Assembly (NCBI GenBank): GCA_963713705.1
Contig: CAVQMY010000027.1
Location: 89,669-153,668 of the forward strand
Length of the DNA: 64,000 nt
Reading direction: 5' to 3'
Source of the DNA: an uncultured Verrucomicrobiae bacterium
Lineage (GTDB): Bacteria; Verrucomicrobiota; Verrucomicrobiia; Palsa-1439
Translations under genes and position numbers: made by a program
Part shown: one piece after another, positions 1 to 64,000 of the stretch
How the letters are laid out: every line of letters begins with the position of its first letter
How positions within the stretch are numbered: position 1 is the first letter of the stretch
The notes under the pieces: generated by a model
The model's input: only the letters and a program-made list of their open reading frames with translations
Databases searched by the model: none
Told to the model about the DNA's origin: nothing

Positions 1-3000
1 GCGGCGAGGTTCAGCGCGTCAATCTCACCACCGCGCTCGGGACCTCCCTCGTCAACACGCTCTACGTCCTCGACGAACCCAGCATCGGCCTGCACCCGCG
101 CGACATCAACCGCCTCATCGGCATCCTGCACCGGCTCCGCGACGCCGGGAACACCTTGCTTGTCGTCGAGCACGATCCCGATGTCATTCGCGCCGCCGAC
201 CGCATCCTCGATCTCGGCCCCGGCCCCGGCGAGCGCGGCGGCGAAATCGTGTTCTTCGGGAAGCAGCAGCAATTGCTCGGGGCGAAGGGCTCTCTGACGG
301 CGCAATATCTCCGCGGAGAAAAGTCCGTGATGGGGACGGCTCCCCGAATTGTCCCTCCGGGAAAAGCCACATCGCTCAAGATTCTCGGCGCCCGCGAGCA
401 CAACCTGAAGAACATTGATGTCGAGATACCGTTGAACCGTCTGGTCTGCGTCACCGGCGTCAGCGGCTCGGGGAAATCCACGCTGATTCAGGATGTTCTC
501 TACAACGCGTTGTGCAAACTAAAACACAAACCCGACGAGCCCGCCGGCCGTCATCGCGCCATTGTCGGCCACGAGAAGATCGAAGACGTGGTGATGGTGA
601 ACCAATCGCCCATTGGCCGCACCACGCGGTCGAATCCCGCCAGCTACGTCGGCGCGTTCGACACGATCCGAAAGCTCTTCGCCGCCGAGTCGCTCGCGAA
701 GGAGCGCAGTTATACCGCCGGCACGTTCAGCTTCAATTCCGGCGAAGGACGCTGTCCGACCTGCGGCGGGAACGGGTTCGAGCACGTGGAAATGCAGTTC
801 CTTAGCGATGTCTATTTGCGCTGCCCGGATTGCGATGGAAAGCGCTATCGCCCGGAGGTGCTGGAAGTCAGGATCAAAGGGAAATCCATCGCGGACGTTC
901 TCGACATGACGGCCAACGAAGCCTGCGAATTCTTCGCCACGCACCCCGAAGTCCTGCGCGCGCTGGAGCCGTTGCGCGCTGTCGGTCTCGGCTACATGAA
1001 ACTCGGCCAGCCCGTTCCCACCCTGAGCGGCGGCGAAGCGCAACGCTTGAAGCTCGCCGGCCATCTCGTGCAAACCACCAACAAACGCACGCTGTTCCTG
1101 TTCGACGAGCCGACCACGGGCCTCCACTTCGACGACATCGCCACGCTGCTGCACGCGTTCAGCCAACTCATCGAGCGCGGCCATTCCATCGTTGTGATTG
1201 AACACAATCTGGATGTTATTCGCGCAGCGGATTGGATCATCGATCTCGGGCCCGAAGGCGGCGATGCCGGCGGTGAAATCATGTGCGTGGGCACGCCAGC
1301 CGACGTGGCGAAATGCGAACGCGGCCACACGGGCGCCGCGTTGCGAGGACCGTCGGCACTCTTGAAAGTCGCCGAATCTCCCGCACCGTTGTATGCGACG
1401 GGCCCAAATCATTCGATTCGCATCCACAACGCGCGCGAGCACAACCTCAAAAGCATCGACGTCAATGTTCCCCGCGACAAGTTCACCGTCATTACCGGTA
1501 TCAGCGGCAGCGGCAAAAGCACGCTGGCATTCGACATCCTGTTCGCCGAAGGCCAGCGCCGCTACCTCGAATCGCTGAACGCCTACGCGCGCCAGTTCGT
1601 TCAACCGGCGTCACGTCCCGACGTGGACGCGATCTTCGGGATTCCCCCGACCGTCGCCATCGAACAGCGCACCAGCCGCGGTGGCCGCAAGAGCACGGTC
1701 GCGACCGTGACGGAGATCTATCATTTCCTGCGTCTGCTGTTCGTGAAACTCGGCACGCAATACTGTCCCGATTGCAACATTCCGATCCAGCCGCAGACCC
1801 GCGAGGTGATCCTCGCGAAATTGATGAAGGATTATCGCGGCCAGCGCATCGAACTGCTCGCGCCGTTAATCGTGGCCCGTAAAGGTTATTACACCGATCT
1901 CGCCGCATGGGCGTTGCGAAAGGGGTTCGCCCTGTTGCGTGTCGACGGTGAATTCCTCCCGACCGCCAACTGGCCGCGGCTCGACCGATTCAAGGAGCAC
2001 AATATCGAGTTACCCGTCGGCGGACGCGAAGTATCGCCGAAACACGAAAACTTGCTCGGTGAACTTCTCGATGCCGCGTTGGAGTACGGGAAGGGTCTGG
2101 TCATCGTCTCGTCGCCCCGCAAGGTGGGAGAGACATTTTTTTCCACACGCCGCGCCTGTCCGAAATGCAGCCGCAGTTTCGAGGAACTCGACCCACGTCT
2201 GTTCTCGTTCAACTCGAAACACGGTTGGTGCCCGAAATGCTTTGGGACGGGCTTGCAATTCCTTGGCTTCAACGAAGAGCACACCGGCGAGGAAATCTGG
2301 TGGAACGAGTGGTTCGAGGGACAGGAACGCCCCTGCCCCGCCTGCCACGGTCAGCGTCTGCGACCCGAGGCCCTGGCGGTGAAGTTCCAGGACATGAACA
2401 TCACGAAGATGACCGCGTGGTCGGTTACCGATGCCGAGCGGCATTTCCGCGACTCGACGCTGCGTGGACGCGACGCGGACATCGCGCGCGACATCGTCGC
2501 CGAACTGCAGTCGCGCCTGCGGTTCCTCGACAAAGTCGGCTTGTCGTATCTTTCGCTCGACCGTGCCGCGCCGACGTTGAGCGGCGGCGAAGCGCAACGC
2601 ATCCGGCTCGCGTCGCAGCTCGGTTCCAATCTACGGGGCGTCTGTTACATCCTCGACGAACCGACCATCGGCCTGCATCCGCGCGACAACCTGATGTTGC
2701 TCGATACGTTGCACGAACTCGAAGCCAAGGGGAATACTGTGGTCGTGGTCGAGCACGATGAAGACACCATTCGTCGCGCCGAGCACATCATCGACCTCGG
2801 TCCCGGCGCCGGTTCCAATGGCGGGTGGCTCGTGGCCGAGGGCACGATCAAAGATATCGTGCGATGCGAAGAATCGTTGACCGGCAAACTGCTGCGCGAA
2901 CCGTTGCGGCATCCGCTGCATAAAACTCGGCGCAAAACCGCCAGCAATTCCGTGGAAATTGTCGGCGCCACTCTCCACAATTTGAAGAACGTCACCGTGA

Positions 3001-3992
3001 AGATCCCGCTGCAACGACTGGTCTGTGTGTCGGGCGTGAGCGGCAGCGGAAAAAGCACGCTCGTTCGGAACGTGTTGCATGAGAACCTGAAAGTTCTTGT
3101 GGGGAAATCGTATGCAAAGGGACGTCCGCACAACCAATTGAGAGGCTGCGAGCAGATTCACGGCGTGGAACACGTCGCGCGCGTCCTGGAAGTCGATCAG
3201 ACGCCCATCGGCAAAACGCCGCGCTCGTGTCCGGCGACGTACGTGGGATTCTGGGATGAGATCCGCAAGCTGTTCGCCAACACGACGGAAGCCAAGATGC
3301 GCGGATACCTGCCGCCCCGGTTTTCCTTCAACGTCGCCAGCGGTCGCTGCCCGGAATGCGAAGGCCAGGGGCGAAAAAAGATCGAGATGAGCTTTTTGCC
3401 GGACGTGTTCGTCACCTGCGACGCATGTCGCGGGAAGCGGTTCACGCCGGAGACGCTGGATGTCCGATACAAAGACAAATCCATCGGTGACGTGTTGGCG
3501 ATGAGCGTTGATGAAGCCGTGGAGTTCTTCGCGGCGCACCGTCAAATCCATCACGGCTTGAAGCTGTTGCAGGAGGTCGGCCTCGGTTACCTCACGCTCG
3601 GCCAGCAAAGTCCGACGCTCAGCGGCGGCGAAGCCCAACGCATCAAGCTCGTCACGGAATTGGCGAAAGCGAAAGGTGAGGAATCGGATGTCGCGAGACT
3701 GAAATCGGGTGCGTTGTACGTCCTCGACGAACCGACCATCGGCCTGCACATGGCGGATGTGGAGAAGTTGATTCGCGTGCTCCATCGCCTCGTCGATGCC
3801 GGCAACACCGTCATCATCATCGAGCACAACCTCGACATCATCGCCGAAGCCGACTGGATCATCGATCTCGGCCCCGAAGGCGGCGATGCCGGCGGCCACA
3901 TCGTCGCCCAAGGCACCCCGGAACAGGTCATCAAGGAAAAGTCACATACGGCGAAGTTTTTGGGTGAGTTTCTGAAGGAGCGGCGGCGGTGA
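1..3992 (+). CDS. uvrA: Excinuclease ABC subunit A, tandem double-length form (5' end outside window)
   Basis: Frame 3 is open from base 3 (GEVQRVNLTTALGTSLVNTLYVLDEPSIGLHPRD). It has three GxSGSGKST Walker A motifs, three further LSGGEAQR signatures and CxxC zinc fingers, i.e. four ABC domains. Confidence 0.95.
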   Translation, partial: GEVQRVNLTTALGTSLVNTLYVLDEPSIGLHPRDINRLIGILHRLRDAGNTLLVVEHDPDVIRAADRILDLGPGPGERGGEIVFFGKQQQLLGAKGSLTAQYLRGEKSVMGTAPRIVPPGKATSLKILGAREHNLKNIDVEIPLNRLVCVTGVSGSGKSTLIQDVLYNALCKLKHKPDEPAGRHRAIVGHEKIEDVVMVNQSPIGRTTRSNPASYVGAFDTIRKLFAAESLAKERSYTAGTFSFNSGEGRCPTCGGNGFEHVEMQFLSDVYLRCPDCDGKRYRPEVLEVRIKGKSIADVLDMTANEACEFFATHPEVLRALEPLRAVGLGYMKLGQPVPTLSGGEAQRLKLAGHLVQTTNKRTLFLFDEPTTGLHFDDIATLLHAFSQLIERGHSIVVIEHNLDVIRAADWIIDLGPEGGDAGGEIMCVGTPADVAKCERGHTGAALRGPSALLKVAESPAPLYATGPNHSIRIHNAREHNLKSIDVNVPRDKFTVITGISGSGKSTLAFDILFAEGQRRYLESLNAYARQFVQPASRPDVDAIFGIPPTVAIEQRTSRGGRKSTVATVTEIYHFLRLLFVKLGTQYCPDCNIPIQPQTREVILAKLMKDYRGQRIELLAPLIVARKGYYTDLAAWALRKGFALLRVDGEFLPTANWPRLDRFKEHNIELPVGGREVSPKHENLLGELLDAALEYGKGLVIVSSPRKVGETFFSTRRACPKCSRSFEELDPRLFSFNSKHGWCPKCFGTGLQFLGFNEEHTGEEIWWNEWFEGQERPCPACHGQRLRPEALAVKFQDMNITKMTAWSVTDAERHFRDSTLRGRDADIARDIVAELQSRLRFLDKVGLSYLSLDRAAPTLSGGEAQRIRLASQLGSNLRGVCYILDEPTIGLHPRDNLMLLDTLHELEAKGNTVVVVEHDEDTIRRAEHIIDLGPGAGSNGGWLVAEGTIKDIVRCEESLTGKLLREPLRHPLHKTRRKTASNSVEIVGATLHNLKNVTVKIPLQRLVCVSGVSGSGKSTLVRNVLHENLKVLVGKSYAKGRPHNQLRGCEQIHGVEHVARVLEVDQTPIGKTPRSCPATYVGFWDEIRKLFANTTEAKMRGYLPPRFSFNVASGRCPECEGQGRKKIEMSFLPDVFVTCDACRGKRFTPETLDVRYKDKSIGDVLAMSVDEAVEFFAAHRQIHHGLKLLQEVGLGYLTLGQQSPTLSGGEAQRIKLVTELAKAKGEESDVARLKSGALYVLDEPTIGLHMADVEKLIRVLHRLVDAGNTVIIIEHNLDIIAEADWIIDLGPEGGDAGGHIVAQGTPEQVIKEKSHTAKFLGEFLKERRR

Positions 3993-4025
3993 GCGAGGGC
4001 GACCTGAGCAAAAAGAGAAGCAGTC

Positions 4026-4796
4026 TTAGGGGAGCACCCCAATGGACCTTGATACTTTCAGCTCTGTCTCGATTAAGTGTTCAGCAATCTCTTTTACGAT
4101 GTACAAGTCCTCGGAGAGGCGCCGTAGGTCGGAGACGTTGTCTGGGTCAATGATCGGATCGGCATAAGCATGAGCGATCGCGCAGCGGCCGGACTCATAG
4201 AGGTATTTCGGGACGTCAAGCCCGTCGGCGCCTAGGGCACGGAGCCGTCTCACCGCCATCTCGTCCTTGAGTTTCGGCAGCGTTGCCCTGATTCCCTCGA
4301 TAATGGGGTTCTGACGCTGATCGTTAATGGTTTCGAACTTGTCCTTCCAGAAGATGTTCAAGATCTTGAAGTAGCTGAGGAACCCAAATGGTGTGCTGTT
4401 GACCGTTCGTGCCTCTCGGAACAGGGCCAGTGCAAGGCGAGCCTTCTCATCCGGTTCGAGTTGTCGGTTGAAGGGAAAAGCGATCGAGGATCCCACAACT
4501 CGCGATTCCCTCGGAACTGGCACAGGAACCGGATTGCCCGACCAACCGTAACGATTCTCCATTGGCTGATCGTCGCACCAAGAAAGGACGCTCAAGAATT
4601 GGTTGATGAGGGTAAGGGCATCGACATTGGAAATGCCTCGCAGGTTGACGTGGACCGACTGTTCGGTCTCGCGTGTCGCAGGCTTCAAAACAAGGTTGTG
4701 CCCCCCGAATTCAACAGTTGTTTCTTCTGTCGGCCAGACCGCGCTGCCTTTGACACCGACATGCAGCCATTGATCCATGACCCTAACGTTTGACAT
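4026..4796 (-). CDS. MauJ-like / HEPN-motif hypothetical protein
   Basis: 256-aa ORF convergent with uvrA. It has ALALFREA...FLSYFKILN and C-terminal YLYESGRCAIAH (Rx4H). The family call is from recalled similarity; the start could be 4778. Confidence 0.55.
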   Translation of the reverse strand: MSNVRVMDQWLHVGVKGSAVWPTEETTVEFGGHNLVLKPATRETEQSVHVNLRGISNVDALTLINQFLSVLSWCDDQPMENRYGWSGNPVPVPVPRESRVVGSSIAFPFNRQLEPDEKARLALALFREARTVNSTPFGFLSYFKILNIFWKDKFETINDQRQNPIIEGIRATLPKLKDEMAVRRLRALGADGLDVPKYLYESGRCAIAHAYADPIIDPDNVSDLRRLSEDLYIVKEIAEHLIETELKVSRSIGVLP

Positions 4797-5029
4797 GAGC
4801 GGCAGACCACGTTGCTGGTGGCTCTGGATTTATGTAGTCTCTATAAACCGTCTGACGGCCCGGCGTCAAGCGGACCATTGACGCGATGATGGCCGTCTGA
4901 TCTGCCCGTCCCCCCTATTACCCAGCCGCCATTGCGGCCGGGCTAACGTGCGAGACGCCCGCGCTACTGCTGTCTTGACCGCGTACCTGGCGGTTCATAT
5001 CCTCCCGACATGAAACGTCACGGTTTCGC

Positions 5030-6295
5030 GTGCGTTTTTTGCGCGCTATCTGTGCCTGCGCTCCCGCACCCATGCGAGGAGCAAACGACGTGAAAAAGAC
5101 GGAATGCCACGTGCGCACCGTGAATACACGATCACCTCGGGCAGCCTGCCCGCGTTCAATCGCCGCCGTCAGTCTCTCGGTTTTCCTGACAGCCGTGTGG
5201 TTGTCGATGCTCCCAATCACCCCGGCGCAAACGGGGACTGACATTAGCAGCGCAGCGGGAACAGTTGTGCCCAATCAGCCAGTTGCGTCACCTGCCACTT
5301 CACAAACCGGAACCAATGGGATTACCCTTGATCGCTTGGAGCAACAAGAGGCGGCTTACTCCATGTCAGTGGATCAACTCAAGAAAAGGGCTGAGGCTGG
5401 CGATGCAGTAGCGCAGTTCACATTGGGCGGACGCTATCACAAAGGCGATGGCGTCCCGCAAGATTCCGCCGAAGCTATGAAGTGGTCTCGCAAAGCTGCT
5501 GAGCAGGGAGATGCTTACGGGCAGTTCGCGTTAGGCGCGTGCTACTATGATGGCGTAGGGGTGCCCCAAGACTACACCGAGGCCGTGAAGTGGTTCCGCA
5601 AGTCCGCCGAGCAGGGATACGCTCGTGCGCAGGCCCTATTGGGCGCTTCCTACTCCAAGGGTCTCGGCGTGTCGCAAAATGACGCTGAGGCCGTGAAGTG
5701 GTATCGGAAGGCCGCCGAGCAGGGATATATGAACGCACAAGGTATATTAGGCGCTTGCTACAGACATGGGCTGGGCGTATCGAAAAATTACGTTGAGGCC
5801 GCGAAGTGGTATCGCAAGGCCGCCGAGCAGGGGGATGCGAATGCACAGGCAGCAATGGGAGATGTTTACCGCTTTGGCTACGGTGTGTCACGCGACTACG
5901 CTGAAGCTGTGGGCTGGTATCGCAAGGCGGCGGATCAAGGTGACGCATCAGGCCAATGTGGTCTGGGGACGTGTTACTTTGCGGGCGACGGCGTGATTCA
6001 AGACGAGAGGGAGGCTGTCAAATGGTTCAGCAAAGCGGCTGAGCAGGGCCATAGTGAAGCGCAATGGAAACTAGGGGGCTGTTACGAGCTTGGCACTGGA
6101 GTCCCGAAGGATTACGTTCGGGCGTACAAGTGGCTGAATCTTGCGGCAGTCCAAGGCAACGAACACTTCACCAAGGATCGTGATTCCATTGTGGGTCAGA
6201 TGACGCCCGAACAAATCTCGGAAGGCCAGCGGCTATCTTCTCAGTTTGTCGCGCAACACGAGGGAGCTAAAGCGCCTAGCCAACCCGACAAATGA
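5030..6295 (+). CDS. Sel1-like repeat protein (7 repeats), probably exported; start uncertain
   Basis: Seven 36-aa AQxxLGxxYxxGxGVxxDxxEAxKWxxKAAEQG repeats follow a hydrophobic segment. Confidence 0.9.
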   Translation: MRFLRAICACAPAPMRGANDVKKTECHVRTVNTRSPRAACPRSIAAVSLSVFLTAVWLSMLPITPAQTGTDISSAAGTVVPNQPVASPATSQTGTNGITLDRLEQQEAAYSMSVDQLKKRAEAGDAVAQFTLGGRYHKGDGVPQDSAEAMKWSRKAAEQGDAYGQFALGACYYDGVGVPQDYTEAVKWFRKSAEQGYARAQALLGASYSKGLGVSQNDAEAVKWYRKAAEQGYMNAQGILGACYRHGLGVSKNYVEAAKWYRKAAEQGDANAQAAMGDVYRFGYGVSRDYAEAVGWYRKAADQGDASGQCGLGTCYFAGDGVIQDEREAVKWFSKAAEQGHSEAQWKLGGCYELGTGVPKDYVRAYKWLNLAAVQGNEHFTKDRDSIVGQMTPEQISEGQRLSSQFVAQHEGAKAPSQPDK

Positions 6296-6409
6296 AACCG
6301 ATGCGAACCAAGGTCAAGCCGCGACCGTCGCACAAGAGGCTGGCTGATTCTCTGTCAAGTAAAGGCCCTCGCCGGATCCGCCGCGGCGGACGAGGCTAGC
6401 AATGACGGG

Positions 6410-7054
6410 TCAGGAAAGTAGCAATTTTCTCACGTCCTCATAATTCCGCGCGACGTGGTCGGCGCGGGAGAGTTTTTCGGGCGGGAGACTGGTGGTGAGT
6501 CCGATGCAGGTCATGCCGGCCATTTTGGCGGCCTGGACGCCGTGGGTGCTGTCCTCGATGACGCAACAGGTCGAGGGTCGAACGCCCAGTTTTCGGGCGG
6601 TGGTGAAGTAGACCTCGGGATCGGGTTTTGGGAAACGGACATCTTCACGGGCGACGATGAGGGTGAAGTGCGGACCGAGCCCGGAAATCTCCATGACGAC
6701 ATCGGCCACGTGATGGTCTGAACTGGTAGCGATGGCGAGCTTGTAGCGCTTGGCGAGTTCGGGAACCAGCGCGTGCAATTCCTGGAACACCGGCCGGCGT
6801 TCGCGGAGGTAACTGAGAAAGTATTTCAGCTTGCGGGCGGAAAGATCCTCGAGTTCATTCGGCAGCTTGTGTTTGTCGATGAAGTCGCGCAGCAACGCCC
6901 CATCGGACCGCCCGTAGTAATCCTGAAACACAATCCCGTGATCGTGTTTCTTGCCGAGTTCCTCGAATAGCGTCTCGAAGGCTTTCTGGTGGAGCGGCTC
7001 GCTGTCGACGATCACGCCGTCCATGTCGAAGATGATGGCGGAGAACTTCTTCAC
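6410..7054 (-). CDS. HAD family phosphatase (beta-phosphoglucomutase-like)
   Basis: IIFDMDGV motif I, KPDP and VIEDS motifs. The GTG start overlaps the upstream stop (GTGA). Confidence 0.9.
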   Translation of the reverse strand: MKKFSAIIFDMDGVIVDSEPLHQKAFETLFEELGKKHDHGIVFQDYYGRSDGALLRDFIDKHKLPNELEDLSARKLKYFLSYLRERRPVFQELHALVPELAKRYKLAIATSSDHHVADVVMEISGLGPHFTLIVAREDVRFPKPDPEVYFTTARKLGVRPSTCCVIEDSTHGVQAAKMAGMTCIGLTTSLPPEKLSRADHVARNYEDVRKLLLS

Positions 7055-7434
7055 CCGCGAAACACCCGCACCTGGAGCGAGTCGGGACGCAGAAACCAGC
7101 TCAGCAGGAGGCTGATGATGCTGATCACCAGCGCACCGCCCATCGCGGTCCAAAACGTATCGATGTGGAACGACGGAATCAGCCAGCTCACGAGTTCCAA
7201 CATTGCGGCGTTAATGACCACCGTGAACAACCCTAGAGACAGGATGTTGATCGGCAGCGTCAGGATCACCACCAGCGGGCGCAGATAGGTGTTGATCAAT
7301 GCCAGCACGAGGGACGTAGCGATCAAGGTCTGGTTGTTATCGAGCCGGATGCCCTTGAAGATGGATGTGGCGACCAGCAGCGCGAGCGCGTTGATGCCGA
7401 GTTTGGTGAGGAGAATGAGAAGCCGGTAGAGCAT
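7051..7434 (-). CDS. 4-TM phage-holin-family / YvlD-like membrane protein
   Basis: LINTYLRPLVVILTLPINILSLGLFTVVINAAML is typical of this family. Confidence 0.8.
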   Translation of the reverse strand: MLYRLLILLTKLGINALALLVATSIFKGIRLDNNQTLIATSLVLALINTYLRPLVVILTLPINILSLGLFTVVINAAMLELVSWLIPSFHIDTFWTAMGGALVISIISLLLSWFLRPDSLQVRVFRG

Positions 7435-7452
7435 GGCAGCACGGGCGGTAAA

Positions 7453-7989
7453 TCACAGCTTCCACTTGATCGTGCAGCCGATGGCGTGGGTGACCGGGTT
7501 GGCGACCTTCTTGCGGGCGAGCACGGCATTGATGGCGGCGCGCAGGTCGTGGGAATGCGCTTTGTCGGGATGCTGCCAGTTGTCGTCGACGCGGCCGATG
7601 TAGCGCACTTCCTGTTTGGCGTTGAGCACAAAGGCCTCGGGGGTGTATTCCGCGCCGTAGGAACGCGCCACCCGCTGGCTCTCGTCGCGCAAGTAGGGGA
7701 AATTGAATTGTTTCTTTTTCGAACGACGGACCATGTTGTCAAAACTGTCCTCGGGATAGCCGGCTTCGTCGTTGGCATTGATGGCGACCAGTTGCACGCC
7801 CTTGGCGGCGTAGTCGCGCTGAATGCTGATCAACCGATCCTCGTAGGCCTGCGCGTAGGGACAATGGTTGCAGGTGAACACCACGACCACGACTTTTTTG
7901 TCTTCGAATGAATTCAGGGAGTAGTCCTTGCCGTCCACTCCCGGAAGAGAGAAATCCGGTGCGCGCAGGCCGATCTCGATTTTCTTCAT
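7453..7989 (-). CDS. Thioredoxin-fold redoxin (AhpC/TSA family)
   Basis: APDFSLPG, FTCNHCPY (CxxC), YxGRVDD and a GCTIKW C-terminus. Confidence 0.9.
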   Translation of the reverse strand: MKKIEIGLRAPDFSLPGVDGKDYSLNSFEDKKVVVVVFTCNHCPYAQAYEDRLISIQRDYAAKGVQLVAINANDEAGYPEDSFDNMVRRSKKKQFNFPYLRDESQRVARSYGAEYTPEAFVLNAKQEVRYIGRVDDNWQHPDKAHSHDLRAAINAVLARKKVANPVTHAIGCTIKWKL

Positions 7990-8205
7990 CGTCTCACCAG
8001 ATCCCCCGTGTCCCACCCGTTGTTCCGTCGTTGAGCGACCATGACACCCCAAAGCCTATGCAGCGGGCCCGCAAAGGTCAAGGCCTTGTTCACAAGGCCA
8101 TGAAAGTGGTTGAGCGAGGCTTCCCTTTCTGTTAGACACAACACGCATGTGTGAAAGCACGACGGCGTCACGATTGAGCTGATTGTCGATTTCACCGAGA
8201 ATCGA

Positions 8206-9321
8206 TTGGATATGGAACGACTTCCACAACGCGCCGCGCGCCTGTTGCGCGCCAAAGCGCACACGATTGCGACGAAACGTCTCACCATCGGCCTTGATGG
8301 GTTTGTGGACGAGATCGTCAGCGTCGTTGACAAACGCGCGTCCGCGGAAAAATTCACGCGGGTGCCGACGCTCACCGCGTTCGGGGCGCGGATCAGCGCC
8401 GCGGCCGGCAGGAGCACGAACGCCGAGCTGGTCGTCGAACGCGTCAAACTGGGCGGCAACGGTCCGATCATGGCCAACGCCCTGGCCGCGCTCGGCGCCC
8501 AGATCACCTACATCGGCAATCTGGGGTATCCGAACCTCGACCCCGTTTTTTCCGAATTTGCCAAACGCGCCGTGGTGTACAGCGTTGCCGAGCCCGGGCG
8601 CACCGACGCGCTGGAATTCGACGATGGCAAGATTATGATGGGCAAACACGCGTCGCTGGGCGACGTGACCTGGGAAAATCTCGTGGAGCGGATCGGCCAC
8701 AAGACGCTGGCGGACTGTTTCGTGAACGCCAGTCTGGTTGGACTCCAGAACTGGACGATGTTGCCACACATGAGCGACATCTGGGAGCACGTGCTGACCG
8801 AGATCTGCCCGAACATGCCCGCGCAGCCGCGGCACACGTTTTTCTTCGACCTGGCGGACCCCGAGAAGCGCGCAGCGGGAGACATTCGGCACGCCCTCGA
8901 ATTGATCGGCAGGTTCCAGAAGCATTTCGACGTGTACCTCGGCCTGAACGAGAAGGAATCGTTCGAGATCGGCGCGGTGCTCGGCTACCCGGGTAAGCAC
9001 GACGGCGAATCGGCGATCAAGACGCTGGCGAAGTTTATCCACGACAAGATCAAGACTTCGGGCGTCATGATTCATCCACGCGCCTACGCCGTCGCCGCGT
9101 CCGCGGACGGCGTGGTCACGGCGAGCGGTCCATTTATCGAGAAGCCGCTGATCAGCACCGGCGCGGGCGATCACTTCAACGCGGGCTTCTGCCTTGGCAA
9201 ACTGATCGGCGCGGACAACGAGATTTCACTCGAGATCGGTGTGGGTACGTCTGGCTATTACGTGCGCACAGCCACGAGCCCCAACGCCATGGAACTGGCA
9301 GACTTCCTGCATTCACTATAA
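8206..9321 (+). CDS. PfkB/ribokinase-family carbohydrate kinase-like protein
   Basis: C-terminal STGAGDHFNAGF PfkB signature; N-terminal IGLDGFVDEI. Confidence 0.75.
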   Translation: MDMERLPQRAARLLRAKAHTIATKRLTIGLDGFVDEIVSVVDKRASAEKFTRVPTLTAFGARISAAAGRSTNAELVVERVKLGGNGPIMANALAALGAQITYIGNLGYPNLDPVFSEFAKRAVVYSVAEPGRTDALEFDDGKIMMGKHASLGDVTWENLVERIGHKTLADCFVNASLVGLQNWTMLPHMSDIWEHVLTEICPNMPAQPRHTFFFDLADPEKRAAGDIRHALELIGRFQKHFDVYLGLNEKESFEIGAVLGYPGKHDGESAIKTLAKFIHDKIKTSGVMIHPRAYAVAASADGVVTASGPFIEKPLISTGAGDHFNAGFCLGKLIGADNEISLEIGVGTSGYYVRTATSPNAMELADFLHSL

Positions 9322-9323
9322 CC

Positions 9324-9641
9324 ATGCTCAAGTTGCTCACTGACAACAAGGATGTCTACGGATTGGTCTTGGTCCTTGGTGTGACGTTCGTCGCGAACGT
9401 CCTGTGGCACTGGATCCTCATTTGTCCATCTCTCTACCGTCGCGGCGCGCGTTTTCCGACGGGCTTATTGTTCTGGCGTGTGTTCGCCGAATTGCGCCGC
9501 TACAAGGAAATCATGACGGCCGCCGCCATGCCGATAACGGCCTACTATTTCGACTTTATCCTCACGTGGTTCAATCTGCTGCTCGCCTTCGGGACGGCCC
9601 TGCGGTTGCTGTGGGTACAGTCGCATCCGCTCGGGTATTAA
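9324..9641 (+). CDS. Small hypothetical membrane protein
   Basis: 105-aa ORF with 2-3 hydrophobic segments, 2 bp downstream of the kinase stop. Confidence 0.6.
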   Translation: MLKLLTDNKDVYGLVLVLGVTFVANVLWHWILICPSLYRRGARFPTGLLFWRVFAELRRYKEIMTAAAMPITAYYFDFILTWFNLLLAFGTALRLLWVQSHPLGY

Positions 9642-9767
9642 CGTCCATATCATCCGCGACCGCGAATGGCCCCGGCGGTCCGCCGCCTGCGTTGGCAACA
9701 CGACTCCCGCAGAATCGGATTGGGTCTTGCGACTTGCGAGCGCCGTCTGCTATTTTGCGCACACACC

Positions 9768-11087
9768 ATGAGCATCCGCGTCAGATTCGCGCCCAGTCCC
9801 ACTGGTTTTCTGCACATTGGGAGCGTGCGCACCGCCCTGTTCAACTGGCTGTACGCCCGCCACACGGGCGGCACGTTCGTCTTGCGCATCGAAGACACCG
9901 ATACCGCGCGGAACACGGAACAATCGTTGCGGACGATTCTCGACGGACTGCGGTGGCTGGGGTTGGATTGGGACGAAGGCCCGGAGAGGGGCGGCGAGTT
10001 CGGTCCGTATTTTCAATCGCAACGCGCCGATACGTACCGGCGTCGCATCCGGGAGTTGAAAGACAAGGGCCTGGCCTACGACCGCGAGGGCGCGGTCCGC
10101 TTCAAGATGTCGCGCCAGCCGATTGAAGTGCCCGACCTTATTGCGGGCAGCGTGGTGCGTCCCCTCAACGAAACAGAGATGCTCGACCCCGATTTCGTGA
10201 TCGTCCGCAGCGACGGCAATCCGGTATTTCATCTGGTCAATGTGGTGGACGATATCGAAATGAAGATCACGCACGTCATCCGTGGCGAGGACCATCTCTC
10301 GAACACGCCCAAGCACATCGCGCTGTTCCGCGCGTTTGGCGTCGAGCCGCCGAAGTACGCGCACATCCCGATGATCCTCAATCCCGATGGCACAAAGATG
10401 AGCAAGAGCGACCCCGACCCCGCCAAGGCCCGGCTCGCGTCGCTCCAAACCTACGTCGAGGACGGCTTTGTGCCCGAGGCGGTGCGCAATTACCTCTGCC
10501 TCCTCGGCTGGTCGCCCAAGGACAATCGCGAGGTCCTGCCGATCGACGATGTGGTCAAGCTGTTCGATCTGCCGCAAATCCTGCGCAACAACGCGCGGTT
10601 CGACGTTACCAAGCTAACATGGATGAATGGCGAATACCTGCGCGCGATGCCGCTGGATCGATTCATCGAACTGGCAAGACCTTTCACCAGTGGCCACGAT
10701 GATCCCAAGGTGCTCGGCCTCGTGAAGGAGAAGGTCAAGCTGTTGAAGGAGCTACCGGATTGGACCGGCTACTTCTTCACCGAGGATTATGCCTTCGATC
10801 CCGAGGCGGTGAAAAAGTCGTGCAGCGCGCCGCACACGAGCGAGCGTCTCATGAAGCTTGCCGGGAAATTTGCCGCGGTCAGTCCGTGGGACGCTGCCAG
10901 CCTCGAATCGGCCTTGAAATCGCTTGCGACGGAGATCGGCGTCAAGACCGGCGAACTCATTCATCCCTGCCGCGTCGCCGTCAGCGGCAAATCGGCTGGC
11001 CCGTCGCTGTATCACATGTTGGAAGTGCTGGGCCGCGACCGCGTGCTCGCGCGGTTGCGCCGCGCCACCGAGAAATTTCACCCATGA
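9768..11087 (+). CDS. gltX: Glutamate--tRNA ligase
   Basis: MSIRVRFAPSPTGFLHIG (HIGS), LRIEDTD, HVIRGEDHLSNTP and KMSKS motifs. Confidence 0.96.
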   Translation: MSIRVRFAPSPTGFLHIGSVRTALFNWLYARHTGGTFVLRIEDTDTARNTEQSLRTILDGLRWLGLDWDEGPERGGEFGPYFQSQRADTYRRRIRELKDKGLAYDREGAVRFKMSRQPIEVPDLIAGSVVRPLNETEMLDPDFVIVRSDGNPVFHLVNVVDDIEMKITHVIRGEDHLSNTPKHIALFRAFGVEPPKYAHIPMILNPDGTKMSKSDPDPAKARLASLQTYVEDGFVPEAVRNYLCLLGWSPKDNREVLPIDDVVKLFDLPQILRNNARFDVTKLTWMNGEYLRAMPLDRFIELARPFTSGHDDPKVLGLVKEKVKLLKELPDWTGYFFTEDYAFDPEAVKKSCSAPHTSERLMKLAGKFAAVSPWDAASLESALKSLATEIGVKTGELIHPCRVAVSGKSAGPSLYHMLEVLGRDRVLARLRRATEKFHP

Positions 11088-11671
11088 CGCTGCCGAATAA
11101 AATCACGATCGCCCGCATTTTCATGATCCCGGTGTTCGTGTGGCTGACGCTGGATTACATCCGCGACTACCAGAAGGAGCAGGAACAGGAATGGGAGCGC
11201 GGGCTGGCCTGCGTGGTGTTTGCCATTGCCGCCATCTCCGACGCCGTGGATGGCTACATCGCGCGTCGCTACCATCAAAAGAGCGAGTTGGGCGTCTTCC
11301 TCGACCCGCTGGCGGACAAGGCGCTGCTGCTCTCGGCGCTGATTCTCCTGAGTATCCGGTTCAAGGACGGCACGCCGTTCGATCTGTTGCCGCTGTGGTT
11401 CCCCGTGCTCGTGGTCAGCCGTGATTTAATGCTATTGGGTGGCTGCGTGCTGATTCACATGCTGGCGGGCCGTGTCATTGCGCGCCCGCGCATCGTCGGT
11501 AAATGCGCGACGTTTTTCCAGATGATTGCGCTCGGCTGGGTGCTGTTGAAGTTCGAGCGCCCGTCCTACCTGTGGCCGCTCTATGCCGCCGGCTTCTTCA
11601 CGCTCGTGTCCGGCATCTGGTACCTGTTCGACGGCATCAAACAACTGAGCGTCCACGAGCAGAAGAAGTAG
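11084..11671 (+). CDS. pgsA: CDP-alcohol phosphatidyltransferase (PgsA-like)
   Basis: MTLPNKITIARI and DAVDGYIAR...G..LDPLADK motif; ATGA overlap with gltX. Confidence 0.85.
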   Translation: MTLPNKITIARIFMIPVFVWLTLDYIRDYQKEQEQEWERGLACVVFAIAAISDAVDGYIARRYHQKSELGVFLDPLADKALLLSALILLSIRFKDGTPFDLLPLWFPVLVVSRDLMLLGGCVLIHMLAGRVIARPRIVGKCATFFQMIALGWVLLKFERPSYLWPLYAAGFFTLVSGIWYLFDGIKQLSVHEQKK

Positions 11672-11760
11672 CCGGCTCGGGCCGGGGCGCGCATTCATTG
11701 GCCGGAACCGTGACGGCAGATGGTAACTTTCGGGCAGAAAACCTGCTTTACTCACCCCTT

Positions 11761-12486
11761 GTGAAGCGAATATTGCTTGCCGGCTTGTGTTTCGCGGGTG
11801 CTCTCGGCGCCCGTGCGGATATGGTCGAATTCCAGAACGGCACGAAGACCGAGTGTCAGGTCCTCAGCCTGTTCAACCAGCGACTCGAGTACGCCGACAA
11901 GGATGGCAGCGTCGCTCACGTGGATTTCCCGCAAATCAAGCGCATCGATTTCGATTCCAAGACCGCCATGGTCACTACGCGTGGCCGCGTCATCTTGAAT
12001 GGCCAGTTGCACGGACTCGAAGCTGGCATGTTCAGTCTCACGACGACGCGCGGGACGAAACAACTCATCGCCGCCTCGGAAGTCACCGACCTCACCGTCA
12101 GCACCGAGAGAGAAGCTCCGCCCCCGCCACCGCCTTACCATCCAAGACCTAGCGCTCCCGAAGAATCCAATTCGCGTCCTACCGAAAGGGGTTTTATCCA
12201 GCCGGAGCGCGGCAGGATTACGATTGTCGATTTCTATGCGGATTGGTGCGGGCCATGCCGAAAGATCGGCCCGGTCCTGGAAAGGATTGCGGCAGGCAAT
12301 TCCGACATCGTCCTGCAAAAGATCAACGTCGATAAACATCGCGATCTCATGCAGGAATACAACGTCACCGGCATTCCGCACATCATCGTCTATGACAAGG
12401 CTACCGACGTAGTCGACACCATCATCGGCGCCGATGAACACCGCGTCCGCAAGGCCATTGACGCCGCCGGCGGCAGCAACTGGTAG
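11761..12486 (+). CDS. Exported protein with C-terminal thioredoxin domain
   Basis: GTG start, signal peptide, Pro-rich linker and VDFYADWCGPC. Confidence 0.85.
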   Translation: MKRILLAGLCFAGALGARADMVEFQNGTKTECQVLSLFNQRLEYADKDGSVAHVDFPQIKRIDFDSKTAMVTTRGRVILNGQLHGLEAGMFSLTTTRGTKQLIAASEVTDLTVSTEREAPPPPPPYHPRPSAPEESNSRPTERGFIQPERGRITIVDFYADWCGPCRKIGPVLERIAAGNSDIVLQKINVDKHRDLMQEYNVTGIPHIIVYDKATDVVDTIIGADEHRVRKAIDAAGGSNW

Positions 12487-12701
12487 CGATTCATCCCGTA
12501 GTCGCACCGTTTCCATCTGCTGATGGCGTCTCGCGGACTCGGCTTAGGGTGCGTGAATCACAGATAATCGGCGCAGGGTAAGCCGAGCCGCGGCTGCGCG
12601 ACTCCGGCTGCAAGCCTGGGGCCGCTGATTTCGCCACGCGCTCCGAAAAAGAGAAGTCCACGTCCGGCCAGTGAACCTCTCGCCTCCTCATCAGACAACC
12701 G

Positions 12702-12735
12702 TTGCGCCGCATGATACATTGTAGTACAATGTATC
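12702..12735 (+). promoter_or_regulatory. padR promoter (TTGCGC-17-TACAAT) overlapped by the perfect palindrome GATACATTGTA-G-TACAATGTATC, a putative PadR operator
   Basis: -35-like hexamer at 12702-12707, -10-like at 12725-12730 and palindrome at 12713-12735, all just upstream of the ATG at 12740. Confidence 0.65.
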
Positions 12736-12790
12736 TTCTATGAAGCGGGACGAGGTTGCGAAGAACCTGGCCACGGGGACGTATGATCTA

Positions 12791-13883
12791 TTGAGTCCTG
12801 CATAATATAGTTAGTATTTCACCACAGTTCCGCCTGCTTCCAGAAGGCGGCGATGAGCCCGGGGCGACGGCGCATCCGGCGCAGCGCCCGGGTGGCCATG
12901 AGGCTCAGTTCCCAGCCGTGTTGGGCGCAGAAGTTCGCCAATTCGTGCTGCTTGAGGTGGCCCCAGATGTACTCGGCGGGGTTCAGTTCCGGCGCGTAGG
13001 CGGGTAAGTATTCCAAGTGGACGCGCTGGCCCAGCGTGCCGATGAAGTCACGGACCGCCCGACTGCGGTGGATGCCGGCACCGTCCCAGACAATCAACAG
13101 TCGCCCGGGCAGATGGCGCAGCAGATGCCGCAGGAACTCGATGACTTGGGGGCTCTTGATGGCGCCGTCGAAGAGCTGAAAGTAGAAGTTCCACAGGGTC
13201 AGCCCGGCCACGACCGAGAACTTCTTCCAGTTGAAGTGGTGCTGCAGGACGGGCGTGCAGCCGCGGGGTGCCCAGGTGCGGACGCGGTGCGGCTGTTGGC
13301 TCAACCCGCTCTCGTCGATGAAAACGATCAGCCGGCCTTCGCGGAGCGCTTTTTTTTAATATCCGGCCAGCGCTGGCGCTTCCAGCAGCGGATCGCCGGC
13401 TCGTTGCGTTCCAAGGCGCGACCGACGGGTCGCTGGCAACTCCAGCCCAGCTTCTGGAGCAGGCGATAAACGTGATCGGCATGAAACCGCACCCCGGTTT
13501 GCCGTTCGATGAGGTCGGCGATGCGCGGGGCCGTCCACAACGGCGTGTCGTAGCCGAGGGCCTGCGGTCCCTGACGGAGTGCCAGTTCGATCTGGTGGAG
13601 TTGGGCGGAGCCGAGTCGGGGCTTGCGACCGGCGCGTCCGGCCTTCTTCAGGCCGTCGGTCCCCTGCGCCTGCCAGACGGCGTACCAGCGCCCACTGGAT
13701 TGGGCGCTGACACCCAAGCGTCGGGCGACGGCGGCCTTGCCGAGACCACGAGCGAAAAGTTTGGCCGCACGGAAGCGGCGCTGTTGGAGTTGGTCAAAGT
13801 CGCGCTTCAATCCTTTGAGGTGTCCCATACTACCTTCGACACCGCAACCCCCAATAGCGTTCACTATATTATACAGGACTCAA
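12791..13883 (-). mobile_element. IS630-family insertion sequence
   Basis: 21-bp terminal inverted repeats TTGAGTCCTG(C/T)ATAATATAGT with one mismatch. TA duplication at 12789-12790 and 13884-13885. Confidence 0.95.
12819..13828 (-). CDS. IS630 transposase (orfA HTH + orfB DDE joined by -1 frameshift at an A8 run near 13350)
   Basis: orfA ends WPDIKKKRSAKAG*. The -1 frame gives KALREGRLIVFIDESG...IVWDGAGIH...LPAYAPELNPAEYIW. Confidence 0.92.
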
Positions 13884-14080
13884 TAATTGTGCTCGACGTG
13901 TTGCGGGCCGGGCCGAACTACGGCTATGGCATCCGGAAACGGATCTTCGAGCGATCGAAGGGCACATTGAACTGGCTGGATGGCACGGTTTATCCCGTTC
14001 TTCGCCATCTGGAGAAGCAGGGCCTCGTGACAAGCCGTTGGAAAGGCCCAAAGGAGGGTCGACAGCGCTGTTATTACCGC

Positions 14081-15172
14081 CTCACGCCGCGCGGTCAACG
14101 GGTTTGGCAACAACAGCGCCGTCAGTGGACCGCCTTCACCCGCGCGATCAACGCCCTGCTCACTCCCTGAGACACGACCGCGACACAGTGGATAGTCGAC
14201 GAGCCGCGCTGCCCGACATCTAACGACCCCAGACGGGAGCTAATTCTGCAACAGATCGCGCGCGGGACGTGAAACCCGCTCACGTAAATCAATGTTTACC
14301 TCACTCCACGCGGCTTGCTGGAACGATAATACATTGCAGTGCAATGTATCAGACATGCGCCGACGGGAGCCACATGCGAGCAATACGGAGAGGAGTCGCG
14401 GCACACAAAAGGGGGATACATTGTAGTGCAATGTATCAGGCAAACATGGACAACAGTTCACACCAAGACACTCATCGGGAAACATCTGGGTAGCGGTTCT
14501 TGCAGTGGTCACCCTCTGTCTACCCGAGAGCTTGCGGGGCCGGTCAAAGCTTGCCACATTCCACGTGGCCACTGCTACGCCTCACGCCGCGCGGTCAACG
14601 AATTTGGCAACAGCAGCGCCGTCAGTGGACCGCCTTCACCCGCGCGATCAACGCCCTGCTCGCTCCGTAGCGCGCGACCGCGAGCCGGTCACGCGGTCGA
14701 TACGCAGCGCCGCCCGGCTCCTAGCGACCGCCGATGGGAGGTAATGCCGCAACAGATCGTACGTGCGACGTGAAACCCGCTCACGTAAATCAATGTTCAC
14801 CTCACTCCGCGCGGCTTGCTGGAGCGATGATACATTGCAGTGCAATGTATCAGATGCACATCAACGGAAGCCGGGTGCGAGCAATCCGGAGAGGAGTCGC
14901 GGCTCACAACGGAGTATACATTGTAGTGCAATGTATCAGGCAAACACACACAGCAGGTCACACCAAGAAGCTCATCGGGAAATGTCGGGGTAGCGGTTCT
15001 TGCAGTTGTCGCCCTCAGTCCGCCCGAGAGCTTGGGGGCCGGTCGATATTTGCCACGTCCCATGTGGCTGGCAGTACCGGCTTACGCCGCGTGGTCAACG
15101 GGTTTGGCAACAGCAGCGCCGTCAGTGGACCGCCTTCACCCGCGCGATCAACGCCCTGCTAACGAATCGCTG
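14081..15172 (+). repeat. Exact 500-bp-period tandem array: three copies of the padR 3' 80 bp separated by two diverged ~420-bp units
   Basis: Copies start at 14081, 14581 and 15081, and the last 47 bp of each are identical. The units carry ATACATTG(C/T)AGTGCAATGTAT palindromes at 14329, 14416, 14830 and 14916. Confidence 0.92.
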
Positions 15173-15310
15173 AGGATTTTGCCAGCTGGAGCGCCGGTCT
15201 GCTTCGAACTCCAAGCCTGCGCTCCAGCCTATAAATTCACGTTCACTTTTGTCAGATGACCTGGCGATTTGCTTCGTCGACAGATTCCTAATTCGCCGTA
15301 CAATTGAGGC

Positions 15311-16766
15311 ATGTTTCTGGAGCATCCATCGCTTCCGCCATTCGAGCCAATTCTCAAGCCGATTGCCCGTGCCGTTTTGAGGAAGGGAGTAGACGCGCTT
15401 TCGAGCAGGAACTACGGGTTCGACAATATTGGACACGATCGCAAAGCATTTGCGACTTTTATAAAGGGCTGTCACAAGGGCTATGATCTGGCACAGCGCA
15501 CGGTTGCTCAAACGGTCTTTCAGTTGCTTAACGATACGAAGCACCTCGAAACCACCTTGAAGCAGCTGCGGACTGGGAGACACGATCGGATAGCTGAAAA
15601 AAGAACAATTGCATGTATTCGAGTCTTAGAAAACCGGGTGCTAGTCTTACGCCGCCTTCAAGACTGCATTGTCAACATAGTTCTTGGTGGTAGAACTTGG
15701 CTTAATAAGCGGTTTGTCCTGGAACAAAGGATCAAACCCGTAGACCTCATTGGAACAAAGCTCGCCTTGGAGTACGCAAGTCGGGAGAACGAGACAAACC
15801 GTCTTAGATTTTCAGCAATAGCGGACCTTACTACTTATGTGCAAGTGGGCGATATCATACAGGTCGACTTTACACAACCGCCGGCTCGTTGGTCGATTAT
15901 TGAGCTAAAAATCCGGAAGCGTGAATTCGCTTTTGACTGAAATCTTGAACAAAGAAGAGAATTCTAGCCTAGAAAGGCTGCAGACTCTCAGTGCGAACGT
16001 TAGCCCGACAGCACCGCGACAAATTCGTCGGATGCAAATTCAGCGTTCCCGGATTCGTGAGATTGTTAACGCATACGAAGGCAAACCAGCAAAAGACCTA
16101 CTGACCGGTCTGGATTACCTGCAACACGAAACCGAGTTAGAAACGCAGAATTACGCGAGAACAATTGCTGGTGTGATGGAGCGAGCGCGCCGCGACGGAG
16201 CGGCAGCAAGCGTCGTTGACGAATGTTTGGTGGTCCAAGCCTTCTCAGGTTGTTCGCTTGGGACTGCAGTTTTTTATGCAAAATTCGGCGCGTTTGGGGC
16301 AGTGTCCGGCAAGATGCCTGATCCAAACTCCTGTGGCGAACAGGAGCTGGAGACGGTGATGGGAACGCATATCGTTGATCTCACCAGCAGCAATCTTTTG
16401 GCAATGGTTCAGCAATCAATTTTCACCTTCGAATTGAGTTTGGAAGACATGATGGATTTGCTCTTCCGCAGAGTAATCGTGCTTCACTTAAATGCTGATC
16501 GCTTAATCGATCTGGCAGCAAAAAAGGGAATGTCGCTCCGAAAGCTGAGCGCAAAGGAAGAGGCACAGCTCAGCCAAAGAATCGGCTTAACGGCCATCGT
16601 CCCTGGCATACCAGGTCTGCATCATAAGTACCGGAATTATGAGCAAGACATTGCTGGAGGCAGTTTTGCTCTCGTTCTCAATGAACTCATGAGGCCAGTA
16701 GAACTTCTGCGCTCCATGCAGACAACTGCTGAGGAACTAGAATCGAAAATGTCTCGCTCCAAATAA
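15311..16766 (+). CDS. Low-GC hypothetical protein with a PD-(D/E)xK-like motif, one frameshift at the A5 run near 15907
   Basis: Deleting one A joins ORFs 15311-15940 and 15921-16766 as ...DLTTYVQVGDIIQVD...IIELKSGSVNSLL... Confidence 0.6.
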
Positions 16767-16810
16767 CTATTCAATCGCACGGCTTACGCTTGTTCTCCAC
16801 GACCCGCAAT

Positions 16811-18638
16811 TCACCCTTTCTTCTCAATTTTCGCCCAGGTGTCTTTCAAGGTGATGGTGCGGTTGAAGACGAGCTTTGGCGCTGGGGCTGGCGAATCGAT
16901 CTTGGAATCGGGTCGAGGGCGAAATAGGCCGAGGCGCTCGAATTGATAGCGGAGTTCCGGCTGGGCGTCGTTCAGGCTCGGCTCGCATTTGGCGGTGACC
17001 ACTTCCAGCGAGTGCGGGTTGAGGACGGATCTTGAAATCGCGTCCGTCCGTCGTCCGGCTCGGCCTCGGTGAACAGCCGGTCGTAAAGGCGCACTTCGGC
17101 GTCAATCGCGTGGGCGGCGCTACCCAATGGATCGTGCCTTTGACTTTGCGGCCGGCGGTCGGCGCCGCCGGTCTTGCTGTCGAGGTCGGCGGTGCAGCGC
17201 AGTTCGGTGATGTTGCCGGCGGCGTCCTTGACCACTTCGTCGCACTTGATGATGTAGGCGTATTTCAGCCGCACTTCGCCGCCGGGTTTCAGCCGGAAAA
17301 ATTTCGGCGGCGGCACTTCCATGAAATCGTCCTGCTCGATGTACAGTTCGCGGCTGAACGGAATCTTCGCGCTTGCCGGCGTTCTCGTCCTCGGGATTGT
17401 TGACGGCGTCCAGTTCCTCGACCTTGCCTTCGGGATAATTGGTGATGACCACCTTGATGGGGCGCAGCACGGCCGAGCCGGCGCAGGGCGCGTTTGTTCA
17501 GGTCCTCGCGGATGGCGTGTTCGAGCACGGCCACGTCGGTGAGGCCGTTGTATTTGGTGATGCCGATGTTGAAGGCGAAATGTGCGCAGGGCTTCGGCGG
17601 TGACGCCGCGCCGGCGGATGCCGCGAAATGGTGGGCATGCGCGGATCGTCCCAGCCGGTGACGAGCTTTTCGTTCACGAGCTGCATGAGCTTGCGCTTGC
17701 TCATGATGGTGTAGCCGAGGCTGAGCCGGGCGAATTCGTATTGATGCGGCAGCGGGCGCGGCAGGTCGAGGTTTTCCAGAATCCAGTCGTAAAGCGGGCG
17801 ATGCACCTCGAATTCCAGCGTGCAGATGCTGTGCGTGATGCCTTCGATGTAATCGCTCAGGCAATGCGCGAAATCGTACATCGGATAGATGCACCATTTG
17901 CCGCCGGTGTGATGATGGTCGGCGTGGCGGATGCGGTAGAGCAGCGGGATCGCGCATCCAGATGTTCGGCGAGGCCATGTCGATCTTCGCGCGCAGCGTG
18001 CGTGCGCCGTCGGGGAATTCGCCGTCCTTCATGCGCGCGAACAGGTCGAGATTTTCCTCGATCGCTGCGGTTGCGGAACGGGCTGTCCTTGCCGGCGTTC
18101 GGCGCGCCGCGATATTCGTCGGTGTCCTCCGGCGTCAGATCGCAGACGTAGGCCTTGCCCTTCTCGATCAGCTGCGACGGCGTATTCGTAAATCTGGTCG
18201 AAATAATCGCGAGGCGTAGAACGGCTCCAGCTTCTCGACTTTCGGGTGCCGACTTCGAGTTGACCGCGCGAGATAAAAATCCGGCTTGCCGTTGCTCGCT
18301 GACGGTTTCGGGCGTTTTGCCTTTCGGCTTGAGGCCCAGCTTGTCGTCCGCCCAGCCGCCGATCAGCCAGTTCACGTCCTCGATGATGGAATCCACGTAT
18401 TCGACGTCTTCCTTGGTCGGGTTGGTGTCGTCCATGCGCAGGTTGCAGATGCCGCCGAACTCGCGGGCGATGCCGAAGTTCAGGCAGATGCTTTTGGCGT
18501 GGCCGATGTGGAGGTAGCCGTTCGGCTCGGGCGGAAAGCGCGTGATGGATTTGCGGATATTTCTCTTCCGGCCACGTGTTCGGCCACGATGTCGCGGATG
18601 AAATCGGACGGCGGCGGCGTTGTTGTTTCGTTTGACAT
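16811..18638 (-). CDS. glnS: Glutamine--tRNA ligase with many frameshifts (probably sequence errors)
   Basis: Fragments in shifting frames: [96 protein letters not shown]. Confidence 0.92.
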
Positions 18639-18640
18639 AG

Positions 18641-18674
18641 AAAAAATGCAGGGGCAGCCCACTGTGGCTGCCCC
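18641..18674 (-). terminator. GC hairpin followed by a T-run
   Basis: GGGGCAGCC/GGCTGCCCC stem followed on the minus strand by TGCATTTTTT. Confidence 0.5.
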
Positions 18675-18729
18675 GTGCCATGCAATTGCGGCAGGCACGG
18701 GCCCGCCCTTGTGAACTGAACGGCGGTCA

Positions 18730-19036
18730 ATTCCTTGACGGCCTTGTCGCGAACGGGTTGATCCGCGCAACGGTTCGGGTCGGCCAAGCCGGAGTCGAGG
18801 CGCGACTTCCGCGTGGCGTAATCCCCGCGTTCGTCCTTCAAAACGACCCACGGATCGGTCGCGTCCTGTTTGGCGGCGGCGATTTTTCCGGTCAATTCTT
18901 CATTCGCCATGCTGGTATGCGAGCCGAAATCGCTCGGATAAACGATCTTCGCTTCTTTTTTGCCGCCCGCTTTGTCGTCCCTCGCCTTGGGGCGGGCGCT
19001 CGTTGTGCCTACTTTGGGTGCTGTTGCTGTTGCCAT
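18730..19036 (-). CDS. Small hypothetical protein; 3' end uncertain because of an indel
   Basis: ATG at 19036, then YPSDFGSHTSM...WVVLKDERGDYATRKSRLDSGLADPNR. The ORF track's 335-aa read-through runs into the hairpin and glnS. Confidence 0.55.
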
Positions 19037-19124
19037 ACTAATGTGTCTCCTGAATCGTCTTCGGTGTAAGGGAAGGTGTATTTAACCGCCTGCGCGCGCC
19101 ACCGTCAAGCTTTGCGACACCGAC

Positions 19125-19155
19125 AAAAAGCCCCGAGAGGCTACACTCGGGGCTT
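19125..19155 (-). terminator. Rho-independent terminator after nrdJ
   Basis: AAGCCCCGAG/CTCGGGGCTT stem with a T5 tail on the minus strand. Confidence 0.75.
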
Positions 19156-19181
19156 CCTGTGTGTGTAGGGGTTCCGTGGAT

Positions 19182-22100
19182 TCAGGAGCATCCCATGGAG
19201 TTGCCGCAGTTAAGGCACTTGTAGCAGGCGCCGTTGCGCACGGTAATCGCGCCGCAGTTGGCGCACGCGGGCGCGTCCTGCATGAAGTGATCGACGGTCC
19301 GGTTGAGTCGCTGCACGGCGGTCATCGCGCCGTGGTTCCCCGTCGGCCGGGCCGGTGCTTCACCAGTCTGTTCGAGTTCAACGACGGGTTTGTTGACAAT
19401 TCGTTTCTCCTGTTCCGCGACCTCTTTGAGTGGCAGTTCGGGTTGCCCGGCGTTCGGCGAATTGGCCTCGCGATAGCCGGGGATGAACTGGCAGCGCCAG
19501 CCAGCGGAACACGTAGTCGGTGATGGAGGAGGCGTTGCGGATTCCGGGATTCTTGGTGAAGCCGCTCGGCTCGAAGCGCTGGTGGGCGAATTTCTTGACG
19601 AGCGCCTCCAGCGGCACGCCGTATTGCAGCGCCATGCTGGTCAGCGTGCCGATGCTGTCCATCAGGCCGCCGATGGTCGAACCTTCCTTGGCCATGGTGA
19701 TGAACAGTTCGCCGGGCTGGCCGTCGTCGAACAGGCCGACGGTGAGATAACCTTCGTGGCCGGCGATGTCGAACTTGTGCGTGACCGCCGTGCGCGTGTC
19801 GGGCAGGCGGCGGCGCAGCGGGCTTGCCGGCCTCGGCGCGCAGCTGCGCCACTTCGGCTTCGAAGTTCCTTGATGCGCGATTTCGAGCGGAATCCAGCTG
19901 CTTGGCCGCGGCCTCTGTCGCCGCCTTCGTTGGTCTTCTTGGTGTTGAGCGGCTGCGAACGCTTGGAGCCGTCGCGATAAATGGCCACGCATTTCAGGCC
20001 CATCTTCCAGGCCTGCACGTAGGTGTCGCGGATGTCCTCGACGGTGCATTCGCTGCGGCATGTTGACGGTCTTGGAAATGGCGCCGCTGATGAACGGCTG
20101 GGCGGCGGCCATCATCTTCAGATGCGCCATGTAACTGATGCTGCGCTTGCCGCGATGGGCTTGAAGGCGCAATCGAACACCGGCAGATGTTCCGGCTTCA
20201 GGCCGCTGGCGACGGTCTGCGCCGTTGTCCTCGACATCTTCGATGGTGTCGAATTTCTCGATGTGCGCGATGATCGTGTCGATTTCCGTCTCGCTGTAGC
20301 CGAGGCGGCGCAGCGCATCCGGCACGCCGCGATTGACGATCTTCAACATGCCGCCGCCGGCGAGCAGTTTGTATTTCACCAGCGCGATGTCGGGTTCGAC
20401 GCCGGTGGTGTCGCAATCCATGAGGAAGGCGATGGTGCCGGTCGGCGCGAGCACGGTGACCTGCGCGTTGCGATAGCCGTGCTGCCGGCCGCGTTCCGAG
20501 CGCGCCGTCCCAGCATTTGCGCGCTTCGTCCTTAGATAATTGAATTCGCGGCTGGGCTGAATGTCTTCGACGGCGTCGCGGTGCATGCTGGATGACGCCG
20601 AGCATGGATTCGACGTTGTCCTTGCGCCACCGGCTTGCGAACGTGCGCGCAACGCGCGTCGCGATAACCCGTGAACGGCCCGATGTCGCCGGCGATTTCC
20701 GCGCTTGCTCGTAAGCGTGGCCGGTCATGATGGCGGTGATCGCGCCGGCCAGCGCGCGGCCTTCGTCGGAATCGTAGGGCAGGCCGTAGCTCATGAAGAG
20801 CGAGCCGAGGTTGGCAAAGCCCAGGCCGAGCGTGCGGAAGATGTGGGAATTTTCCGCGATGTCCTTGGTCGGATAGCTGGCGTTGTCCACGAGGATTTCC
20901 TGCGCGGTGATGAAAATGCGCACGGCGGCCTTGAACCGTTCGATGTCGAACTGTGCCGTCCTCGCGCTTGAACTTCATCAGGTTCAGCGAGGCGAGATTG
21001 CAGGCGGTGTTGTTGAGGAAAACGTATTCGCTGCACGGATTGGTGGAGTGAATCGGCTCGGTGCCTTTGCAGGTGTGCCATTTCTGGATCGCGCCGTCGT
21101 ATTGCATGCCGGGGTCGCCGCAGGTCCAGGTGCCTTCGGCGATTTTGTGGAGCAGCTTCGCGGCGTCCTTCTTTTCCAGCGGCTTGTCGGTCGGTGACGG
21201 TGCGCGTCCACCATTCCTTGCCGTCGAGCGCGGCCTGCATGAATTCGTCGCTGGCGCGCACGGAAAGGTTTTCGTTCTGGTACATGACGCTGCCGTAGGC
21301 GTCGCCGTTGTAGAGCCGTCGTAGCCCTGCTCGATCAAGCGCCCAGGCCTTCTTTTCTTCCTTCTGCTTGGCGTCAATGAATTCCTCGATGTCGCCGTGC
21401 CAGTCGCGCAGCGTGTTCATCTTGGCCGCGCGGCGGGTTTTGCCGCCGGATTTCACGACGTTGGCCACCTGGTCGTAGACCTTCAGGAAGGACAGCGGGC
21501 CGCTGGGGCGTCCGCCGCCGCTCAGTTTTTCGCGGCTGGAACGGATCGGCGTCAGGTCCGTGCCGGTGCCGGAGCCGTATTTGAACAGCATCGCCTCGCT
21601 GTAGGCCAGGTCGCATGATGTCTTCCATGTTGTCCTCGACGGACTGGATGAAGCAGGCGCTGCCCTGCGGATATTCGTATTGCGTGCTGGCGCGCTCGGC
21701 CTTGCCGGTCTGGCGGTTGTAAAACCAGTTGCCCGCGGCCGGAATTCTTGCCGACGCCGTATTGATGATACAGCCCGACGTTGAACCAGACCGGCGAATT
21801 GAAGGCGCCGTATTGGTTGACGCAAAGCCAGGTCAGTTCCTCGTAAAAAATCTCGCCGTCCGCCTTGCTGAAATAACCGTCCGCGATGCCCCAATCGGCG
21901 ATGGTGCGGCGAGATGCGGTGAATGAGCTGGCGCACGGAGGTTTCGCGCTCGGCGGTGTCGTGTTCGCCGTAAAAATATTTCGAAACGACGACTTTGGTG
22001 GCGAGCAGCGACCAGGATTTGGGCACCTCGACGTTTTCCTGCTTGAAAATCACCTTGCCGGCGTCGTCGGTGATTTCGGCGGTGCGCTGTTCCCATTCGA

Positions 22101-22248
22101 TCTGGTCGAACGGCTTGACCTTGGCGTCGCTGAACACGCGCGGCACCACCCACCCGATCTTCTTCGGCGGCGCCGGAGGAACAACTCGCGGGGTTTGGCT
22201 GGCGCGTTTGGCGCGCTTGCCTGGTTCGGTCGATACTGATGTGCTCAC
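19182..22248 (-). CDS. nrdJ: Class II (B12-dependent) ribonucleotide reductase with many frameshifts
   Basis: Fragments: [86 protein letters not shown]-terminal [26 protein letters not shown]. Start approximate. Confidence 0.92.
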
Positions 22249-22413
22249 TGCAGAATCCTTCTGGGTCAGCTTGTCCTTACCCGCAGAAAGCTCCCCCACT
22301 CCTTGCTTCAAATTGATCACTGTACCCTCCTCAAAAAGCTGGTCGGTTGCGACTTTTCGGCGGTCAACGTCGAGGTTGGAAACCACCGCTAATAGTGCGG
22401 GCGGACTATATGC

Positions 22414-22429
22414 ACCCCATATATTGTGT
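22414..22429. promoter_or_regulatory. NrdR box upstream of nrdJ (weaker second box possible at 22383-22398)
   Basis: ACCCCATATATTGTGT matches the acaCwAtATaTwGtgt consensus. The second CAC..GTG site lies 31 bp away. Confidence 0.7.
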
Positions 22430-22463
22430 TTCAAGCTAAAACTACGCCCGCGGTCGCTTTTCT

Positions 22464-23867
22464 TCAAACTCGCTGATTTCTAACGAACTTTCGCCGCTCT
22501 CGTTCCCGACATTCCAACATAATTGGGCAGCCGGTGAATGCCCATGCCGCCCGAATTTTGTCGATCAAGAACCGCTTGTAATGCGGCGTCAAACAACTCG
22601 CTTGATTTACGAATAGCCGAAACGTCGGCGGATGGGAAGCTTTTTGAAACGCATAGAAGATTTTAAATCTCTTGCCACCGGAAAACGGCGGCGGGTAGGC
22701 GTCGAGGGCGCGCATAAAGAGCTTGTTGAGCCGCGGCGTGTCGATATGCCGCCTCATTTCGACCTCGATGACGGAGACTTGTTCGAACAATTGATTCAGG
22801 TTCTGCCCCGTTTTCGCCGAGGCGAACAACACCGGCACCCAATCGAGGAAAAACAATTCCTTCCGTAACGCCTCCAAATACTTCTCGCGAAATGTCTGCT
22901 TCTTTTTCTTGCCCTGGCTCTCCCACACCCGGTCTTTCCGTTCCTGATCCTCGGCGAGGTCCCACTTATTCACGAGCACGATACAACCGCGCGCCGCCTC
23001 GGCAATCTGTCCCGCGATGGCCTTGTCCTGCCTCGTCACACCGGCGACCGCGTCGAGGACCAGCACGGCAATATCACATTCGCGGATGCTGCGCTCGGCC
23101 CGCATCAGCCCGAATTGATCGATGGACGAATTGATCTTGCCCCGGTGACGCAAGCCGGCGGTGTCGATGAGCAGATACGGCTTGTCGTGCACGGTGAACG
23201 GCACATCGACCGAATCCCGCGTCGTGCCGGGGATATCGCTCACAATCGTCCGCTGATCCTTGAGGATGGCGTTGATGAGCGACGACTTGCCGACATTCGG
23301 TCGCCCGACAATCGCAATGCGCGTCGGAGGCACCGTCTCCGGCTCGACCCCCGCCGAGAATTCTTCCGTGGCGGCCTCCAGCAGTTCCGAAACACCGAGG
23401 CCATGCACGGCGGCGATGGAGAACGTCTTGTCGAACCCCAACTCGGAGAACTCGGCGTCGGTCCGCGCTCGGCGGTCGTTATCCACTTTGTTGACCGCGA
23501 GAAAGATCTTCTTGCCGCTGGTGCGCAACTTCCGCCCGATTTCCTGGTCCAGCGGCACGACGCCTTCGGTCACGTCGACCACCATAATGATGGCCGTGGC
23601 CATTTCGATGGCGATTTCGGCCTGATGCCGTGTCGCGTTTGCCATCAGGTCACCGCTTTTCTCGTCGTCCATGAACGCGATGCCGCCCGTGTCGACCACC
23701 TCAAACGACTTCTCGCCCCACCGCGCCGTGGCCGTGACGCGGTCACGCGTCACCCCCGGCTCTTCATGCACAATGGCGATGCGCCGCCCGACGATGCGGT
23801 TGAAGAGCGTGCTCTTCCCGACGTTGGGACGTCCGACGATGGCGAGGATGTCGTGTGCTTTTTCCAT
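22464..23867 (-). CDS. der: Ribosome biogenesis GTPase Der (EngA)
   Basis: Two GRPNVGKS P-loops, DTGG/DTAG, NKVD/NKWD and a KH-like C-terminus. Confidence 0.96.
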   Translation of the reverse strand: MEKAHDILAIVGRPNVGKSTLFNRIVGRRIAIVHEEPGVTRDRVTATARWGEKSFEVVDTGGIAFMDDEKSGDLMANATRHQAEIAIEMATAIIMVVDVTEGVVPLDQEIGRKLRTSGKKIFLAVNKVDNDRRARTDAEFSELGFDKTFSIAAVHGLGVSELLEAATEEFSAGVEPETVPPTRIAIVGRPNVGKSSLINAILKDQRTIVSDIPGTTRDSVDVPFTVHDKPYLLIDTAGLRHRGKINSSIDQFGLMRAERSIRECDIAVLVLDAVAGVTRQDKAIAGQIAEAARGCIVLVNKWDLAEDQERKDRVWESQGKKKKQTFREKYLEALRKELFFLDWVPVLFASAKTGQNLNQLFEQVSVIEVEMRRHIDTPRLNKLFMRALDAYPPPFSGGKRFKIFYAFQKASHPPTFRLFVNQASCLTPHYKRFLIDKIRAAWAFTGCPIMLECRERERRKFVRNQRV

Positions 23868-24062
23868 GAATCAGCTAGGCCGACACGAGTGTCGGCCCTG
23901 CATCCTAGCGGAGTTGGACGGATTTCACCAGCCGCGAATCGAATGGATGGAGCGATGGTGTTGAAGCAGCCGATTTGGCGCGGATCGGACGTTGCACGGG
24001 GTCACTTATTGCTTGCAGCCCAAGCACGGGTCAGCCCAGATTACACGCCACCGGTAATAAAC

Positions 24063-24078
24063 ACCATTTGACAATGGT
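24063..24078. promoter_or_regulatory. Palindrome ACCATT-TGAC-AATGGT overlapping TTGACA upstream of the TA pair
   Basis: Perfect 6-bp arms with an embedded -35 hexamer; consistent with antitoxin autoregulation (inference). Confidence 0.45.
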
Positions 24079-24095
24079 AACATAAATGGTACTAT

Positions 24096-24419
24096 GTGGC
24101 CGAGACCTTTGAAATCCGGGAATACACCGAGGCCGGACGTTCGCCGTTCGCGGAATGGTTTGGCGATCTGGACGCGGTGACGGCGGCGCGGGTGGATCGT
24201 TACGTCCGGCGGCTGGAAACCGGCAACTTCGGCGCGGCCAAGCCGCTGCGCGAGGGCGTATTTGAGTTGCGGCTGGATTTCGGGCCGGGCTACCGCGTGT
24301 ATTACGGGCGCGAAGGCAGGACCATCGTCATTTTGCTGGGCGGCGGGAGCAAGCGGCGGCAGGACGCGGACATTGCCGCCGCTGTGGAACGCTGGAAACG
24401 ATACAAACAGGCGAAGTAA
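24096..24419 (+). CDS. RelE/ParE-superfamily addiction module toxin
   Basis: SPFAEWF..L...RLETGNFG..KPLREGVFELRLDFGPGYRVYY..GGGSKRRQDADI. Confidence 0.88.
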   Translation: MAETFEIREYTEAGRSPFAEWFGDLDAVTAARVDRYVRRLETGNFGAAKPLREGVFELRLDFGPGYRVYYGREGRTIVILLGGGSKRRQDADIAAAVERWKRYKQAK

Positions 24420-24421
24420 GA

Positions 24422-24766
24422 ATGGCACTGACACGAGATTATAAAGAAATGGTCGTGGCGCGGATCAAGCGCGACCGGAAATTTGCGCGGGCGCTGTATG
24501 CCGAGGCGATGAACGCCCTGCTCGACGGCGAAACGGCCGAAGGGCTTTCCATGCTGCGGGATTTGGTCCACGCCGAAATCACGTTCAAAGAACTGGCGCG
24601 TCAGACCGGTTTGGGCGAAAAGACGTTGCATCGGATGCTGAATCGTCGGGGGAACCCCACAGCGCGCAATCTGGGCGTAATCGTCAAGAGCATTGCCGAA
24701 GACCTCGGGCATCAAGCCGCGCGTGGAGTGGGCCGTCGGGCGTTGAGGCCGCGCCTGCGGAGGTAG
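24422..24766 (+). CDS. Addiction module HTH antitoxin (probable extra G near 24708; true stop probably near 24748)
   Basis: MALTRDYKE...ITFKELARQTGLGEKTLHRMLNRRGNPTARNL. Confidence 0.85.
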   Translation: MALTRDYKEMVVARIKRDRKFARALYAEAMNALLDGETAEGLSMLRDLVHAEITFKELARQTGLGEKTLHRMLNRRGNPTARNLGVIVKSIAEDLGHQAARGVGRRALRPRLRR

Positions 24767-25753
24767 CTACCATCCACACTTAACAACGAACTGCGGGCAT
24801 ATCCGGCTGAAGCGTGAAAGTAATCCTCCTCGCAGTTCGTCCATTTCCCGAGAGGCCTTCGAGGAGAAAAAATACACAGGGCAGTCGGGGACATTGCAGC
24901 TGCAATGCTTGATCTCGCGCTTCTTGAGCAAGTCGTCGAAGCGGGCTCTCAACACCGCCAATTCTTGCGCAATCATTGCCATCTCCGTCTTGGTTCTTAC
25001 ATCACGCAACATGTGTCGTGATGGAATTCTGGCTATTTCTTTGCCGTCCCTTGTCTGCCAAATCCCCGTGTTGAGTGCTTGAATAGTGTCTGTGATCGCC
25101 TGCCTGAAGGCCGGTATGGAACTTTCGGAATCGAACGGTGTGTGGAACGCCGGTCGGTCAAACACCCGTGCAATCATTGCAAGAATCTCTTCATCGTTTG
25201 GAGGCTTGGCCTCTTCTGTGAGCATTTTCAACTCTTTCGGCGAATCTGGGAACGGAACGCCTTCGACGAATCTTGCTAGTAAAGGCTCGCAACGCGCCCT
25301 GAGGCTTTCTTCGAATTCTGTTCCGGACCAGATCTCACAAATGGGTATCCCCTTTTTTTTGGCGTGCTTTTTGATTTTGTCGCGCGATTCTGCGGAAACA
25401 GAGGATGCGCACACAAGTCGAAAGACATCCGGTTTGGTGTTCGAAATTGCCAAAACCTTGTTGATGTCGCGGATGGCCTTTGTGGTAGCAAATCCCTTTC
25501 GATTTGCACATTGAATGCAAATACTCTCGTCCTTAGAAGCATCGTTCAGCCGAACTCCCCAAATGTCTCTACCCATGTCGCTACCGACTTGTCCGTACCA
25601 TTCTAAAGTTCGCCATCGGTAAGCTCGGAGATGATAGGCGAAGACCAGTCGCTCAAAATTCCTTCCGTCATAATCTTCAAAATGGATCGGTTGAACAAGT
25701 TTGGCTGGAGAGATCACCGGCTTGGCTGCGGGAGAAGTCGCTTTCTTCGCCAT
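24767..25753 (-). CDS. Mrr-like restriction-endonuclease-fold N-terminal domain fused to an uncharacterised C-terminal domain
   Basis: FEDYDGRNFERLV..WYGQVGSDMGRDI..IQC..IWSGTEFE; C-terminal FDRPAF...ALNTG...HCSCNVPDC; low GC. Confidence 0.6.
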   Translation of the reverse strand: MAKKATSPAAKPVISPAKLVQPIHFEDYDGRNFERLVFAYHLRAYRWRTLEWYGQVGSDMGRDIWGVRLNDASKDESICIQCANRKGFATTKAIRDINKVLAISNTKPDVFRLVCASSVSAESRDKIKKHAKKKGIPICEIWSGTEFEESLRARCEPLLARFVEGVPFPDSPKELKMLTEEAKPPNDEEILAMIARVFDRPAFHTPFDSESSIPAFRQAITDTIQALNTGIWQTRDGKEIARIPSRHMLRDVRTKTEMAMIAQELAVLRARFDDLLKKREIKHCSCNVPDCPVYFFSSKASREMDELRGGLLSRFSRICPQFVVKCGW

Positions 25754-25815
25754 GCTGTGGAGTGTAGTCAGACGGTGTGCGTTCGACAAGTCCGGACGGA
25801 GTTTGGGGGGAGCGC

Positions 25816-26000
25816 GCCGCGTCCGGGGACGCGGCCTACAACGACAAAGGCGGCGCGTCCGCGCTCACCGCGCGCGGCTACAACGGCGATTCGACTACCC
25901 ACCCCTCGTTCCCCTCTCGGGGAGGGGATTGGGGCGACGACCGCAAGCACGGAGGCTTGCGCCACCATGGCGCTCGCGGCAAGCGGGACGCTTGCCCTAC
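25816..26000. repeat. Cluster of different REP-like hairpins
   Basis: Three hairpins end in CTAC (GTAG on minus) at 25816-25839, 25859-25881 and 25978-26000, plus CCCCTC..GAGGGG at 25902-25927. Confidence 0.6.
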
Positions 26001-26062
26001 AATTCGGAGATGGTGCGGCGCGCTCGTCCCGAGCTCCGCCTCGGCAACACAAGTGGATTGTG

Positions 26063-26153
26063 CTAGTGTGCTGTCCCTAACGCTTCGTTACAATGAATCG
26101 CTTCATTTTGACCAGATGGACATTGGAAAGGCATTTCAGTGACACCACACTAG
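26063..26153 (-). mobile_element. 91-bp CTAG-bounded MITE, copy 1 (inverted relative to copies 2 and 3)
   Basis: Exact reverse complement of 41361-41451 and 61901-61991. TIR CTAGTGTG(G/C)TGTC. Confidence 0.9.
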
Positions 26154-26185
26154 CCTCACCTTTCCCCGACCGCTACTTTCACACC

Positions 26186-27454
26186 GTGAACGCGCGGGAA
26201 CTTGCCCTGGATTTGCTCAACCGCTGGCCGAAATCGCGGTTGTTGGCGGATGAACTCCTCGAACGTTCACTGGCGGAGTCATCGCTGAGCGGCCCCGACC
26301 GCGCGTTTGTGACGGAGTTGTTCTATGGTTGCCTGCGCCGGAGACTCTCGCTGGATTTTCTGCTCGCCCAGTTGGCCGCCAAGGCGCCGCGCCCGATCGT
26401 TGCCAATGTCCTCATCCTTGGACTCTATCAACTGTTCTATCTCAAGACCCCAGCGCATGCAGCGGTCAACGAAACCGTCGCGCTGGCCAAAGCGCGCACG
26501 GGCGTGGCCGAGGCGAGATTCGTCAACGCGATCCTGCGCCGGGCCCAACGGGAGTCCGATGCGCTTCTGGCGAAGCTCGGGGACACGCGCCAACGCGAAC
26601 CGTGGATTTATTACTCGCACCCCGAATGGTTGTGGAAACGGTGGGCGGGGCGTCTGGGCGGGGAGCAGACGGCGGCATTGTGCGACTGGAACAACCAACC
26701 GCCGGCGCTGTATCTGCGGGTCAACACGCTCAAAACGTCGGCGAAACCCGCGGATGTTCCTGCTGAACCGACGGACCATCCGTTGTGTTGGCGTGTGACT
26801 GACACGACGGGACTGTTTCACGCCAAGTCGTTCGCAAATGGCGAGTTCTACGTGCAGGATCCCTCCACGCTTGTCGCGGTGGACGTGCTGGATCCGCAGC
26901 CCGGCGATTCTTTGTTGGACATGTGCGCCGCGCCGGGCGGCAAGACAACCTACATCGCGCAGAAAATGCAGAACCGCGGTCGAATCATCGCCGCCGATTC
27001 GCAGAGTTCGCGGCTCGCACTGGTGGGAGAGAATTGCCGTCGACTCGGTGTCGAAATCGTGGCGACACTGGCCTGTGAGGGGACGCGGTTGGATCGCTGC
27101 CTGCGCGGGCAGGAATTCGACCGGGTGTTGGTGGATGCGCCGTGCTCGAACACGGGTGTGCTTCGTCGGCGAGCCGACCTGCGGTGGCGACTTACCGAAG
27201 AGGAAATCGCGCGGCTCGGGGCGCTCCAAGCGAAGTTGATCGAGTCGGCAGCGAAGTTTGTGAAGCGCGGCGGTGTTTTGGTTTACAGCACATGCAGTCT
27301 GGAACCCGAGGAGAACGAAGGCGTCGTGGAGGCATTTCTCAAGTCCCACAAAGAATTTGCACAGGAGACAACGCGTTCCCTGTTTCCGCCGCGCGATGGC
27401 GTGGATGGCGCGTTCGTCGCCAGATTTCGACGAACGAACGCCGCGCGAGCCTGA
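26186..27454 (+). CDS. rsmB: 16S rRNA m5C967 methyltransferase RsmB/Sun
   Basis: NusB-like N-terminus, YVQDPS, DMCAAPGGKT, VDAPCSNTG, VYSTCSLEPEENE. Confidence 0.92.
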   Translation: MNARELALDLLNRWPKSRLLADELLERSLAESSLSGPDRAFVTELFYGCLRRRLSLDFLLAQLAAKAPRPIVANVLILGLYQLFYLKTPAHAAVNETVALAKARTGVAEARFVNAILRRAQRESDALLAKLGDTRQREPWIYYSHPEWLWKRWAGRLGGEQTAALCDWNNQPPALYLRVNTLKTSAKPADVPAEPTDHPLCWRVTDTTGLFHAKSFANGEFYVQDPSTLVAVDVLDPQPGDSLLDMCAAPGGKTTYIAQKMQNRGRIIAADSQSSRLALVGENCRRLGVEIVATLACEGTRLDRCLRGQEFDRVLVDAPCSNTGVLRRRADLRWRLTEEEIARLGALQAKLIESAAKFVKRGGVLVYSTCSLEPEENEGVVEAFLKSHKEFAQETTRSLFPPRDGVDGAFVARFRRTNAARA

Positions 27455-27491
27455 ACGCGGCCCGCGCGGCGCACGATTCCACCCGCAGAAT

Positions 27492-27962
27492 CTAGTTGCC
27501 TTGGGGAGGTGGCGGCTGCGGCGGCGGATTGCCGCCCGCGCCTGGGCCTGGCCCGCGACGTCCACCACCGGGACCTTCTTCCAGCGCCTGTGTTAGTTTG
27601 GCGTTCTGGTCCGCTGTCAGCAAGGGGCGCACTTTCTCGATGTAACTTCTATGAAGGGCCCGGAACGCCTCGCGACCGCCGCTGGGTGGCGCGTTCGTGG
27701 CCGTCCCGCCCGATGGAGCGTTATTGGCCTGCAACTTGGCGACATCGCTCTTGAAACTGGCATCAAGCGAGTTGTATTTCGTTTGTTGGTCGGCTGTCAG
27801 CGCCAGTTCTTCGAGGATACGTGGCGGCAATATGTTACGCATCATCGGCCGCGTCGGACGTGGAGGCGTGGGCGGCGGGGCATTGGTTGAGTTATCGGCG
27901 GCGAGCACGCCGGCGGCGGCGATAAAACTGGTCAAACAGGCAACGATCATTGCGCGTTTCAT
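27492..27962 (-). CDS. Secreted Spy/CpxP-like low-complexity protein
   Basis: Signal peptide, LEELALTADQQTK and LLTADQNAKL repeats, Gly/Pro tail. Confidence 0.65.
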   Translation of the reverse strand: MKRAMIVACLTSFIAAAGVLAADNSTNAPPPTPPRPTRPMMRNILPPRILEELALTADQQTKYNSLDASFKSDVAKLQANNAPSGGTATNAPPSGGREAFRALHRSYIEKVRPLLTADQNAKLTQALEEGPGGGRRGPGPGAGGNPPPQPPPPQGN

Positions 27963-28024
27963 TCGAGTCTCCCTGGCTGGTTTGTTTGTGATTTGGTCAT
28001 GTGGCACATGGTTGTTTGGCAACT

Positions 28025-28555
28025 TTACGGCGTTGTCGGCGGGGGTGGCGGCGGAGCCGGCGTCCCGTTGTTTTCCGTTGGCGGCGGCGGATTGGCTGGC
28101 GCCTCCTCGCCCGGATGATTGCGACGCCATTGTTGTTCAAATTCCTGTTGGCGGCTGCGGAATTCTTCCCGGGCCCGTTGCCGTTCCGCCGGCGTCATCT
28201 GCTCCCATCTCTTTTTGTTCTGTTGAAGCTGGGCGCGTTCCGCCGGCGTCATGCTGAGAAAGCGCTCGATGCGGTCATGGATGAATTTCCGTTCGTCGGG
28301 CGGCATCTCGGCGAGCGCACGATGGAGGCGCATCAGTTGCGTTTTGTTTTCGAGGTTCATTCGGCTCCATCGCGCGTCCAGACGTTGTTCCGCCAGGGCC
28401 CGCTGCTCGTTGGTCATCAGCGGTTTTTGCCGGGGCTTCGTCTGGTCAACTGTCGGTGGCGGAGGTGGTGGCGGCGGCGGGGGTGGTTGTTGTGCGCGGG
28501 CACTCGTAACGGCCATGCCGAGCAACAGTCCCATCAGGAAGAGGAGTCGCTTCAC
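28025..28555 (-). CDS. Secreted DUF3106-like protein
   Basis: Signal peptide, poly-Pro, repeated W/F-xx-M-(T/P)-P-x-E-R helices. Confidence 0.7.
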   Translation of the reverse strand: MKRLLFLMGLLLGMAVTSARAQQPPPPPPPPPPPTVDQTKPRQKPLMTNEQRALAEQRLDARWSRMNLENKTQLMRLHRALAEMPPDERKFIHDRIERFLSMTPAERAQLQQNKKRWEQMTPAERQRAREEFRSRQQEFEQQWRRNHPGEEAPANPPPPTENNGTPAPPPPPPTTP

Positions 28556-28989
28556 AGATGACCGCCTCCCTTGAGCTGGTCAAGGTTAGCAATCACATCG
28601 TAATCTTCGAGGTAATCTCCTTCCTGGACGTGGGCATAGAGCTCGGCGTGCTTCCGATCCAGCATCCGCTCGTGCCCGACCCAAGCGGTGACGGCCAGAG
28701 CCACAATCGTTGTGGCGAGGGTCGCCCAACGGATCGAAGGTCGCCACCACCATTGACGGACATCGACCCGGGGCTCGTTCAGGCGGCGCAAGGTGCGCTC
28801 GGCGAATCCGAAGGAGGGTTCGATGCCCTCGTCGCGCGCGAGCGCCTGCCACGCGTTGGCGTACGCCTCCCATTCGCGGCGGCAATCCGCGCAGCCGGCA
28901 AGATGCGTTTCAAACGCACCCTGGTCGGGCCCGCTCAACCGCCCATCGAGGCGATGGTCGAACTGTTCTCTGACTGTCTGGCAACTCAT
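28552..28989 (-). CDS. Zinc-finger anti-sigma factor (zf-HC2)
   Basis: MSCQTVREQF...FETHLAGCADC (HxxxCxxC) and one TM helix. Confidence 0.85.
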   Translation of the reverse strand: MSCQTVREQFDHRLDGRLSGPDQGAFETHLAGCADCRREWEAYANAWQALARDEGIEPSFGFAERTLRRLNEPRVDVRQWWWRPSIRWATLATTIVALAVTAWVGHERMLDRKHAELYAHVQEGDYLEDYDVIANLDQLKGGGHL

Positions 28990-29038
28990 GTCCTTCCTGT
29001 CCATCTGGTTAAACACCAGATCTGGCGAATGGTTTCCA

Positions 29039-29620
29039 TCAGTAATACCCTCGTAGTTTGTCTTTTAGCGTAAGGCGTGCCCGATGCAGCAGCGATTTGG
29101 TGGCCGAGACCGAGCACCCCAGGACCTCGGCAATTTCCTCGTAAGAAAGGCCTTCGTAACGGCAGAGAATCACCGCGGTGCGTTGCGCCTCGGGGAGTTC
29201 CTGGACGGCTTCCTTGATCTTCTCCTGCAACTCGCGCTCGACGGCTTCCTGGGCGGGATCGGGCGTCGCCGTGTCGGGCGCCTGCCAACCGGCGGATTCG
29301 GAGTCGCGAGGTTCCTGCAACGCATCGAGCGATTCCGCCGGGTGACGGCTTCGTCGGCGATGCTCGTTGAGGATTGTGTTGCGGGTGATGGTGAACAGCC
29401 ACGTGGTGAATTTGGCGGTGGGTTTGTAGCGTTTGGCCGATCGATAGACCTGGACGAACACGCGTTGCGCCAGGTCTTCGGCCTCGTTGGCGTCGCCGAT
29501 GGCCCGATGGATGGTGTTGATGACGGCGCGTTGGTGGCGCTCAATCAATTCACGAAGCGCCTCCGTGTCGCCCTCGCGCACGCGCAGCATGAGCGCCACG
29601 TCGGGATCGCTGGATGTCAT
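29039..29620 (-). CDS. ECF sigma-70 factor (RpoE/SigW-like)
   Basis: AEDLAQRVFVQVY, KFTTWLFTITRN, LPEAQR...GLSYEEIAEVLGCSVSATKSLLHRAR. Confidence 0.92.
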   Translation of the reverse strand: MTSSDPDVALMLRVREGDTEALRELIERHQRAVINTIHRAIGDANEAEDLAQRVFVQVYRSAKRYKPTAKFTTWLFTITRNTILNEHRRRSRHPAESLDALQEPRDSESAGWQAPDTATPDPAQEAVERELQEKIKEAVQELPEAQRTAVILCRYEGLSYEEIAEVLGCSVSATKSLLHRARLTLKDKLRGYY

Positions 29621-29694
29621 CACCACAATGCTACTGTATCGAATTAAACACCGCAACGCTGTCGGGGTCTCGCGCCGGGCGGCGGCTTGACAAA

Positions 29695-30355
29695 TCAGGG
29701 CAGGCTGAGACCGAACCGGTCAAAACGAGGCTTGAAGTAGTGGTCGCGGTCGAAGGACATCGCGACCAGCGTGGCGCGGCCGAAAATGCTGTTGCGCGGG
29801 ACAAACCCGAAATAGCGGGAATCAAAACTGTTGTCGCGGTTGTCGCCCATGACGAAGTACTGCCCGGCCGGGAACCTGAATCGGGCCGAACGAGCGCCGC
29901 GCGGGCGTCTGCGGATCGATCATCATCGGATGCGTCTTTCCCGAGACCGTCTCGTCGAATACCGACGCGGGCTCCGAGCCGGTGCTGGCGGACGCGTAGG
30001 AGGCGGGCTGACCGTTGATCAACAGATGGTCGTCGCGCAGTTCGAGGGAGTCGCCCGGCACGCCAATGACGCGTTTGACGAGCCGAATTCCGTCATGGGG
30101 CGACCGGAACACAATGACATCGCCGCGTTGCGGGTCGGCCCATGTGGCGAGATGCCACGTGGTGAACGGCACTTTGAGATCGTACGCGAGTTTGTTGACG
30201 AAGATGCGGTCGCCGACGAGGATGGTCGGCGTCATCGACCCGCTCGGCACGTCGTTCCAATCCGCCACCGCCGAACGCAACGGCGCGAGGACGGCCACGA
30301 CCATCACCGCGGGAAGAAGCCATTCGCGCCAGAAAGCTCCCAGTCTCTGTTTCAT
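29695..30355 (-). CDS. lepB: Signal peptidase I, one frameshift near 29870
   Basis: [30 protein letters not shown]; after the shift [21 protein letters not shown]. Confidence 0.9.
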
Positions 30356-30417
30356 GGGGACTTGGACAGGATGTGATGGTGGTTTGTTCAAGGAAACATA
30401 ATCGTTGAGGAAATCGC

Positions 30418-31686
30418 CAGGGCGATTGCATTTTGATTCTTCAGGGGGGTGCGAAAGGAATTCTTTGTCAGTGGGCCGGTGGAGCCGGTTTGCGACGACA
30501 AGTTTTTGCTTCCGGTTTCCGGGGATTTGTGGTGGAAGATGGGGATGCAAAACCAACGATCCTCGTTCCGCAATTTGAAAGACCACTTCGCTCCACGACC
30601 CGACCCGCGCGTCGGCCCGGCCAAGCGCCACGAGTTGCTGGATATCCTGATGATCGCCGTCTGCGCCATGCTCTGCGGTGCGGAGGGCTTCACCGAAATC
30701 GCCCAGTGCGGTCGGTGCAAGGCCGAGTGGTTCAAAAGCTGGCTGGCGTTGCCGCACGGCATTCCCTCGCACGACACCTTCAACCGCGTGTTCGGGCTCA
30801 TTGATCCGGCGAAGTTTCGGGACTGTTTCCTGGCGTGGACGCAAAGCCTGCGCCAGGTCGTCGTCGGCGAATTGGTGGCGTTGGATGGCAAGACGCTGCG
30901 GCACAGTCGGGCGCGCGGGCACGGGCCGATCCACCTGGTCAACGTCTGGGCGGCCCGGAATCGCTTGGTGCTGGGGCAACTGAAGGTAGACGACCACAGC
31001 AACGAGATCACCGCACTGCCCCCGCTGCTCCGGGCGCTGGAATTGGCCGGCTGTGTGGTGACGGTGGACGCGATGGGCTGCCAAAAGACCGTGGCCAAAG
31101 AGATTCACGAGGCCGATGCCGACTACGTGCTGGCACTGAAAGGCAATCAGGGCACGCTGCACGCCGAAGTCCAAGCGTTTCTGGACGACGCCCACGCGCG
31201 CGGTTTTGCTGGCCTCGCCCATCAATTCACCCAGACCCTGGAGAAGGATCACGGGCGCATCGAGACCCGTCGCTATTGGATTACCGAAGCGATCGCTTGG
31301 CTGGCCGACAGGCCCCAGTGGGAAGCCTTACGCAGCGTCGGGATGGTCGAAGCAGTGCGGGAGGTGCAGGGGAAATCGACGACGCAGCGGCGCTACTATC
31401 TCAGCAGCCTGCCGGCGCAGGTCGAGCGGTTTGCGGCGGCGGTGCGCGGCCACTGGGAGATCGAGAATTGCCTGCACTGGGTGCTGGACGTGCAGATGGG
31501 CGAAGACCGCTGCGCCGTGCGCCAGCAGAACGCGGCGCAGAACCTGGCCACGCTGCGGGCCTTATGCCTGAACCAACTGCGCCGCGACCAGCGAGTCAAA
31601 CTCGGCATCCGCGCCAAACAAAAGGCCGCCGGCTGGGACCACCAGTACCTCGCCTCCCTGCTCAACTTCTAAATGCAATCGCCCTG
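30418..31686 (+). mobile_element. ISAs1-family insertion sequence
   Basis: TIR CAGGGCGATTGCATTT / AAATGCAATCGCCCTG. 10-bp target duplication AGGAAATCGC at 30408-30417 and 31687-31696. Confidence 0.95.
30539..31672 (+). CDS. ISAs1 transposase
   Basis: DPRV..KRHEL, GIPSHDTF, ALDGKTLR, SNEITA, VTVDAMGCQK, LALKGNQ, HGRIETR, RGHWEIENCLHWVLDV. Confidence 0.95.
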   Translation: MGMQNQRSSFRNLKDHFAPRPDPRVGPAKRHELLDILMIAVCAMLCGAEGFTEIAQCGRCKAEWFKSWLALPHGIPSHDTFNRVFGLIDPAKFRDCFLAWTQSLRQVVVGELVALDGKTLRHSRARGHGPIHLVNVWAARNRLVLGQLKVDDHSNEITALPPLLRALELAGCVVTVDAMGCQKTVAKEIHEADADYVLALKGNQGTLHAEVQAFLDDAHARGFAGLAHQFTQTLEKDHGRIETRRYWITEAIAWLADRPQWEALRSVGMVEAVREVQGKSTTQRRYYLSSLPAQVERFAAAVRGHWEIENCLHWVLDVQMGEDRCAVRQQNAAQNLATLRALCLNQLRRDQRVKLGIRAKQKAAGWDHQYLASLLNF

Positions 31687-31749
31687 AGGAAATCGCAGCT
31701 TGCAGGGGCGACACGATTTCCTTACTCTTGTCTTGGGAGAGACACGCGC

Positions 31750-32586
31750 TTGATTGCTACGAACAAATACCGTAGGTGGCTAGCCGATCCAAAGTTTAGC
31801 AAGCGCGACATCAATGTGGAAGTGTCGCGGGCATCGGGTTCGCTCGCGGTCGGCATCTCGTTAAACATTTTCAACTTGGGTGTTGAATTCAAGGATGGCT
31901 ACTGTTGGGTATTCGGAATTAACGAGTGGCTGTCAGTTACCTATCGCAGTGCCAAAGACTGGGACGTATGGAATGCCCACCGAGCGGAACTCGAAGAGCT
32001 TAAGGAAGAGCAACGCCAGCAACTCAGGGTAGAACAAGCTCTGTTCAAGGCGCAGGACGAACACTTAAAACAGCAGGCTGCCGAATGTCTGAACCGTAAA
32101 GAGTATGATCAGGTGCTTGGATTTCTGGAGCGGCGAGTTGACCTGATAAGAGAGAACGAACATCTTCGAAAACATGTCCCCGGCGAATGGCAGATACTCG
32201 ATGAAGCAATGCAACTGTTTTACCGATTTCCCGACGTAGAAAGCGCCGTTCAGTTCCTTGGGATCCACGCCAAGGTCCCGGGTCAATTCGCCACGTTCGG
32301 AGAGCGCTATCTATTTTGGAACAGACGAAGGCCGCGCGCGGAAGTGATTTCGGAAGTGGACAAGATTTTTCATGCGGCGGTCCGGAAGTTCCCGATGGAC
32401 ATTCGCTTGTTGGGCCGTATCTGCTTGTTTTGGGAGAGAGAATCAGCGTTTTCGCTTGCGCTTGGTTACTGCGAACTAGCGCTCGAGAAGAGCCTTGATC
32501 TAACCCTACATAATTTATTTGTAAAGAGGCTGAAGCGACTGCAAAAGAAGGCCGGCGTCTCCCGCGAAGTGAAGGGTCACGTTTAG
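31750..32586 (+). CDS. Low-GC hypothetical protein with a coiled-coil/TPR-like C-terminal half; start uncertain
   Basis: Open frame from the IS right end to the TAG at 32586. Confidence 0.5.
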   Translation: MIATNKYRRWLADPKFSKRDINVEVSRASGSLAVGISLNIFNLGVEFKDGYCWVFGINEWLSVTYRSAKDWDVWNAHRAELEELKEEQRQQLRVEQALFKAQDEHLKQQAAECLNRKEYDQVLGFLERRVDLIRENEHLRKHVPGEWQILDEAMQLFYRFPDVESAVQFLGIHAKVPGQFATFGERYLFWNRRRPRAEVISEVDKIFHAAVRKFPMDIRLLGRICLFWERESAFSLALGYCELALEKSLDLTLHNLFVKRLKRLQKKAGVSREVKGHV

Positions 32587-32618
32587 ACCGTGTCTCGTGA
32601 GGGTGCTGGCAGAATCAT

Positions 32619-32882
32619 CTATCGGATCACGCCGTCGTAGAGGTCGGCCATCGGGAAGATGAGGTCGAAATCGTTCCATTGAAGCACGCCATCAATAACG
32701 GCGAATTGCTTGAAGCGGCGCGGTTGGAGGTAGCGACGGATAGCCGGGTGCGTGGCGGCACGCAGGAACGGCTCGAAATCCACCTCGGAAATCTTGCCAT
32801 CGTTAAACTCGATGCGCAGCCGCCAGGCGCGGACGTGTTGTACGGCCTGGACATGGACAGTTTTTTCAGCGATGGCAATCAT
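32619..32882 (-). CDS. DUF2442 protein (putative antitoxin)
   Basis: LRIEFNDGKISEVDF..FL...FKQF..I.GVLQWNDFDL. Confidence 0.8.
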   Translation of the reverse strand: MIAIAEKTVHVQAVQHVRAWRLRIEFNDGKISEVDFEPFLRAATHPAIRRYLQPRRFKQFAVIDGVLQWNDFDLIFPMADLYDGVIR

Positions 32883-33184
32883 GACAATCGGCGCGTAATC
32901 TTTACGGGTGTAATGTCGCGATGAAGCACGAAGTAGTCAATCCACTTTTGCACAATTTCGTTGGCTTTGACCCGCACCAGCTTCTTGAAATTGGTCAATT
33001 CTCCCGGTCGGAGCGGTGTCATCTTGGACGCGGTCGTGAAGGTAATCTTTACAACTTTGCCGTGGCGGACGGTCAATTCGGCCTTGCATTCGCGGCCCTG
33101 ACAGAAGCCGTGGACATGGATCGGTTCGTGTTCATTGGAGTAGAAGAACACCATCAGCCCGAGATAGACGTACAGTTTCGGCAT
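32879..33184 (-). CDS. DUF4160 protein (putative toxin)
   Basis: MPKLYVYLGLMVFFYSNEHEPIHVHG; ATGA overlap with DUF2442. Confidence 0.8.
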   Translation of the reverse strand: MPKLYVYLGLMVFFYSNEHEPIHVHGFCQGRECKAELTVRHGKVVKITFTTASKMTPLRPGELTNFKKLVRVKANEIVQKWIDYFVLHRDITPVKITRRLS

Positions 33185-33230
33185 CGCGGACGAAATCATA
33201 TCGCGTAGCGGGAGCCGGTCAAGACCGGTT

Positions 33231-33764
33231 CTACCACTTCACCTTGACGTTGCGTTTTTGGCCGAGGCGATCGATGTAGAAGACCTCGCCGCGGTCGCGC
33301 CCGTACTCGTGGAGTTCCTTGGTGATTTTCACGTCGAAACAGCAATACTCGGCGATGTCCATGATCCGGCCCTGTTTCCACCACTGCAACGCCTGCATGC
33401 CGTCGGCGATCTTGGGGGCGGCGAGGGTGGCTTTGGCGAGGGAATCGAGCGACAGGCGATGGCCGAGTTTTTGTTCGAGGTCGACCATCAGGTCGAGCGT
33501 CGGCGTGTCGCCCAGGGCCAACGGCGTGTAGCCATGGAGCACTTCGTAATCGAAATTGATGATATTGAACCCGACGACGAGGTCGGCCCGCGTGAGTTGC
33601 TTCACCAAATCGTTGACCTGCTCTTCGGGGAAAATGCGGTATTGGCTGTCGCCGGTGCTGAAGGTCACGCCGACGGACATTTTCATGTCGCGTTTGCGGT
33701 TCCAGCCGCCGACATCCGCGGCGCTTTTCTGGGTTTCCAGATCGAAGTAGACGATGTTGGGCAT
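33231..33764 (-). CDS. RNase H-like 3'-5' exonuclease domain protein
   Basis: VYFDLETQ, VVGFNIINFDY, LSLDSL, YCCFDVKIT. Confidence 0.85.
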   Translation of the reverse strand: MPNIVYFDLETQKSAADVGGWNRKRDMKMSVGVTFSTGDSQYRIFPEEQVNDLVKQLTRADLVVGFNIINFDYEVLHGYTPLALGDTPTLDLMVDLEQKLGHRLSLDSLAKATLAAPKIADGMQALQWWKQGRIMDIAEYCCFDVKITKELHEYGRDRGEVFYIDRLGQKRNVKVKW

Positions 33765-33766
33765 GA

Positions 33767-34768
33767 TCAGAGGGACATGCGCGGCAAGCCGAGCGTGCGC
33801 ATCGTGTGCAGGCCGGGAGGGCATTCGACGAGCCTCGGGAGCGTGTTGGCGAGGATCGCGGGCGTGGCCATATCGCCGGGCACGCCGCCTTCGATGACCA
33901 ACCGCAACGGCGGCGCGCCATCGATCTCGATGACATCGCGCGGCTTCGGCGCGCCGATGTACATTTGCAGTTCGAGCGTCAGCGCTTCCTTGCCGGCGCG
34001 GATGCCGCGGGCGAATTGGTGCGTGCCGGCGACGGCACCCTTGGAGACCGTGAGAAATTCGGTTGTGATGGTTTTTTTGGCGAGCACGGGCGCGACGCTT
34101 TCCTTCACGTCGTCGAGCGTCCAGCCAAAGCCGTCTGCCAGGAACACCAGCGATTCCGCCAGACCGACGTGGCCGATCTTGTGTTGCTGGTTCAGGTCGT
34201 CGAATTGCGCCTTTGTCAGGTTCGCGCCGACCTTGCGTTGGAGCGCTTCGCGCCGCGTGGCGGCATTGACGACGCGGAGCACGCGCACGGCATCGACGCG
34301 CTGGCAGGCCATCGCCAACAACAACGCCAGCGTGTCCATGACGAACCCCGGGTTGACGCCGGTGCCGACGACCGCGACGGATTTCTGGATGCAGAGATCA
34401 TCGAGTTTATCCGCGAGCAGTTTGTGGCGGTAATGCGGGAACAGGGCTTCCTCGCAGGAGGTGACGCAGTGCAGGCCCGCGCGGACGATTTCGGTGAGTT
34501 GGTCGTAGGCATCGACGAAACTGGAGGTGGTGCAATGGACGACGGCATCGGCCTGGGTTTGCGCGAACAGGACAACGGGTTTGTCGGTGACGGTGATGCC
34601 GAGTTTACGTTGGAGGCTGAGCACTTCGCCCAGGTCCATGCCGGCGAGTCTCGGATCGGAGTCGATGGCGCCGACGAGTTGGAGGCCCGGGCGGTCGAGG
34701 ACGACGCGGGCCGCCGAGCGCCCGATGGCGCCGAGGCCGTATTGAATGACACGAATCGGATTGCTCAT
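33767..34768 (-). CDS. DapB-like NAD(P)-dependent amine dehydrogenase family protein
   Basis: IQYGLGAIG Rossmann motif, CVTSCEE, VVGTGVNPGFVMD, GDMAT. Confidence 0.8.
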   Translation of the reverse strand: MSNPIRVIQYGLGAIGRSAARVVLDRPGLQLVGAIDSDPRLAGMDLGEVLSLQRKLGITVTDKPVVLFAQTQADAVVHCTTSSFVDAYDQLTEIVRAGLHCVTSCEEALFPHYRHKLLADKLDDLCIQKSVAVVGTGVNPGFVMDTLALLLAMACQRVDAVRVLRVVNAATRREALQRKVGANLTKAQFDDLNQQHKIGHVGLAESLVFLADGFGWTLDDVKESVAPVLAKKTITTEFLTVSKGAVAGTHQFARGIRAGKEALTLELQMYIGAPKPRDVIEIDGAPPLRLVIEGGVPGDMATPAILANTLPRLVECPPGLHTMRTLGLPRMSL

Positions 34769-35030
34769 GATGATGTCTCGCTCTTCATGGTCACGGGGTG
34801 AACCGGATGACTTGTAGCGCGTCGGTGGACGGGCATCAACGAAAAAAGCCTACTTCGCCGAAACTCAACGCTTCGGCTACGAAGGCCAGAGGGCTGGAGG
34901 GCGACGGAGAGGGTGATGGGCGATGGCTGATGGCTAATGGGCCAAAAGGCAGAGGGCGGGCCGGCGAAGGGCTGGGCTCTTTTGCTAGCGGACTGGTGAA
35001 GGGTGAAGGGGGGGCCGGAGGGGATGAAAA

Positions 35031-35283
35031 TTACTTGCCGTAGGGCTTGTCGGGCGTTTCGCGGACGACGGCGGTGCTGGCGCTGAAACCTTCGAGGATC
35101 ACCTGCTGCAGGGTGGCGTTGTCGCCGAAGCGCTTGATGGCATCGAGGACCTCGATGCCCGCGAGCTTCCCGCCGCTGTCGTAATCCGCGGCGATACCTT
35201 CGGCGAGATGCCCGGGTCGTCACCGTCGTCTCACGAAACGTGATGCTCAAGGCGTCAACCTCTGGATCGTAGCTGATTTTCAT
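35031..35283 (-). CDS. DUF2283 putative antitoxin, one frameshift near 35214
   Basis: MKISYDPEVDALSITF; after the shift HLAEGIAADYDSGGKLAGIEVLDA. Confidence 0.8.
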
Positions 35284-35296
35284 GGGATGGTTCTCC

Positions 35297-35560
35297 CTAA
35301 AAGTAATACGTGTAGACCGTTACCACAACTATTTCCGTCAATTCTTCCACGAACACGGGTCGGACCTGCTTCGTGGCGTAAAGCTTCCCGTTCCATTCCC
35401 GGCCGAACGGGAAGTCCTTGCGGCAGTCGATCCGCTCCAACTCAGCCGCGTGCCATGGGCTGGTGCGAATGGCGTCCTCGACTTCGGCGACCGTGAACCC
35501 GCGCTGGTTGACGTAGCCTCGGGCGTGCGCCGATAATCTGATTGGCTTCGTCGTTGGCAT
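35297..35560 (-). CDS. DUF4258 putative toxin
   Basis: IRLSAHA..RGFTVAEVEDAI...IVVVTVYTYYF, upstream of DUF2283. Confidence 0.75.
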   Translation of the reverse strand: MPTTKPIRLSAHARGYVNQRGFTVAEVEDAIRTSPWHAAELERIDCRKDFPFGREWNGKLYATKQVRPVFVEELTEIVVVTVYTYYF

Positions 35561-35690
35561 CTACAATTCACCTTTGAACGCTTTGTCGAGGATGGAGGGT
35601 AACAGGGCCCGCCTGAGGCGGGCAAGCGTCGAGTTCGGCGGCGGTTTCGGAGTGAGGAAGCGGTGATGGCGGCGATCAAATGTTGCAATG
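35561..35690 (-). pseudogene. hsdS: 3' remnant of a type I R-M specificity subunit (HsdS)
   Basis: ETAAELDA and LLPSILDKAFKGEL* in two frames; a characteristic HsdS C-terminus. Confidence 0.7.
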
Positions 35691-35695
35691 TTGAG

Positions 35696-36845
35696 GGCCT
35701 GTTGCCCAAAGGCGTATTTTGGTATGGGGATTGTGGGCGCAGAGAGTTCAGTCTTCGGCGGGTAAAGCGGGCGGTGGCCCGAACGACTTCAACAGGATCT
35801 TGATGTTCTGGATGGCAGCGATCAACCAGTCCTGAATTTGGACCCGCCACAGCCGCCGCCACCGCGCGCGTTTGAAGCCGTGATGATTGGTGGCATCCGC
35901 GAAACTAACTTCTGCCAAGTGCTGCCGTCGTTTCCGATCCCGTCGCGCGGCGGCACTGTGGGCTTGCTGGCGCGCTCGATCCAACAAGGCTTGGTGTTCA
36001 TGCCGATGAATCGTGCGACCGTAGACGGTGGCGCGGGTGCATTGGGAGCGGAGCGCGCAGGCGGCGCAGACGGCTTTGGGTAGCGAGTATTCCCAGGTCC
36101 GCTTGAGCGGGTGGAGTCGTCGCGGTCGCATGGACTGACCGGCCGGACAACGCACCGTGTTGGTGCCGGCCTGGTAGTGGAAGGCGCTCTCCGGGAAGAT
36201 TCCTTCGCTACGGACGTGATGATGTTTGGCGCGGGCATCACCGAGATGCGTGCGAATGCCCAACTGCTGACAGGCCACGAAGTTCTCGGCTGTGCCGTAC
36301 TTGCTGTCGGCCACAGCGGTGCGCACGGTCTGCCCGGTCTGGGTTTGATGCTGCTGGACCAATGGTAGCAGCCGCTTGTTCTCCGCGATGCTGCCGGTGG
36401 TCGTTTCGACTGCGGTGATCACTCCCTGGGCGTCGTCGACGGCGCGGTGATGATGATAGCGCGGGCGTGGCGGTTGTGAACCATGGCGCACCACCGTCGC
36501 GTCCGGATCGGTCGTGCAAACGACCCGGTCATTGACCGCCTCGTACGCGGCGGGGGTGGTGGCGTCGTCGAGTTTGCTCTCGGTCGCTTGGTACGCGGCC
36601 TTCAACGCCGCGATCAAGCTCGGGGCCCCCGTCCGCACGGAGTCACAGGCCGCGTGCGCTTCATTCAGACTGCTGTCGACGTGCAGCTTGGTTCCATCCA
36701 CCAAACCGGCGCTGACGCATTGCCCAACCGTGCGCACGAAGAACTTCTCAAACACGTCGCGGCCCCACCGCGTCCGCGCCTTGGACAACACACTGTGATC
36801 CGGAATCACCTCGTCGAGTCCGTAGCCCAGAAACCACAGATAACA
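35696..36845 (-). mobile_element. 5'-truncated IS1182-family element
   Basis: YLWFLGYGLDEVIPDHSVLSK, HVDSS, TTDPDA, ADSKYGT, EVSFADA..HGFKRARWR. The ...GGGCAACAGGCC end is present, while the transposase N-terminus and left end are missing. Confidence 0.85.
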
Positions 36846-39099
36846 GCCAATTCTTCTTCGTGTAATGGATAATGACGTCGGGCATCTTGCCGTGCTCTTC
36901 CAGATGTACACCCAGTTTGGCGAGTCCGCCCTTGTCAAAGTACGCAAATTTCGTGTCGGTGTCGCCGACGTAGAGGACGCGTCCGGCGGGGGCAAACACG
37001 GGCGCGAAGTCTTTCAGTATCTTCTCCACGAGAATATTTTGACCACCAGGTGATAACGTGATTGTTACCTTACCGGACACTCGTACAGGGATTCTCAAGG
37101 CGTATCTCTCTTCTGCGTACTTCTCGCGGAGCGTTGTCACGTTCTTGCGAAATTCGGCAAGAGTCCTATCCCACTTCGTTGTCCCGAAAGTGTGGATAAG
37201 TGCGAGAGCGGCGCCGGTGACTTGATAGACGGTTTTTCCGCTGTTGATGGGGCGCGTCGGTTCGTCGGGATTACAAACAATGATCCCCGCTTCGAGAAAT
37301 TGGTGGACGGTCTGCCTTCTCACCGTTTCGCGGGTATTGGGCGCGTACCTCTTCCCGTAGTGCTCTTCAAAGAAGCCCATCATCTGCGTGATCCCTCGCA
37401 GAGGAGCGGCAGCGCCACCCCATGCCTTGCGAGGGGTTAGGTCAAGCAACGCCAGGAGCGTCAACGCCGAGCGTTCGTTTTGCTGCGCCCTCGGGAAGCC
37501 GAGCGCCTTCAGAATTCCAAGTGCCGCGTCGATCTTATTCATGGTGCTCAATGGATGATTGGACGTTTCAGTTTGTTGGAAGACGATCCTCTCAACTAGG
37601 TCGTCGATCTCCTGTTGCCCTGTCAATGAGTCACTGGCCTCTTTTCCGAGCGCTTCAAGTTGCTCACGCGTCGGCAAGGGAAGCGAGTACAGGTCTGTCG
37701 CATTGACTTGCGTATGGCCGCTGAAAAGTCGGAAATATCGATCAAGCAGCGTCGAGTTCAGGTAGATCGCGAGCCCTCTGGCGAGCCTTGCATCGAGTCC
37801 CGTCCCGCCGCTATGGATGTAGTTGAGGTGATTCTCGATACCGAGTAGCTCGGTGGGGGTATCGCCCTTGAGATGTACCGCCGCAACAACCCTCCGTCTC
37901 TCCTCTTTCGCCGTAAATCGCTTCGCGAGCACGTACGTGTCATTTGGGATGAACAAATCACGGTGGCCTTCGCTAATGGCAAGGGCGTTGAACTTGGCTT
38001 TTGGGTTCGGCCACTGAATTCGGGATTGGTGCAGATGCTGGGGGTACAGCAACGGAGCGGTCTTGTCGCTCAATTCCGCCTCCAGCAGGTCGGCGGCACG
38101 AAAATCCACAACACGACCTGTTGACGCTGTTAGTCCCAAATGGTCAAGGCGAGTGGGCAGACCTTGAAGCCGCTGTTGAATCTCGTCGTCGACGCCGTCT
38201 TCGACAATGTGAATGAACCGCTGTTCATCGTCTGGCAGGACCATCTTCTCATAACGGGTTTCGTGGTACCCAACCATGTCCCCGGACTGGCCGCTCGATG
38301 TGAAGACCGTCACAGTCTGCGGCTTAATTCTCGTTTTGACCGCATGGATGATGACGTTCTCCTGCAGGACGTCGGCTTCATTGAACGCAGCTTTTCGTGA
38401 CTCAAAAACGTGGATGGACTTGATAGCCATCTCGTCTAGAAAGAACCGGCGAAACGGTGCGTGATATGGGCCGTTGCAAAAACTGCGGGGCGTAATCGCC
38501 ACCAATTCTCCATCTTCCGCCACCAGCTTCACAACAAGCCCAAGAAACGCAGTGTAGAGGTTGACGACCGGCAGTCCCACTCCCTCAAGGTGCCTTCGAT
38601 ACGCCGAATTTGTGGCGATTTTGCGATAGGGAGGATTCAGGATTGCCGCATCGTAATGCTGGTGTTCGCTGCCAAAGAGATCATCCCGCAACGCCAGGCT
38701 TGCATCGGAGATGAAGTCAGCGCGGTGAATCACATGCGAAAAGTAAACGCCGATTTTCGCAAGATGTTTCGCACAAAGTTCCAGCGTATCATGCAAGTGG
38801 TCTGCGAGCGCCGGATCGATCTCAAATGCATCCACGTGAAGCGATGTTGGTCGTTCGTCGCTCTGGAGAATCCGTTCGACGACAGCAGCGGTCAAGGAAC
38901 CGATTCCCGCACCGGGGTCGAGCAGGCGAATTGAGGCACGATGCAGCGTCAGTCTGTCTGCCATCAACTTCGCAACGAAATGCGGCGTTAGGATTTGCCC
39001 CAATTCCGACCGCTGTTTGAGGTCGAGGCAGTTCGTGGCCGCTACCCGCGCGATGTCGACCGTATCACCCAAATCTGCTAGTGCGACGCTCGCATCCAT
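36846..39099 (-). pseudogene. Fused N6-adenine methyltransferase + BsuBI/PstI-family endonuclease, C-terminally truncated
   Basis: LLDPGAGIGSL, ILNPPY, FCNGPY, then QQNERSALTLLAL, YAPNTRETVRRQT and LSPGGQN. It ends at KMPDVIIHYTKKNW, before the usual ExVTSHGP motif. Confidence 0.88.
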
Positions 39100-39475
39100 C
39101 GGCTAAATAGTAGCAAAGAGAACGGTCATTTGGCAATCAGCCTCGGTTCACGTGAGCGGCGGGGCCTACAAGCGGCGGATTTGGCAAGCAAGACCGGCGT
39201 GGGTGGGCCGGCGTGACTCGGGCCGCCCCGATCTCGGAATCGGGGCAGGTTCGCCTCTGTGGCGTGGGGTGGAATCGGTCGGCGCTTCGTCCGTTCGGCT
39301 TGGCTGAGGGCCGCGTGAGGCTGCGCCCACGTGATGGCCGAGGGGATCGGCCAAACGTGGGCTGCGCCAACGCGGGCTGCGCCGGGCAGGGATGAGCCCC
39401 GACATCCTATGTCGGTGTGAATACGGGGCGGTTATGACAATTGTGGAGCGTATTCAGGGCAGGCGGACGGCGGGA

Positions 39476-39730
39476 CGGGTTCGTGAGGCGGGTTGTCTGA
39501 CGCGGGGGCGCGTCAGGCGACACGCGGGGCGCGTGTGCTCCCCGGTGCTCGGGATGGGTTGGGAACAGAGGGGGGCGGCAGGTGGCTTGTCTGACGCGAG
39601 GGCGCGTCAGGCGACACGCGGGGCGCGTGTGCTCCCCGGTGCTCGGGATGGGTTGGGAACAGAGGGGGCGGCAGGCGGCTTGTCTGACGCGAGGGCGCGT
39701 CAGGCGGCATGCGAGGCGCGTGTGCTCCCC
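39476..39730. repeat. Three tandem REP-like units (~93-bp period)
   Basis: Repeated TTGTCTGACGCG(G/A)GGGCGCGTCAGGCG..GCGCGTGTGCTCCCC with an internal CTGACGCG/CGCGTCAG hairpin. Confidence 0.85.
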
Positions 39731-39803
39731 GGCACGTCCTACCGGGGGCGGAGGGGATCCGCCGTCGCTAAAGCTTTGGCGGACACGCGGGGCGGTCAGG
39801 TGT

Positions 39804-40944
39804 TCAAGAGTAACGCGCGAACTGGTTGGAATCGCGGGTGAGCAGGCGCATGAGTCGTGGGTGAATGAATAGTTTTTCGCGTCCGATGGGTTTCTCCTGC
39901 AGGATGCCGGTCCTGACAAGTTCCTTGAGGTAAACGGATGCTGTCTGGCGGTGGGCGATATGGCGTTGCGTGACGTTTAGGATTCGGCAATAGGGCTGCT
40001 CGAAGATGAGGTTCACGAGTTCATGGCTGTAGATTTTCGGGAGGGTGGTGCGGACGTATTCGGTGGTGTGAGCCTGCAATTTGCGGATGGCGTCAATCTT
40101 GGCCACCGTCCAGCGGGCCGTGATCTCGACGCCGTTGAGGACAAAGATCACCCATGGTTCCCAGTCTTGTGAGCGGGTGACGGCCAACAGCAGGCGGTAG
40201 TAGTCGATCTTGTTTTGGATGATGTAGCGACTGAGATAGAGAATGGGCAAGGTGAGCAGTTGTTGCTCGATAAAGAAGAGGCTATTGAGCACGCGGCCGG
40301 TGCGGCCATTGCCATCGGTGAATGGATGGATGGCTTCAAACTGGTAATGCCCCACGGCCATGCGCACGAGCGGATCCAGGTCGGTGTCATCGTGGAGAAA
40401 CCGCTCCCAATTGGCCAACAGCGAGCGGAGCAAATGCTCTCCGACTGGCGGGGTGTAAACGATCCTGCCCGACTGTCCGCGCGCCAGTGCCGTACCGGGG
40501 ACAGTTCGAACGCGCATCGGCGCGCCGTTGATGAGACTGCAAACTTGTTCTGCCGTCCGCGTGGTCAGCGGCCTGTTGCGCAAGGAGGCGAATCCCTCCA
40601 GCAGGGCGTGGCTGTAGCGCAATGCCTCCCGGGTCGCCGCATCCGCCTGGCGGTCATTGACCTCGCGCAACTGGAACAGCCGGTCGGTGGTGGTGATGAT
40701 GTTTTCGATTTCCGAGCTGGCTTGGGCTTCGAGCAGGGGCAGCGTATTGATCAACACGGCCTGATTGGGGATCAAGTCCGCCGCCTGCTTCAGTTCGGCC
40801 AGGGCTGTGCGAGCGCGGATGCATTGTTTGAGGATGGACCTGGATTCCAGATCGGCCGGGAGGTGGCAGGAGGGGCAGTTCGTTGAACGGCTGGTGCGGC
40901 CGCCATACCCGGACGCGCTGGCGATTCTTTCGAGCGGAGGACAT
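39804..40944 (-). CDS. Fic family protein adenylyltransferase, one frameshift near 40858
   Basis: [12 protein letters not shown] Fic motif, [10 protein letters not shown] inhibitory motif, N-terminal [11 protein letters not shown]. Confidence 0.92.
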
Positions 40945-41128
40945 GCCGGGGAGGATATGTCGATGCGAACGACTTGTCAACTGGATATGTCGAAAAAACA
41001 ATGTAATTTCGACACGTTTTGGAAACCTGTCGATGGCGGCGACGGAACACGAAGGCCACGAAGGAGACACGAAGAGCACGAGTGGGGAGGAATCCGCTGG
41101 GGACAGCGGACGCTACAACGACGAGGGG

Positions 41129-41206
41129 CGGGTTCGTGAGGCGGCTTGTCTGACGCGGGGGCGCGTCAGGCGACACGCGGGGCGCGTGTGCTCCCCGGTG
41201 GTCGGG
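41129..41206. repeat. Direct-repeat copy of the 39476-39553 REP-like unit
   Basis: 78-bp near-identical match CGGGTTCGTGAGGCGG..CTCCCCGGTG.TCGGG. Confidence 0.85.
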
Positions 41207-41360
41207 GCCGGATGCATTCAAGGGGGGAGAATCGATGACGGGGTTGGGGGTGGGCGGATGCGGGTTGGACCAGGGTTAGGCTCGGTTTCGAGCAGGGTCA
41301 GCTAGGGTAGACTAGGGTTGCTTGGGTTACCCAGGGTTGGCTGGGTTGGCTGGGGGTTGC

Positions 41361-41451
41361 CTAGTGTGGTGTCACTGAAATGCCTTTCCAATGTCCATCT
41401 GGTCAAAATGAAGCGATTCATTGTAACGAAGCGTTAGGGACAGCACACTAG
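41361..41451 (+). mobile_element. 91-bp CTAG-bounded MITE, copy 2
   Basis: Identical to 61901-61991. Confidence 0.9.
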
Positions 41452-41475
41452 GTTGAGTGAGGGTTGCGGGGAGGG

Positions 41476-41817
41476 TCAGGTGGGGGCGGTGCCGCGGTAG
41501 CGGATGATGTGGACTTTTTCGCGGGTGACGAGTCCGTCGCCCATGATCTTGTCGAGTTCGGGGAGGAAGGCGTTGATGCGTTCCTCTTTGTCGACGATCT
41601 CGATGAGGACGGGGAGGTCTTCGCTGAGGCGGAGGATTTTGGCGGTGTGGAGATGCGAGTTGGCGCCGAAGCCCATGGGGCCGCGCAGGACGGTGGCGCC
41701 GGCGAGGCCCATTTCACGGGCCTTGAGGACGATGGCTTCGTACAGCGGCTGGTGATGCCATTTGTCGAGTTCGCCGAGGTAGATACGCAGGAGAGAACCT
41801 TCGCCTTCGAGTTTCAT
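41476..41817 (-). CDS. DUF190 PII-like protein
   Basis: LLRIYLGE..PLYEAIV..GLAGATVLRG..LSEDLPVLIEIVD, downstream of crcB. Confidence 0.9.
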   Translation of the reverse strand: MKLEGEGSLLRIYLGELDKWHHQPLYEAIVLKAREMGLAGATVLRGPMGFGANSHLHTAKILRLSEDLPVLIEIVDKEERINAFLPELDKIMGDGLVTREKVHIIRYRGTAPT

Positions 41818-42242
41818 AGTGTGCCTCCGTGGAATCGGGATTGGAACAGGCGGCCGCCGACCCAGCCGAGCCAGGTGGCGAGCAGGCCGAGGACGTTGGA
41901 GCCGAGGATGTTGAGCGCGACGCCGAGCCATTCGGCATCGCGCGCGAGGTTGAGGGTCTGGAGTCCGTAGCTGGAGAACGTGGTGTAGCCGCCGCAGAAG
42001 CCGACCATCAGGAAATCGCGCCATTCGGGTTTGAGCCAGGCGCGCCCGGTGGCGGGTCCGCTGATGGCGGCGATGAAGCCGATGGCGAAGCAGCCGGTGA
42101 CATTGATGACGAGCGTGCCGAGCGGGAAGACGGCCACCAGCGGATAATGCTTCGGCTGATGGGTGGAGATGGCGCCGTTCAGCCCGTAACGGGCCAACGT
42201 GCCGAGCGCTCCACCAATGATGAGCAGCAACAATCTGAACAT
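41814..42242 (-). CDS. crcB: Fluoride efflux channel Fluc/CrcB
   Basis: GGALGTLARY, FPLGTLVINVTGCFAIG, GFCGGYTTFSSY. Confidence 0.95.
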   Translation of the reverse strand: MFRLLLLIIGGALGTLARYGLNGAISTHQPKHYPLVAVFPLGTLVINVTGCFAIGFIAAISGPATGRAWLKPEWRDFLMVGFCGGYTTFSSYGLQTLNLARDAEWLGVALNILGSNVLGLLATWLGWVGGRLFQSRFHGGTL

Positions 42243-42257
42243 TGTGTCCTCTCTGCC

Positions 42258-42320
42258 ACGGTAGGAGTCATCAGCGCCCTGCCGTCGCAGGGGCAGTTAC
42301 AGGCGAACCCCATCACCGCT
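42258..42320 (-). ncRNA. Fluoride riboswitch
   Basis: Minus strand reads GGTGATGGGGTTCGCC...TAACTGCCC...GGGCGCTGATGACTCCTAC, directly upstream of crcB. Confidence 0.9.
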
Positions 42321-42660
42321 CCGAAGCCTATCATCATCGGCGCGCAAACTTCACGAAAAAAAGCATGTCTGCCGGGCGGTGGCGTGTCCGCAGGACGGCG
42401 TTCTGTATTTTTTTAGTCACGCTGGCAAACAAACGTCTAACAGGGACGGCTCTCTCGTCCAAGGCAATTCACGAAAACCGCTGGCCTTTAACGAGTTTTT
42501 AATACTCCCACTTCGGCTGGCACAGCGGGCGCTAAAGGCCCCCGCATGCGAGTGAGGCTATTCGCTCCGATGATGCGTGGCGGCCGTCGGGTGCCAAGCA
42601 ACGGTGGCACGTGACAGTCGGCAACGAAGAAAGCGTTAAAATCTGAGTAAGGAGAACATC

Positions 42661-44675
42661 ATGGCAACGGAACAACAAGCGGGCGGGGGGGCGACAAAAC
42701 CCAAGACGACGGGGACCCTGGGGCTAACGGGGCTGACGATCAATGCGATGGCGCTGATTGCGCCCGGAGCGTTTCTGTGGCTGACGTATCAAGAGCAGGC
42801 GCTCTACGGCGCGCCCATGGCTGGCTGCGCGATGTGGTTCGGTCTATTCGCGGCGCTGCTGCTGTGCTTTGCGACGGCGATCAGTTACGCTGAGTTGTCC
42901 AAGCTGTATCCGGGCGCAGGATCATCGTACTACTTCGCGGAGCAGGCGTTCCTGTCCAAGACTCAGGCCTACAAGTTCGCCCGCGTGGTCAAGTTCTTCA
43001 CCGGCTGGGCCAGCCATCTGTACTACTGGGTCTATCCCGGCTTGATGGTCGGCGTCACGGCGATTTTGGGCGGTTATCTGGCCAGCCAGTTTTGGCCGGA
43101 CACGTTCAGCGGGACGTATAACAGTCCGTTGTTCATGTACATTTTCTGTGTCGTGTTCGCGTTGTTGGTGGGCTACATCGCCTACCGTGGCGTGAATGGC
43201 AGCACGGCGGTCAACATGGCGATCAACGTCATCCAGATCACGGCGTTGATCGTTTTCACGATCATGGCCATCGCGTACCGCATGCAGCATCCGCAGGATT
43301 CGGTGGGCTACCACCTGTCCAACGGCACGCCGGTCAACTATCAGGTGGATCAGGTCAACCAGACTGACGACAAGGGCAAACCGGTACAGGACAGTTGGGC
43401 CGATAATTCCCCCAAGACCGACGACAAGGGTCAGCCGGTCTACAAAACGCAGGATCGTCAGGTCACCAAGGACGACTTGGCCGACAAGAGTTTGAATTTG
43501 GCCGCGCTGGGCCTTGCGGAAGGAGACCCCTACCCGCTCTTGCAGAAGGACGCCAGCGGCAAAGTGACTCTGGGTAAGGATGGCAAGCCGGTTCCCGTAC
43601 CGTTCATATTGAGCTACAAGCCCGAGGACGCCGTCAGCGGCAAGCCGGGCGATGCCAAGGATCCGCAAACGTTCAACTTCCACACCAGCGCCAGTTCGGT
43701 GTTCGCGCCGCATGGATTCAATCTCGTCTTCATCCAGGCGTGCATCGCGATTCTGCTGCTGGTCGGTTTCGAGTCCGTGACCGCGATGGGGGAAGAGGCG
43801 AGGAACCCCAAGCGGGACATCCCGTATGCGGTGCTGCTCTCGCTGGCGATCCAGGGCGCATTCTGCTACCTGTTCGAGTACTTCGCGGCGAACTTGTTTC
43901 TGAACAGCGGTTACACGATTTCGAGCGCGGGCGCTTCCGGCGCACCCCTCGGCGACATGATGGTCCTCGTCGGCACATGGCTGTTCGGCAGCTATTCGGC
44001 GGGCCGGGCGTTCATGCTGATCGAGGCCGGCACGGTGTTTCTCGCGCTGATCGGCACCACGCTCTCCTGCATCAACACGGGCGCTCGCGTGACCTATGCG
44101 ATGGGCCGCGACGAAGAAGTGCCCTCGCACTTCGGCCTGTTGCACGGCAGGACGCTCTCGCCGCACCGCGCGATCTGGACGTTGATCGATCCTGTCGATC
44201 TTCATCGGCATCCTTACGACGACGGTGTATCTCGGCGCGCAAGGCTCGCCGACTCGCGCTGCTGGACAAGCATAACTTCTGGTACAGCTTCGGCATCTTC
44301 TCGCCGCACGCCTATGCTACGCTGCCGAACACGCTGGTGATCATCACACTGATCAGCAACTTCGGCACGTTCCTGCTCTACATGACGACCTGCATCGTGG
44401 CGATCGTGGCATTCAAGGAGCACCACACCTTCAACGGGTTCAAGCACATGGTCGTCCCGGTGTTTGGCCTGCTGGCGAACCTGGGCTGCATGCTGTTCTA
44501 TCTGGTCGGGCCGTTCTCGGTCAGCGGCATGAGCTGGCATGAGCCTTACATCGCACTCGGCGTTGTCGGCCTGTGGGGCCTCTACGGGGTGTTCTACTTC
44601 ATGAAGTCCAGTAAGGCCAGGGGCCGGGAAACGCTGCTGACCAGCAAACCCGCCGTGTCAGCGATGGCGCTGTAA
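42661..44675 (+). CDS. APC-family amino acid/polyamine permease with a large hydrophilic insert; about two indels near 44185-44260
   Basis: TAISYAELSKLYPGAGSSY, LVGFES..AMGEEARNPKRDIP, NTGARVTYAMGRD. The C-terminal TMs are in a shifted frame. Confidence 0.85.
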
Positions 44676-44820
44676 TCACAGGCTTGCCCCGAATACCTTT
44701 TGGGGCTGATTGGGTCTCGAAACGGCTGCCTCTTTCACGAGAGGCAGTGGTTTCCCTTTGACTCCTTTCATCCGGCTTGCAACCGCCAGCGGCGGCGGGT
44801 AGCGTGTGCCGCTCGGTAAC

Positions 44821-46613
44821 ATGGAACTGATTTACGGAGAACTTTCGTCCGCCGGCACGGTCCGCCCACGAAACGAGGACTACGTTGGCTTCTGGCAGCC
44901 GGAGTCGCTCGAGGAAAAGCGCAACCGCGGGGCCATCGCGGTGCTGGCCGATGGCGTCGGCGGCCAGGGGCGCGGCGATGTCGCCAGCCGGTTGGCAGTG
45001 GAGGTGTCGCTGAAGGTATTCCGCGAAGCGAAGGAGGACCTGTCCCCGCAGCAACTGCTGACGCAGGTGTTCAACGCCGCCAACCTTGCCGTTTTCGACA
45101 AGAGCATGGAAGACAAGAGCACCAAACGTATGGCCACAACGCTGGCCATCGCCATCTTCCGCAACGATCGCGTCGCCGTCGGCAACGTCGGCGACACGCG
45201 GGTCTATCTCGCGCGCAAAGGGGAGATCAAGCAGGTCTCGACCGACCACTCGTACGTCGCCATGCAGCGCAAGTTCGGTCTCATCAGCGAAGACGAGGCC
45301 AAGCGCAGCGACAACCGTTTCATCCTCACCCGCAGCGTCGGACAGGAGCCCGTGATTCGCGTGGACGTCGAGGACGTTGCCGTCCAGAAGGGCGACCACA
45401 TTGTGCTTTGTTCGGACGGTTTGCATTCCTGCGTGGCCGACAGTGAAATCTGCGACATTGTCGGTCGCTACGCGCCGGGGACAGCCTGCCGCCAACTCGT
45501 CGCGCTGGCGGAGCAACGGGGGACGGACGACAACGTCTCGGCGCAGGTGATCCAGATCGAAGAGATCGAGGCCGTGGGTTACTACCGCGGCGTCCCGATG
45601 TTTCACAAACCCGCGGAGAAGGCCGTCACCGGCGAGGTCGAAGCGGGCCAACTGCTCGACGACCGATTCTTTATCCACGAGATGATCAGCCGTAGCGGCA
45701 TGGCCACCATTTACCGCGCCACGGACCGCCAGACCAAGCAAATGGTCGCCGTCAAGGTGCCGTATATGCAGTTCGAGAGTGATCCGGGTTTTTCTCGCGG
45801 TTCCTGCGTGAGGAGGAAATCGGCCTCAAACTCCAACATCCCAACATCCTCAAATTTTTCCCCGTGGAACACAAATCGCGCCCGTACATCGTGACCGAGT
45901 ACCTGCGGGGCTACACGTTGGCCCACTTGCTCAACAGCATCCGTCCGATGCCGGTCTCCGACGCCTTGAAGCTCACCAGCCACATTTGTGACGCACTCGC
46001 CTATCTGCATGGCGTGGGCGTCATTCATCGCGACCTGAAACCGCAGAATATCATGATGTGTTACAACGGCACGATCCGCCTCATGGATTTCGGCATTGCC
46101 CGCAGCGAAGGACGGCGCATCACCTACACGGGCTTCACGCCAGCCCTGGGCACGCCCGATTACATGGCCCCCGAACAGGTCAAAGGCAAACGGGGCGATG
46201 CACGCACCGATATCTACAGCCTCGGCGCCATGCTCTATGAGATGTTGACCGGTCATACGCCGTTTGAGGGAGAAACCCCGCTCATCGTCATGAACGCCCG
46301 TCTCGTTGGCGACCCCGTCGCCCCACGCCAGTTCGAACCGAATCTCCCGCCCGAGGTTGAGGAAATCGTTCTCCACGCCATGGAACGCGATCCGGCCGAC
46401 CGCTACCGATCCGCCGCCGAGATGAAAACCGAGGTCGACGACCCGGACACCGTAACGGTGACGGGTCGCGCAGAGCGACTCCAAGCACCCACGCCGTGGA
46501 AACGCGGCTGGAGCAAACATCGGAGGACGATTTTGTCCATTCTGGCGCTCCTTCTGGTATTCGCATTACTCTTTTTCTTACTGATTTTCCTTCACCCGGC
46601 CCATCACCGCTGA
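44821..46613 (+). CDS. Fused PP2C phosphatase + Ser/Thr kinase with a C-terminal TM helix; one indel in the T-run near 45790
   Basis: RNED, VLADGVGG, NVGDTR, LCSDGL, DDNVS. Adding one T gives FFSRFLREEEIGLKLQHPNI, then HRDLKPQN, DFG, GTPDYMAPE. Confidence 0.88.
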
Positions 46614-46774
46614 TCGCGGCGTCGACATTCGACGGAAAGGCCGTGGGCTTCCCCATGTCGTGCTGCGTTTTGACCACGCTGGTTAAGGGCAGGCTGTAAT
46701 ACAGCAAATTCAGATGACCGGCAAAACACGCAAGTCTTTGTCAAACAATCAATTGCGCCACTGCTGCCGTAGCG

Positions 46775-46790
46775 TGGCATATGCCCTGCA
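46775..46790 (+). promoter_or_regulatory. Putative sigma-54 (-24/-12) promoter for porin-amt
   Basis: TGGCATATGCCCTGCA has exact GG-N10-GC spacing, about 220 bp upstream of the porin gene. Confidence 0.5.
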
Positions 46791-47011
46791 ATCACGTTCG
46801 GGTCATGCGAGGCTTGGATCCAGCAGCGTGGTCGAGGTGCGTTCCCATTCCGGCACAGGCCGGCTCGGACATGCTGCCCGCGACATCGGTTTCCCGCAGA
46901 GAATCGCGGCTCTCGCGTGACAGATTCACCAGAGTTGCGTGGCGTGGTGATGGAGCGCCAGCGCGAAGTCGTACCAGACCAACATAAACCCAATAAACGG
47001 AGGACACGAAG

Positions 47012-48322
47012 GTGAGGATCAATTACCTGAGAGCCGTATGGATTTGTGCGGCTGCGGCAGTGCTGATGGCAAAGGGCGTGCCTGTGGTCAAGGCCGACGA
47101 AGGAACGGACTACAAGGCTCTGTACGATGAACAGAAGAAGCGCAGTGACGACCTGGAAAAGCGGATCGCCGCTTTGGAAGCCGGCACCGGAAACGTCGCC
47201 GTCGCCAAAGCGGACATCCCCCAGAAATCGCTCGATTTCCTCGGTCAGACTGAGATCAGCGGGTTCATCGAGGCTTCGTACCTGTATGACTTCAACAAGA
47301 CAGCTGTCCCCACCTCTCATCAGGTGGTGGGCCGAACGTTTGACACACATGCCAACCAGTTCGATGTTGACGACTTCAAGTTGGCACTCGAGAAACCCAT
47401 CTCCGCCAACCCGACCAACTGGGTCGTCGGCTATCGCGCGGACCTGATCTTTGGTGAGGACGCGGCGGTCATCCACTCTTCCGGGTTCAATCTGGGCACG
47501 GACGGTGATCTTGAGCAGGCGTTTATCGATGTCAATGTTCCGGTTGGCAATGGCCTGAAGGTCATCATCGGCAAGACGGTGACCCTCATGGGCGTGGAAG
47601 TCATCGAGCAGGTGTCGAACCCGAACTTCTCGGAAGGCAATCAGTTCCTCTACGTGGAGAATTTCACGCAGACAGGCGTCCAGCTGGCCTACCAGTGGAA
47701 TGATAAGATCGACACCGAATTCGTGATATTCAACGGTTGGGACCAATTGCCCGACAACAACTTCGCCCTGTCGTACATGGCCCGCATCGGATACGCGTTC
47801 GATTCCAATACCACCTTTGCCGCGCTGGGTTACGGCGGTCCGGAGCAGACAGCAGCTTCGCTGCCCGGCGGTACCACCGGCTCGAGCGCCAATTGGCGCG
47901 ACGGGGTCGATTTGGTCGCCACCCGCAAGATCACCGATAAGTTCAGCACCGATTTGCAGTTCGACTACGGTCATGAACAAAGCGCCTTCCTCTCCGATGG
48001 CACGACGCAGGCCGATGCGGAATGGTATGCCGTCGGCGCTTGGCTGATCTACGACTTCACGGACAAAATCGAACTCGCCTTCCGTCAGGATTACCTCAAG
48101 GACAGGGAGGGCTCGCGAGTGGCAGCCGTATTTGGCACGACTGACCCGCTGCCGGTGGGTGTCACTCCCGAACTTTATAGCTCAACGGTAACTCTGAACC
48201 TGAAACCGGTGAATAATTTCCAGTTCCGTCCAGAATTCCGCTGGGACCACTCTGACAAGGATCTCTACAACGGCGTACACGACCAGTTTACGCTTGGCGT
48301 GGGCGTAGCGTATCTGTATTGA
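47012..48322 (+). CDS. Outer-membrane beta-barrel porin (OmpL-like/DUF1597 type)
   Basis: Signal peptide, coiled coil, RADLIFG, LEQAF, GVEVIE..NPNFS, FRPEFRWDHS, C-terminal AYLY. Confidence 0.85.
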   Translation: MRINYLRAVWICAAAAVLMAKGVPVVKADEGTDYKALYDEQKKRSDDLEKRIAALEAGTGNVAVAKADIPQKSLDFLGQTEISGFIEASYLYDFNKTAVPTSHQVVGRTFDTHANQFDVDDFKLALEKPISANPTNWVVGYRADLIFGEDAAVIHSSGFNLGTDGDLEQAFIDVNVPVGNGLKVIIGKTVTLMGVEVIEQVSNPNFSEGNQFLYVENFTQTGVQLAYQWNDKIDTEFVIFNGWDQLPDNNFALSYMARIGYAFDSNTTFAALGYGGPEQTAASLPGGTTGSSANWRDGVDLVATRKITDKFSTDLQFDYGHEQSAFLSDGTTQADAEWYAVGAWLIYDFTDKIELAFRQDYLKDREGSRVAAVFGTTDPLPVGVTPELYSSTVTLNLKPVNNFQFRPEFRWDHSDKDLYNGVHDQFTLGVGVAYLY

Positions 48323-48349
48323 TGTGCGCGAACGGAATTAGCGAAGGGT

Positions 48350-49720
48350 ATGCGGCTTAAGAGCGATGTCAGCAACAAAACCTTGGCCATTGTGGCCCTG
48401 GCAGTGGCGCTCTCCGGTGTCCTGCCAGGGTCGCTCGCTTTCGCAGCAGACTCCTCTCCACCACCGCCGCCAACCCAATCGACAACCGCTGCTTGGCAAT
48501 TACTCGCCGGGGCTTTGATCTGGCTCATGCCGGCCGGTTTGGCCATGCTGGCGGCTGGCCTCACCCGCGCAAAAAATGCCTCGCATACGACCTTCATGAC
48601 CTTCTTCGGATGCGCCATCGCCGTGGTCGCCTTCTGGGCCGGAGGCTTCGCGGTTGCACATGGCGGAAGCGGTTTCTTTCTCAATCATTCGGACACCAGC
48701 TCGGGCAGTTTTTTATCGTTCTTGTGGCAGGCGTCAACCTTGTGCGTGGCCGTCAGTATTCCGGTGGGAGCCCTGGCCGAACGATGGAGCCTCAAGAATT
48801 TCTATGTGTCGGCATTGTTTGTCTCTTTGGTTCTGTTCCCGTTCTTCGCCTGTTGGACATGGGGCGGAGGATGGTTGGCGCAGCTGGGTTTTGTGGATCT
48901 TGCAGGCTCCGGCGTTGTCCACGCCTTGGCCGGTCTCTTTGCACTGGCGGGGGCATCGATCTTGGGCCCGCGCATCGGCCGCTACAACCGGGACGGCGGG
49001 GTGATACCGATACCCGCGCACAACATCCCGTTGACACTTCTTGGATCATTCTTGCTCGTCGTCGGCTGGCTCGGATTCAACATGGTCGGCGCGCCGGAGT
49101 CGGCCGCAGCAATCGCCACCGTCACCATCCTCGCGGGCGCCTGTGGCGGCATCACCGCCGCGACATTCATGATCATGACCACCCGCAAGCCCGACCCCAC
49201 CATCACGATCAATGGATTGCTCGCAGGACTGGTCGCCAGTTCGGCCGGAGCAGCCTGCATCAGCCCGGTCGCCGCCGTAGTCATCAGCGTTATCGCCAGT
49301 TTGCTGGCTTGCGTGTCCGTCCGGGTCCTCGACAAGTGCCGCATCGATGATCCCGTCGGCGCAATCTCCGTGCATGGCGTCGGCGGACTGTGGGGCGTGC
49401 TGGCCGTGGGCATTTTTGCCAGTAGCAACTCGGTGACCGGCTGCCTGCACGGTGGCTGGGGTCAACTCGGTGCGCAAATCCTCGGCGTCTCGGTTCTCGT
49501 CTTGTGGGCCGGCGGCGTCTCCTGGATTTTCCTGAAAACACTCGACTGGTTCATTCCGATGCGCGTTCCGCCGGAAGTTGAACTGGAAGGCCTGGATATT
49601 TCCGAAACGGGACTGATCGGCTACCCGGATTTCCAGATCACCAGTCCGCATACCAGCGGATTCTCCGCCAGCCTGTCGCGGCTGGCCTCCCGAAAAGAAT
49701 ACGAACATAAAAAAAATTGA
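48350..49720 (+). CDS. amtB: Ammonium transporter (Amt family), divergent
   Basis: DLAGSGVVH, PAHN, GWLGFN, NGLLAGLVA, DDPVGAISVHG; both pore histidines are present. Confidence 0.9.
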   Translation: MRLKSDVSNKTLAIVALAVALSGVLPGSLAFAADSSPPPPPTQSTTAAWQLLAGALIWLMPAGLAMLAAGLTRAKNASHTTFMTFFGCAIAVVAFWAGGFAVAHGGSGFFLNHSDTSSGSFLSFLWQASTLCVAVSIPVGALAERWSLKNFYVSALFVSLVLFPFFACWTWGGGWLAQLGFVDLAGSGVVHALAGLFALAGASILGPRIGRYNRDGGVIPIPAHNIPLTLLGSFLLVVGWLGFNMVGAPESAAAIATVTILAGACGGITAATFMIMTTRKPDPTITINGLLAGLVASSAGAACISPVAAVVISVIASLLACVSVRVLDKCRIDDPVGAISVHGVGGLWGVLAVGIFASSNSVTGCLHGGWGQLGAQILGVSVLVLWAGGVSWIFLKTLDWFIPMRVPPEVELEGLDISETGLIGYPDFQITSPHTSGFSASLSRLASRKEYEHKKN

Positions 49721-49742
49721 GGCCATCAGGAAATCGTTCAAG
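49707..49742 (+). pseudogene. glnK: 12-codon remnant of a PII (glnK/glnB) gene
   Basis: ATA AAA AAA ATT GAG GCC ATC AGG AAA TCG TTC AAG = IKKIEAIRKSFK, compared with the PII start MKKIEAIIKPFK. Confidence 0.65.
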
Positions 49743-50594
49743 CCCCCGCGTGGTTTAACCCCTTCGTTCTTCTCCACATTCGCGTCTAAAACCCCGTCCG
49801 ACAGGCCAAACGAACCCAAAACGAACCCAATTTTAGCAAAACAAAGCCATGCGACAAAATGGCACACTTGCACTTCTAACATCTTGTCGCTCAAGCCACT
49901 CCACAACATCTAGCACTTCAAAAAATTGGCTTTGTTTTTACAGATGTAACATTTCTCGCTGTCCCCTCTGCCCGTTTACCCTGCCTCCCCGGAACAACGT
50001 CGATGAGAGCACGGTCGAAGGGGCCCCATCAGCCATTTCCCATCGATCATACTCCCCTTCCCCTATATCAAAGATCACAATACAACCGCTGTCTCGTATA
50101 CACTATAGCATGCAGACTGTCCAGCCCATTCTGATGGCCGGTCAAAAAAAGGTGTAAGCGCGCTCGCCGAGGGCGGACCCGCCGTTTCCTTCCTACCGGT
50201 CGTCATCCTGAGCTTGTCGAAACCGCCCCGGGCCGTCTGTCGTGCCGCGACGGCAAATCTCTGTCGTTTCCGTCTTCCCCCGCTCCGAATGCGTCCCCCG
50301 CCGCACTCACACCTTCTTCAAAGAAGCGCGTTCGGGAGGCCCGGAGATGGCGGACGAAGGCCGCGATTCGCGCGGGCGAGGGGAAATCCTATACGATTGG
50401 CTCTCGCTTTTCCGGCTCTACCTCGTACCGTTCGCCTGTGGCCCCATTGACTGACACACACGAAAGGCTCTTATATTCCGGGTTAGACCAAGGCTTGATA
50501 ATCCGCCACAGTGATGGACTCAGCCCGTTTATCCGCCTAGCCACCCGCTGCCTGATTGCAGGGGATTGAGGAGTGTTTTCCGGCGCTCGGAATG

Positions 50595-51056
50595 TCAATC
50601 TGATTTCAGTACTTGCCGAATAAGCCCCTCGAAACTGGAAGTCATTGGCTCGCTCCATTCATGCATTGTGTTATCCACAAACTGAGTTCCATAAGAAATG
50701 TCCTTCAAAACCCACTGTTCATCCTGAAAAACAAGCGTAACCTTGAATTCAGTATCAATTACAGGCTTTCCGCCTGTGCAACTAAACCAGCCCGTAATAA
50801 CCCCCGCATATGGGGATACGAGGGACTCGGTTTTCTGGACATCGTATGCGACACGGCTAAACCCACAAGAGCTGTGCGTTTTCTCTATCTCTGCCGGTGT
50901 CGTTTTATATGTTGACAACTTCTCTGCCATGGCCTTGAGAAGTTCGACTGGATCCGGTGTTGGCTTGCAACCTGAGAGGGTCAGCATCAGACCCATTGTC
51001 ACACTAGCGGCGAGCAAGGTCGCGATGCTGTCGCGCTTCAGGCCGGCGCCCGTCAC
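50595..51056 (-). CDS. Hypothetical lipoprotein
   Basis: LTLSGC lipobox after a hydrophobic stretch; the GTG start overlaps the upstream stop. Confidence 0.55.
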   Translation of the reverse strand: MTGAGLKRDSIATLLAASVTMGLMLTLSGCKPTPDPVELLKAMAEKLSTYKTTPAEIEKTHSSCGFSRVAYDVQKTESLVSPYAGVITGWFSCTGGKPVIDTEFKVTLVFQDEQWVLKDISYGTQFVDNTMHEWSEPMTSSFEGLIRQVLKSD

Positions 51057-51556
51057 GACTTCCTCCTGGCGACTCCCACCCACCATTTGGTCTCACTCGG
51101 CCCATCGCCAACACATTCCAAAGCGACAACATCACAGCCCGCACGCTCGAATTCCAGCCTGATTTCCTCACGCGGCCAATCAAAGCGGCCAAGGAATAAA
51201 CACCCGAGAAAACGCTCCCAATTCCGATTGTCGCAGTGGGCTGCACCACGCGTCAGATCATCGAAACACTGCCCGCCACGGTATGAACCTGCCTTTAGTT
51301 CCACAAGTAGGCGATTGTCCGGATTTTCCTCACGCGCGATCTCCAAATCAGAAAACCGTTCATCAGCCAAAGGCGGTCTTATACGAACGCAATATCTTGC
51401 TTGCCGCAATACTACGGCTAGTTCCACTTGAAACCACTTTTCGAGACCTACGTTATCATTGTCCTTAAGATAAATATCCAGTTTGCACAATTGGGGCCGA
51501 ACACTGCTGCATGTTAAACCGCAAAGAAAATGGGCTTTTTCATTCCTGTCACACAT
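51053..51556 (-). CDS. Hypothetical protein with a PD-(D/E)xK-like motif
   Basis: EKWFQVEL...FSDLEI...LLVELKAG; low GC. Confidence 0.5.
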   Translation of the reverse strand: MCDRNEKAHFLCGLTCSSVRPQLCKLDIYLKDNDNVGLEKWFQVELAVVLRQARYCVRIRPPLADERFSDLEIAREENPDNRLLVELKAGSYRGGQCFDDLTRGAAHCDNRNWERFLGCLFLGRFDWPREEIRLEFERAGCDVVALECVGDGPSETKWWVGVARRKS

Positions 51557-51793
51557 CTGAAGATTCCTTTATTTAACGAGGTCAAGCTCATTCCACCTTT
51601 CGTGATGCAGTGAAAGCGAAAGCAGGTAGCCGGTCGGTTTGAGGACGCGCTGCAGTCCGACGAGGCGAAGTAGGCAAACCACTTGGGATCGTCGCCGAGC
51701 AGCTGCCGGTTCATGCTGACTTTGTATCACCCTCGAAATGTCTGCCGCAATCCCAAAGCCAGCGGGATCACCAGTAAGCCGAGCCTGCTCCCC

Positions 51794-53305
51794 CTACTCC
51801 CTCTTCAGCGCCTTCACGGGATCGACATTCGCCGCTCGATTCGCAGGCAACAATCCGGCCAGTAGCGACACCACCGCCGCGCCGACGATCAGCATCAAGC
51901 AGAATCTCAAGTTGACGGAGAAAATCGAGTCGGGTATCAGCAGCGCTTCTTCGGGATCGAACACCGACCGCCGCGCGAACCCGATGACCCAATGGCTGAT
52001 GCCGATGGCCAGTAGCCAACCCAGCACCATTCCGACTATCGTCCCGAGCACGCCCTGCAACATCGCTTCGCCCAGAAACAGGCGGCGGATGTCCCGTTTC
52101 GTCGCCCCGAGCGCGCGAAACAAACCGATATCCACGCGGCTGTCGGACACCGTTTTCGACGTGGTGCTCCACACCAACGCGCACGCCAGTCCCAGGATCA
52201 GTCCGCCCAGCGCGAAGGCGACCTGTTTGACCACGCGCACCGTGCTGTCGAACGCCTCCGCCTGGTTCTCGAACGTCCGCGCCCGCGTCGCCACCGTAAA
52301 TCCCATGTCTTCAATCCGCTTCGCAATCGCCTCAATATCAGCGCCGTGCTTCACCAACACCAGGCCTTCCGTGTATTCGCCCGGCTTCGGCTCGCGCCGA
52401 CCCTGCTCGCCATAAACCACCTCGTCCGCCGCCCGCGGCGGATTCCGCGCCGCCAGCTGGTTCCGCTGGTCGATCCATTTCTCGCACAATTCCGCCTCAT
52501 CAAACGGTATCAACACCTTGTTGCCAGGACAAAAACCCACCACCCGCCCCTTCAAGTTGAGCGTGGTGTTGAAAATGGCCATGTCGTAGATCCCGCGGTA
52601 GCTGCGCTCTAACGAATCGCGTTGCGACGTGACCTCGTCGTCGCCCACGGGTCTGTATTCGCGTTTCGCGTAATCGTAATCGAAACGTGCCACCCGCGCG
52701 TAGTTGTCGCCGAGCACGATGGTCACGTCCCGCCCGAGCCACGTCTTCTCGCCGTTCGGGTCATCCTCCAGTTTGCCACGCTTGTCGTCGAACCGCAGCT
52801 TCACTTCGCGTTCCCCAACCACCAACGGGATGGCGTTAGTCACGCCCGTCACCAGCGCGCGGTCGGTCACGTACCGCAACAGCAGCGCCTCGGGTACGCC
52901 CTGGAGCTCGCCGACTCCCCGCGGCCGTTTGTCGAGGGAACTGACGCTCACCGGTTGCACCGCCACGGGCCGGTCCGCCGCTTCGACACCTGACCAACCC
53001 CGTATCTCGTCGAACACGGACTCGGTCAGAAACTGCATCCGCTTCTTCGCCTTCTTCTTCTGTTCGTCGGGCGTCATAACGAATTCATACGGGTTCTCGC
53101 CCGCGTACACGCGAATCACATCGGGGTCGATCTCCTCCGTCCAAATCGTCTTGATCGCCACATCGCGCACGCCCGCCAGCAACGAATTCACCGTGACGAC
53201 AACCACCACCCCCAACGCCACGGAAATGATCGCGAATGCCGCCCGCTTCTTTCGCAGCCCCAGCTTCTGCGTCGTCAACCGCAAATAGTCCCGCCGCCGG
53301 ATCAT
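51794..53305 (-). CDS. ABC transporter permease (FtsX/MacB-like)
   Basis: N-terminal TM, large periplasmic loop, DIGLFRALGAT..IRRLFLGEA, LPANRAANVDPVKALKRE. Confidence 0.9.
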   Translation of the reverse strand: MIRRRDYLRLTTQKLGLRKKRAAFAIISVALGVVVVVTVNSLLAGVRDVAIKTIWTEEIDPDVIRVYAGENPYEFVMTPDEQKKKAKKRMQFLTESVFDEIRGWSGVEAADRPVAVQPVSVSSLDKRPRGVGELQGVPEALLLRYVTDRALVTGVTNAIPLVVGEREVKLRFDDKRGKLEDDPNGEKTWLGRDVTIVLGDNYARVARFDYDYAKREYRPVGDDEVTSQRDSLERSYRGIYDMAIFNTTLNLKGRVVGFCPGNKVLIPFDEAELCEKWIDQRNQLAARNPPRAADEVVYGEQGRREPKPGEYTEGLVLVKHGADIEAIAKRIEDMGFTVATRARTFENQAEAFDSTVRVVKQVAFALGGLILGLACALVWSTTSKTVSDSRVDIGLFRALGATKRDIRRLFLGEAMLQGVLGTIVGMVLGWLLAIGISHWVIGFARRSVFDPEEALLIPDSIFSVNLRFCLMLIVGAAVVSLLAGLLPANRAANVDPVKALKRE

Positions 53306-53372
53306 GGCGCGCAACCACCTCTCTGTTCATTATGGGAGCGCGCTCCCGCAAAACCTGCCCACTGGATTGCGT

Positions 53373-53408
53373 CCCCTCTCCCTTGAAGGGAGAGGGTCAG
53401 GGTGAGGG
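53373..53408. repeat. REP-like hairpin CCCCTCTCCCTTGAAGGGAGAGGG..GGGTGAGGG
   Basis: Perfect CCCTCTCCC/GGGAGAGGG stem between the ABC genes. Confidence 0.65.
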
Positions 53409-53417
53409 TGAATTTCC

Positions 53418-54080
53418 TCACACCAACTCCCCCTTCTCAATGCGGATGACGCGTTGGGCAAACGCTGCCGCCTTCTCGTCGTGCGTGACCACCAGCACCG
53501 TTACGCCGCGCTCGCGGTTGATGCGCTGCAGCAGTTCCATCACGTGCGTCCCGGTGTCGCGGTCGAGGTTGCCGGTCGGTTCGTCCGCCAGGATAATCCG
53601 GGGACTGTTGATCAGCGCGCGGGCGATGGCCACGCGTTGCGCTTCGCCGCCCGAAAGCTGGTCGGGCTTGTGGTCGAGCCGCTCCCCCAACCCAAATTCC
53701 GCCAGCAACGCGCGGGCGCGCTCCCGACGATGGCGCTCATCCACGCCCGCGAACACCAACGGCAGCGCCGCGTTGTCCACGGCGTTGTAATAGCTCGGCA
53801 GGTTGAAGAATTGAAACACGAACCCGATGGTCCGGTTGCGAAACGCCGAAATCTTCTCGTCATCCATCGCGCTCAGGTGTTCGCCTGACACGATCACCTC
53901 GCCCGCCGTCGGCGTCAGCAACCCCGCGATCAGTTGGATGAGTGTCGTCTTGCCCGAACCGCTCGGCCCCATGATGGCTTCGAAATTGCCTTCGCGGACG
54001 TGTAGATCGACGTTGCGCAGCGCCTGTACGCGCTCGCTCTTGAGCCGAAACTCCACGCTGATGTTTTCCAGCCGAATCAT
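53418..54080 (-). CDS. ABC transporter ATP-binding protein (LolD/MacB-like)
   Basis: GPSGSGKTT, GFVFQFFNL, LSGGEAQR, LADEPTGNLD, VTHD. Confidence 0.95.
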   Translation of the reverse strand: MIRLENISVEFRLKSERVQALRNVDLHVREGNFEAIMGPSGSGKTTLIQLIAGLLTPTAGEVIVSGEHLSAMDDEKISAFRNRTIGFVFQFFNLPSYYNAVDNAALPLVFAGVDERHRRERARALLAEFGLGERLDHKPDQLSGGEAQRVAIARALINSPRIILADEPTGNLDRDTGTHVMELLQRINRERGVTVLVVTHDEKAAAFAQRVIRIEKGELV

Positions 54081-54150
54081 GCAGTGAGTCCGTTATGCAC
54101 GGTGGCGCAGGCCTCTGTGCCTGCGATGATATCGTCGCCGCGGTCCGCGC

Positions 54151-56354
54151 CTACCGCTTTCCGCCCGTGAAGCGTTCGACGCCGACGTTGCCTTCTTCAT
54201 CAGTGGCGCGAACGGCAATGAAATGCGGCCCGGCCGCTAATGGCCCGATCTTGACCTCAAATGCCTCCTCGCGGCTGTCGAACACGCCGTCCTTCGGAGC
54301 GAAATATTTCCATTCCCCGCCGTCAACGGAGTATTCGAGATACCGGATCAAACTCAGGTTGTCGCGCGCAATGCCCCTTAAAGTCCCGCTCGCCGCGTCA
54401 TACGAGAGTTCCAGTACTTGCGGGCGTGTGTTGTCCACCTTGACGAGGTCGCTGACCTTCTCGTCCGTCAGCGCTTCGCCCGCGGGGTTCGATTCCTCGT
54501 CGCTCGCCACCACCTTGATTCGATACCAACCGTCGGGGATGGATTCCGTGTCCCACGAGTATTCGGTCTTGTGAAGCGGCTTGTCCAGAAACGCCGGCAC
54601 CCACGCGTCATCGCCGTCAGCCTGGTAATACAGCCGATACACGAGCGCGTCGCCGTCCTTGTCGGTGGCGCGCCAATGGACTTCCTTCACCGGGTTCGCC
54701 GGTTTCGGACGGGCATCCTCGGTCTTGGACGTCGACTCGGAATCGCCGCTCACGCTCGGACCGGAGTTGCCTTCGCCATCACCAGACTTCTGCTCCGCCA
54801 ACGGCTCGATCTTCGGTTTCTCCGTCACCGGTTTCGGTTTCTCCCCAACCTCGACGGATAGGACCTCCGGCTTCTGGTTCTGCATCTGATAATACAGACT
54901 CAGCGACTTTAACACGGGTTCGGAAGCCGCGGCGAGCTGGGCGCGCACTTGAATAAACCGCGCGCGCGGACTGGCCACCTTGGCAGGTGAACTCTTCAAC
55001 GCTTCCGACCAATCCGACCACGTCGTGTCGGGCAAGGCCGTGTTGCCCGTGCTGTGGAGACCGAAATCGCCCCGCTGCCCATCCAAAACAGGTTGCCCCA
55101 CGTCGTCAGGAACCGGCAGTCGCGCACCTCGCTGGTAAAATCGCCGTCCCGCGCCTTCTGCGGATCGATGCCGTATCCGTTCCCAATGTTGCCGGTGCCG
55201 ACAAACGCCAGTTTGCCGTCACGTAGCGCGAGCGTGAGCGCCTGTTGCTCTTCGAACGCGAAGAGTAATTCCCAGTTCTGGTCGTTCCGCACGCGGTACA
55301 CGCGGCCTTTGCCGGACATCCCCGCCAGGACCATGCCATCGCCATCGACCTTCACGTCCAGGATCGATTCATCGTTCCAATTCGCCAGCCGGTCGACGCG
55401 TCCATCTGCATGCAGCACGTAGAGCGTACCGGCGAGCAGGTTCGCCAGTCGCGCTTCGGGCGGCGTTTCCCGTCCCGGCCCGGTCGTCTCGGCGGTCACC
55501 GCCGCTCCAAACTGCCCCGTCAGCCGCTGCGTGAGGTCCTCAAACTCGGTCGCGCTCGGACGACGGGCGGCCACACCGCGCGGTCGTCTGACCCGTTGCT
55601 TGTTCACGCCGATATAGACGTCGTCCCCGTTCACCGCCAGCGCCTTCACCTCATCCTCGGCAAATTCATGAAGCACGACGCCCTTCCCCTTCTCCGTGAT
55701 GCGGAACAGCAGTCCGCGGTCGCTCCCGCCCGCCAACAACGCGCCGCTGGCGTCCAGCGCCAAGCTGAGGATGTTGGAGTCTTCCGCGGCAAACCATTCC
55801 TCGACCTTCCCGTCCGGGCTGACGTGAAACACCTTTCCGTCAGGACCTGTGCCGGCGAAAATCTGGTCCTTCTTGTCTGCGAGGAGCGACCAAATGTATG
55901 GCGCCCGCAACCGGCAATAAGCTTCTTCGGGTTTCACCCCGGCGGCCTTGTTGTTCGTCGAGATCTTGTAGATTTTGCCGTCGGGCATCGTGGCGGCATA
56001 CAGATTGCCGCGCGAATCCAGCGTGAGTGCCGTCACCGCAATCGAATCGGCCTCCAGAAGCTTTGTCGTCCGTCCATCCTTGCCGAGCGCATACACATCC
56101 GCTGGCGAACCCGTGCCGAAATAAATCGTCCCGTCGCGATCGACCACGGAACACCAAATCTCCTTGGCGAATTCGCCGAGCTTCGTGGCGTCGTACCCCA
56201 GTCGCAACTGGCCGTCACTGGTGACGATGAGCCGCCGCAGCTTGCCGGTCATGAAATCCTGCGGCGACTTCAATTCCCACTGCTCGGTCTTGACGGCGAA
56301 GGAAGACGTGTAAACAAAAACGGACGATAGCAGAACCAAGGTAGATATTCTCAT
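54151..56354 (-). CDS. Secreted beta-propeller protein with a C-terminal FN3-like region; one indel near 55058
   Basis: Signal peptide and repeated YFGTGSP / FAGTGPDG blades. Adding one C joins to RTGNTALPDTTWSDWS...RARFIQVRA...IPDGWYRIKVVASD. Confidence 0.75.
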
Positions 56355-56360
56355 GCGCGA

Positions 56361-58128
56361 TTATTCCTGTCGAATCGGGACGCGGACCGTGGCTTGACCG
56401 CTGAGCACCCAATCGGTCGGTTCCACCAGTTGCTGGAGATCGGCGGCGGGCGTCATGTTGCCGCTGCTCGAGTCTTCCAATATGCCGACGACGCTCGCCG
56501 GGAGATTCTTCAACAGCTTGCCGCGGTACTGCATCCCCTGGCTGGATGTCGGCATCAACGCGACCAGGTCCGTATTGTGATGTCCCTTCTGAATCACGTC
56601 GAGATAGTCATCCAGATTGTCGGGCGATGCGGCGTCCGTCGGCGCAGAGTCTCCAGCCACAACGGTGACCGCGAGAGACCGCAGCGTGTCGGTGGCCGAC
56701 CGGTACATGGATGGGGATCGTCTTCGTAACCTCCGGCTGGCCGAACGGTTTGAGTACGACAGCCAACGGCACCGTTTCGCCGCGCTCGACTTCCGATTTG
56801 CTAAAGTACGCTCGCTTGATCTCGGCGGTCTGACGGCGGAGCGTTGCGTCCACCCTCACCGTGAGACGCGTAACGGTCGGGCTGCCGTACGGCGTATTGA
56901 CCATCGCCACCAGCGGCATCAGCGCTTCCATGTCGAGAAGTCCGCCTCCCGCGTTGAAAAACGTATCGGCCACAGCCACGGTCCGCGGCGACCCGCCGCT
57001 TTTCGTTGGCCCCAGTTCGGCGCTCACGGAAATCTGCGCGGTCGTATCCTGCGACGAACCGGACGCCGCGCTGACGGCCTGAGCAACCCCCACGATCACC
57101 AGTCGCGCCGTAAACGTCTGGTTATCCATGATTTCCACGTTGTAATGTTCCGTCTGCCCGGTGTCGTGGTTGACCGCGTCGATGGTGAGCGGGATCATGC
57201 GGGCCTGCGTCTTCGTGTCCGCCACAATACAACTCTCCCAATCGCCCACCATCGCCCCGATCTCGGCGACCGGCGTGGCCAGCTTGAACGATCGTTCCAG
57301 GCTCGACATGATCGTGTGCACCTCGGCCAGTACCGCGGGTGCCTGCACCGATCCGCCTCCAAAAAACGGGTGACCAAACGCCAGAACCCGGTCCTTCTCG
57401 ACGTACGTAGCCGTGCCCACCGCAGTCATGTTCAAATCGCCGCGCATCAATTGCACGCCGATGGATCCACCGGGCTCGATGTCGCCGCTCCGACGCGGCA
57501 GCGCCCCACTCCCGGCGCCACCCGCGACGACCGGCATCATCCCGAAACCGGTAAATCTCGATCCGAACCGCTCGATCACACCCGGACTGAAGCCGCCAAA
57601 CGAAAGTGGCGTGAGCAACGGATGCGGCGTGTCGGAATCGCCCGCGCCGCGAGAAAACGGTGCGTTCGGCGGCGCGAACATCGCGGGTGCGGACGACGAT
57701 CGGCCCAGCGACACCGAGGTCGTGACCGTCGCCGGCGGTACGAACGGCCTCGTCAATTGCGCCAGCATGTTCTGGATCGGCGTGACCCCGGCGAGCGGCT
57801 CGTTTTCAAACGTCCAGCCATACGCCAGCGCCCCAATCAGCTTGTCATTGATGTAAATGGGGCTGCCGCTCATACCGGCGATGACCTTGTGTTTCTCCAG
57901 GTCCGCCCCACTCATGCGGATCAGGATCATGTCCTGCTTGGGCATGACGTTTTTCAACACGCCGATGATTTCGACCTGAAAGCGTTCGGGTTTGATGCCC
58001 TGGAATACTGACAACCCGTACCCTTTCATGCCCGGCTGGAGCTGTTCGGGCCGCAGCGTATCGATGGCCAGCGCGGGACGTAATACGCCGAGCAGGCACA
58101 GCAGGAAAAGCGAGAGCGACCGGGTCAT
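56361..58128 (-). CDS. SpoIVB peptidase S55 domain protein; one indel near 56700
   Basis: GMKGYGLSVFQG, IAGMSGSPIY..GKL-like segment, GTATY..VLAFGHPF. Confidence 0.85.
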
Positions 58129-59042
58129 GGCGCTGGTTTGTTGGACGCCGTTGCGCTGGTTTCCGTTGAAGAAACCGCTTCCGCAGACTTGTCCTTGAAC
58201 TCTCCATGCACGAACTGGTCGATCTTGTCGTAGTACGCATCGAACGATTTGACGAATGCGTCCCGGTGTGAGCCATGAATCTCCACGAGTTCCTTCGGTT
58301 CATGCGCCAGGGCGTAAAGCCGTCGGGAGTCATTGAACGGCACCAGTTCATCGTCGCTGCTGTGGATCATCAGGACCGGCACGCGCACGTCGCTGATTTT
58401 CTTGATGGAATCGAATTGATTCAGCAACAGGTACTGCCAGGGGATCAACGGCCAGTCGTCCTCGATCTTCTCGAGGATCGACGCGTTTGCTCCTTCGGTA
58501 ATCAATCCCGCTGGCGCCACCCGCGTGGCCAGGTCGATGGCCACCGCCGCGCCGAGGTCTTCGCCAAAGATATACAGCCGCTCGAGTTTCACGTTCCGTT
58601 TGTCGACAAGGTAGAAACAGGCGGTCAGTGCGTCGCCGGTCAGCGCGCTCTCGGTCGGCGCGCCGCTGCTGGCGCCGTAGCCGTGGTAATCGATGGCAAA
58701 TACGTCGAGTCCCATATCATGGAAGAGATGGATCTTTTCCAGGCTGTCGCTCATGTTCCCCGCACGACCGTGGAAGAACAAGAGCGTGCGGGGCGCGGAA
58801 TTGGTTGCCGGCGGCTGCTCCGGCGACTGGGCGGGAATGAACCAGCCCTGGATGGTCACCCCGTCGTCTGAGGCCAGCGCGATGCTGTCGAAGGGCATCC
58901 CGGTGTCACGGGGCGTCTTTTTGACAAACGACGTGGGCGCATAGACGAACTCCTGCTCGTAGTCGCGCATCAGGAGATACACGCCACCCGCCAACAGGAC
59001 CACCAAAACGAACCGGAGCCACAATCGTGTCTTGCGTTTCAT
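58125..59042 (-). CDS. Membrane-anchored alpha/beta hydrolase (ABHD13/BEM46-like)
   Basis: LFFHGRAGN, DYHGYGASSG.PTE, HSSDDELVP, HGSH; the nucleophile elbow reads GEDLG. Confidence 0.85.
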   Translation of the reverse strand: MKRKTRLWLRFVLVVLLAGGVYLLMRDYEQEFVYAPTSFVKKTPRDTGMPFDSIALASDDGVTIQGWFIPAQSPEQPPATNSAPRTLLFFHGRAGNMSDSLEKIHLFHDMGLDVFAIDYHGYGASSGAPTESALTGDALTACFYLVDKRNVKLERLYIFGEDLGAAVAIDLATRVAPAGLITEGANASILEKIEDDWPLIPWQYLLLNQFDSIKKISDVRVPVLMIHSSDDELVPFNDSRRLYALAHEPKELVEIHGSHRDAFVKSFDAYYDKIDQFVHGEFKDKSAEAVSSTETSATASNKPAP

Positions 59043-59296
59043 GAAAGAATGCGCCTGTCCTTGGCCAACTCAGTACATACTGGCATCCGCCATGCCGCGC
59101 AACCCGAAAATCGCCATCGTCGATATGCACAGAAATGGCACACGCAGGAGTGCCGATTCGCACCGTCGTGTTGCCGACGCCATTCGAAGTTGAGGAAACC
59201 TCGCTATGGGTGCGCACGATGGGAGTTCTTTTCTCAATTCTCAGAAGCGGCATATTCCTTGCTCAGCTTTGTCACGTTTACGGTGAGGGCCTCCTC

Positions 59297-61222
59297 ATGG
59301 CGCAACCTATCGTTACCAAGACGTACGTTGGGGAATGGTCACCGCGCGCACGACTCTATGGGATGGCGCTCGTGATCACGTTGTCCTACATGCTCATCGG
59401 GCGGCTCAACAACGACAATGATTCCTGGGTCCAGGTCAGTCTCCCGCTGAGCAGCGCCTCCCTGTTGCTCGTGTCGCTCGCCGCCGCGGAAACCTACCTG
59501 TACGTCCAGCGCGTCCAGAAAAACCAGGCCGAACTCCAAGCCGCCCGCGCCCAGGAAATCGAGCTGTCCCAACGCCTCGCCTTCCAGCGGCAATCCACGT
59601 TGAACCAGATTTCGCGCGCCTTGATCGACAAACTCGACGTCGCCCGAATCTCGACGGACGTGCTGGAAAAAATCGCGCAACTCTTTGAAGCCGATGCCGT
59701 GACCGCCTGGTTGACCGAGAAGAACGGGCAAACACGGTTCCTTCTCAAAGGCGCTTTCGGGTTCACGTCCTGCAACCTCGAACAGTTGGAGGCAGCGCAC
59801 TGGACGTTCCCCGCGTTCGAGCAATCGGCCTCCGCCGTCCATCCGCTCGTTATTACGAACGTGGCGCAACAATCGCCGCCGGCGCTCGCGAGCGTGTGCG
59901 ACCGGGAGCGCGTGACCTCCGCCATCCTCAACCCCATTGTCTGCCGCGACGAAATCGTCGGCCTCCTCGGCATCTTCTACCGCAATCCCCGTGTCATATC
60001 GCCGTCGCTCATGGCCGAGATGCAAACCGTCGCCAACATCGTGGCCAGCGCCGTCCAAGCTGAGGAGTTGTACCGCGAGCTCGTGCAGGTGCAGAAGATC
60101 GAGTCCATCGGCGCCCTCGCCGCCGGGATTGCCCACGACTTCAATAACGTGCTTGCGGCCATTCTGGCCTGCGCCAGCTACGTTAAGCAACAGACCGAAC
60201 GGTCCAGCCCAACCTACCGCTACCTGGAGGCGACGGAAGCCAGTGCGCACCGTGGCGCGGCGTTGACGAAACAATTGCTGGCGTTTGCCCGACGGGAAGG
60301 CCCGCACCTGACCGTCGTCAATCCCAACGACTGCATCGAGCAGACGCTCAAAATGCTCGACCGCAGCCTCGACAAATCCATCCTCATCCAACGCCAGTTC
60401 GCCAAGACTATCCACGCGGTCGAGGTCGATCCGTCCCAACTCGAACAGGTCTTCCTCAACATCGCCGTCAATGCCCGCGACGCGATGCCCGATGGCGGCA
60501 TCCTCACAATCACCACCCGCAACGTTCTCCTGGACGGTGCCAATCCGTTTCGTCCCGCAGTGTCCCTGCCCGATGGCGACTACGTGCTGCTCTCGTTTCG
60601 CGACACGGGTTGTGGCATGGACGCGGCCACGCTCACGCGCATGTTCGAGCCGTTCTTCACCACCAAGCGGGTTGGCAAAGGCACCGGCCTGGGATTGTCG
60701 CTGGTGATGAACATCGTCAAGAGCTTCGGGGGCGAGATCCACGTGGAATCCCAACCGGGACAGGGAACCATGTTTGAGATTTTTCTGCCCGCGTCGCGAA
60801 AGGCGCCTGCGTCAGCACCGTCGCAACCGGAAACGACAGCTCGCGGCGGTCACGAGTGCATCCTGCTGGCCGAGGACGAGGAAGTCATCCGCGATATGGC
60901 ACAATTGGGACTCGAATCGAAAGGGTACACGGTACTCACCGCGCCGGATGGCGCCACGGCGCTTTCGACATTCCGCCAGCGGCAGGAAGAAATTGATCTG
61001 GTGATCGCCGACATGATGATGCCGTGCATCGGCGGACCGGAATTATTCGCGCGCATGAAGGAGATCGATCCCGGCGTCCGCGTCATCGTCTCCAGCGGCT
61101 ACAGCCACGACCAGGAAGGACGCCGGATGTTGCGCCACGGTTGTCTCGGCTACCTCCAAAAGCCCTACAACATGGATTCCCTCAACCAACTCGTCCGTAA
61201 CGTGCTCGACTCGGGGCTGTAA
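59297..61222 (+). CDS. Hybrid sensor histidine kinase (2 TM, GAF, HisKA, HATPase, receiver)
   Basis: GIAHDFNNVL, QVFLNIAVNARDAM, FEPFFTTK..GKGTGLGL, LLAEDE, DMMMP, YLQKPY. Confidence 0.93.
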   Translation: MAQPIVTKTYVGEWSPRARLYGMALVITLSYMLIGRLNNDNDSWVQVSLPLSSASLLLVSLAAAETYLYVQRVQKNQAELQAARAQEIELSQRLAFQRQSTLNQISRALIDKLDVARISTDVLEKIAQLFEADAVTAWLTEKNGQTRFLLKGAFGFTSCNLEQLEAAHWTFPAFEQSASAVHPLVITNVAQQSPPALASVCDRERVTSAILNPIVCRDEIVGLLGIFYRNPRVISPSLMAEMQTVANIVASAVQAEELYRELVQVQKIESIGALAAGIAHDFNNVLAAILACASYVKQQTERSSPTYRYLEATEASAHRGAALTKQLLAFARREGPHLTVVNPNDCIEQTLKMLDRSLDKSILIQRQFAKTIHAVEVDPSQLEQVFLNIAVNARDAMPDGGILTITTRNVLLDGANPFRPAVSLPDGDYVLLSFRDTGCGMDAATLTRMFEPFFTTKRVGKGTGLGLSLVMNIVKSFGGEIHVESQPGQGTMFEIFLPASRKAPASAPSQPETTARGGHECILLAEDEEVIRDMAQLGLESKGYTVLTAPDGATALSTFRQRQEEIDLVIADMMMPCIGGPELFARMKEIDPGVRVIVSSGYSHDQEGRRMLRHGCLGYLQKPYNMDSLNQLVRNVLDSGL

Positions 61223-61248
61223 GGGCTCCCTCGGCGTTCCGTCGTTGC

Positions 61249-63059
61249 TCACTGGCTAATGTGCAGTCGCGCGAGTGCGCTTCTCGCTTCAGTAAGATCA
61301 GGGTTGCTCCGCAAGGCCCGCTCATAATGTTGGATGGCTTCTTGGACCCTGCCGGCGCGTTCCAAGGCGACCGCCAGATTGTAGTGGGCCTTGACGTAGT
61401 CAGGGTTGAGACGCAGCGCCTGCTCGTATTGTTCGATTGCCTCTGGCACCCGGCCCGTCTGCTCAAGGGCAATGCCCAAATTAAGGTGCGCCTTGGGGTA
61501 GTCGGGGTAGAGACGCAGCGCTTGCTCGTACTGTTGGATCGCCTCGGAAACTTTGCCTTCCTGAAACAGCGTAACGCCCAGAATGTGGTGCGCCTCGGCG
61601 TGGTACTCAACACTCGCCAGGAGGTTGAACACCACCGAGAACCCCAGCAGCAGGCACCAAACCGAGCGCGCCGCACGCCTCCTGGTCGGACGGTTTACCA
61701 GGGCATGTTCCAGCCCGAGAATACCAATCACGGCCAGCAGCAACAGCGCGGGCAGGAATTCTACTTCATAACGTACAGAGGTATAGTAGAATAGGCCAAC
61801 GGTCAGGACACTGGTCCAGAACAGCAGTGCCACCGTCGCCACAAACCACCGCAAGAGTGAGCCCGCCGCGCCGATTGGCTCCGCCATGTCAGTGGCGCGG
61901 CTAGTGTGGTGTCACTGAAATGCCTTTCCAATGTCCATCTGGTCAAAATGAAGCGATTCATTGTAACGAAGCGTTAGGGACAGCACACTAGCGCCAGCCA
62001 CGCAAGGGGAACGTTCGCCAGGATACCGAATGGCGCTTCCACATTGCCGTGGCCCGGCGGCAAGGGTGGCACCGCCATCTTCTGCACGTAAGGAAATTGA
62101 CGACCCCAGCCTACTGACTTCAGGAAATACAGGCGGAGGTTGAACCAAAGATAGTGCAGATTGAAGCCGTGCACAGACGCCGGGTGATTGTCGCCGGCCA
62201 ACAGGTAACGCACGCCAAATTCGAACGGGCTTCCGAATCGCAGCGCATTGTAAAGCATCAACCCCAGTCCGATCAGCATGATCGGAACGGTCGCCGCCAT
62301 CAGTCGCGCACAAATCCGCTGCTGCCCACCACGCCACGCTTGAATCACCGGCACCACCAGGATGACCGCGCCGAACAGCAACGAGGGCCGCGCTCCCACT
62401 GCCAGCCCGTAAGACACACTCGCCGCCGTTAGCCACCGACAGCTCCGCTCCGGCTCGTGCAACGCACACCAGATCGCCGCCAGCGCCAGCATGGTCAGCA
62501 TATACCCGCAACAGATCGGCACTTGGTAAACGTCGGCCTGCGACAATAGTACCGGCGCACCGGTCGCCAACCCGAGCGCCAGCGCACACGCCGCGATGAC
62601 GACGACGCTTACTTCAGCAAAGTAGCGCCGCCATAATGCGAACAGCAGGCCCACGCTGGCCAGAAATCCGACCGCACAAAAAATCGCCGCGGCCTGACGA
62701 TGAAACAAGTAGTGGCCGGTCATCGCGGCGAACGGCCAGAACAGGATCAAGGCGGGCGTGACCCCGTGGTACAGGTAAAGCCGCCCTTTGTAGTAGCTCA
62801 GGTCGTGCAGCCGGTACGGCATGAGCCGATAGGGTGCATTCGCCGTCGCATCGTAGGGATCGGCAAGTTGTGCGAGCCCGGGCGGAACCGCCTTTTGTAA
62901 ACTGAGATGGCCGGCTCCAAAACCGCGCACTAGTAAATTGTAATAAGTGTCCGCCGCACTCGGACTCAGCAGTTCCAACAAGCCCGATTGGGCTATGTAC
63001 GCGTAAACCCCGATCACCAGAACGCACACCGCAGCGAGAAATACCCACGCCCTCTTCAT
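61249..63059 (-). pseudogene. Polytopic membrane protein with C-terminal TPRs (possible GT-C glycosyltransferase), split by a MITE
   Basis: The N-terminal ORF stops at a TAA inside the MITE. The C-terminal ORF has three TPRs (AHxNLGxAL...EAIxQYEQALRL.PD). Confidence 0.75.
61901..61991 (+). mobile_element. 91-bp CTAG-bounded MITE, copy 3 (intragenic)
   Basis: Identical to copy 2; inserted at CTAG within the codons GCG CTA GCC. Confidence 0.92.
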
Positions 63060-63111
63060 TGCGCCACCGAACTTGGATAATGGATCTGTACTCGCGGCCA
63101 GTTTGACCCTG

Positions 63112-63771
63112 TCACGTTCCTGTTTCCCGTGTCAATGGCACAAACAAAACCGCCGTTACATTGCGGGTGACGATTTCACCATCGGAACCTTTCTGAACGA
63201 GCAGGAGCGATTGTTCTCCGTGGGGTTCGCCCACAGGAATTGCCATCCGTCCACCGGGCTTGAGTTGTTGTATCAACGGCGGCGGGACATGCTCGGCACC
63301 GGCAGTCACGACAATCGCATCGAATGGCGCATGCTCGGGCCAACCCAGATAGCCATCGGCGTGTTTGACGTGTATGTTCCTGTAGCCGAGACGTTGTAAT
63401 CGATCCGCCGATTCGCTGGCCAGCGGCTCAATGATCTCGACCGAGTAAACCTCCGCGGCAATCTCAGCCAAAACCGCCGTCTGGTATCCGCAACCGGTGC
63501 CAACCTCCAGCACCTTCGCCGCGGGTGTGAGGTGTAATAATTCTGTCATCAACGCGACGATATATGGCTGGGAAATGGTTTGGCCGTACCCGATGGGCAG
63601 CGGATGATCTTCGTAGGCCGCGTCGGTCAGATGTTCGGGCACGAATTCGTGCCGGGGGACTTTACGCATCGCGGCAAGCACACGTGGGTCGGAAACCCCG
63701 CGGGATTCGATCTGTTCTCGAACCATCATGACATCACTTCTGACGCCACCGCGGCCCTGCGCCCATCCCAA
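63112..63771 (-). CDS. pcm: Protein-L-isoaspartate O-methyltransferase (start may be 63729)
   Basis: VPRHEFVP, AYEDHPLPIGYGQTISQPY, VLEVGTGCGYQ, GWPEHAPFDAI, QQLKPGG. Confidence 0.95.
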   Translation of the reverse strand: MGWAQGRGGVRSDVMMVREQIESRGVSDPRVLAAMRKVPRHEFVPEHLTDAAYEDHPLPIGYGQTISQPYIVALMTELLHLTPAAKVLEVGTGCGYQTAVLAEIAAEVYSVEIIEPLASESADRLQRLGYRNIHVKHADGYLGWPEHAPFDAIVVTAGAEHVPPPLIQQLKPGGRMAIPVGEPHGEQSLLLVQKGSDGEIVTRNVTAVLFVPLTRETGT

Positions 63772-63787
63772 CCTGCATCAGGCGCGT

Positions 63788-64000
63788 CTACGTGGCGTCC
63801 TCTTCGGGCACCGAAGCCTGGCCGCCTTTGCGGGCCAGATACTCCTCGACGCGCAGCAGGCCGTCTTCGCCCGCGCGACGAATCACCTTCAGAAGATTAT
63901 CCATCGAGGAGACTTCTTCCAGCTGTTCCTTGACGAACCACTGCAGGAAATTGTCCGTGGTGTAATTGACTTCCTTCTTGGCCAGATCGACGAGCTTGTG
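63788..64000 (-). CDS. Ferritin, 3' part only
   Basis: Minus strand reads HKLVDLAKKEVNYTTDNFLQWFVKEQLEEVSSM...EEDAT*. Confidence 0.8.
   Translation of the reverse strand, partial: HKLVDLAKKEVNYTTDNFLQWFVKEQLEEVSSMDNLLKVIRRAGEDGLLRVEEYLARKGGQASVPEEDAT

Follow-up and report, generated by a model that had tools for sequence, protein, structure and literature searches.

The locus lies in a window of 64,000 nucleotides, the whole stretch of DNA that was analysed, from an uncultured Verrucomicrobiae bacterium. It consists of a padR gene interrupted by an insertion element, a palindrome lying over the padR promoter, and a tandem repeat at the 3' end of the gene that contains four further copies of the palindrome. 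The features are listed below, with the palindromes given without strand.

12702–12730, plus strand: candidate padR core promoter (TTGCGC, 17 bp, TACAAT), read from the sequence
12713–12735, no strand: putative promoter operator O_P, GATACATTGTAGTACAATGTATC (21-bp core 12714–12734), 5 bp before the padR ATG
12740–12790, plus strand: padR 5' fragment, codons 1–17, with the TA target site at its end
12791–13883, minus strand: IS630-family element of 1,093 bp, interrupting padR at codon 17
13886–14170, plus strand: padR 3' fragment, codons 18–111 and stop
14075–15172, plus strand: 500-bp tandem repeat (2.2 copies with 84% matches over 14075–15160; unit 1, 14075–14574; unit 2, 14575–15074; partial third copy, 15075–15172)
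14329–14349, no strand: putative downstream operator, unit 1 site 1, ATACATTGCAGTGCAATGTAT
14416–14436, no strand: putative downstream operator, unit 1 site 2, ATACATTGTAGTGCAATGTAT
14437–14577, plus strand: conserved non-coding segment D, directly 3' of site 2 (second copy at 14937–15077)
14830–14850, no strand: putative downstream operator, unit 2 site 1
14916–14936, no strand: putative downstream operator, unit 2 site 2

The padR reading frame opens with an ATG at 12740 and closes with a stop at 14170. When position 12790 is joined to 13886 the result is a PadR of 111 amino acids, which matches PF03551 over residues 19–92 (E = 4.9e-22; 78 bits, cut-off 27). Among solved structures LmrR (3f8b/3f8c) is the nearest, aligning over residues 5–106. 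The joined protein has the size of PadR subfamily 2 (about 100–115 residues), with one domain and a C-terminal dimerisation helix. Its 3' fragment encodes the recognition helix (N46-W-L-D-G-T-V-Y53) as well as the C-terminal helix. It has the two signature tyrosines, Y31 in GYGI and Y53 in VYPVL, and their 22-residue spacing equals that of Y20 and Y42 in the PadR of B. subtilis (PMC5728393, PMC6457526). With 88.3 bits against a cut-off of 101.8, the protein is related to the padR_acidobact paralog family (TIGR03433) and is not a member of it.

The element that interrupts the gene carries 23-bp terminal inverted repeats, and TA is duplicated at 12789–12790 and 13884–13885. The transposase is split over two frames (13864..13328 and 13304..12819) and contains DDE_3, HTH_33 and HTH_32 domains. 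Assignment to the IS630 family is based on the DDE_3 transposase, the N-terminal HTH domains, the terminal inverted repeats and the TA target duplication. Ten copies of the element, 99.6–100% identical, are present in the genome. The insertion has inactivated padR, and has done so recently. With the cognate padR disrupted, operator function in this genome cannot be current, and the sites are probably unoccupied, barring cross-binding by a paralog.

The promoter elements proposed in an earlier, sequence-only reading are present, with TTGCGC at 12702–12707 separated by 17 bp from TACAAT at 12725–12730. The candidate -10 falls within the right half of O_P. The pattern TTGNNN-17/18-TAC(A/C)AT is conserved among padR orthologs. 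A second conserved promoter candidate, TTGATC-18-CATGAT, has decayed to CTCATC at this locus.

The palindrome and the 500-bp tandem repeat

The consensus ATACATTGYAGTRCAATGTAT occurs at exactly the five positions given in the sequence-only reading, and has no match in shuffled sequence. The Y/R pair is T-A at 12714, C-G at 14329 and 14830, and T-G at 14416 and 14916, again as described there, and the spacing within the downstream pairs is indeed 87 and 86 bp. The reported loss of the -10 hexamer also holds, the downstream copies having TGCAAT where the upstream copy has TACAAT. The true palindrome is 23 bp long, with the form G-ATAC...GTAT-C, and no inverted repeat extending beyond it was found between the upstream and the downstream sites. 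The spacing of 86–87 bp corresponds to a non-integral number of helical turns. A minus-strand promoter at the downstream sites was considered and rejected; TACAAT occurs there, but there is no -35 element at a workable spacing. Long open reading frames through the palindromes, on either strand, were likewise discarded on account of 1-nt indels between species and the absence of 3-base periodicity.

Every repeat unit opens with a copy of the final ~95 bp of padR (at 14078, 14578 and 15078). Units 1 and 2 are 82.7% identical and are about equally distant from the single unit of the sister species. Both downstream sites, by comparison, are identical between the units at 21 of 21 positions (42 of 42 in all; 0.82^42 is about 2e-4). 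Orthologous copies are found in three related loci (L010, L011 and L014), with site 1 at +443/444 and site 2 at +528..531. The number of downstream sites in sister species ranges from 0 to 4. The downstream sites are conserved and under constraint. The four copies represent two conserved sites doubled by an old tandem duplication, and not a designed array. As two sites inside a tandem repeat they are not independent of one another, so that only three independent site variants exist in the window. Among the other genomes compared, the 500-bp unit occurs at this locus only, once per genome, and only in the lineage with the CATTG-type site described below. It is a vertically inherited, single-locus sequence.

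Segment D is also found 3' of the downstream operator in the CATGG-type padR modules of three other genomes. It shows no 3-base periodicity, and a conserved RNA structure in the segment has no covariation support on either strand. A scan with Rfam over 12–16 kb of the window gave no match. Two further coding interpretations of the repeat were tried and rejected. The first was that a 56–57 amino-acid reading frame from the padR tail encodes a mini-PadR or an anti-repressor; the two copies use different frames for their N-terminal halves, and in L011 a stop codon closes the frame immediately 5' of YRLTP, with no later start. The second was that the middle of the unit is a decayed 5' part of padR, for which local alignment gave z <= 1.3 relative to shuffles.

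The layout of tail, insert (~400 bp) and tail, with sharp boundaries shared by the window, L010, L011 and L014 and with the unit absent in L009, could also be that of a non-autonomous integrative mini-element. In such an element the padR 3' end would serve as the attachment site, the tail would be re-supplied upon integration as a 95-bp direct repeat, and the operators would be cargo. The direct repeats of the padR tail flanking the insert (14078, 14578 and 15078) fit this arrangement, as does the slot between padR and glnS, which holds different cargo in each species. However, no integrase or recombinase is found in or near the array (12–17 kb of the window examined), and the restriction of the unit to one locus, once per genome, in the CATTG-type lineage alone also argues against mobility. 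Beyond the second tail, L014 and L010 carry the usual sequel of a CATGG-type padR (34 bp, its site and a D-like segment), which fits duplication or replacement of the whole padR module. A tandem full-length padR pseudogene in L019 is a plausible intermediate. A mobile origin of the unit is therefore highly improbable.

Type of the putative operator and the recognition helix

More than 23 related padR loci have a 21-bp palindrome ~26 bp upstream of the start codon. Among other Verrucomicrobiia MAGs this holds for all 13 related loci (-77/-78 relative to the start of the protein match), except that the offset differs in the one partial locus (L020). Measured to the GTYDL codon, the distance is 61–64 nt in 23 distinct padR lineages. 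The padR paralogs of the same genome (contigs C19, C36, C45 and C2) likewise have such a palindrome. The type of site follows the dipeptide immediately C-terminal to the conserved Trp, where the recognition helix begins. W-L-D pairs with the CATTG-type site, ATACATTG; W-Q-D with the CATGG-type site, ATACATGG (8 loci); W-H-Q with the CCTAG-type site, AT(G/A)CCTAG; and W-R-E with ATACCTTCC, and further pairs of dipeptide and site exist. In the register set by the tyrosines, the variable dipeptide aligns with residues 37–38 of B. subtilis PadR, where His38 contacts T8/G9 in the half-site CNTG (PMC5728393). In the present sites the variable base of C-A-T-(T/G) is the equivalent of the base contacted by that residue. 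The fixed position of the site and its co-variation with the helix together provide a strong argument for a cognate, autorepressing operator, and the proposal of a PadR operator with autorepression made in the sequence-only reading is well supported on these comparative grounds.

The central base of orthologous promoter sites alternates between AGT and ACT, as expected if a symmetric dimer reads the site in double-stranded form. The central pentamer is nevertheless strongly asymmetric among the family-wide copies (TAGTG 43, TAGTA 16, CAGTG 12, CAGTA 2), and a symmetric dimer does not explain this asymmetry.

In the AGT orientation these counts mean that the pair closing the loop is T-G, T-A or C-G in nearly all copies and C-A in only 2, as base pairing on that strand would predict. 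This agrees with another possibility, that the palindrome works by folding, as RNA or single-stranded DNA, into a hairpin with a 9-bp stem and an AGU loop (a terminator, stabiliser or attenuator) in which T-A, C-G and T-G were selected for pairing. The other eight stem positions show the opposite bias, with 13 A.C and 5 G.U mismatches on the AGT strand. Furthermore, the AGT strand is sense at some orthologous promoter sites and antisense at others, and transcription probably starts at the promoter copy or downstream of it. The stem is A+T-rich and lacks a U-tract other than an accidental T-run, which is on the minus strand of one copy and is lost in unit 2, so the palindrome does not resemble an intrinsic terminator. 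No Rfam match accompanies it, and the type of site follows protein residues. The suggestion that the Y/R states record compensatory changes is also weak, in that the three variants in the window are single transitions apart and the strand carrying the wobble is inconsistent. A hairpin function is, on this evidence, scarcely credible.

From the anatomy of the locus, from its conservation and from the way in which site and protein vary together we infer binding, repression and a role for the downstream sites. It is likely that the palindrome is the cognate operator of an autorepressing PadR-2 repressor, and that the downstream copies are auxiliary operators maintained by selection. The repressor would be the 111-residue, LmrR-like winged helix of subfamily 2, with the 21/23-bp palindrome as its cognate operator, and a PadR dimer on the promoter copy, which overlaps the padR core promoter, would repress its own gene. 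The gene would be bracketed on the other side by two sites 86–87 bp apart 3' of the stop codon, followed by the conserved non-coding segment of ~140 nt. The downstream sites would most likely retain PadR at its own locus and seal the 3' boundary of the module. They could do so by repressing cooperatively with the promoter site, ~0.5 kb distant, or by forming a roadblock that separates padR from the variable cargo slot. Titration, which the sequence-only reading had suggested together with a decoy or looping array, would be a side effect if it occurs.

Copies elsewhere in the genome and the family

The palindrome recurs at six other loci of this genome, and eight further copies or close variants are spread over five other contigs. 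It is also found in 23 of 45 family genomes, with 2–15 sites per related genome, and the whole site superfamily has ~19 sites in a 4.4-Mb genome where ~1 is expected. Of the earlier concern that the motif might be scattered genome-wide as an unrelated REP family, the scattering is real (six other loci; 23 of 45 genomes), but the numbers (~19 sites per genome) and the link to PadR do not agree with an unrelated REP family. A PadR at least 70% identical is encoded in 15 of the 23 genomes with sites and in 1 of the 22 without (Fisher p = 2e-5). Perfect sites also occur in several family genomes with no close PadR, one having none at E <= 1e-15 (G032) and two with best matches of 61% (G030) and 37% (G013) identity. 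Most family-wide copies are orphans located away from padR. Some of these are carried by dispersed short repeats or flank small genes other than padR on both sides, and a search for padR fragments beside orphan sites found none.

These distributions raise the possibility of a dispersed element resembling a REPtron, in which the palindromes spread by copying, the PadR paralog is their cognate binder and the sites are address tags rather than, or besides, operators. The gene is flanked on both sides by cognate palindromes, other small genes are also bracketed, and identical 21-mers recur across genera in unrelated contexts. Some copies are carried on dispersed repeats of ~250 bp and share arrays with palindromes of other types, spaced 34 or 73 bp apart (L044, L037, C7, C46 and C35), and sites are retained in genomes without a close PadR. 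Descent from a single TAGTG ancestor would also be consistent with the pentamer distribution. However, PadR has no nuclease or transposase domain, ~19 sites per genome fall short of hundreds, and the 500-bp unit is inherited vertically at a single locus. Ordinary autoregulation accounts for the fixed promoter position. Propagation of this kind is unlikely, although less remote than either the integrative element or the hairpin.

More broadly, and only tentatively given that we rather doubt it, an undescribed bracket system may exist in soil and peat Verrucomicrobiia, made up of the small PadR paralogs, with each gene lying between copies of its own 23-bp site and the sites also dispersed. If so, the same sites would recur in other intergenic regions, on short dispersed repeats and around small genes, often in arrays of mixed paralog types, and a change at position L/Q48 of the recognition helix alone would be enough to switch one half-site base. 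The system could then be a combinatorial multi-PadR code gating accessory or hotspot genes, or a REPtron-like pair propagating address tags.

Comparison with known systems

Autoregulated PadR operators are textbook elements. To our knowledge, DNA recognition at PadR-2 operators is still poorly characterised. The autoregulated PadR-2 operator is a known element, and it is the bracketed and dispersed arrangement that is unusual; our literature searches found no published description of a padR gene bracketed by its operators. The bracketing and the arrays of orphan sites point to one of two things, an unusual network of multiple repressors in uncultured Verrucomicrobiia or a new route by which sites spread. 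More than eight operator types matched to a recognition-helix dipeptide provide a natural specificity table, from which a rule of one residue to one base can be tested directly. For annotation, what looked like an array of five copies bearing compensatory changes resolves into a single promoter operator and two sites that a tandem repeat has multiplied, beside a gene killed by an insertion element.

The nearest counterparts of this PadR are LmrR of Lactococcus lactis (PDB 3f8b/3f8c) and LftR of Listeria monocytogenes (PMC6457526), which share the winged-helix domain of ~110 residues and the C-terminal helix. They also have both signature tyrosines and a (partly) palindromic operator at their own promoter that is read by a dimer, as by analogy would be the case here. 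Unlike those genes, the padR gene described here has neither a transporter nor a detoxification gene beside it, is bracketed by additional operator copies 3' of its stop codon, and belongs to a set of many paralogs per genome, each with an operator variant of its own and with identical orphan operators elsewhere. In the PadR–padC system of B. subtilis (PMC5728393), a palindrome whose half-site is C-N-T-G is likewise recognised symmetrically, and its G9, contacted by His38, corresponds to the varying T/G base after CAT. However, B. subtilis PadR is a two-domain protein of subfamily 1 rather than subfamily 2, and its half-sites span 18 bp (CATGTA-N6-TACATG) where those here span 15 bp (CATKG-N5-CMATG). 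The site here is also of odd length, with an asymmetric central pentamer.

A second operator a few hundred bp downstream of a promoter operator is known from lac (O1 and O2, 401 bp apart) and gal (OE and OI). The corresponding distance is 382–470 bp in most related padR modules; at this locus, with the insertion element subtracted, it is ~520 or ~605 bp. For looping, the repressor must bridge two sites, as a tetramer or dimer of dimers can, whereas PadR-2 proteins are dimers and are not known to bridge. The REP/RAYT pair (REPtron) is similar in that a gene is flanked by its cognate palindromes, in that the palindrome families are lineage-specific, and in that dispersed copies are intergenic and sometimes clustered with other types. 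It differs in that the flanked gene encodes an HUH (Y1) transposase, where the gene here encodes a PadR DNA-binding repressor with no other domain, and in that copies number in the hundreds rather than the tens found here.

The palindrome and the interrupted padR gene

The 21-bp palindrome ATACATTGYAGTRCAATGTAT occurs at 12714, 14329, 14416, 14830 and 14916, the five copies that a sequence-only reading had reported, and their central states matched that reading exactly when they were read again. The 21-mer found no match in 100 shuffles, and its symmetry reaches 23 bp with the outer G...C. The copies lie around and behind a padR gene.

Features at the padR locus
ATG 12740, stop 14170: padR, split after codon 17
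12791-13883: IS630-family element, 1,093 bp, transposase on the minus strand, with 23-bp terminal inverted repeats and TA duplication
14075-15160: tandem repeat, 500 bp, 2.2 copies, holding the four downstream palindromes

Because the downstream copies fall inside this repeat, their array consists of two sites (site 1 and site 2, 86–87 bp apart) in each of two units. The 'five-copy array' comes down to a single predicted promoter operator and two probable auxiliary sites, which the tandem repeat has doubled.

The transposase of the element that splits padR runs in two frames on the minus strand and contains DDE_3 and HTH_33/HTH_32 domains, which assigns the element to the IS630 family. Its ten copies in the genome are 99.6–100% identical, so the insertion into padR is recent. 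With 12790 joined to 13886, the gene encodes a 111-aa PadR (PF03551, E = 4.9e-22) whose closest solved relatives are the LmrR structures. The cognate repressor gene is broken in the genome of the window, and the assembly, which is 77% complete, yielded no second padR of the CATTG type, named for the palindrome arms found here. A promoter-like TTCACT-16-AATAAT near the element's right end (13860-13887) is directed outward into the 3' fragment of padR and could drive a PadR without its first 17 residues.

The palindromes had been proposed as PadR sites. The window derives from a Verrucomicrobiia MAG, and among 13 related padR loci fetched from other MAGs the 21-bp palindrome is present upstream of padR in all 13. 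In the 12 full-length loci its start lies 26 bp ahead of the ATG (-77/-78 relative to the match start), and the partial locus L020 has it at another offset; most of the 13 have 1–4 further copies downstream. A family-wide search found 23 distinct padR lineages with the palindrome 61–64 nt before the GTYDL codon, and the layout of site and padR recurs at more distant paralogs on contigs C19, C36, C45 and C2 of the same genome. Across 45 genomes of the family, a PadR at least 70% identical occurs in 15 of the 23 with sites and in 1 of the 22 without (Fisher p = 2e-5). The operator overlaps two plausible core promoters, TTGNNN-17-TAC(A/C)AT, whose -10 lies within the right arm, and TTGAYN-17/18-(C/T)ATGAT, which adjoins the left arm and has a degraded -35 in the window. 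Autorepression of padR by promoter occlusion would be the natural reading of this overlap. Judged by its conservation, the palindrome is a real regulatory element of a known kind, a predicted autoregulated PadR-2 operator.

Downstream sites and the repeat unit

Each unit opens with a copy of the final ~95 bp of padR, and the gene tail is thus present three times. In sister species (loci L010, L011 and L014) a single unit occupies the corresponding position; its sites fall at matching offsets (+443/444 and +528..531), and a second padR-tail copy follows it. L014 has an additional 86-bp site duplication, and L009 has no unit. The unit was found nowhere but at the padR locus of this lineage and so is no multicopy mobile element. 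In the window the two units share 82.7% identity, and each has diverged just as far from the one unit present in L011 or L014; the duplication is therefore old, unless one copy came in from elsewhere. Even so, both sites match at 21/21 positions from one unit to the other (chance of 42/42 at 82% identity, ~2e-4), and cross-species changes within them are limited to positions 7/15, 9, 11, 13 and 19. By this pattern, the downstream sites are under constraint.

The ~140 nt past site 2 (segment D) recur in three other genomes, where they lie 3' of the downstream operator in modules of the CATGG type. The segment is non-coding, with 1-nt indels and no periodicity, and no covariation-supported fold was found for it. 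The repeated padR tails are most readily understood as left over from duplication or replacement of the module. Behind the second tail of L014 and L010 comes exactly the sequence found after a CATGG-type padR, namely ~34 bp, its site and a D-like stretch. Elsewhere, an intact padR is followed in tandem by a full-length padR pseudogene whose specificity type differs from its own (L019:4345-4651), and an N-terminal padR fragment, accompanied by an operator of its own, precedes padR by 1.3 kb (L016:2643-2786). Translation of the tails as a mini-protein was rejected, as L011 has a stop before YRLTP.

The bracket layout of site, padR and site is general across this PadR protein family. The downstream site lies 382–470 bp from the promoter site in most modules, and ~520 and 605 bp from it here when the IS is subtracted. 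In the favoured reading the downstream sites would serve as auxiliary operators, keeping PadR at its own locus and closing the 3' side of the module. They might act cooperatively with the promoter site, or as a roadblock facing the variable cargo slot, in which the next gene often points back toward padR. A decoy array was one of the functions first suggested; a precisely tuned one is unlikely because sister species have anywhere from 0 to 4 sites and further ones arise by tandem duplication. Titration of PadR would be a by-product.

Between padR and glnS lies a slot that resembles an insertion hotspot. Its cargo differs in each related genome and includes a methyltransferase, a transposase, and genes whose sequence suggests a PIN-like or zeta-toxin-like product. 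In the window, 15200-16800 has a GC content of 0.49 vs 0.60 for the whole and contains two co-oriented ORFs (15311-15940 and 15921-16766), neither with a Pfam or NCBIfam match. A MITE-like repeat of ~91 bp, often adjoining an IS5-like element, has >60 nearly identical copies in the genome (type copy C8:79757-79847).

Copies of the ~91-bp repeat in the window
26061-26153 (C27:115729)
41358-41451 (C27:131026)
61901-61992 (C27:151569)

The palindromes had also been read as a possible RNA or ssDNA hairpin with compensatory changes. Only three variants underlie the latter claim (T-A, T-G and C-G), each one transition from the next. The closing pair in 73 AGT-oriented family sites is T-G in 43, T-A in 16, C-G in 12 and C-A in 2, counts that, taken alone, would speak for base pairing on the AGT strand. 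Elsewhere in the stem, however, mismatches on that strand are A.C in 13 cases vs G.U in 5, and the AGT strand is sense at some orthologous promoter sites and antisense at others. No conserved terminator-like tail follows the palindromes, and the palindrome region has no Rfam match. These observations argue against a hairpin. The strong family-wide asymmetry of the central pentamer (TAGTG 43, TAGTA 16, CAGTG 12, CAGTA 2) fits a TAGTG ancestor with more transitions than transversions, or an unexplained protein preference. In CATGG-type modules the promoter and downstream sites are exact reverse complements.

Orphan and dispersed copies

The window-type palindrome or its CATGG variant, which differs by one base per arm, also occurs on contigs C7, C8, C35, C40 and C46 of the same genome. 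No such copy adjoins padR, and most adjoin IS copies. Orphans of this kind are the majority of site copies family-wide, and a few family genomes (G032, G030 and G013) have perfect sites without a close PadR. The sequence-only reading had allowed for an unrelated REP family scattered through the genome. Copies are indeed dispersed over other contigs, but the whole palindrome superfamily amounts to ~19 sites in this genome (~1 expected), too few for a classical REP family; a REPtron-like reading of the sites and PadR is improbable.

In L044, L037, C7, C46 and C35, sites are arrayed together with palindromes of other types, spaced 34 or 73 bp apart, and some family sites are carried on dispersed repeats of ~250 bp. 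Three such copies in L044 (G030:C95; 2377-2431, 3976-4030 and 5926-5980) occupy three successive intergenic regions that separate unrelated genes, in a genome without a close CATGG-type PadR. Each copy holds a pair of palindromes that belong to different PadR types and lie 34 bp from each other. Some site pairs bracket small genes other than padR; CATGG-type pairs surround a 114-aa ORF of unknown family (L043:4337-4728) and a 147-aa ORF that is not padR (L041:2500-3104). Short repeats gcttcgctaaagc(c/t)atggcggacaag lie near several orphan sites and upstream of the C36 padR paralog (C7:21250-21330, C46:10920-10960, C36:46116-46166).

Site type and the recognition helix

The type of palindrome tracks the dipeptide that follows the conserved Trp where the recognition helix begins.

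Residues at the helix start and site type
W-L-D: ATACATTG
W-Q-D: ATACATGG (eight loci; mixed half-sites in L010 and L056)
W-H-Q: AT(G/A)CCTAG
W-N-E: ATACCTCG
W-R-E: ATACCTTCC
W-Q-E, W-R-D: AT(A/G)CATTTC

The signature tyrosines Y31 and Y53, corresponding to Y20 and Y42 of B. subtilis PadR, set the register of the alignment, in which the variable dipeptide aligns with residues 37–38 of that protein. In the structure of B. subtilis PadR with DNA, T8/G9 of the C-N-T-G half-site are contacted by His38 (PMC5728393). The base that switches here, in C-A-T-(T/G), is the equivalent of the His38-contacted base. What is unusual for a PadR-2 operator is the arrangement, which is bracketed, paralog-specific and dispersed.

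Follow-up and report, generated by a model that had tools for sequence, protein, structure and literature searches.

The window analysed here is a stretch of 64,000 nucleotides on contig C27 of a 4.4-Mb, 77%-complete metagenome-assembled genome, labelled G000 in the following. Its genus comprises 18 species genomes, and the genus mates of G000 are metagenome-assembled genomes of uncultured Verrucomicrobiae. Between the genes padR and glnS, the window carries a variable slot, and a tandem array is present at the 3' end of padR (Table 1).

The padR product belongs to the PadR family, matching PF03551 with 78 bits against a cut-off of 27. A full-length PadR homologue from the genome G014 aligns to LmrR (PDB 3F8B/3F8C) over residues 5–107, and this alignment indicates that the repeated tail of the gene encodes the whole C-terminal helix. 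The product is, as judged from its sequence, an LmrR-like single-domain regulator. In G000 the gene is disrupted by an IS630-family element that interrupts it after codon 17, which suggests that the array is a probable relic on which little selection acts.

Table 1 Features of the padR locus of G000 and of the adjoining repeat array (positions in the window).
Feature	Position	Strand	Remarks
pal0, presumed PadR operator, 21-bp palindrome ATACATTGTAGTACAATGTAT	12714..12734	.	shares bases with TACAAT, a -10-like hexamer; 5 nt between its end and the padR ATG
padR 5' fragment (MKRDEVAKNLATGTYDL)	12740..12790	+	severed by the insertion sequence; matches the N-termini of full-length PadR homologues
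IS630-family insertion sequence	12791..13883	-	1093 bp; terminal inverted repeats TTGAGTCCTG / CAGGACTCAA; Pfam HTH_33, HTH_32, DDE_3
TA target duplication of the IS630-family element	12789-12790 + 13884-13885		ends read in the sequence
IS630-family transposase, split over two frames	13328-13864 + 12819-13304	-	
padR remainder (IVLDVLRAGPNYGYG...ALLTP)	13886..14170	+	stop at 14168-14170; Pfam PF03551, E = 5e-22
Tail 1, coding copy	14075..14160	+	encodes the C-terminal helix (YRLTPRGQRVWQQQRRQWTAFTRAINALL)
A1, variable spacer of unit 1	14171..14328	+	65-80% identity in the five-unit alignment
ACGTGA-N7-TCACGT inside A1	14266-14285		
TTGCTG, -35-like hexamer in A1	8 nt before pal1		
pal1 of unit 1 (ATACATTGCAGTGCAATGTAT)	14329..14349	.	
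B1, 66-nt inter-palindrome spacer	14350..14415	+	palindrome + B = 87-bp sub-repeat
pal2 of unit 1 (ATACATTGTAGTGCAATGTAT)	14416..14436	.	
X1, conserved non-coding block	14437..14574	+	homologous to the sequence after the padR-downstream palindrome in single-tail relatives
Hairpin CCACAT-TCC-ACGTGG ending X1	14554-14568		
Tail 2, orphan padR 3' end	14575..14670	+	LLAP-TAG
Unit 2 body: A2, pal1' (14830-14850), B2, pal2' (14916-14936), X2	14671..15074	+	
Tail 3, orphan copy	15075..15173	+	LLTNR-TGA; shortened form of the ancestral ...ALLNPPSRHSxNR
Low-GC (51%) cargo of the padR-glnS slot, context outside the array	15311..16766	+	two overlapping ORFs, 209 + 281 aa, no family match

Anatomy of the repeat array

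Tandem Repeats Finder reported one array, at 14075–15160, with a period of 500, 2.2 copies, 84% matches and a score of 1535. Its period opens with the final ~86 bp of padR. A separate repeat search placed three copies of this tail at 14078, 14578 and 15078, separated by unit bodies that are 83–85% identical. Both results bear out the initial annotation, in which the padR tail recurs at 500-bp intervals with few substitutions per copy and an identical final 47 bp. Over the first 80 bp from 14081, 14581 and 15081, the copies differ pairwise by 3, 3 and 4 substitutions, all of them within the first 33 bp. The 47-bp 3' part (CAGCGCC...CCCTGCT) is identical in all three copies and has no other occurrence in the 4.4-Mb assembly. 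The homology to padR begins ~6–12 bp further left than had been described, at GCTAyTACC (codons Y-Y-R-L-T). Reading the padR frame also reproduced the distinct in-frame end and stop codon of each copy: LLTP-TGA, LLAP-TAG and LLTNR-TGA.

Each unit runs from a tail through spacer A (~158 bp), a 21-bp perfect palindrome, spacer B (66 bp) and a second palindrome to block X (~138 bp), the 3' end of which is a small hairpin (CCACGT-N3-ACGTGG) abutting the next tail. The unit bodies had been described as more diverged than the tails and as containing conserved blocks, and we find them 76–80% identical in A, B and X between near-identical tails. The blocks GACGTGAAACCCGCTCACGT, CGGAGAGGAGTCGCGGC and GGGTAGCGGTTCTTGCAGT occur once per unit and are absent from the rest of the genome. 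The first of these had been called a hairpin; the block is present, but in the homologues of the related genomes G008 and G001 no compensatory changes preserve its pairing.

The array could be an assembly artefact in which a single unit was wrongly doubled in a long-read metagenome-assembled genome. The window does contain many frameshifted housekeeping genes (glnS, ribonucleotide reductase), and the genome is 77% complete. However, the units differ at 16–24% of positions with indels, which assemblers do not invent, and the same architecture recurs in independent assemblies (four sister species or metagenome contigs). We therefore give this explanation almost no credence.

We rejected the possibility that X is coding sequence, as its variation has no 3-periodicity, the copies share no conserved frame, G014 carries a TAG directly before its orphan tail, and the ORFs of the units have no Pfam match. 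This agrees with the earlier description of the units as lacking a convincing ORF. We likewise rejected X and the spacers as decayed padR. Shuffle-calibrated local alignments of the units against the padR body and upstream region gave p = 0.06–0.87, and in an nhmmer search with a nucleotide profile of 14 padR bodies the palindrome was the only match in the units. Thus, the statement that the units do not align with padR apart from the palindrome holds.

A structured RNA cassette had been proposed as another identity for the units. In its fuller form, this reading takes the unit as the gene for a small or structured RNA controlled by PadR, consisting of X and a palindrome promoter, whose copies are kept as useful. 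X always lies directly 3' of a palindrome and is somewhat better conserved in the unit alignment (78–88%) than spacer A (65–80%). In addition, the palindromes contain -10-like hexamers (TACAAT / TGCAAT), and a conserved TTGCTG precedes pal1. A sigma-70 consensus scan nevertheless called no promoter at the palindromes, and Rfam returned 0 matches at E <= 1. RNAalifold, run on both strands, gave no support to X as a structured RNA: the consensus of eight X copies has 0 of 25 pairs with compensatory changes, and the covariation term is unfavourable. Moreover, X is cut short by cargo in L071 and G007, at a different point in each, and the hairpin of the A region is broken in G008 and G001. An RNA gene is compatible with the origin that we prefer for the array (see below), and we consider it very improbable.

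Palindromes and the PadR family

LmrR-type PadR regulators repress their own promoter via a palindromic operator of the ATGT-N8-ACAT type. The regulator described here resembles them in its Pfam PadR match and in the alignment to LmrR over the whole length of the full-length homologue, and a 21-bp palindrome with ACAT...ATGT overlaps the predicted promoter. The right arm of the palindrome places TACAAT or TGCAAT ~9 nt before the padR ATG, an arrangement that suggests a near-leaderless, self-repressed promoter.

We compared the palindromes at ~30 loci of padR orthologues and paralogues in the relatives. They have the form ATAC-N4-N5-N4-GTAT, usually 26 nt before the start codon, and many of these loci have a second palindrome of the same type ~40 bp past the stop. 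Their four inner bases track the padR paralogue and read ATGG, CTAG, ATTT or ATTG; a fifth type, CTTC, flanks a 50%-identical paralogue on contig C19 of G000. Taken together, the five types follow PadR paralogues of 50–95% identity. At many loci with a single module the upstream and downstream palindromes agree in type (ATGG, CTAG, ATTT, CTTC).

From this covariation with the regulator, we infer that the palindrome is the cognate PadR operator. As predicted cognate sites, the palindromes of the array would amount to four extra operators. Unlike LmrR-type regulators, the regulator here has a second predicted cognate palindrome past its gene, and the array adds up to four further ones. Another difference is that, across this genus, the inner 4 bp of the predicted operator depend on the paralogue.

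Palindromes of this form number 17 in the 4.4 Mb of G000 versus 4 in a shuffled genome, and 5 of the 17 are at the padR locus. So small a number points to a small regulon and not to a REP family. Dispersed palindromes of the REP/BIME type were rejected on this count and on their form, and an integron-like nature of the palindrome was rejected on the same two grounds.

The types also bear on how the array was assembled. At unit-bearing loci, padR is preceded by a palindrome of the ATTG type, and most palindromes inside the units are also of this type; those of the G008 unit are hybrids of ATTG and ATGG. Beyond the last tail, G008, G001, L065 and L064 have a palindrome of the ATGG type, which puts the boundary between modules of different type at the last tail. 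The initial annotation had proposed that the units target the resident gene of the regulator whose operator they carry. Insertion into a resident padR predicts matching outer palindromes, and the observed mismatch contradicts it. Since a single base in each half-site separates ATTG from ATGG, this argument is suggestive, not decisive.

LmrR-like PadR modules flank accessory cassettes with toxin-antitoxin, restriction, TIR and ATPase genes. From their sequences, these small LmrR-like PadR regulators appear to form a family in which the four inner base pairs of the operator define its type. Such PadR proteins and palindromes could provide a tractable set of natural repressor-operator pairs that are orthogonal to one another, and they could also serve to mark slots for accessory genes. 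Although a by-product of the analysis, it is a more promising lead than the array itself.

Units in related genomes and divergence of the copies

Whole-unit copy number varies among the relatives. The unit is present twice in G000 and once each in G014, G008 (and the metagenome contig L039) and G001, and G010 has 0 units. The 87-bp palindrome-B sub-repeat is present in 1, 2 or 3 copies, G001 being the genome in which it is triplicated. In the JGI contig L065, a different spacer replaces A and there is one palindrome; in the JGI contig L064, A is replaced by 2.7 kb between two tails, including the gene for a 580-aa multi-pass membrane protein. The tail-to-spacer and X-to-tail junctions are common to both units of G000 and to those of G014, G008/L039, G001, L064 and L065, which indicates that the X-to-tail joint arose once.

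The palindrome and X are found without a second tail in G007, G009 and G017. The padR of G007 and G009 is full-length and ends in ...ALLNPPSRHSxNR; the palindrome lies 31–100 bp further on, and X comes next, with ~78% identity to the X of the units. Palindrome-X directly downstream of a single-tail padR is thus native DNA, not foreign. The same ancestral end, ...ALLNPPSRHSxNR, follows the last tail in relatives. G010 has neither unit nor palindrome-X, and its padR, 95% identical in protein sequence to that of G014, has kept the long ancestral C-terminus.

Rearrangements of other kinds are present as well. In the Logan contig L067, padR is complete except that the 19-bp X hairpin interrupts it, as the scar of an illegitimate deletion. 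G007 carries the palindrome and a 42-codon padR 5' fragment upstream of the thioredoxin gene (trx), and in G015 padR is split.

The two units of G000 are 76–80% identical to each other in A, B and X, and each resembles units from other species at least as closely as it does its neighbour. In a maximum-likelihood tree the units form a star in which the two are not sisters; as the star gave no resolution, we dropped the phylogeny as proof of their separate origins. Between species, the unit bodies are 76–88% identical, compared with 75–81% nucleotide identity in an adjacent coding gene. This conservation could mean that X or the paired operators have a function, or that the units spread recently, and not that they are relics.

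The tails vary in a different manner. In the six orphan tails, the variable sites are distributed 6 : 2 : 20 over codon positions 1 : 2 : 3 (chi-square against a uniform split, p ~7e-5), and in G000 six of the seven tail differences are synonymous, the remaining one being V to I. At a body divergence of ~20%, a 47-bp run with zero differences has a probability of ~1e-5 under neutral decay. The third-position skew and the 47-bp identity together indicate that the orphan tails were coding until recently or have been overwritten from a coding copy. The identical tract lies at the 3' side of the tail in G000 (47 bp) and at its 5' side in G014 (46 bp); G008 (~77% identity) has no long tract. As its position varies between genomes, the tail contains no fixed crossover core.

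Synonymous divergence was compared between padR and trx, its neighbouring gene. It amounts to 0.32 for padR versus 0.15 for trx between G014 and G010, and to 0.25 versus 0.60 between G000 and G007. This discordance suggests that the locus recombines between species.

Origin of the array

We think it likely that each unit is a padR module lacking its 5' part, and that such modules were stacked when unequal or homologous recombination took place in the tail, at the variable slot between padR and glnS. The observed anatomy, the homology of the units to native DNA, the copy-number variants, the shared junctions, the codon-position signature and the lack of a recombinase nearby among the matches listed carry this reading. 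The whole-unit copy numbers of 0, 1 and 2 and the shared junctions also lend support to the earlier proposal that recombination inside the repeated padR tail built the array. We infer that the crossovers would have been of the RecA type rather than site-specific. The second unit of G000 probably came from another lineage, by exchange with an already diverged allele.

The starting point would be a padR module consisting of the operator palindrome over a near-leaderless promoter, padR, the same palindrome ~40 bp past the stop, and block X. In one lineage, a rearrangement may have fused the end of X to the last ~86–95 bp of another padR copy, that is, to its C-terminal helix. This fusion would yield two direct repeats, the tails, around one unit, and the initial X-to-tail junction would require a one-off illegitimate event. 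Unequal crossing-over inside the tails, either with a sister chromosome or with DNA from a related lineage, could then add or remove whole units. In this way G000 would have gained a second, already diverged unit, and G010 resembles the product of a unit loss. Each such crossover would orphan a formerly coding tail, and repeated orphaning would explain why the orphan tails still look like coding sequence. The tail would be the place of exchange as the last conserved coding stretch before the highly variable slot.

Tandem segmental duplications change in copy number by unequal homologous recombination, and their repeats undergo concerted evolution. The array shares with them head-to-tail repeats of native sequence that is absent elsewhere, gain and loss of whole units with the same junctions, patchy tracts of identity, and the lack of a dedicated enzyme near the padR locus (PF00589, among the matches listed). 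It differs in that the units are ~20% diverged, whereas the ~86-bp tails are near-identical with synonymous differences. Units at between-species divergence, joined to tails that differ almost only synonymously, are not adequately explained by a simple recent duplication in situ; the initial annotation had argued that a single old tandem duplication does not easily account for the uneven conservation. Such units and tails point instead to recombination of diverged alleles or to repeated orphaning of tails.

The initial annotation itself favoured tiny, cargo-less integrative elements. According to this reading, the units are non-autonomous mini-elements whose attP includes the padR 3' end, which are integrated site-specifically by a tyrosine or serine recombinase encoded elsewhere and accumulate in tandem. 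ICESt1/CIME of Streptococcus thermophilus integrate in this manner into the 3' end of fda and accrete in tandem. The likeness is considerable: the units are flanked by copies of a gene's 3' end, since the ~86-bp tails, three in number and 500 bp apart, are direct repeats of the attL/attR kind; every repeat restores the stop; and integrase-less units are stacked in tandem. Occupied and empty alleles with varied copy number, two units at between-species divergence as if separately acquired, orphan tails that appear recently coding, and the 2.7-kb cargo between the tails of L064 are also in keeping with integration. An integrase could act in trans, as G000 has at least 40 PF00589 matches elsewhere.

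Several results speak against such integration. Among the matches listed, none for PF00589 (tyrosine recombinase) is near padR on the padR contigs of the 18 genus genomes, and the gene contexts of seven metagenome or Logan loci contain no recombinase. The palindrome and X are not foreign to the site but the native padR-downstream DNA of the single-tail genomes G007 and G009. Genome-wide searches with the unit and the 47-bp core, which had been suggested as a check, and nhmmer profiles of A, B and X found matches in G000 solely at the padR locus, two scans of viral contigs for the unit were empty, and none of the ~30 other padR loci has a duplicated tail. We therefore rejected a dispersed mobile element. 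A metagenome scan with a 20-mer of X returned one true locus and 24 unrelated matches.

In contrast to ICESt1/CIME, the repeat also lacks a fixed core, with identity tracts that differ among G000, G014 and G008, and the palindrome upstream of padR fits the units in type but not the palindrome after the last tail. Finally, padR remnants with other breakpoints exist in G007 and L067. Integrative mini-elements thus appear unlikely to us. Template and variable repeats of a diversity-generating retroelement were also considered and dropped, since the tails differ at few positions and no ORF close to the array encodes a reverse transcriptase.

The L064 cargo between two tails looks cassette-like and counts against stacking by ordinary recombination. 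A broader but improbable alternative takes the segment for the padR C-terminal helix as a dedicated attachment site in Verrucomicrobiae, at which an integron-like platform would capture cassettes by means of a recombinase in trans. If this were true, cassettes with or without cargo, ending in palindrome-X, would be caught at the 3' end of the regulator. Each capture would orphan the previous tail and put the cassette under the PadR operators brought along. Integron cassette arrays do resemble the locus in having a variable slot and cargo genes separated by repeated palindromic modules. However, the palindromes here are short and perfect, as opposed to the imperfect attC sites of 57–141 bp; no integron integrase is nearby; and the unit is delimited by a gene tail, not by the palindrome.

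If stacking by recombination of padR modules is the right reading, the array records the turnover of the variable padR-glnS slot. Incoming padR modules would recombine in the last conserved coding stretch and leave orphaned tails behind. Such a reading helps to interpret hotspots of this kind in uncultured Verrucomicrobiae, the mechanism being ordinary recombination. A literature search for PadR at defence hotspots gave no relevant result. The slot holds different cargo in each genome. That of G000 has no match in Pfam or PADLOC. The slot of G010 contains a methyltransferase-like ORF, as read from its sequence with no family search, and that of G014 a transposase-like ORF, as read from its translation; the slots of L069 and L064 hold a TIR protein and an AAA_15/AAA_21 ATPase, respectively.

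Disruption and partial duplication of padR

In the genome under study, padR is disrupted because an IS630-family element occupies its codon 17/18, and the gene interrupted in this way is that of the regulator whose predicted operators make up the palindromes of the array. The element carries the inverted repeats TTGAGTCCTG/CAGGACTCAA and is flanked by a TA duplication, and its transposase is spread across two frames.

A different interruption is found in a Logan contig (L067), where the hairpin TTTACCACGTTTCACGTGG plus the additional C is the sole interruption of padR, leaving a frameshifted product of 125 aa. The point of insertion coincides exactly with the left edge of the repeated tail.

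The sister-species genome G007 holds, besides its full-length padR, a padR fragment which shows 97% identity over 62 nt to the padR of the genome under study and is closer to it than the full-length G007 gene (89%). The thioredoxin gene adjoining this fragment is unusually divergent, with 64% identity to its counterpart in the genome under study.

Location of the features described (window coordinates unless a locus or contig is named)
Feature	Position	Remarks
IS630-family element	12791-13883	padR codon 17/18
Promoter-like TCGACA-16-TACAAT	15277-15304	
Two overlapping ORFs, 209 and 281 aa	15311-16766	immediately 3' of array; low GC (51%)
Glutaminyl-tRNA synthetase gene	16811-18681	split among several reading frames
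B12-type ribonucleotide reductase gene	19378-22467	split among several reading frames
19-bp X-end hairpin plus one extra C	L067 (Logan SRR28211871_139556) 530-560	within padR
Second promoter, palindrome and padR codons 1-42	L009 (G007:C2) 128-285, reverse-complemented	upstream of thioredoxin gene
Two padR tails	L064 (Ga0455671_0048141) 2577-5330	2.7 kb apart
175-nt direct repeats with PadR-type palindromes	L072 (G009:C10:162000-172000) 3900-7500	bracket small accessory cassettes
Other palindrome sites in G000 (the genome under study), n=3	C8:78444-79951; C35:13603-15220; C46:13256-14247	

DNA between and beyond the tails

Between the two tails of L064, the opposite strand encodes a multi-pass membrane protein of 580 aa, and at its borders the insert itself carries the repeated pre-palindrome spacer together with a palindrome; 3' of the second tail lies an AAA_15/AAA_21 ATPase gene pair. 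In the window, the promoter-like sequence lies near the overlapping ORF pair, for which Pfam and PADLOC searches returned zero matches. The broken housekeeping frames further downstream point to indel errors of the long-read metagenome assembly or to true pseudogenes, and bear on how far any one frameshift in this genome can be trusted.

Palindromes beyond the array

Judged from ORF translations alone, the L072 cassettes, from another sister species, would encode an AbrB-type antitoxin with a PIN toxin, a restriction-enzyme-like ORF of 240 aa and two Vsr-like fragments. Putative transposase-like ORFs, also assigned by translation, lie within ~100-300 bp of the three other palindrome sites of G000, as is also seen at the padR locus; this proximity could reflect chance or a common preference for these intergenic regions.

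Across the genus (survey of G000 C19:69004-69406 and of loci L077-L096 and L009-L018), the 21-bp palindrome ATAC-N4-N5-N4-GTAT usually precedes small LmrR-like PadR paralogues and often follows them too, and its inner 4 bp vary with the paralogue (ATTG, ATGG, CTAG, ATTT, CTTC). Paralogues and typed palindromes may be naturally occurring repressor-operator pairs that together form an orthogonal set. At two further loci, L073 and L076, palindromes of differing type are clustered at a spacing of 44-66 bp.
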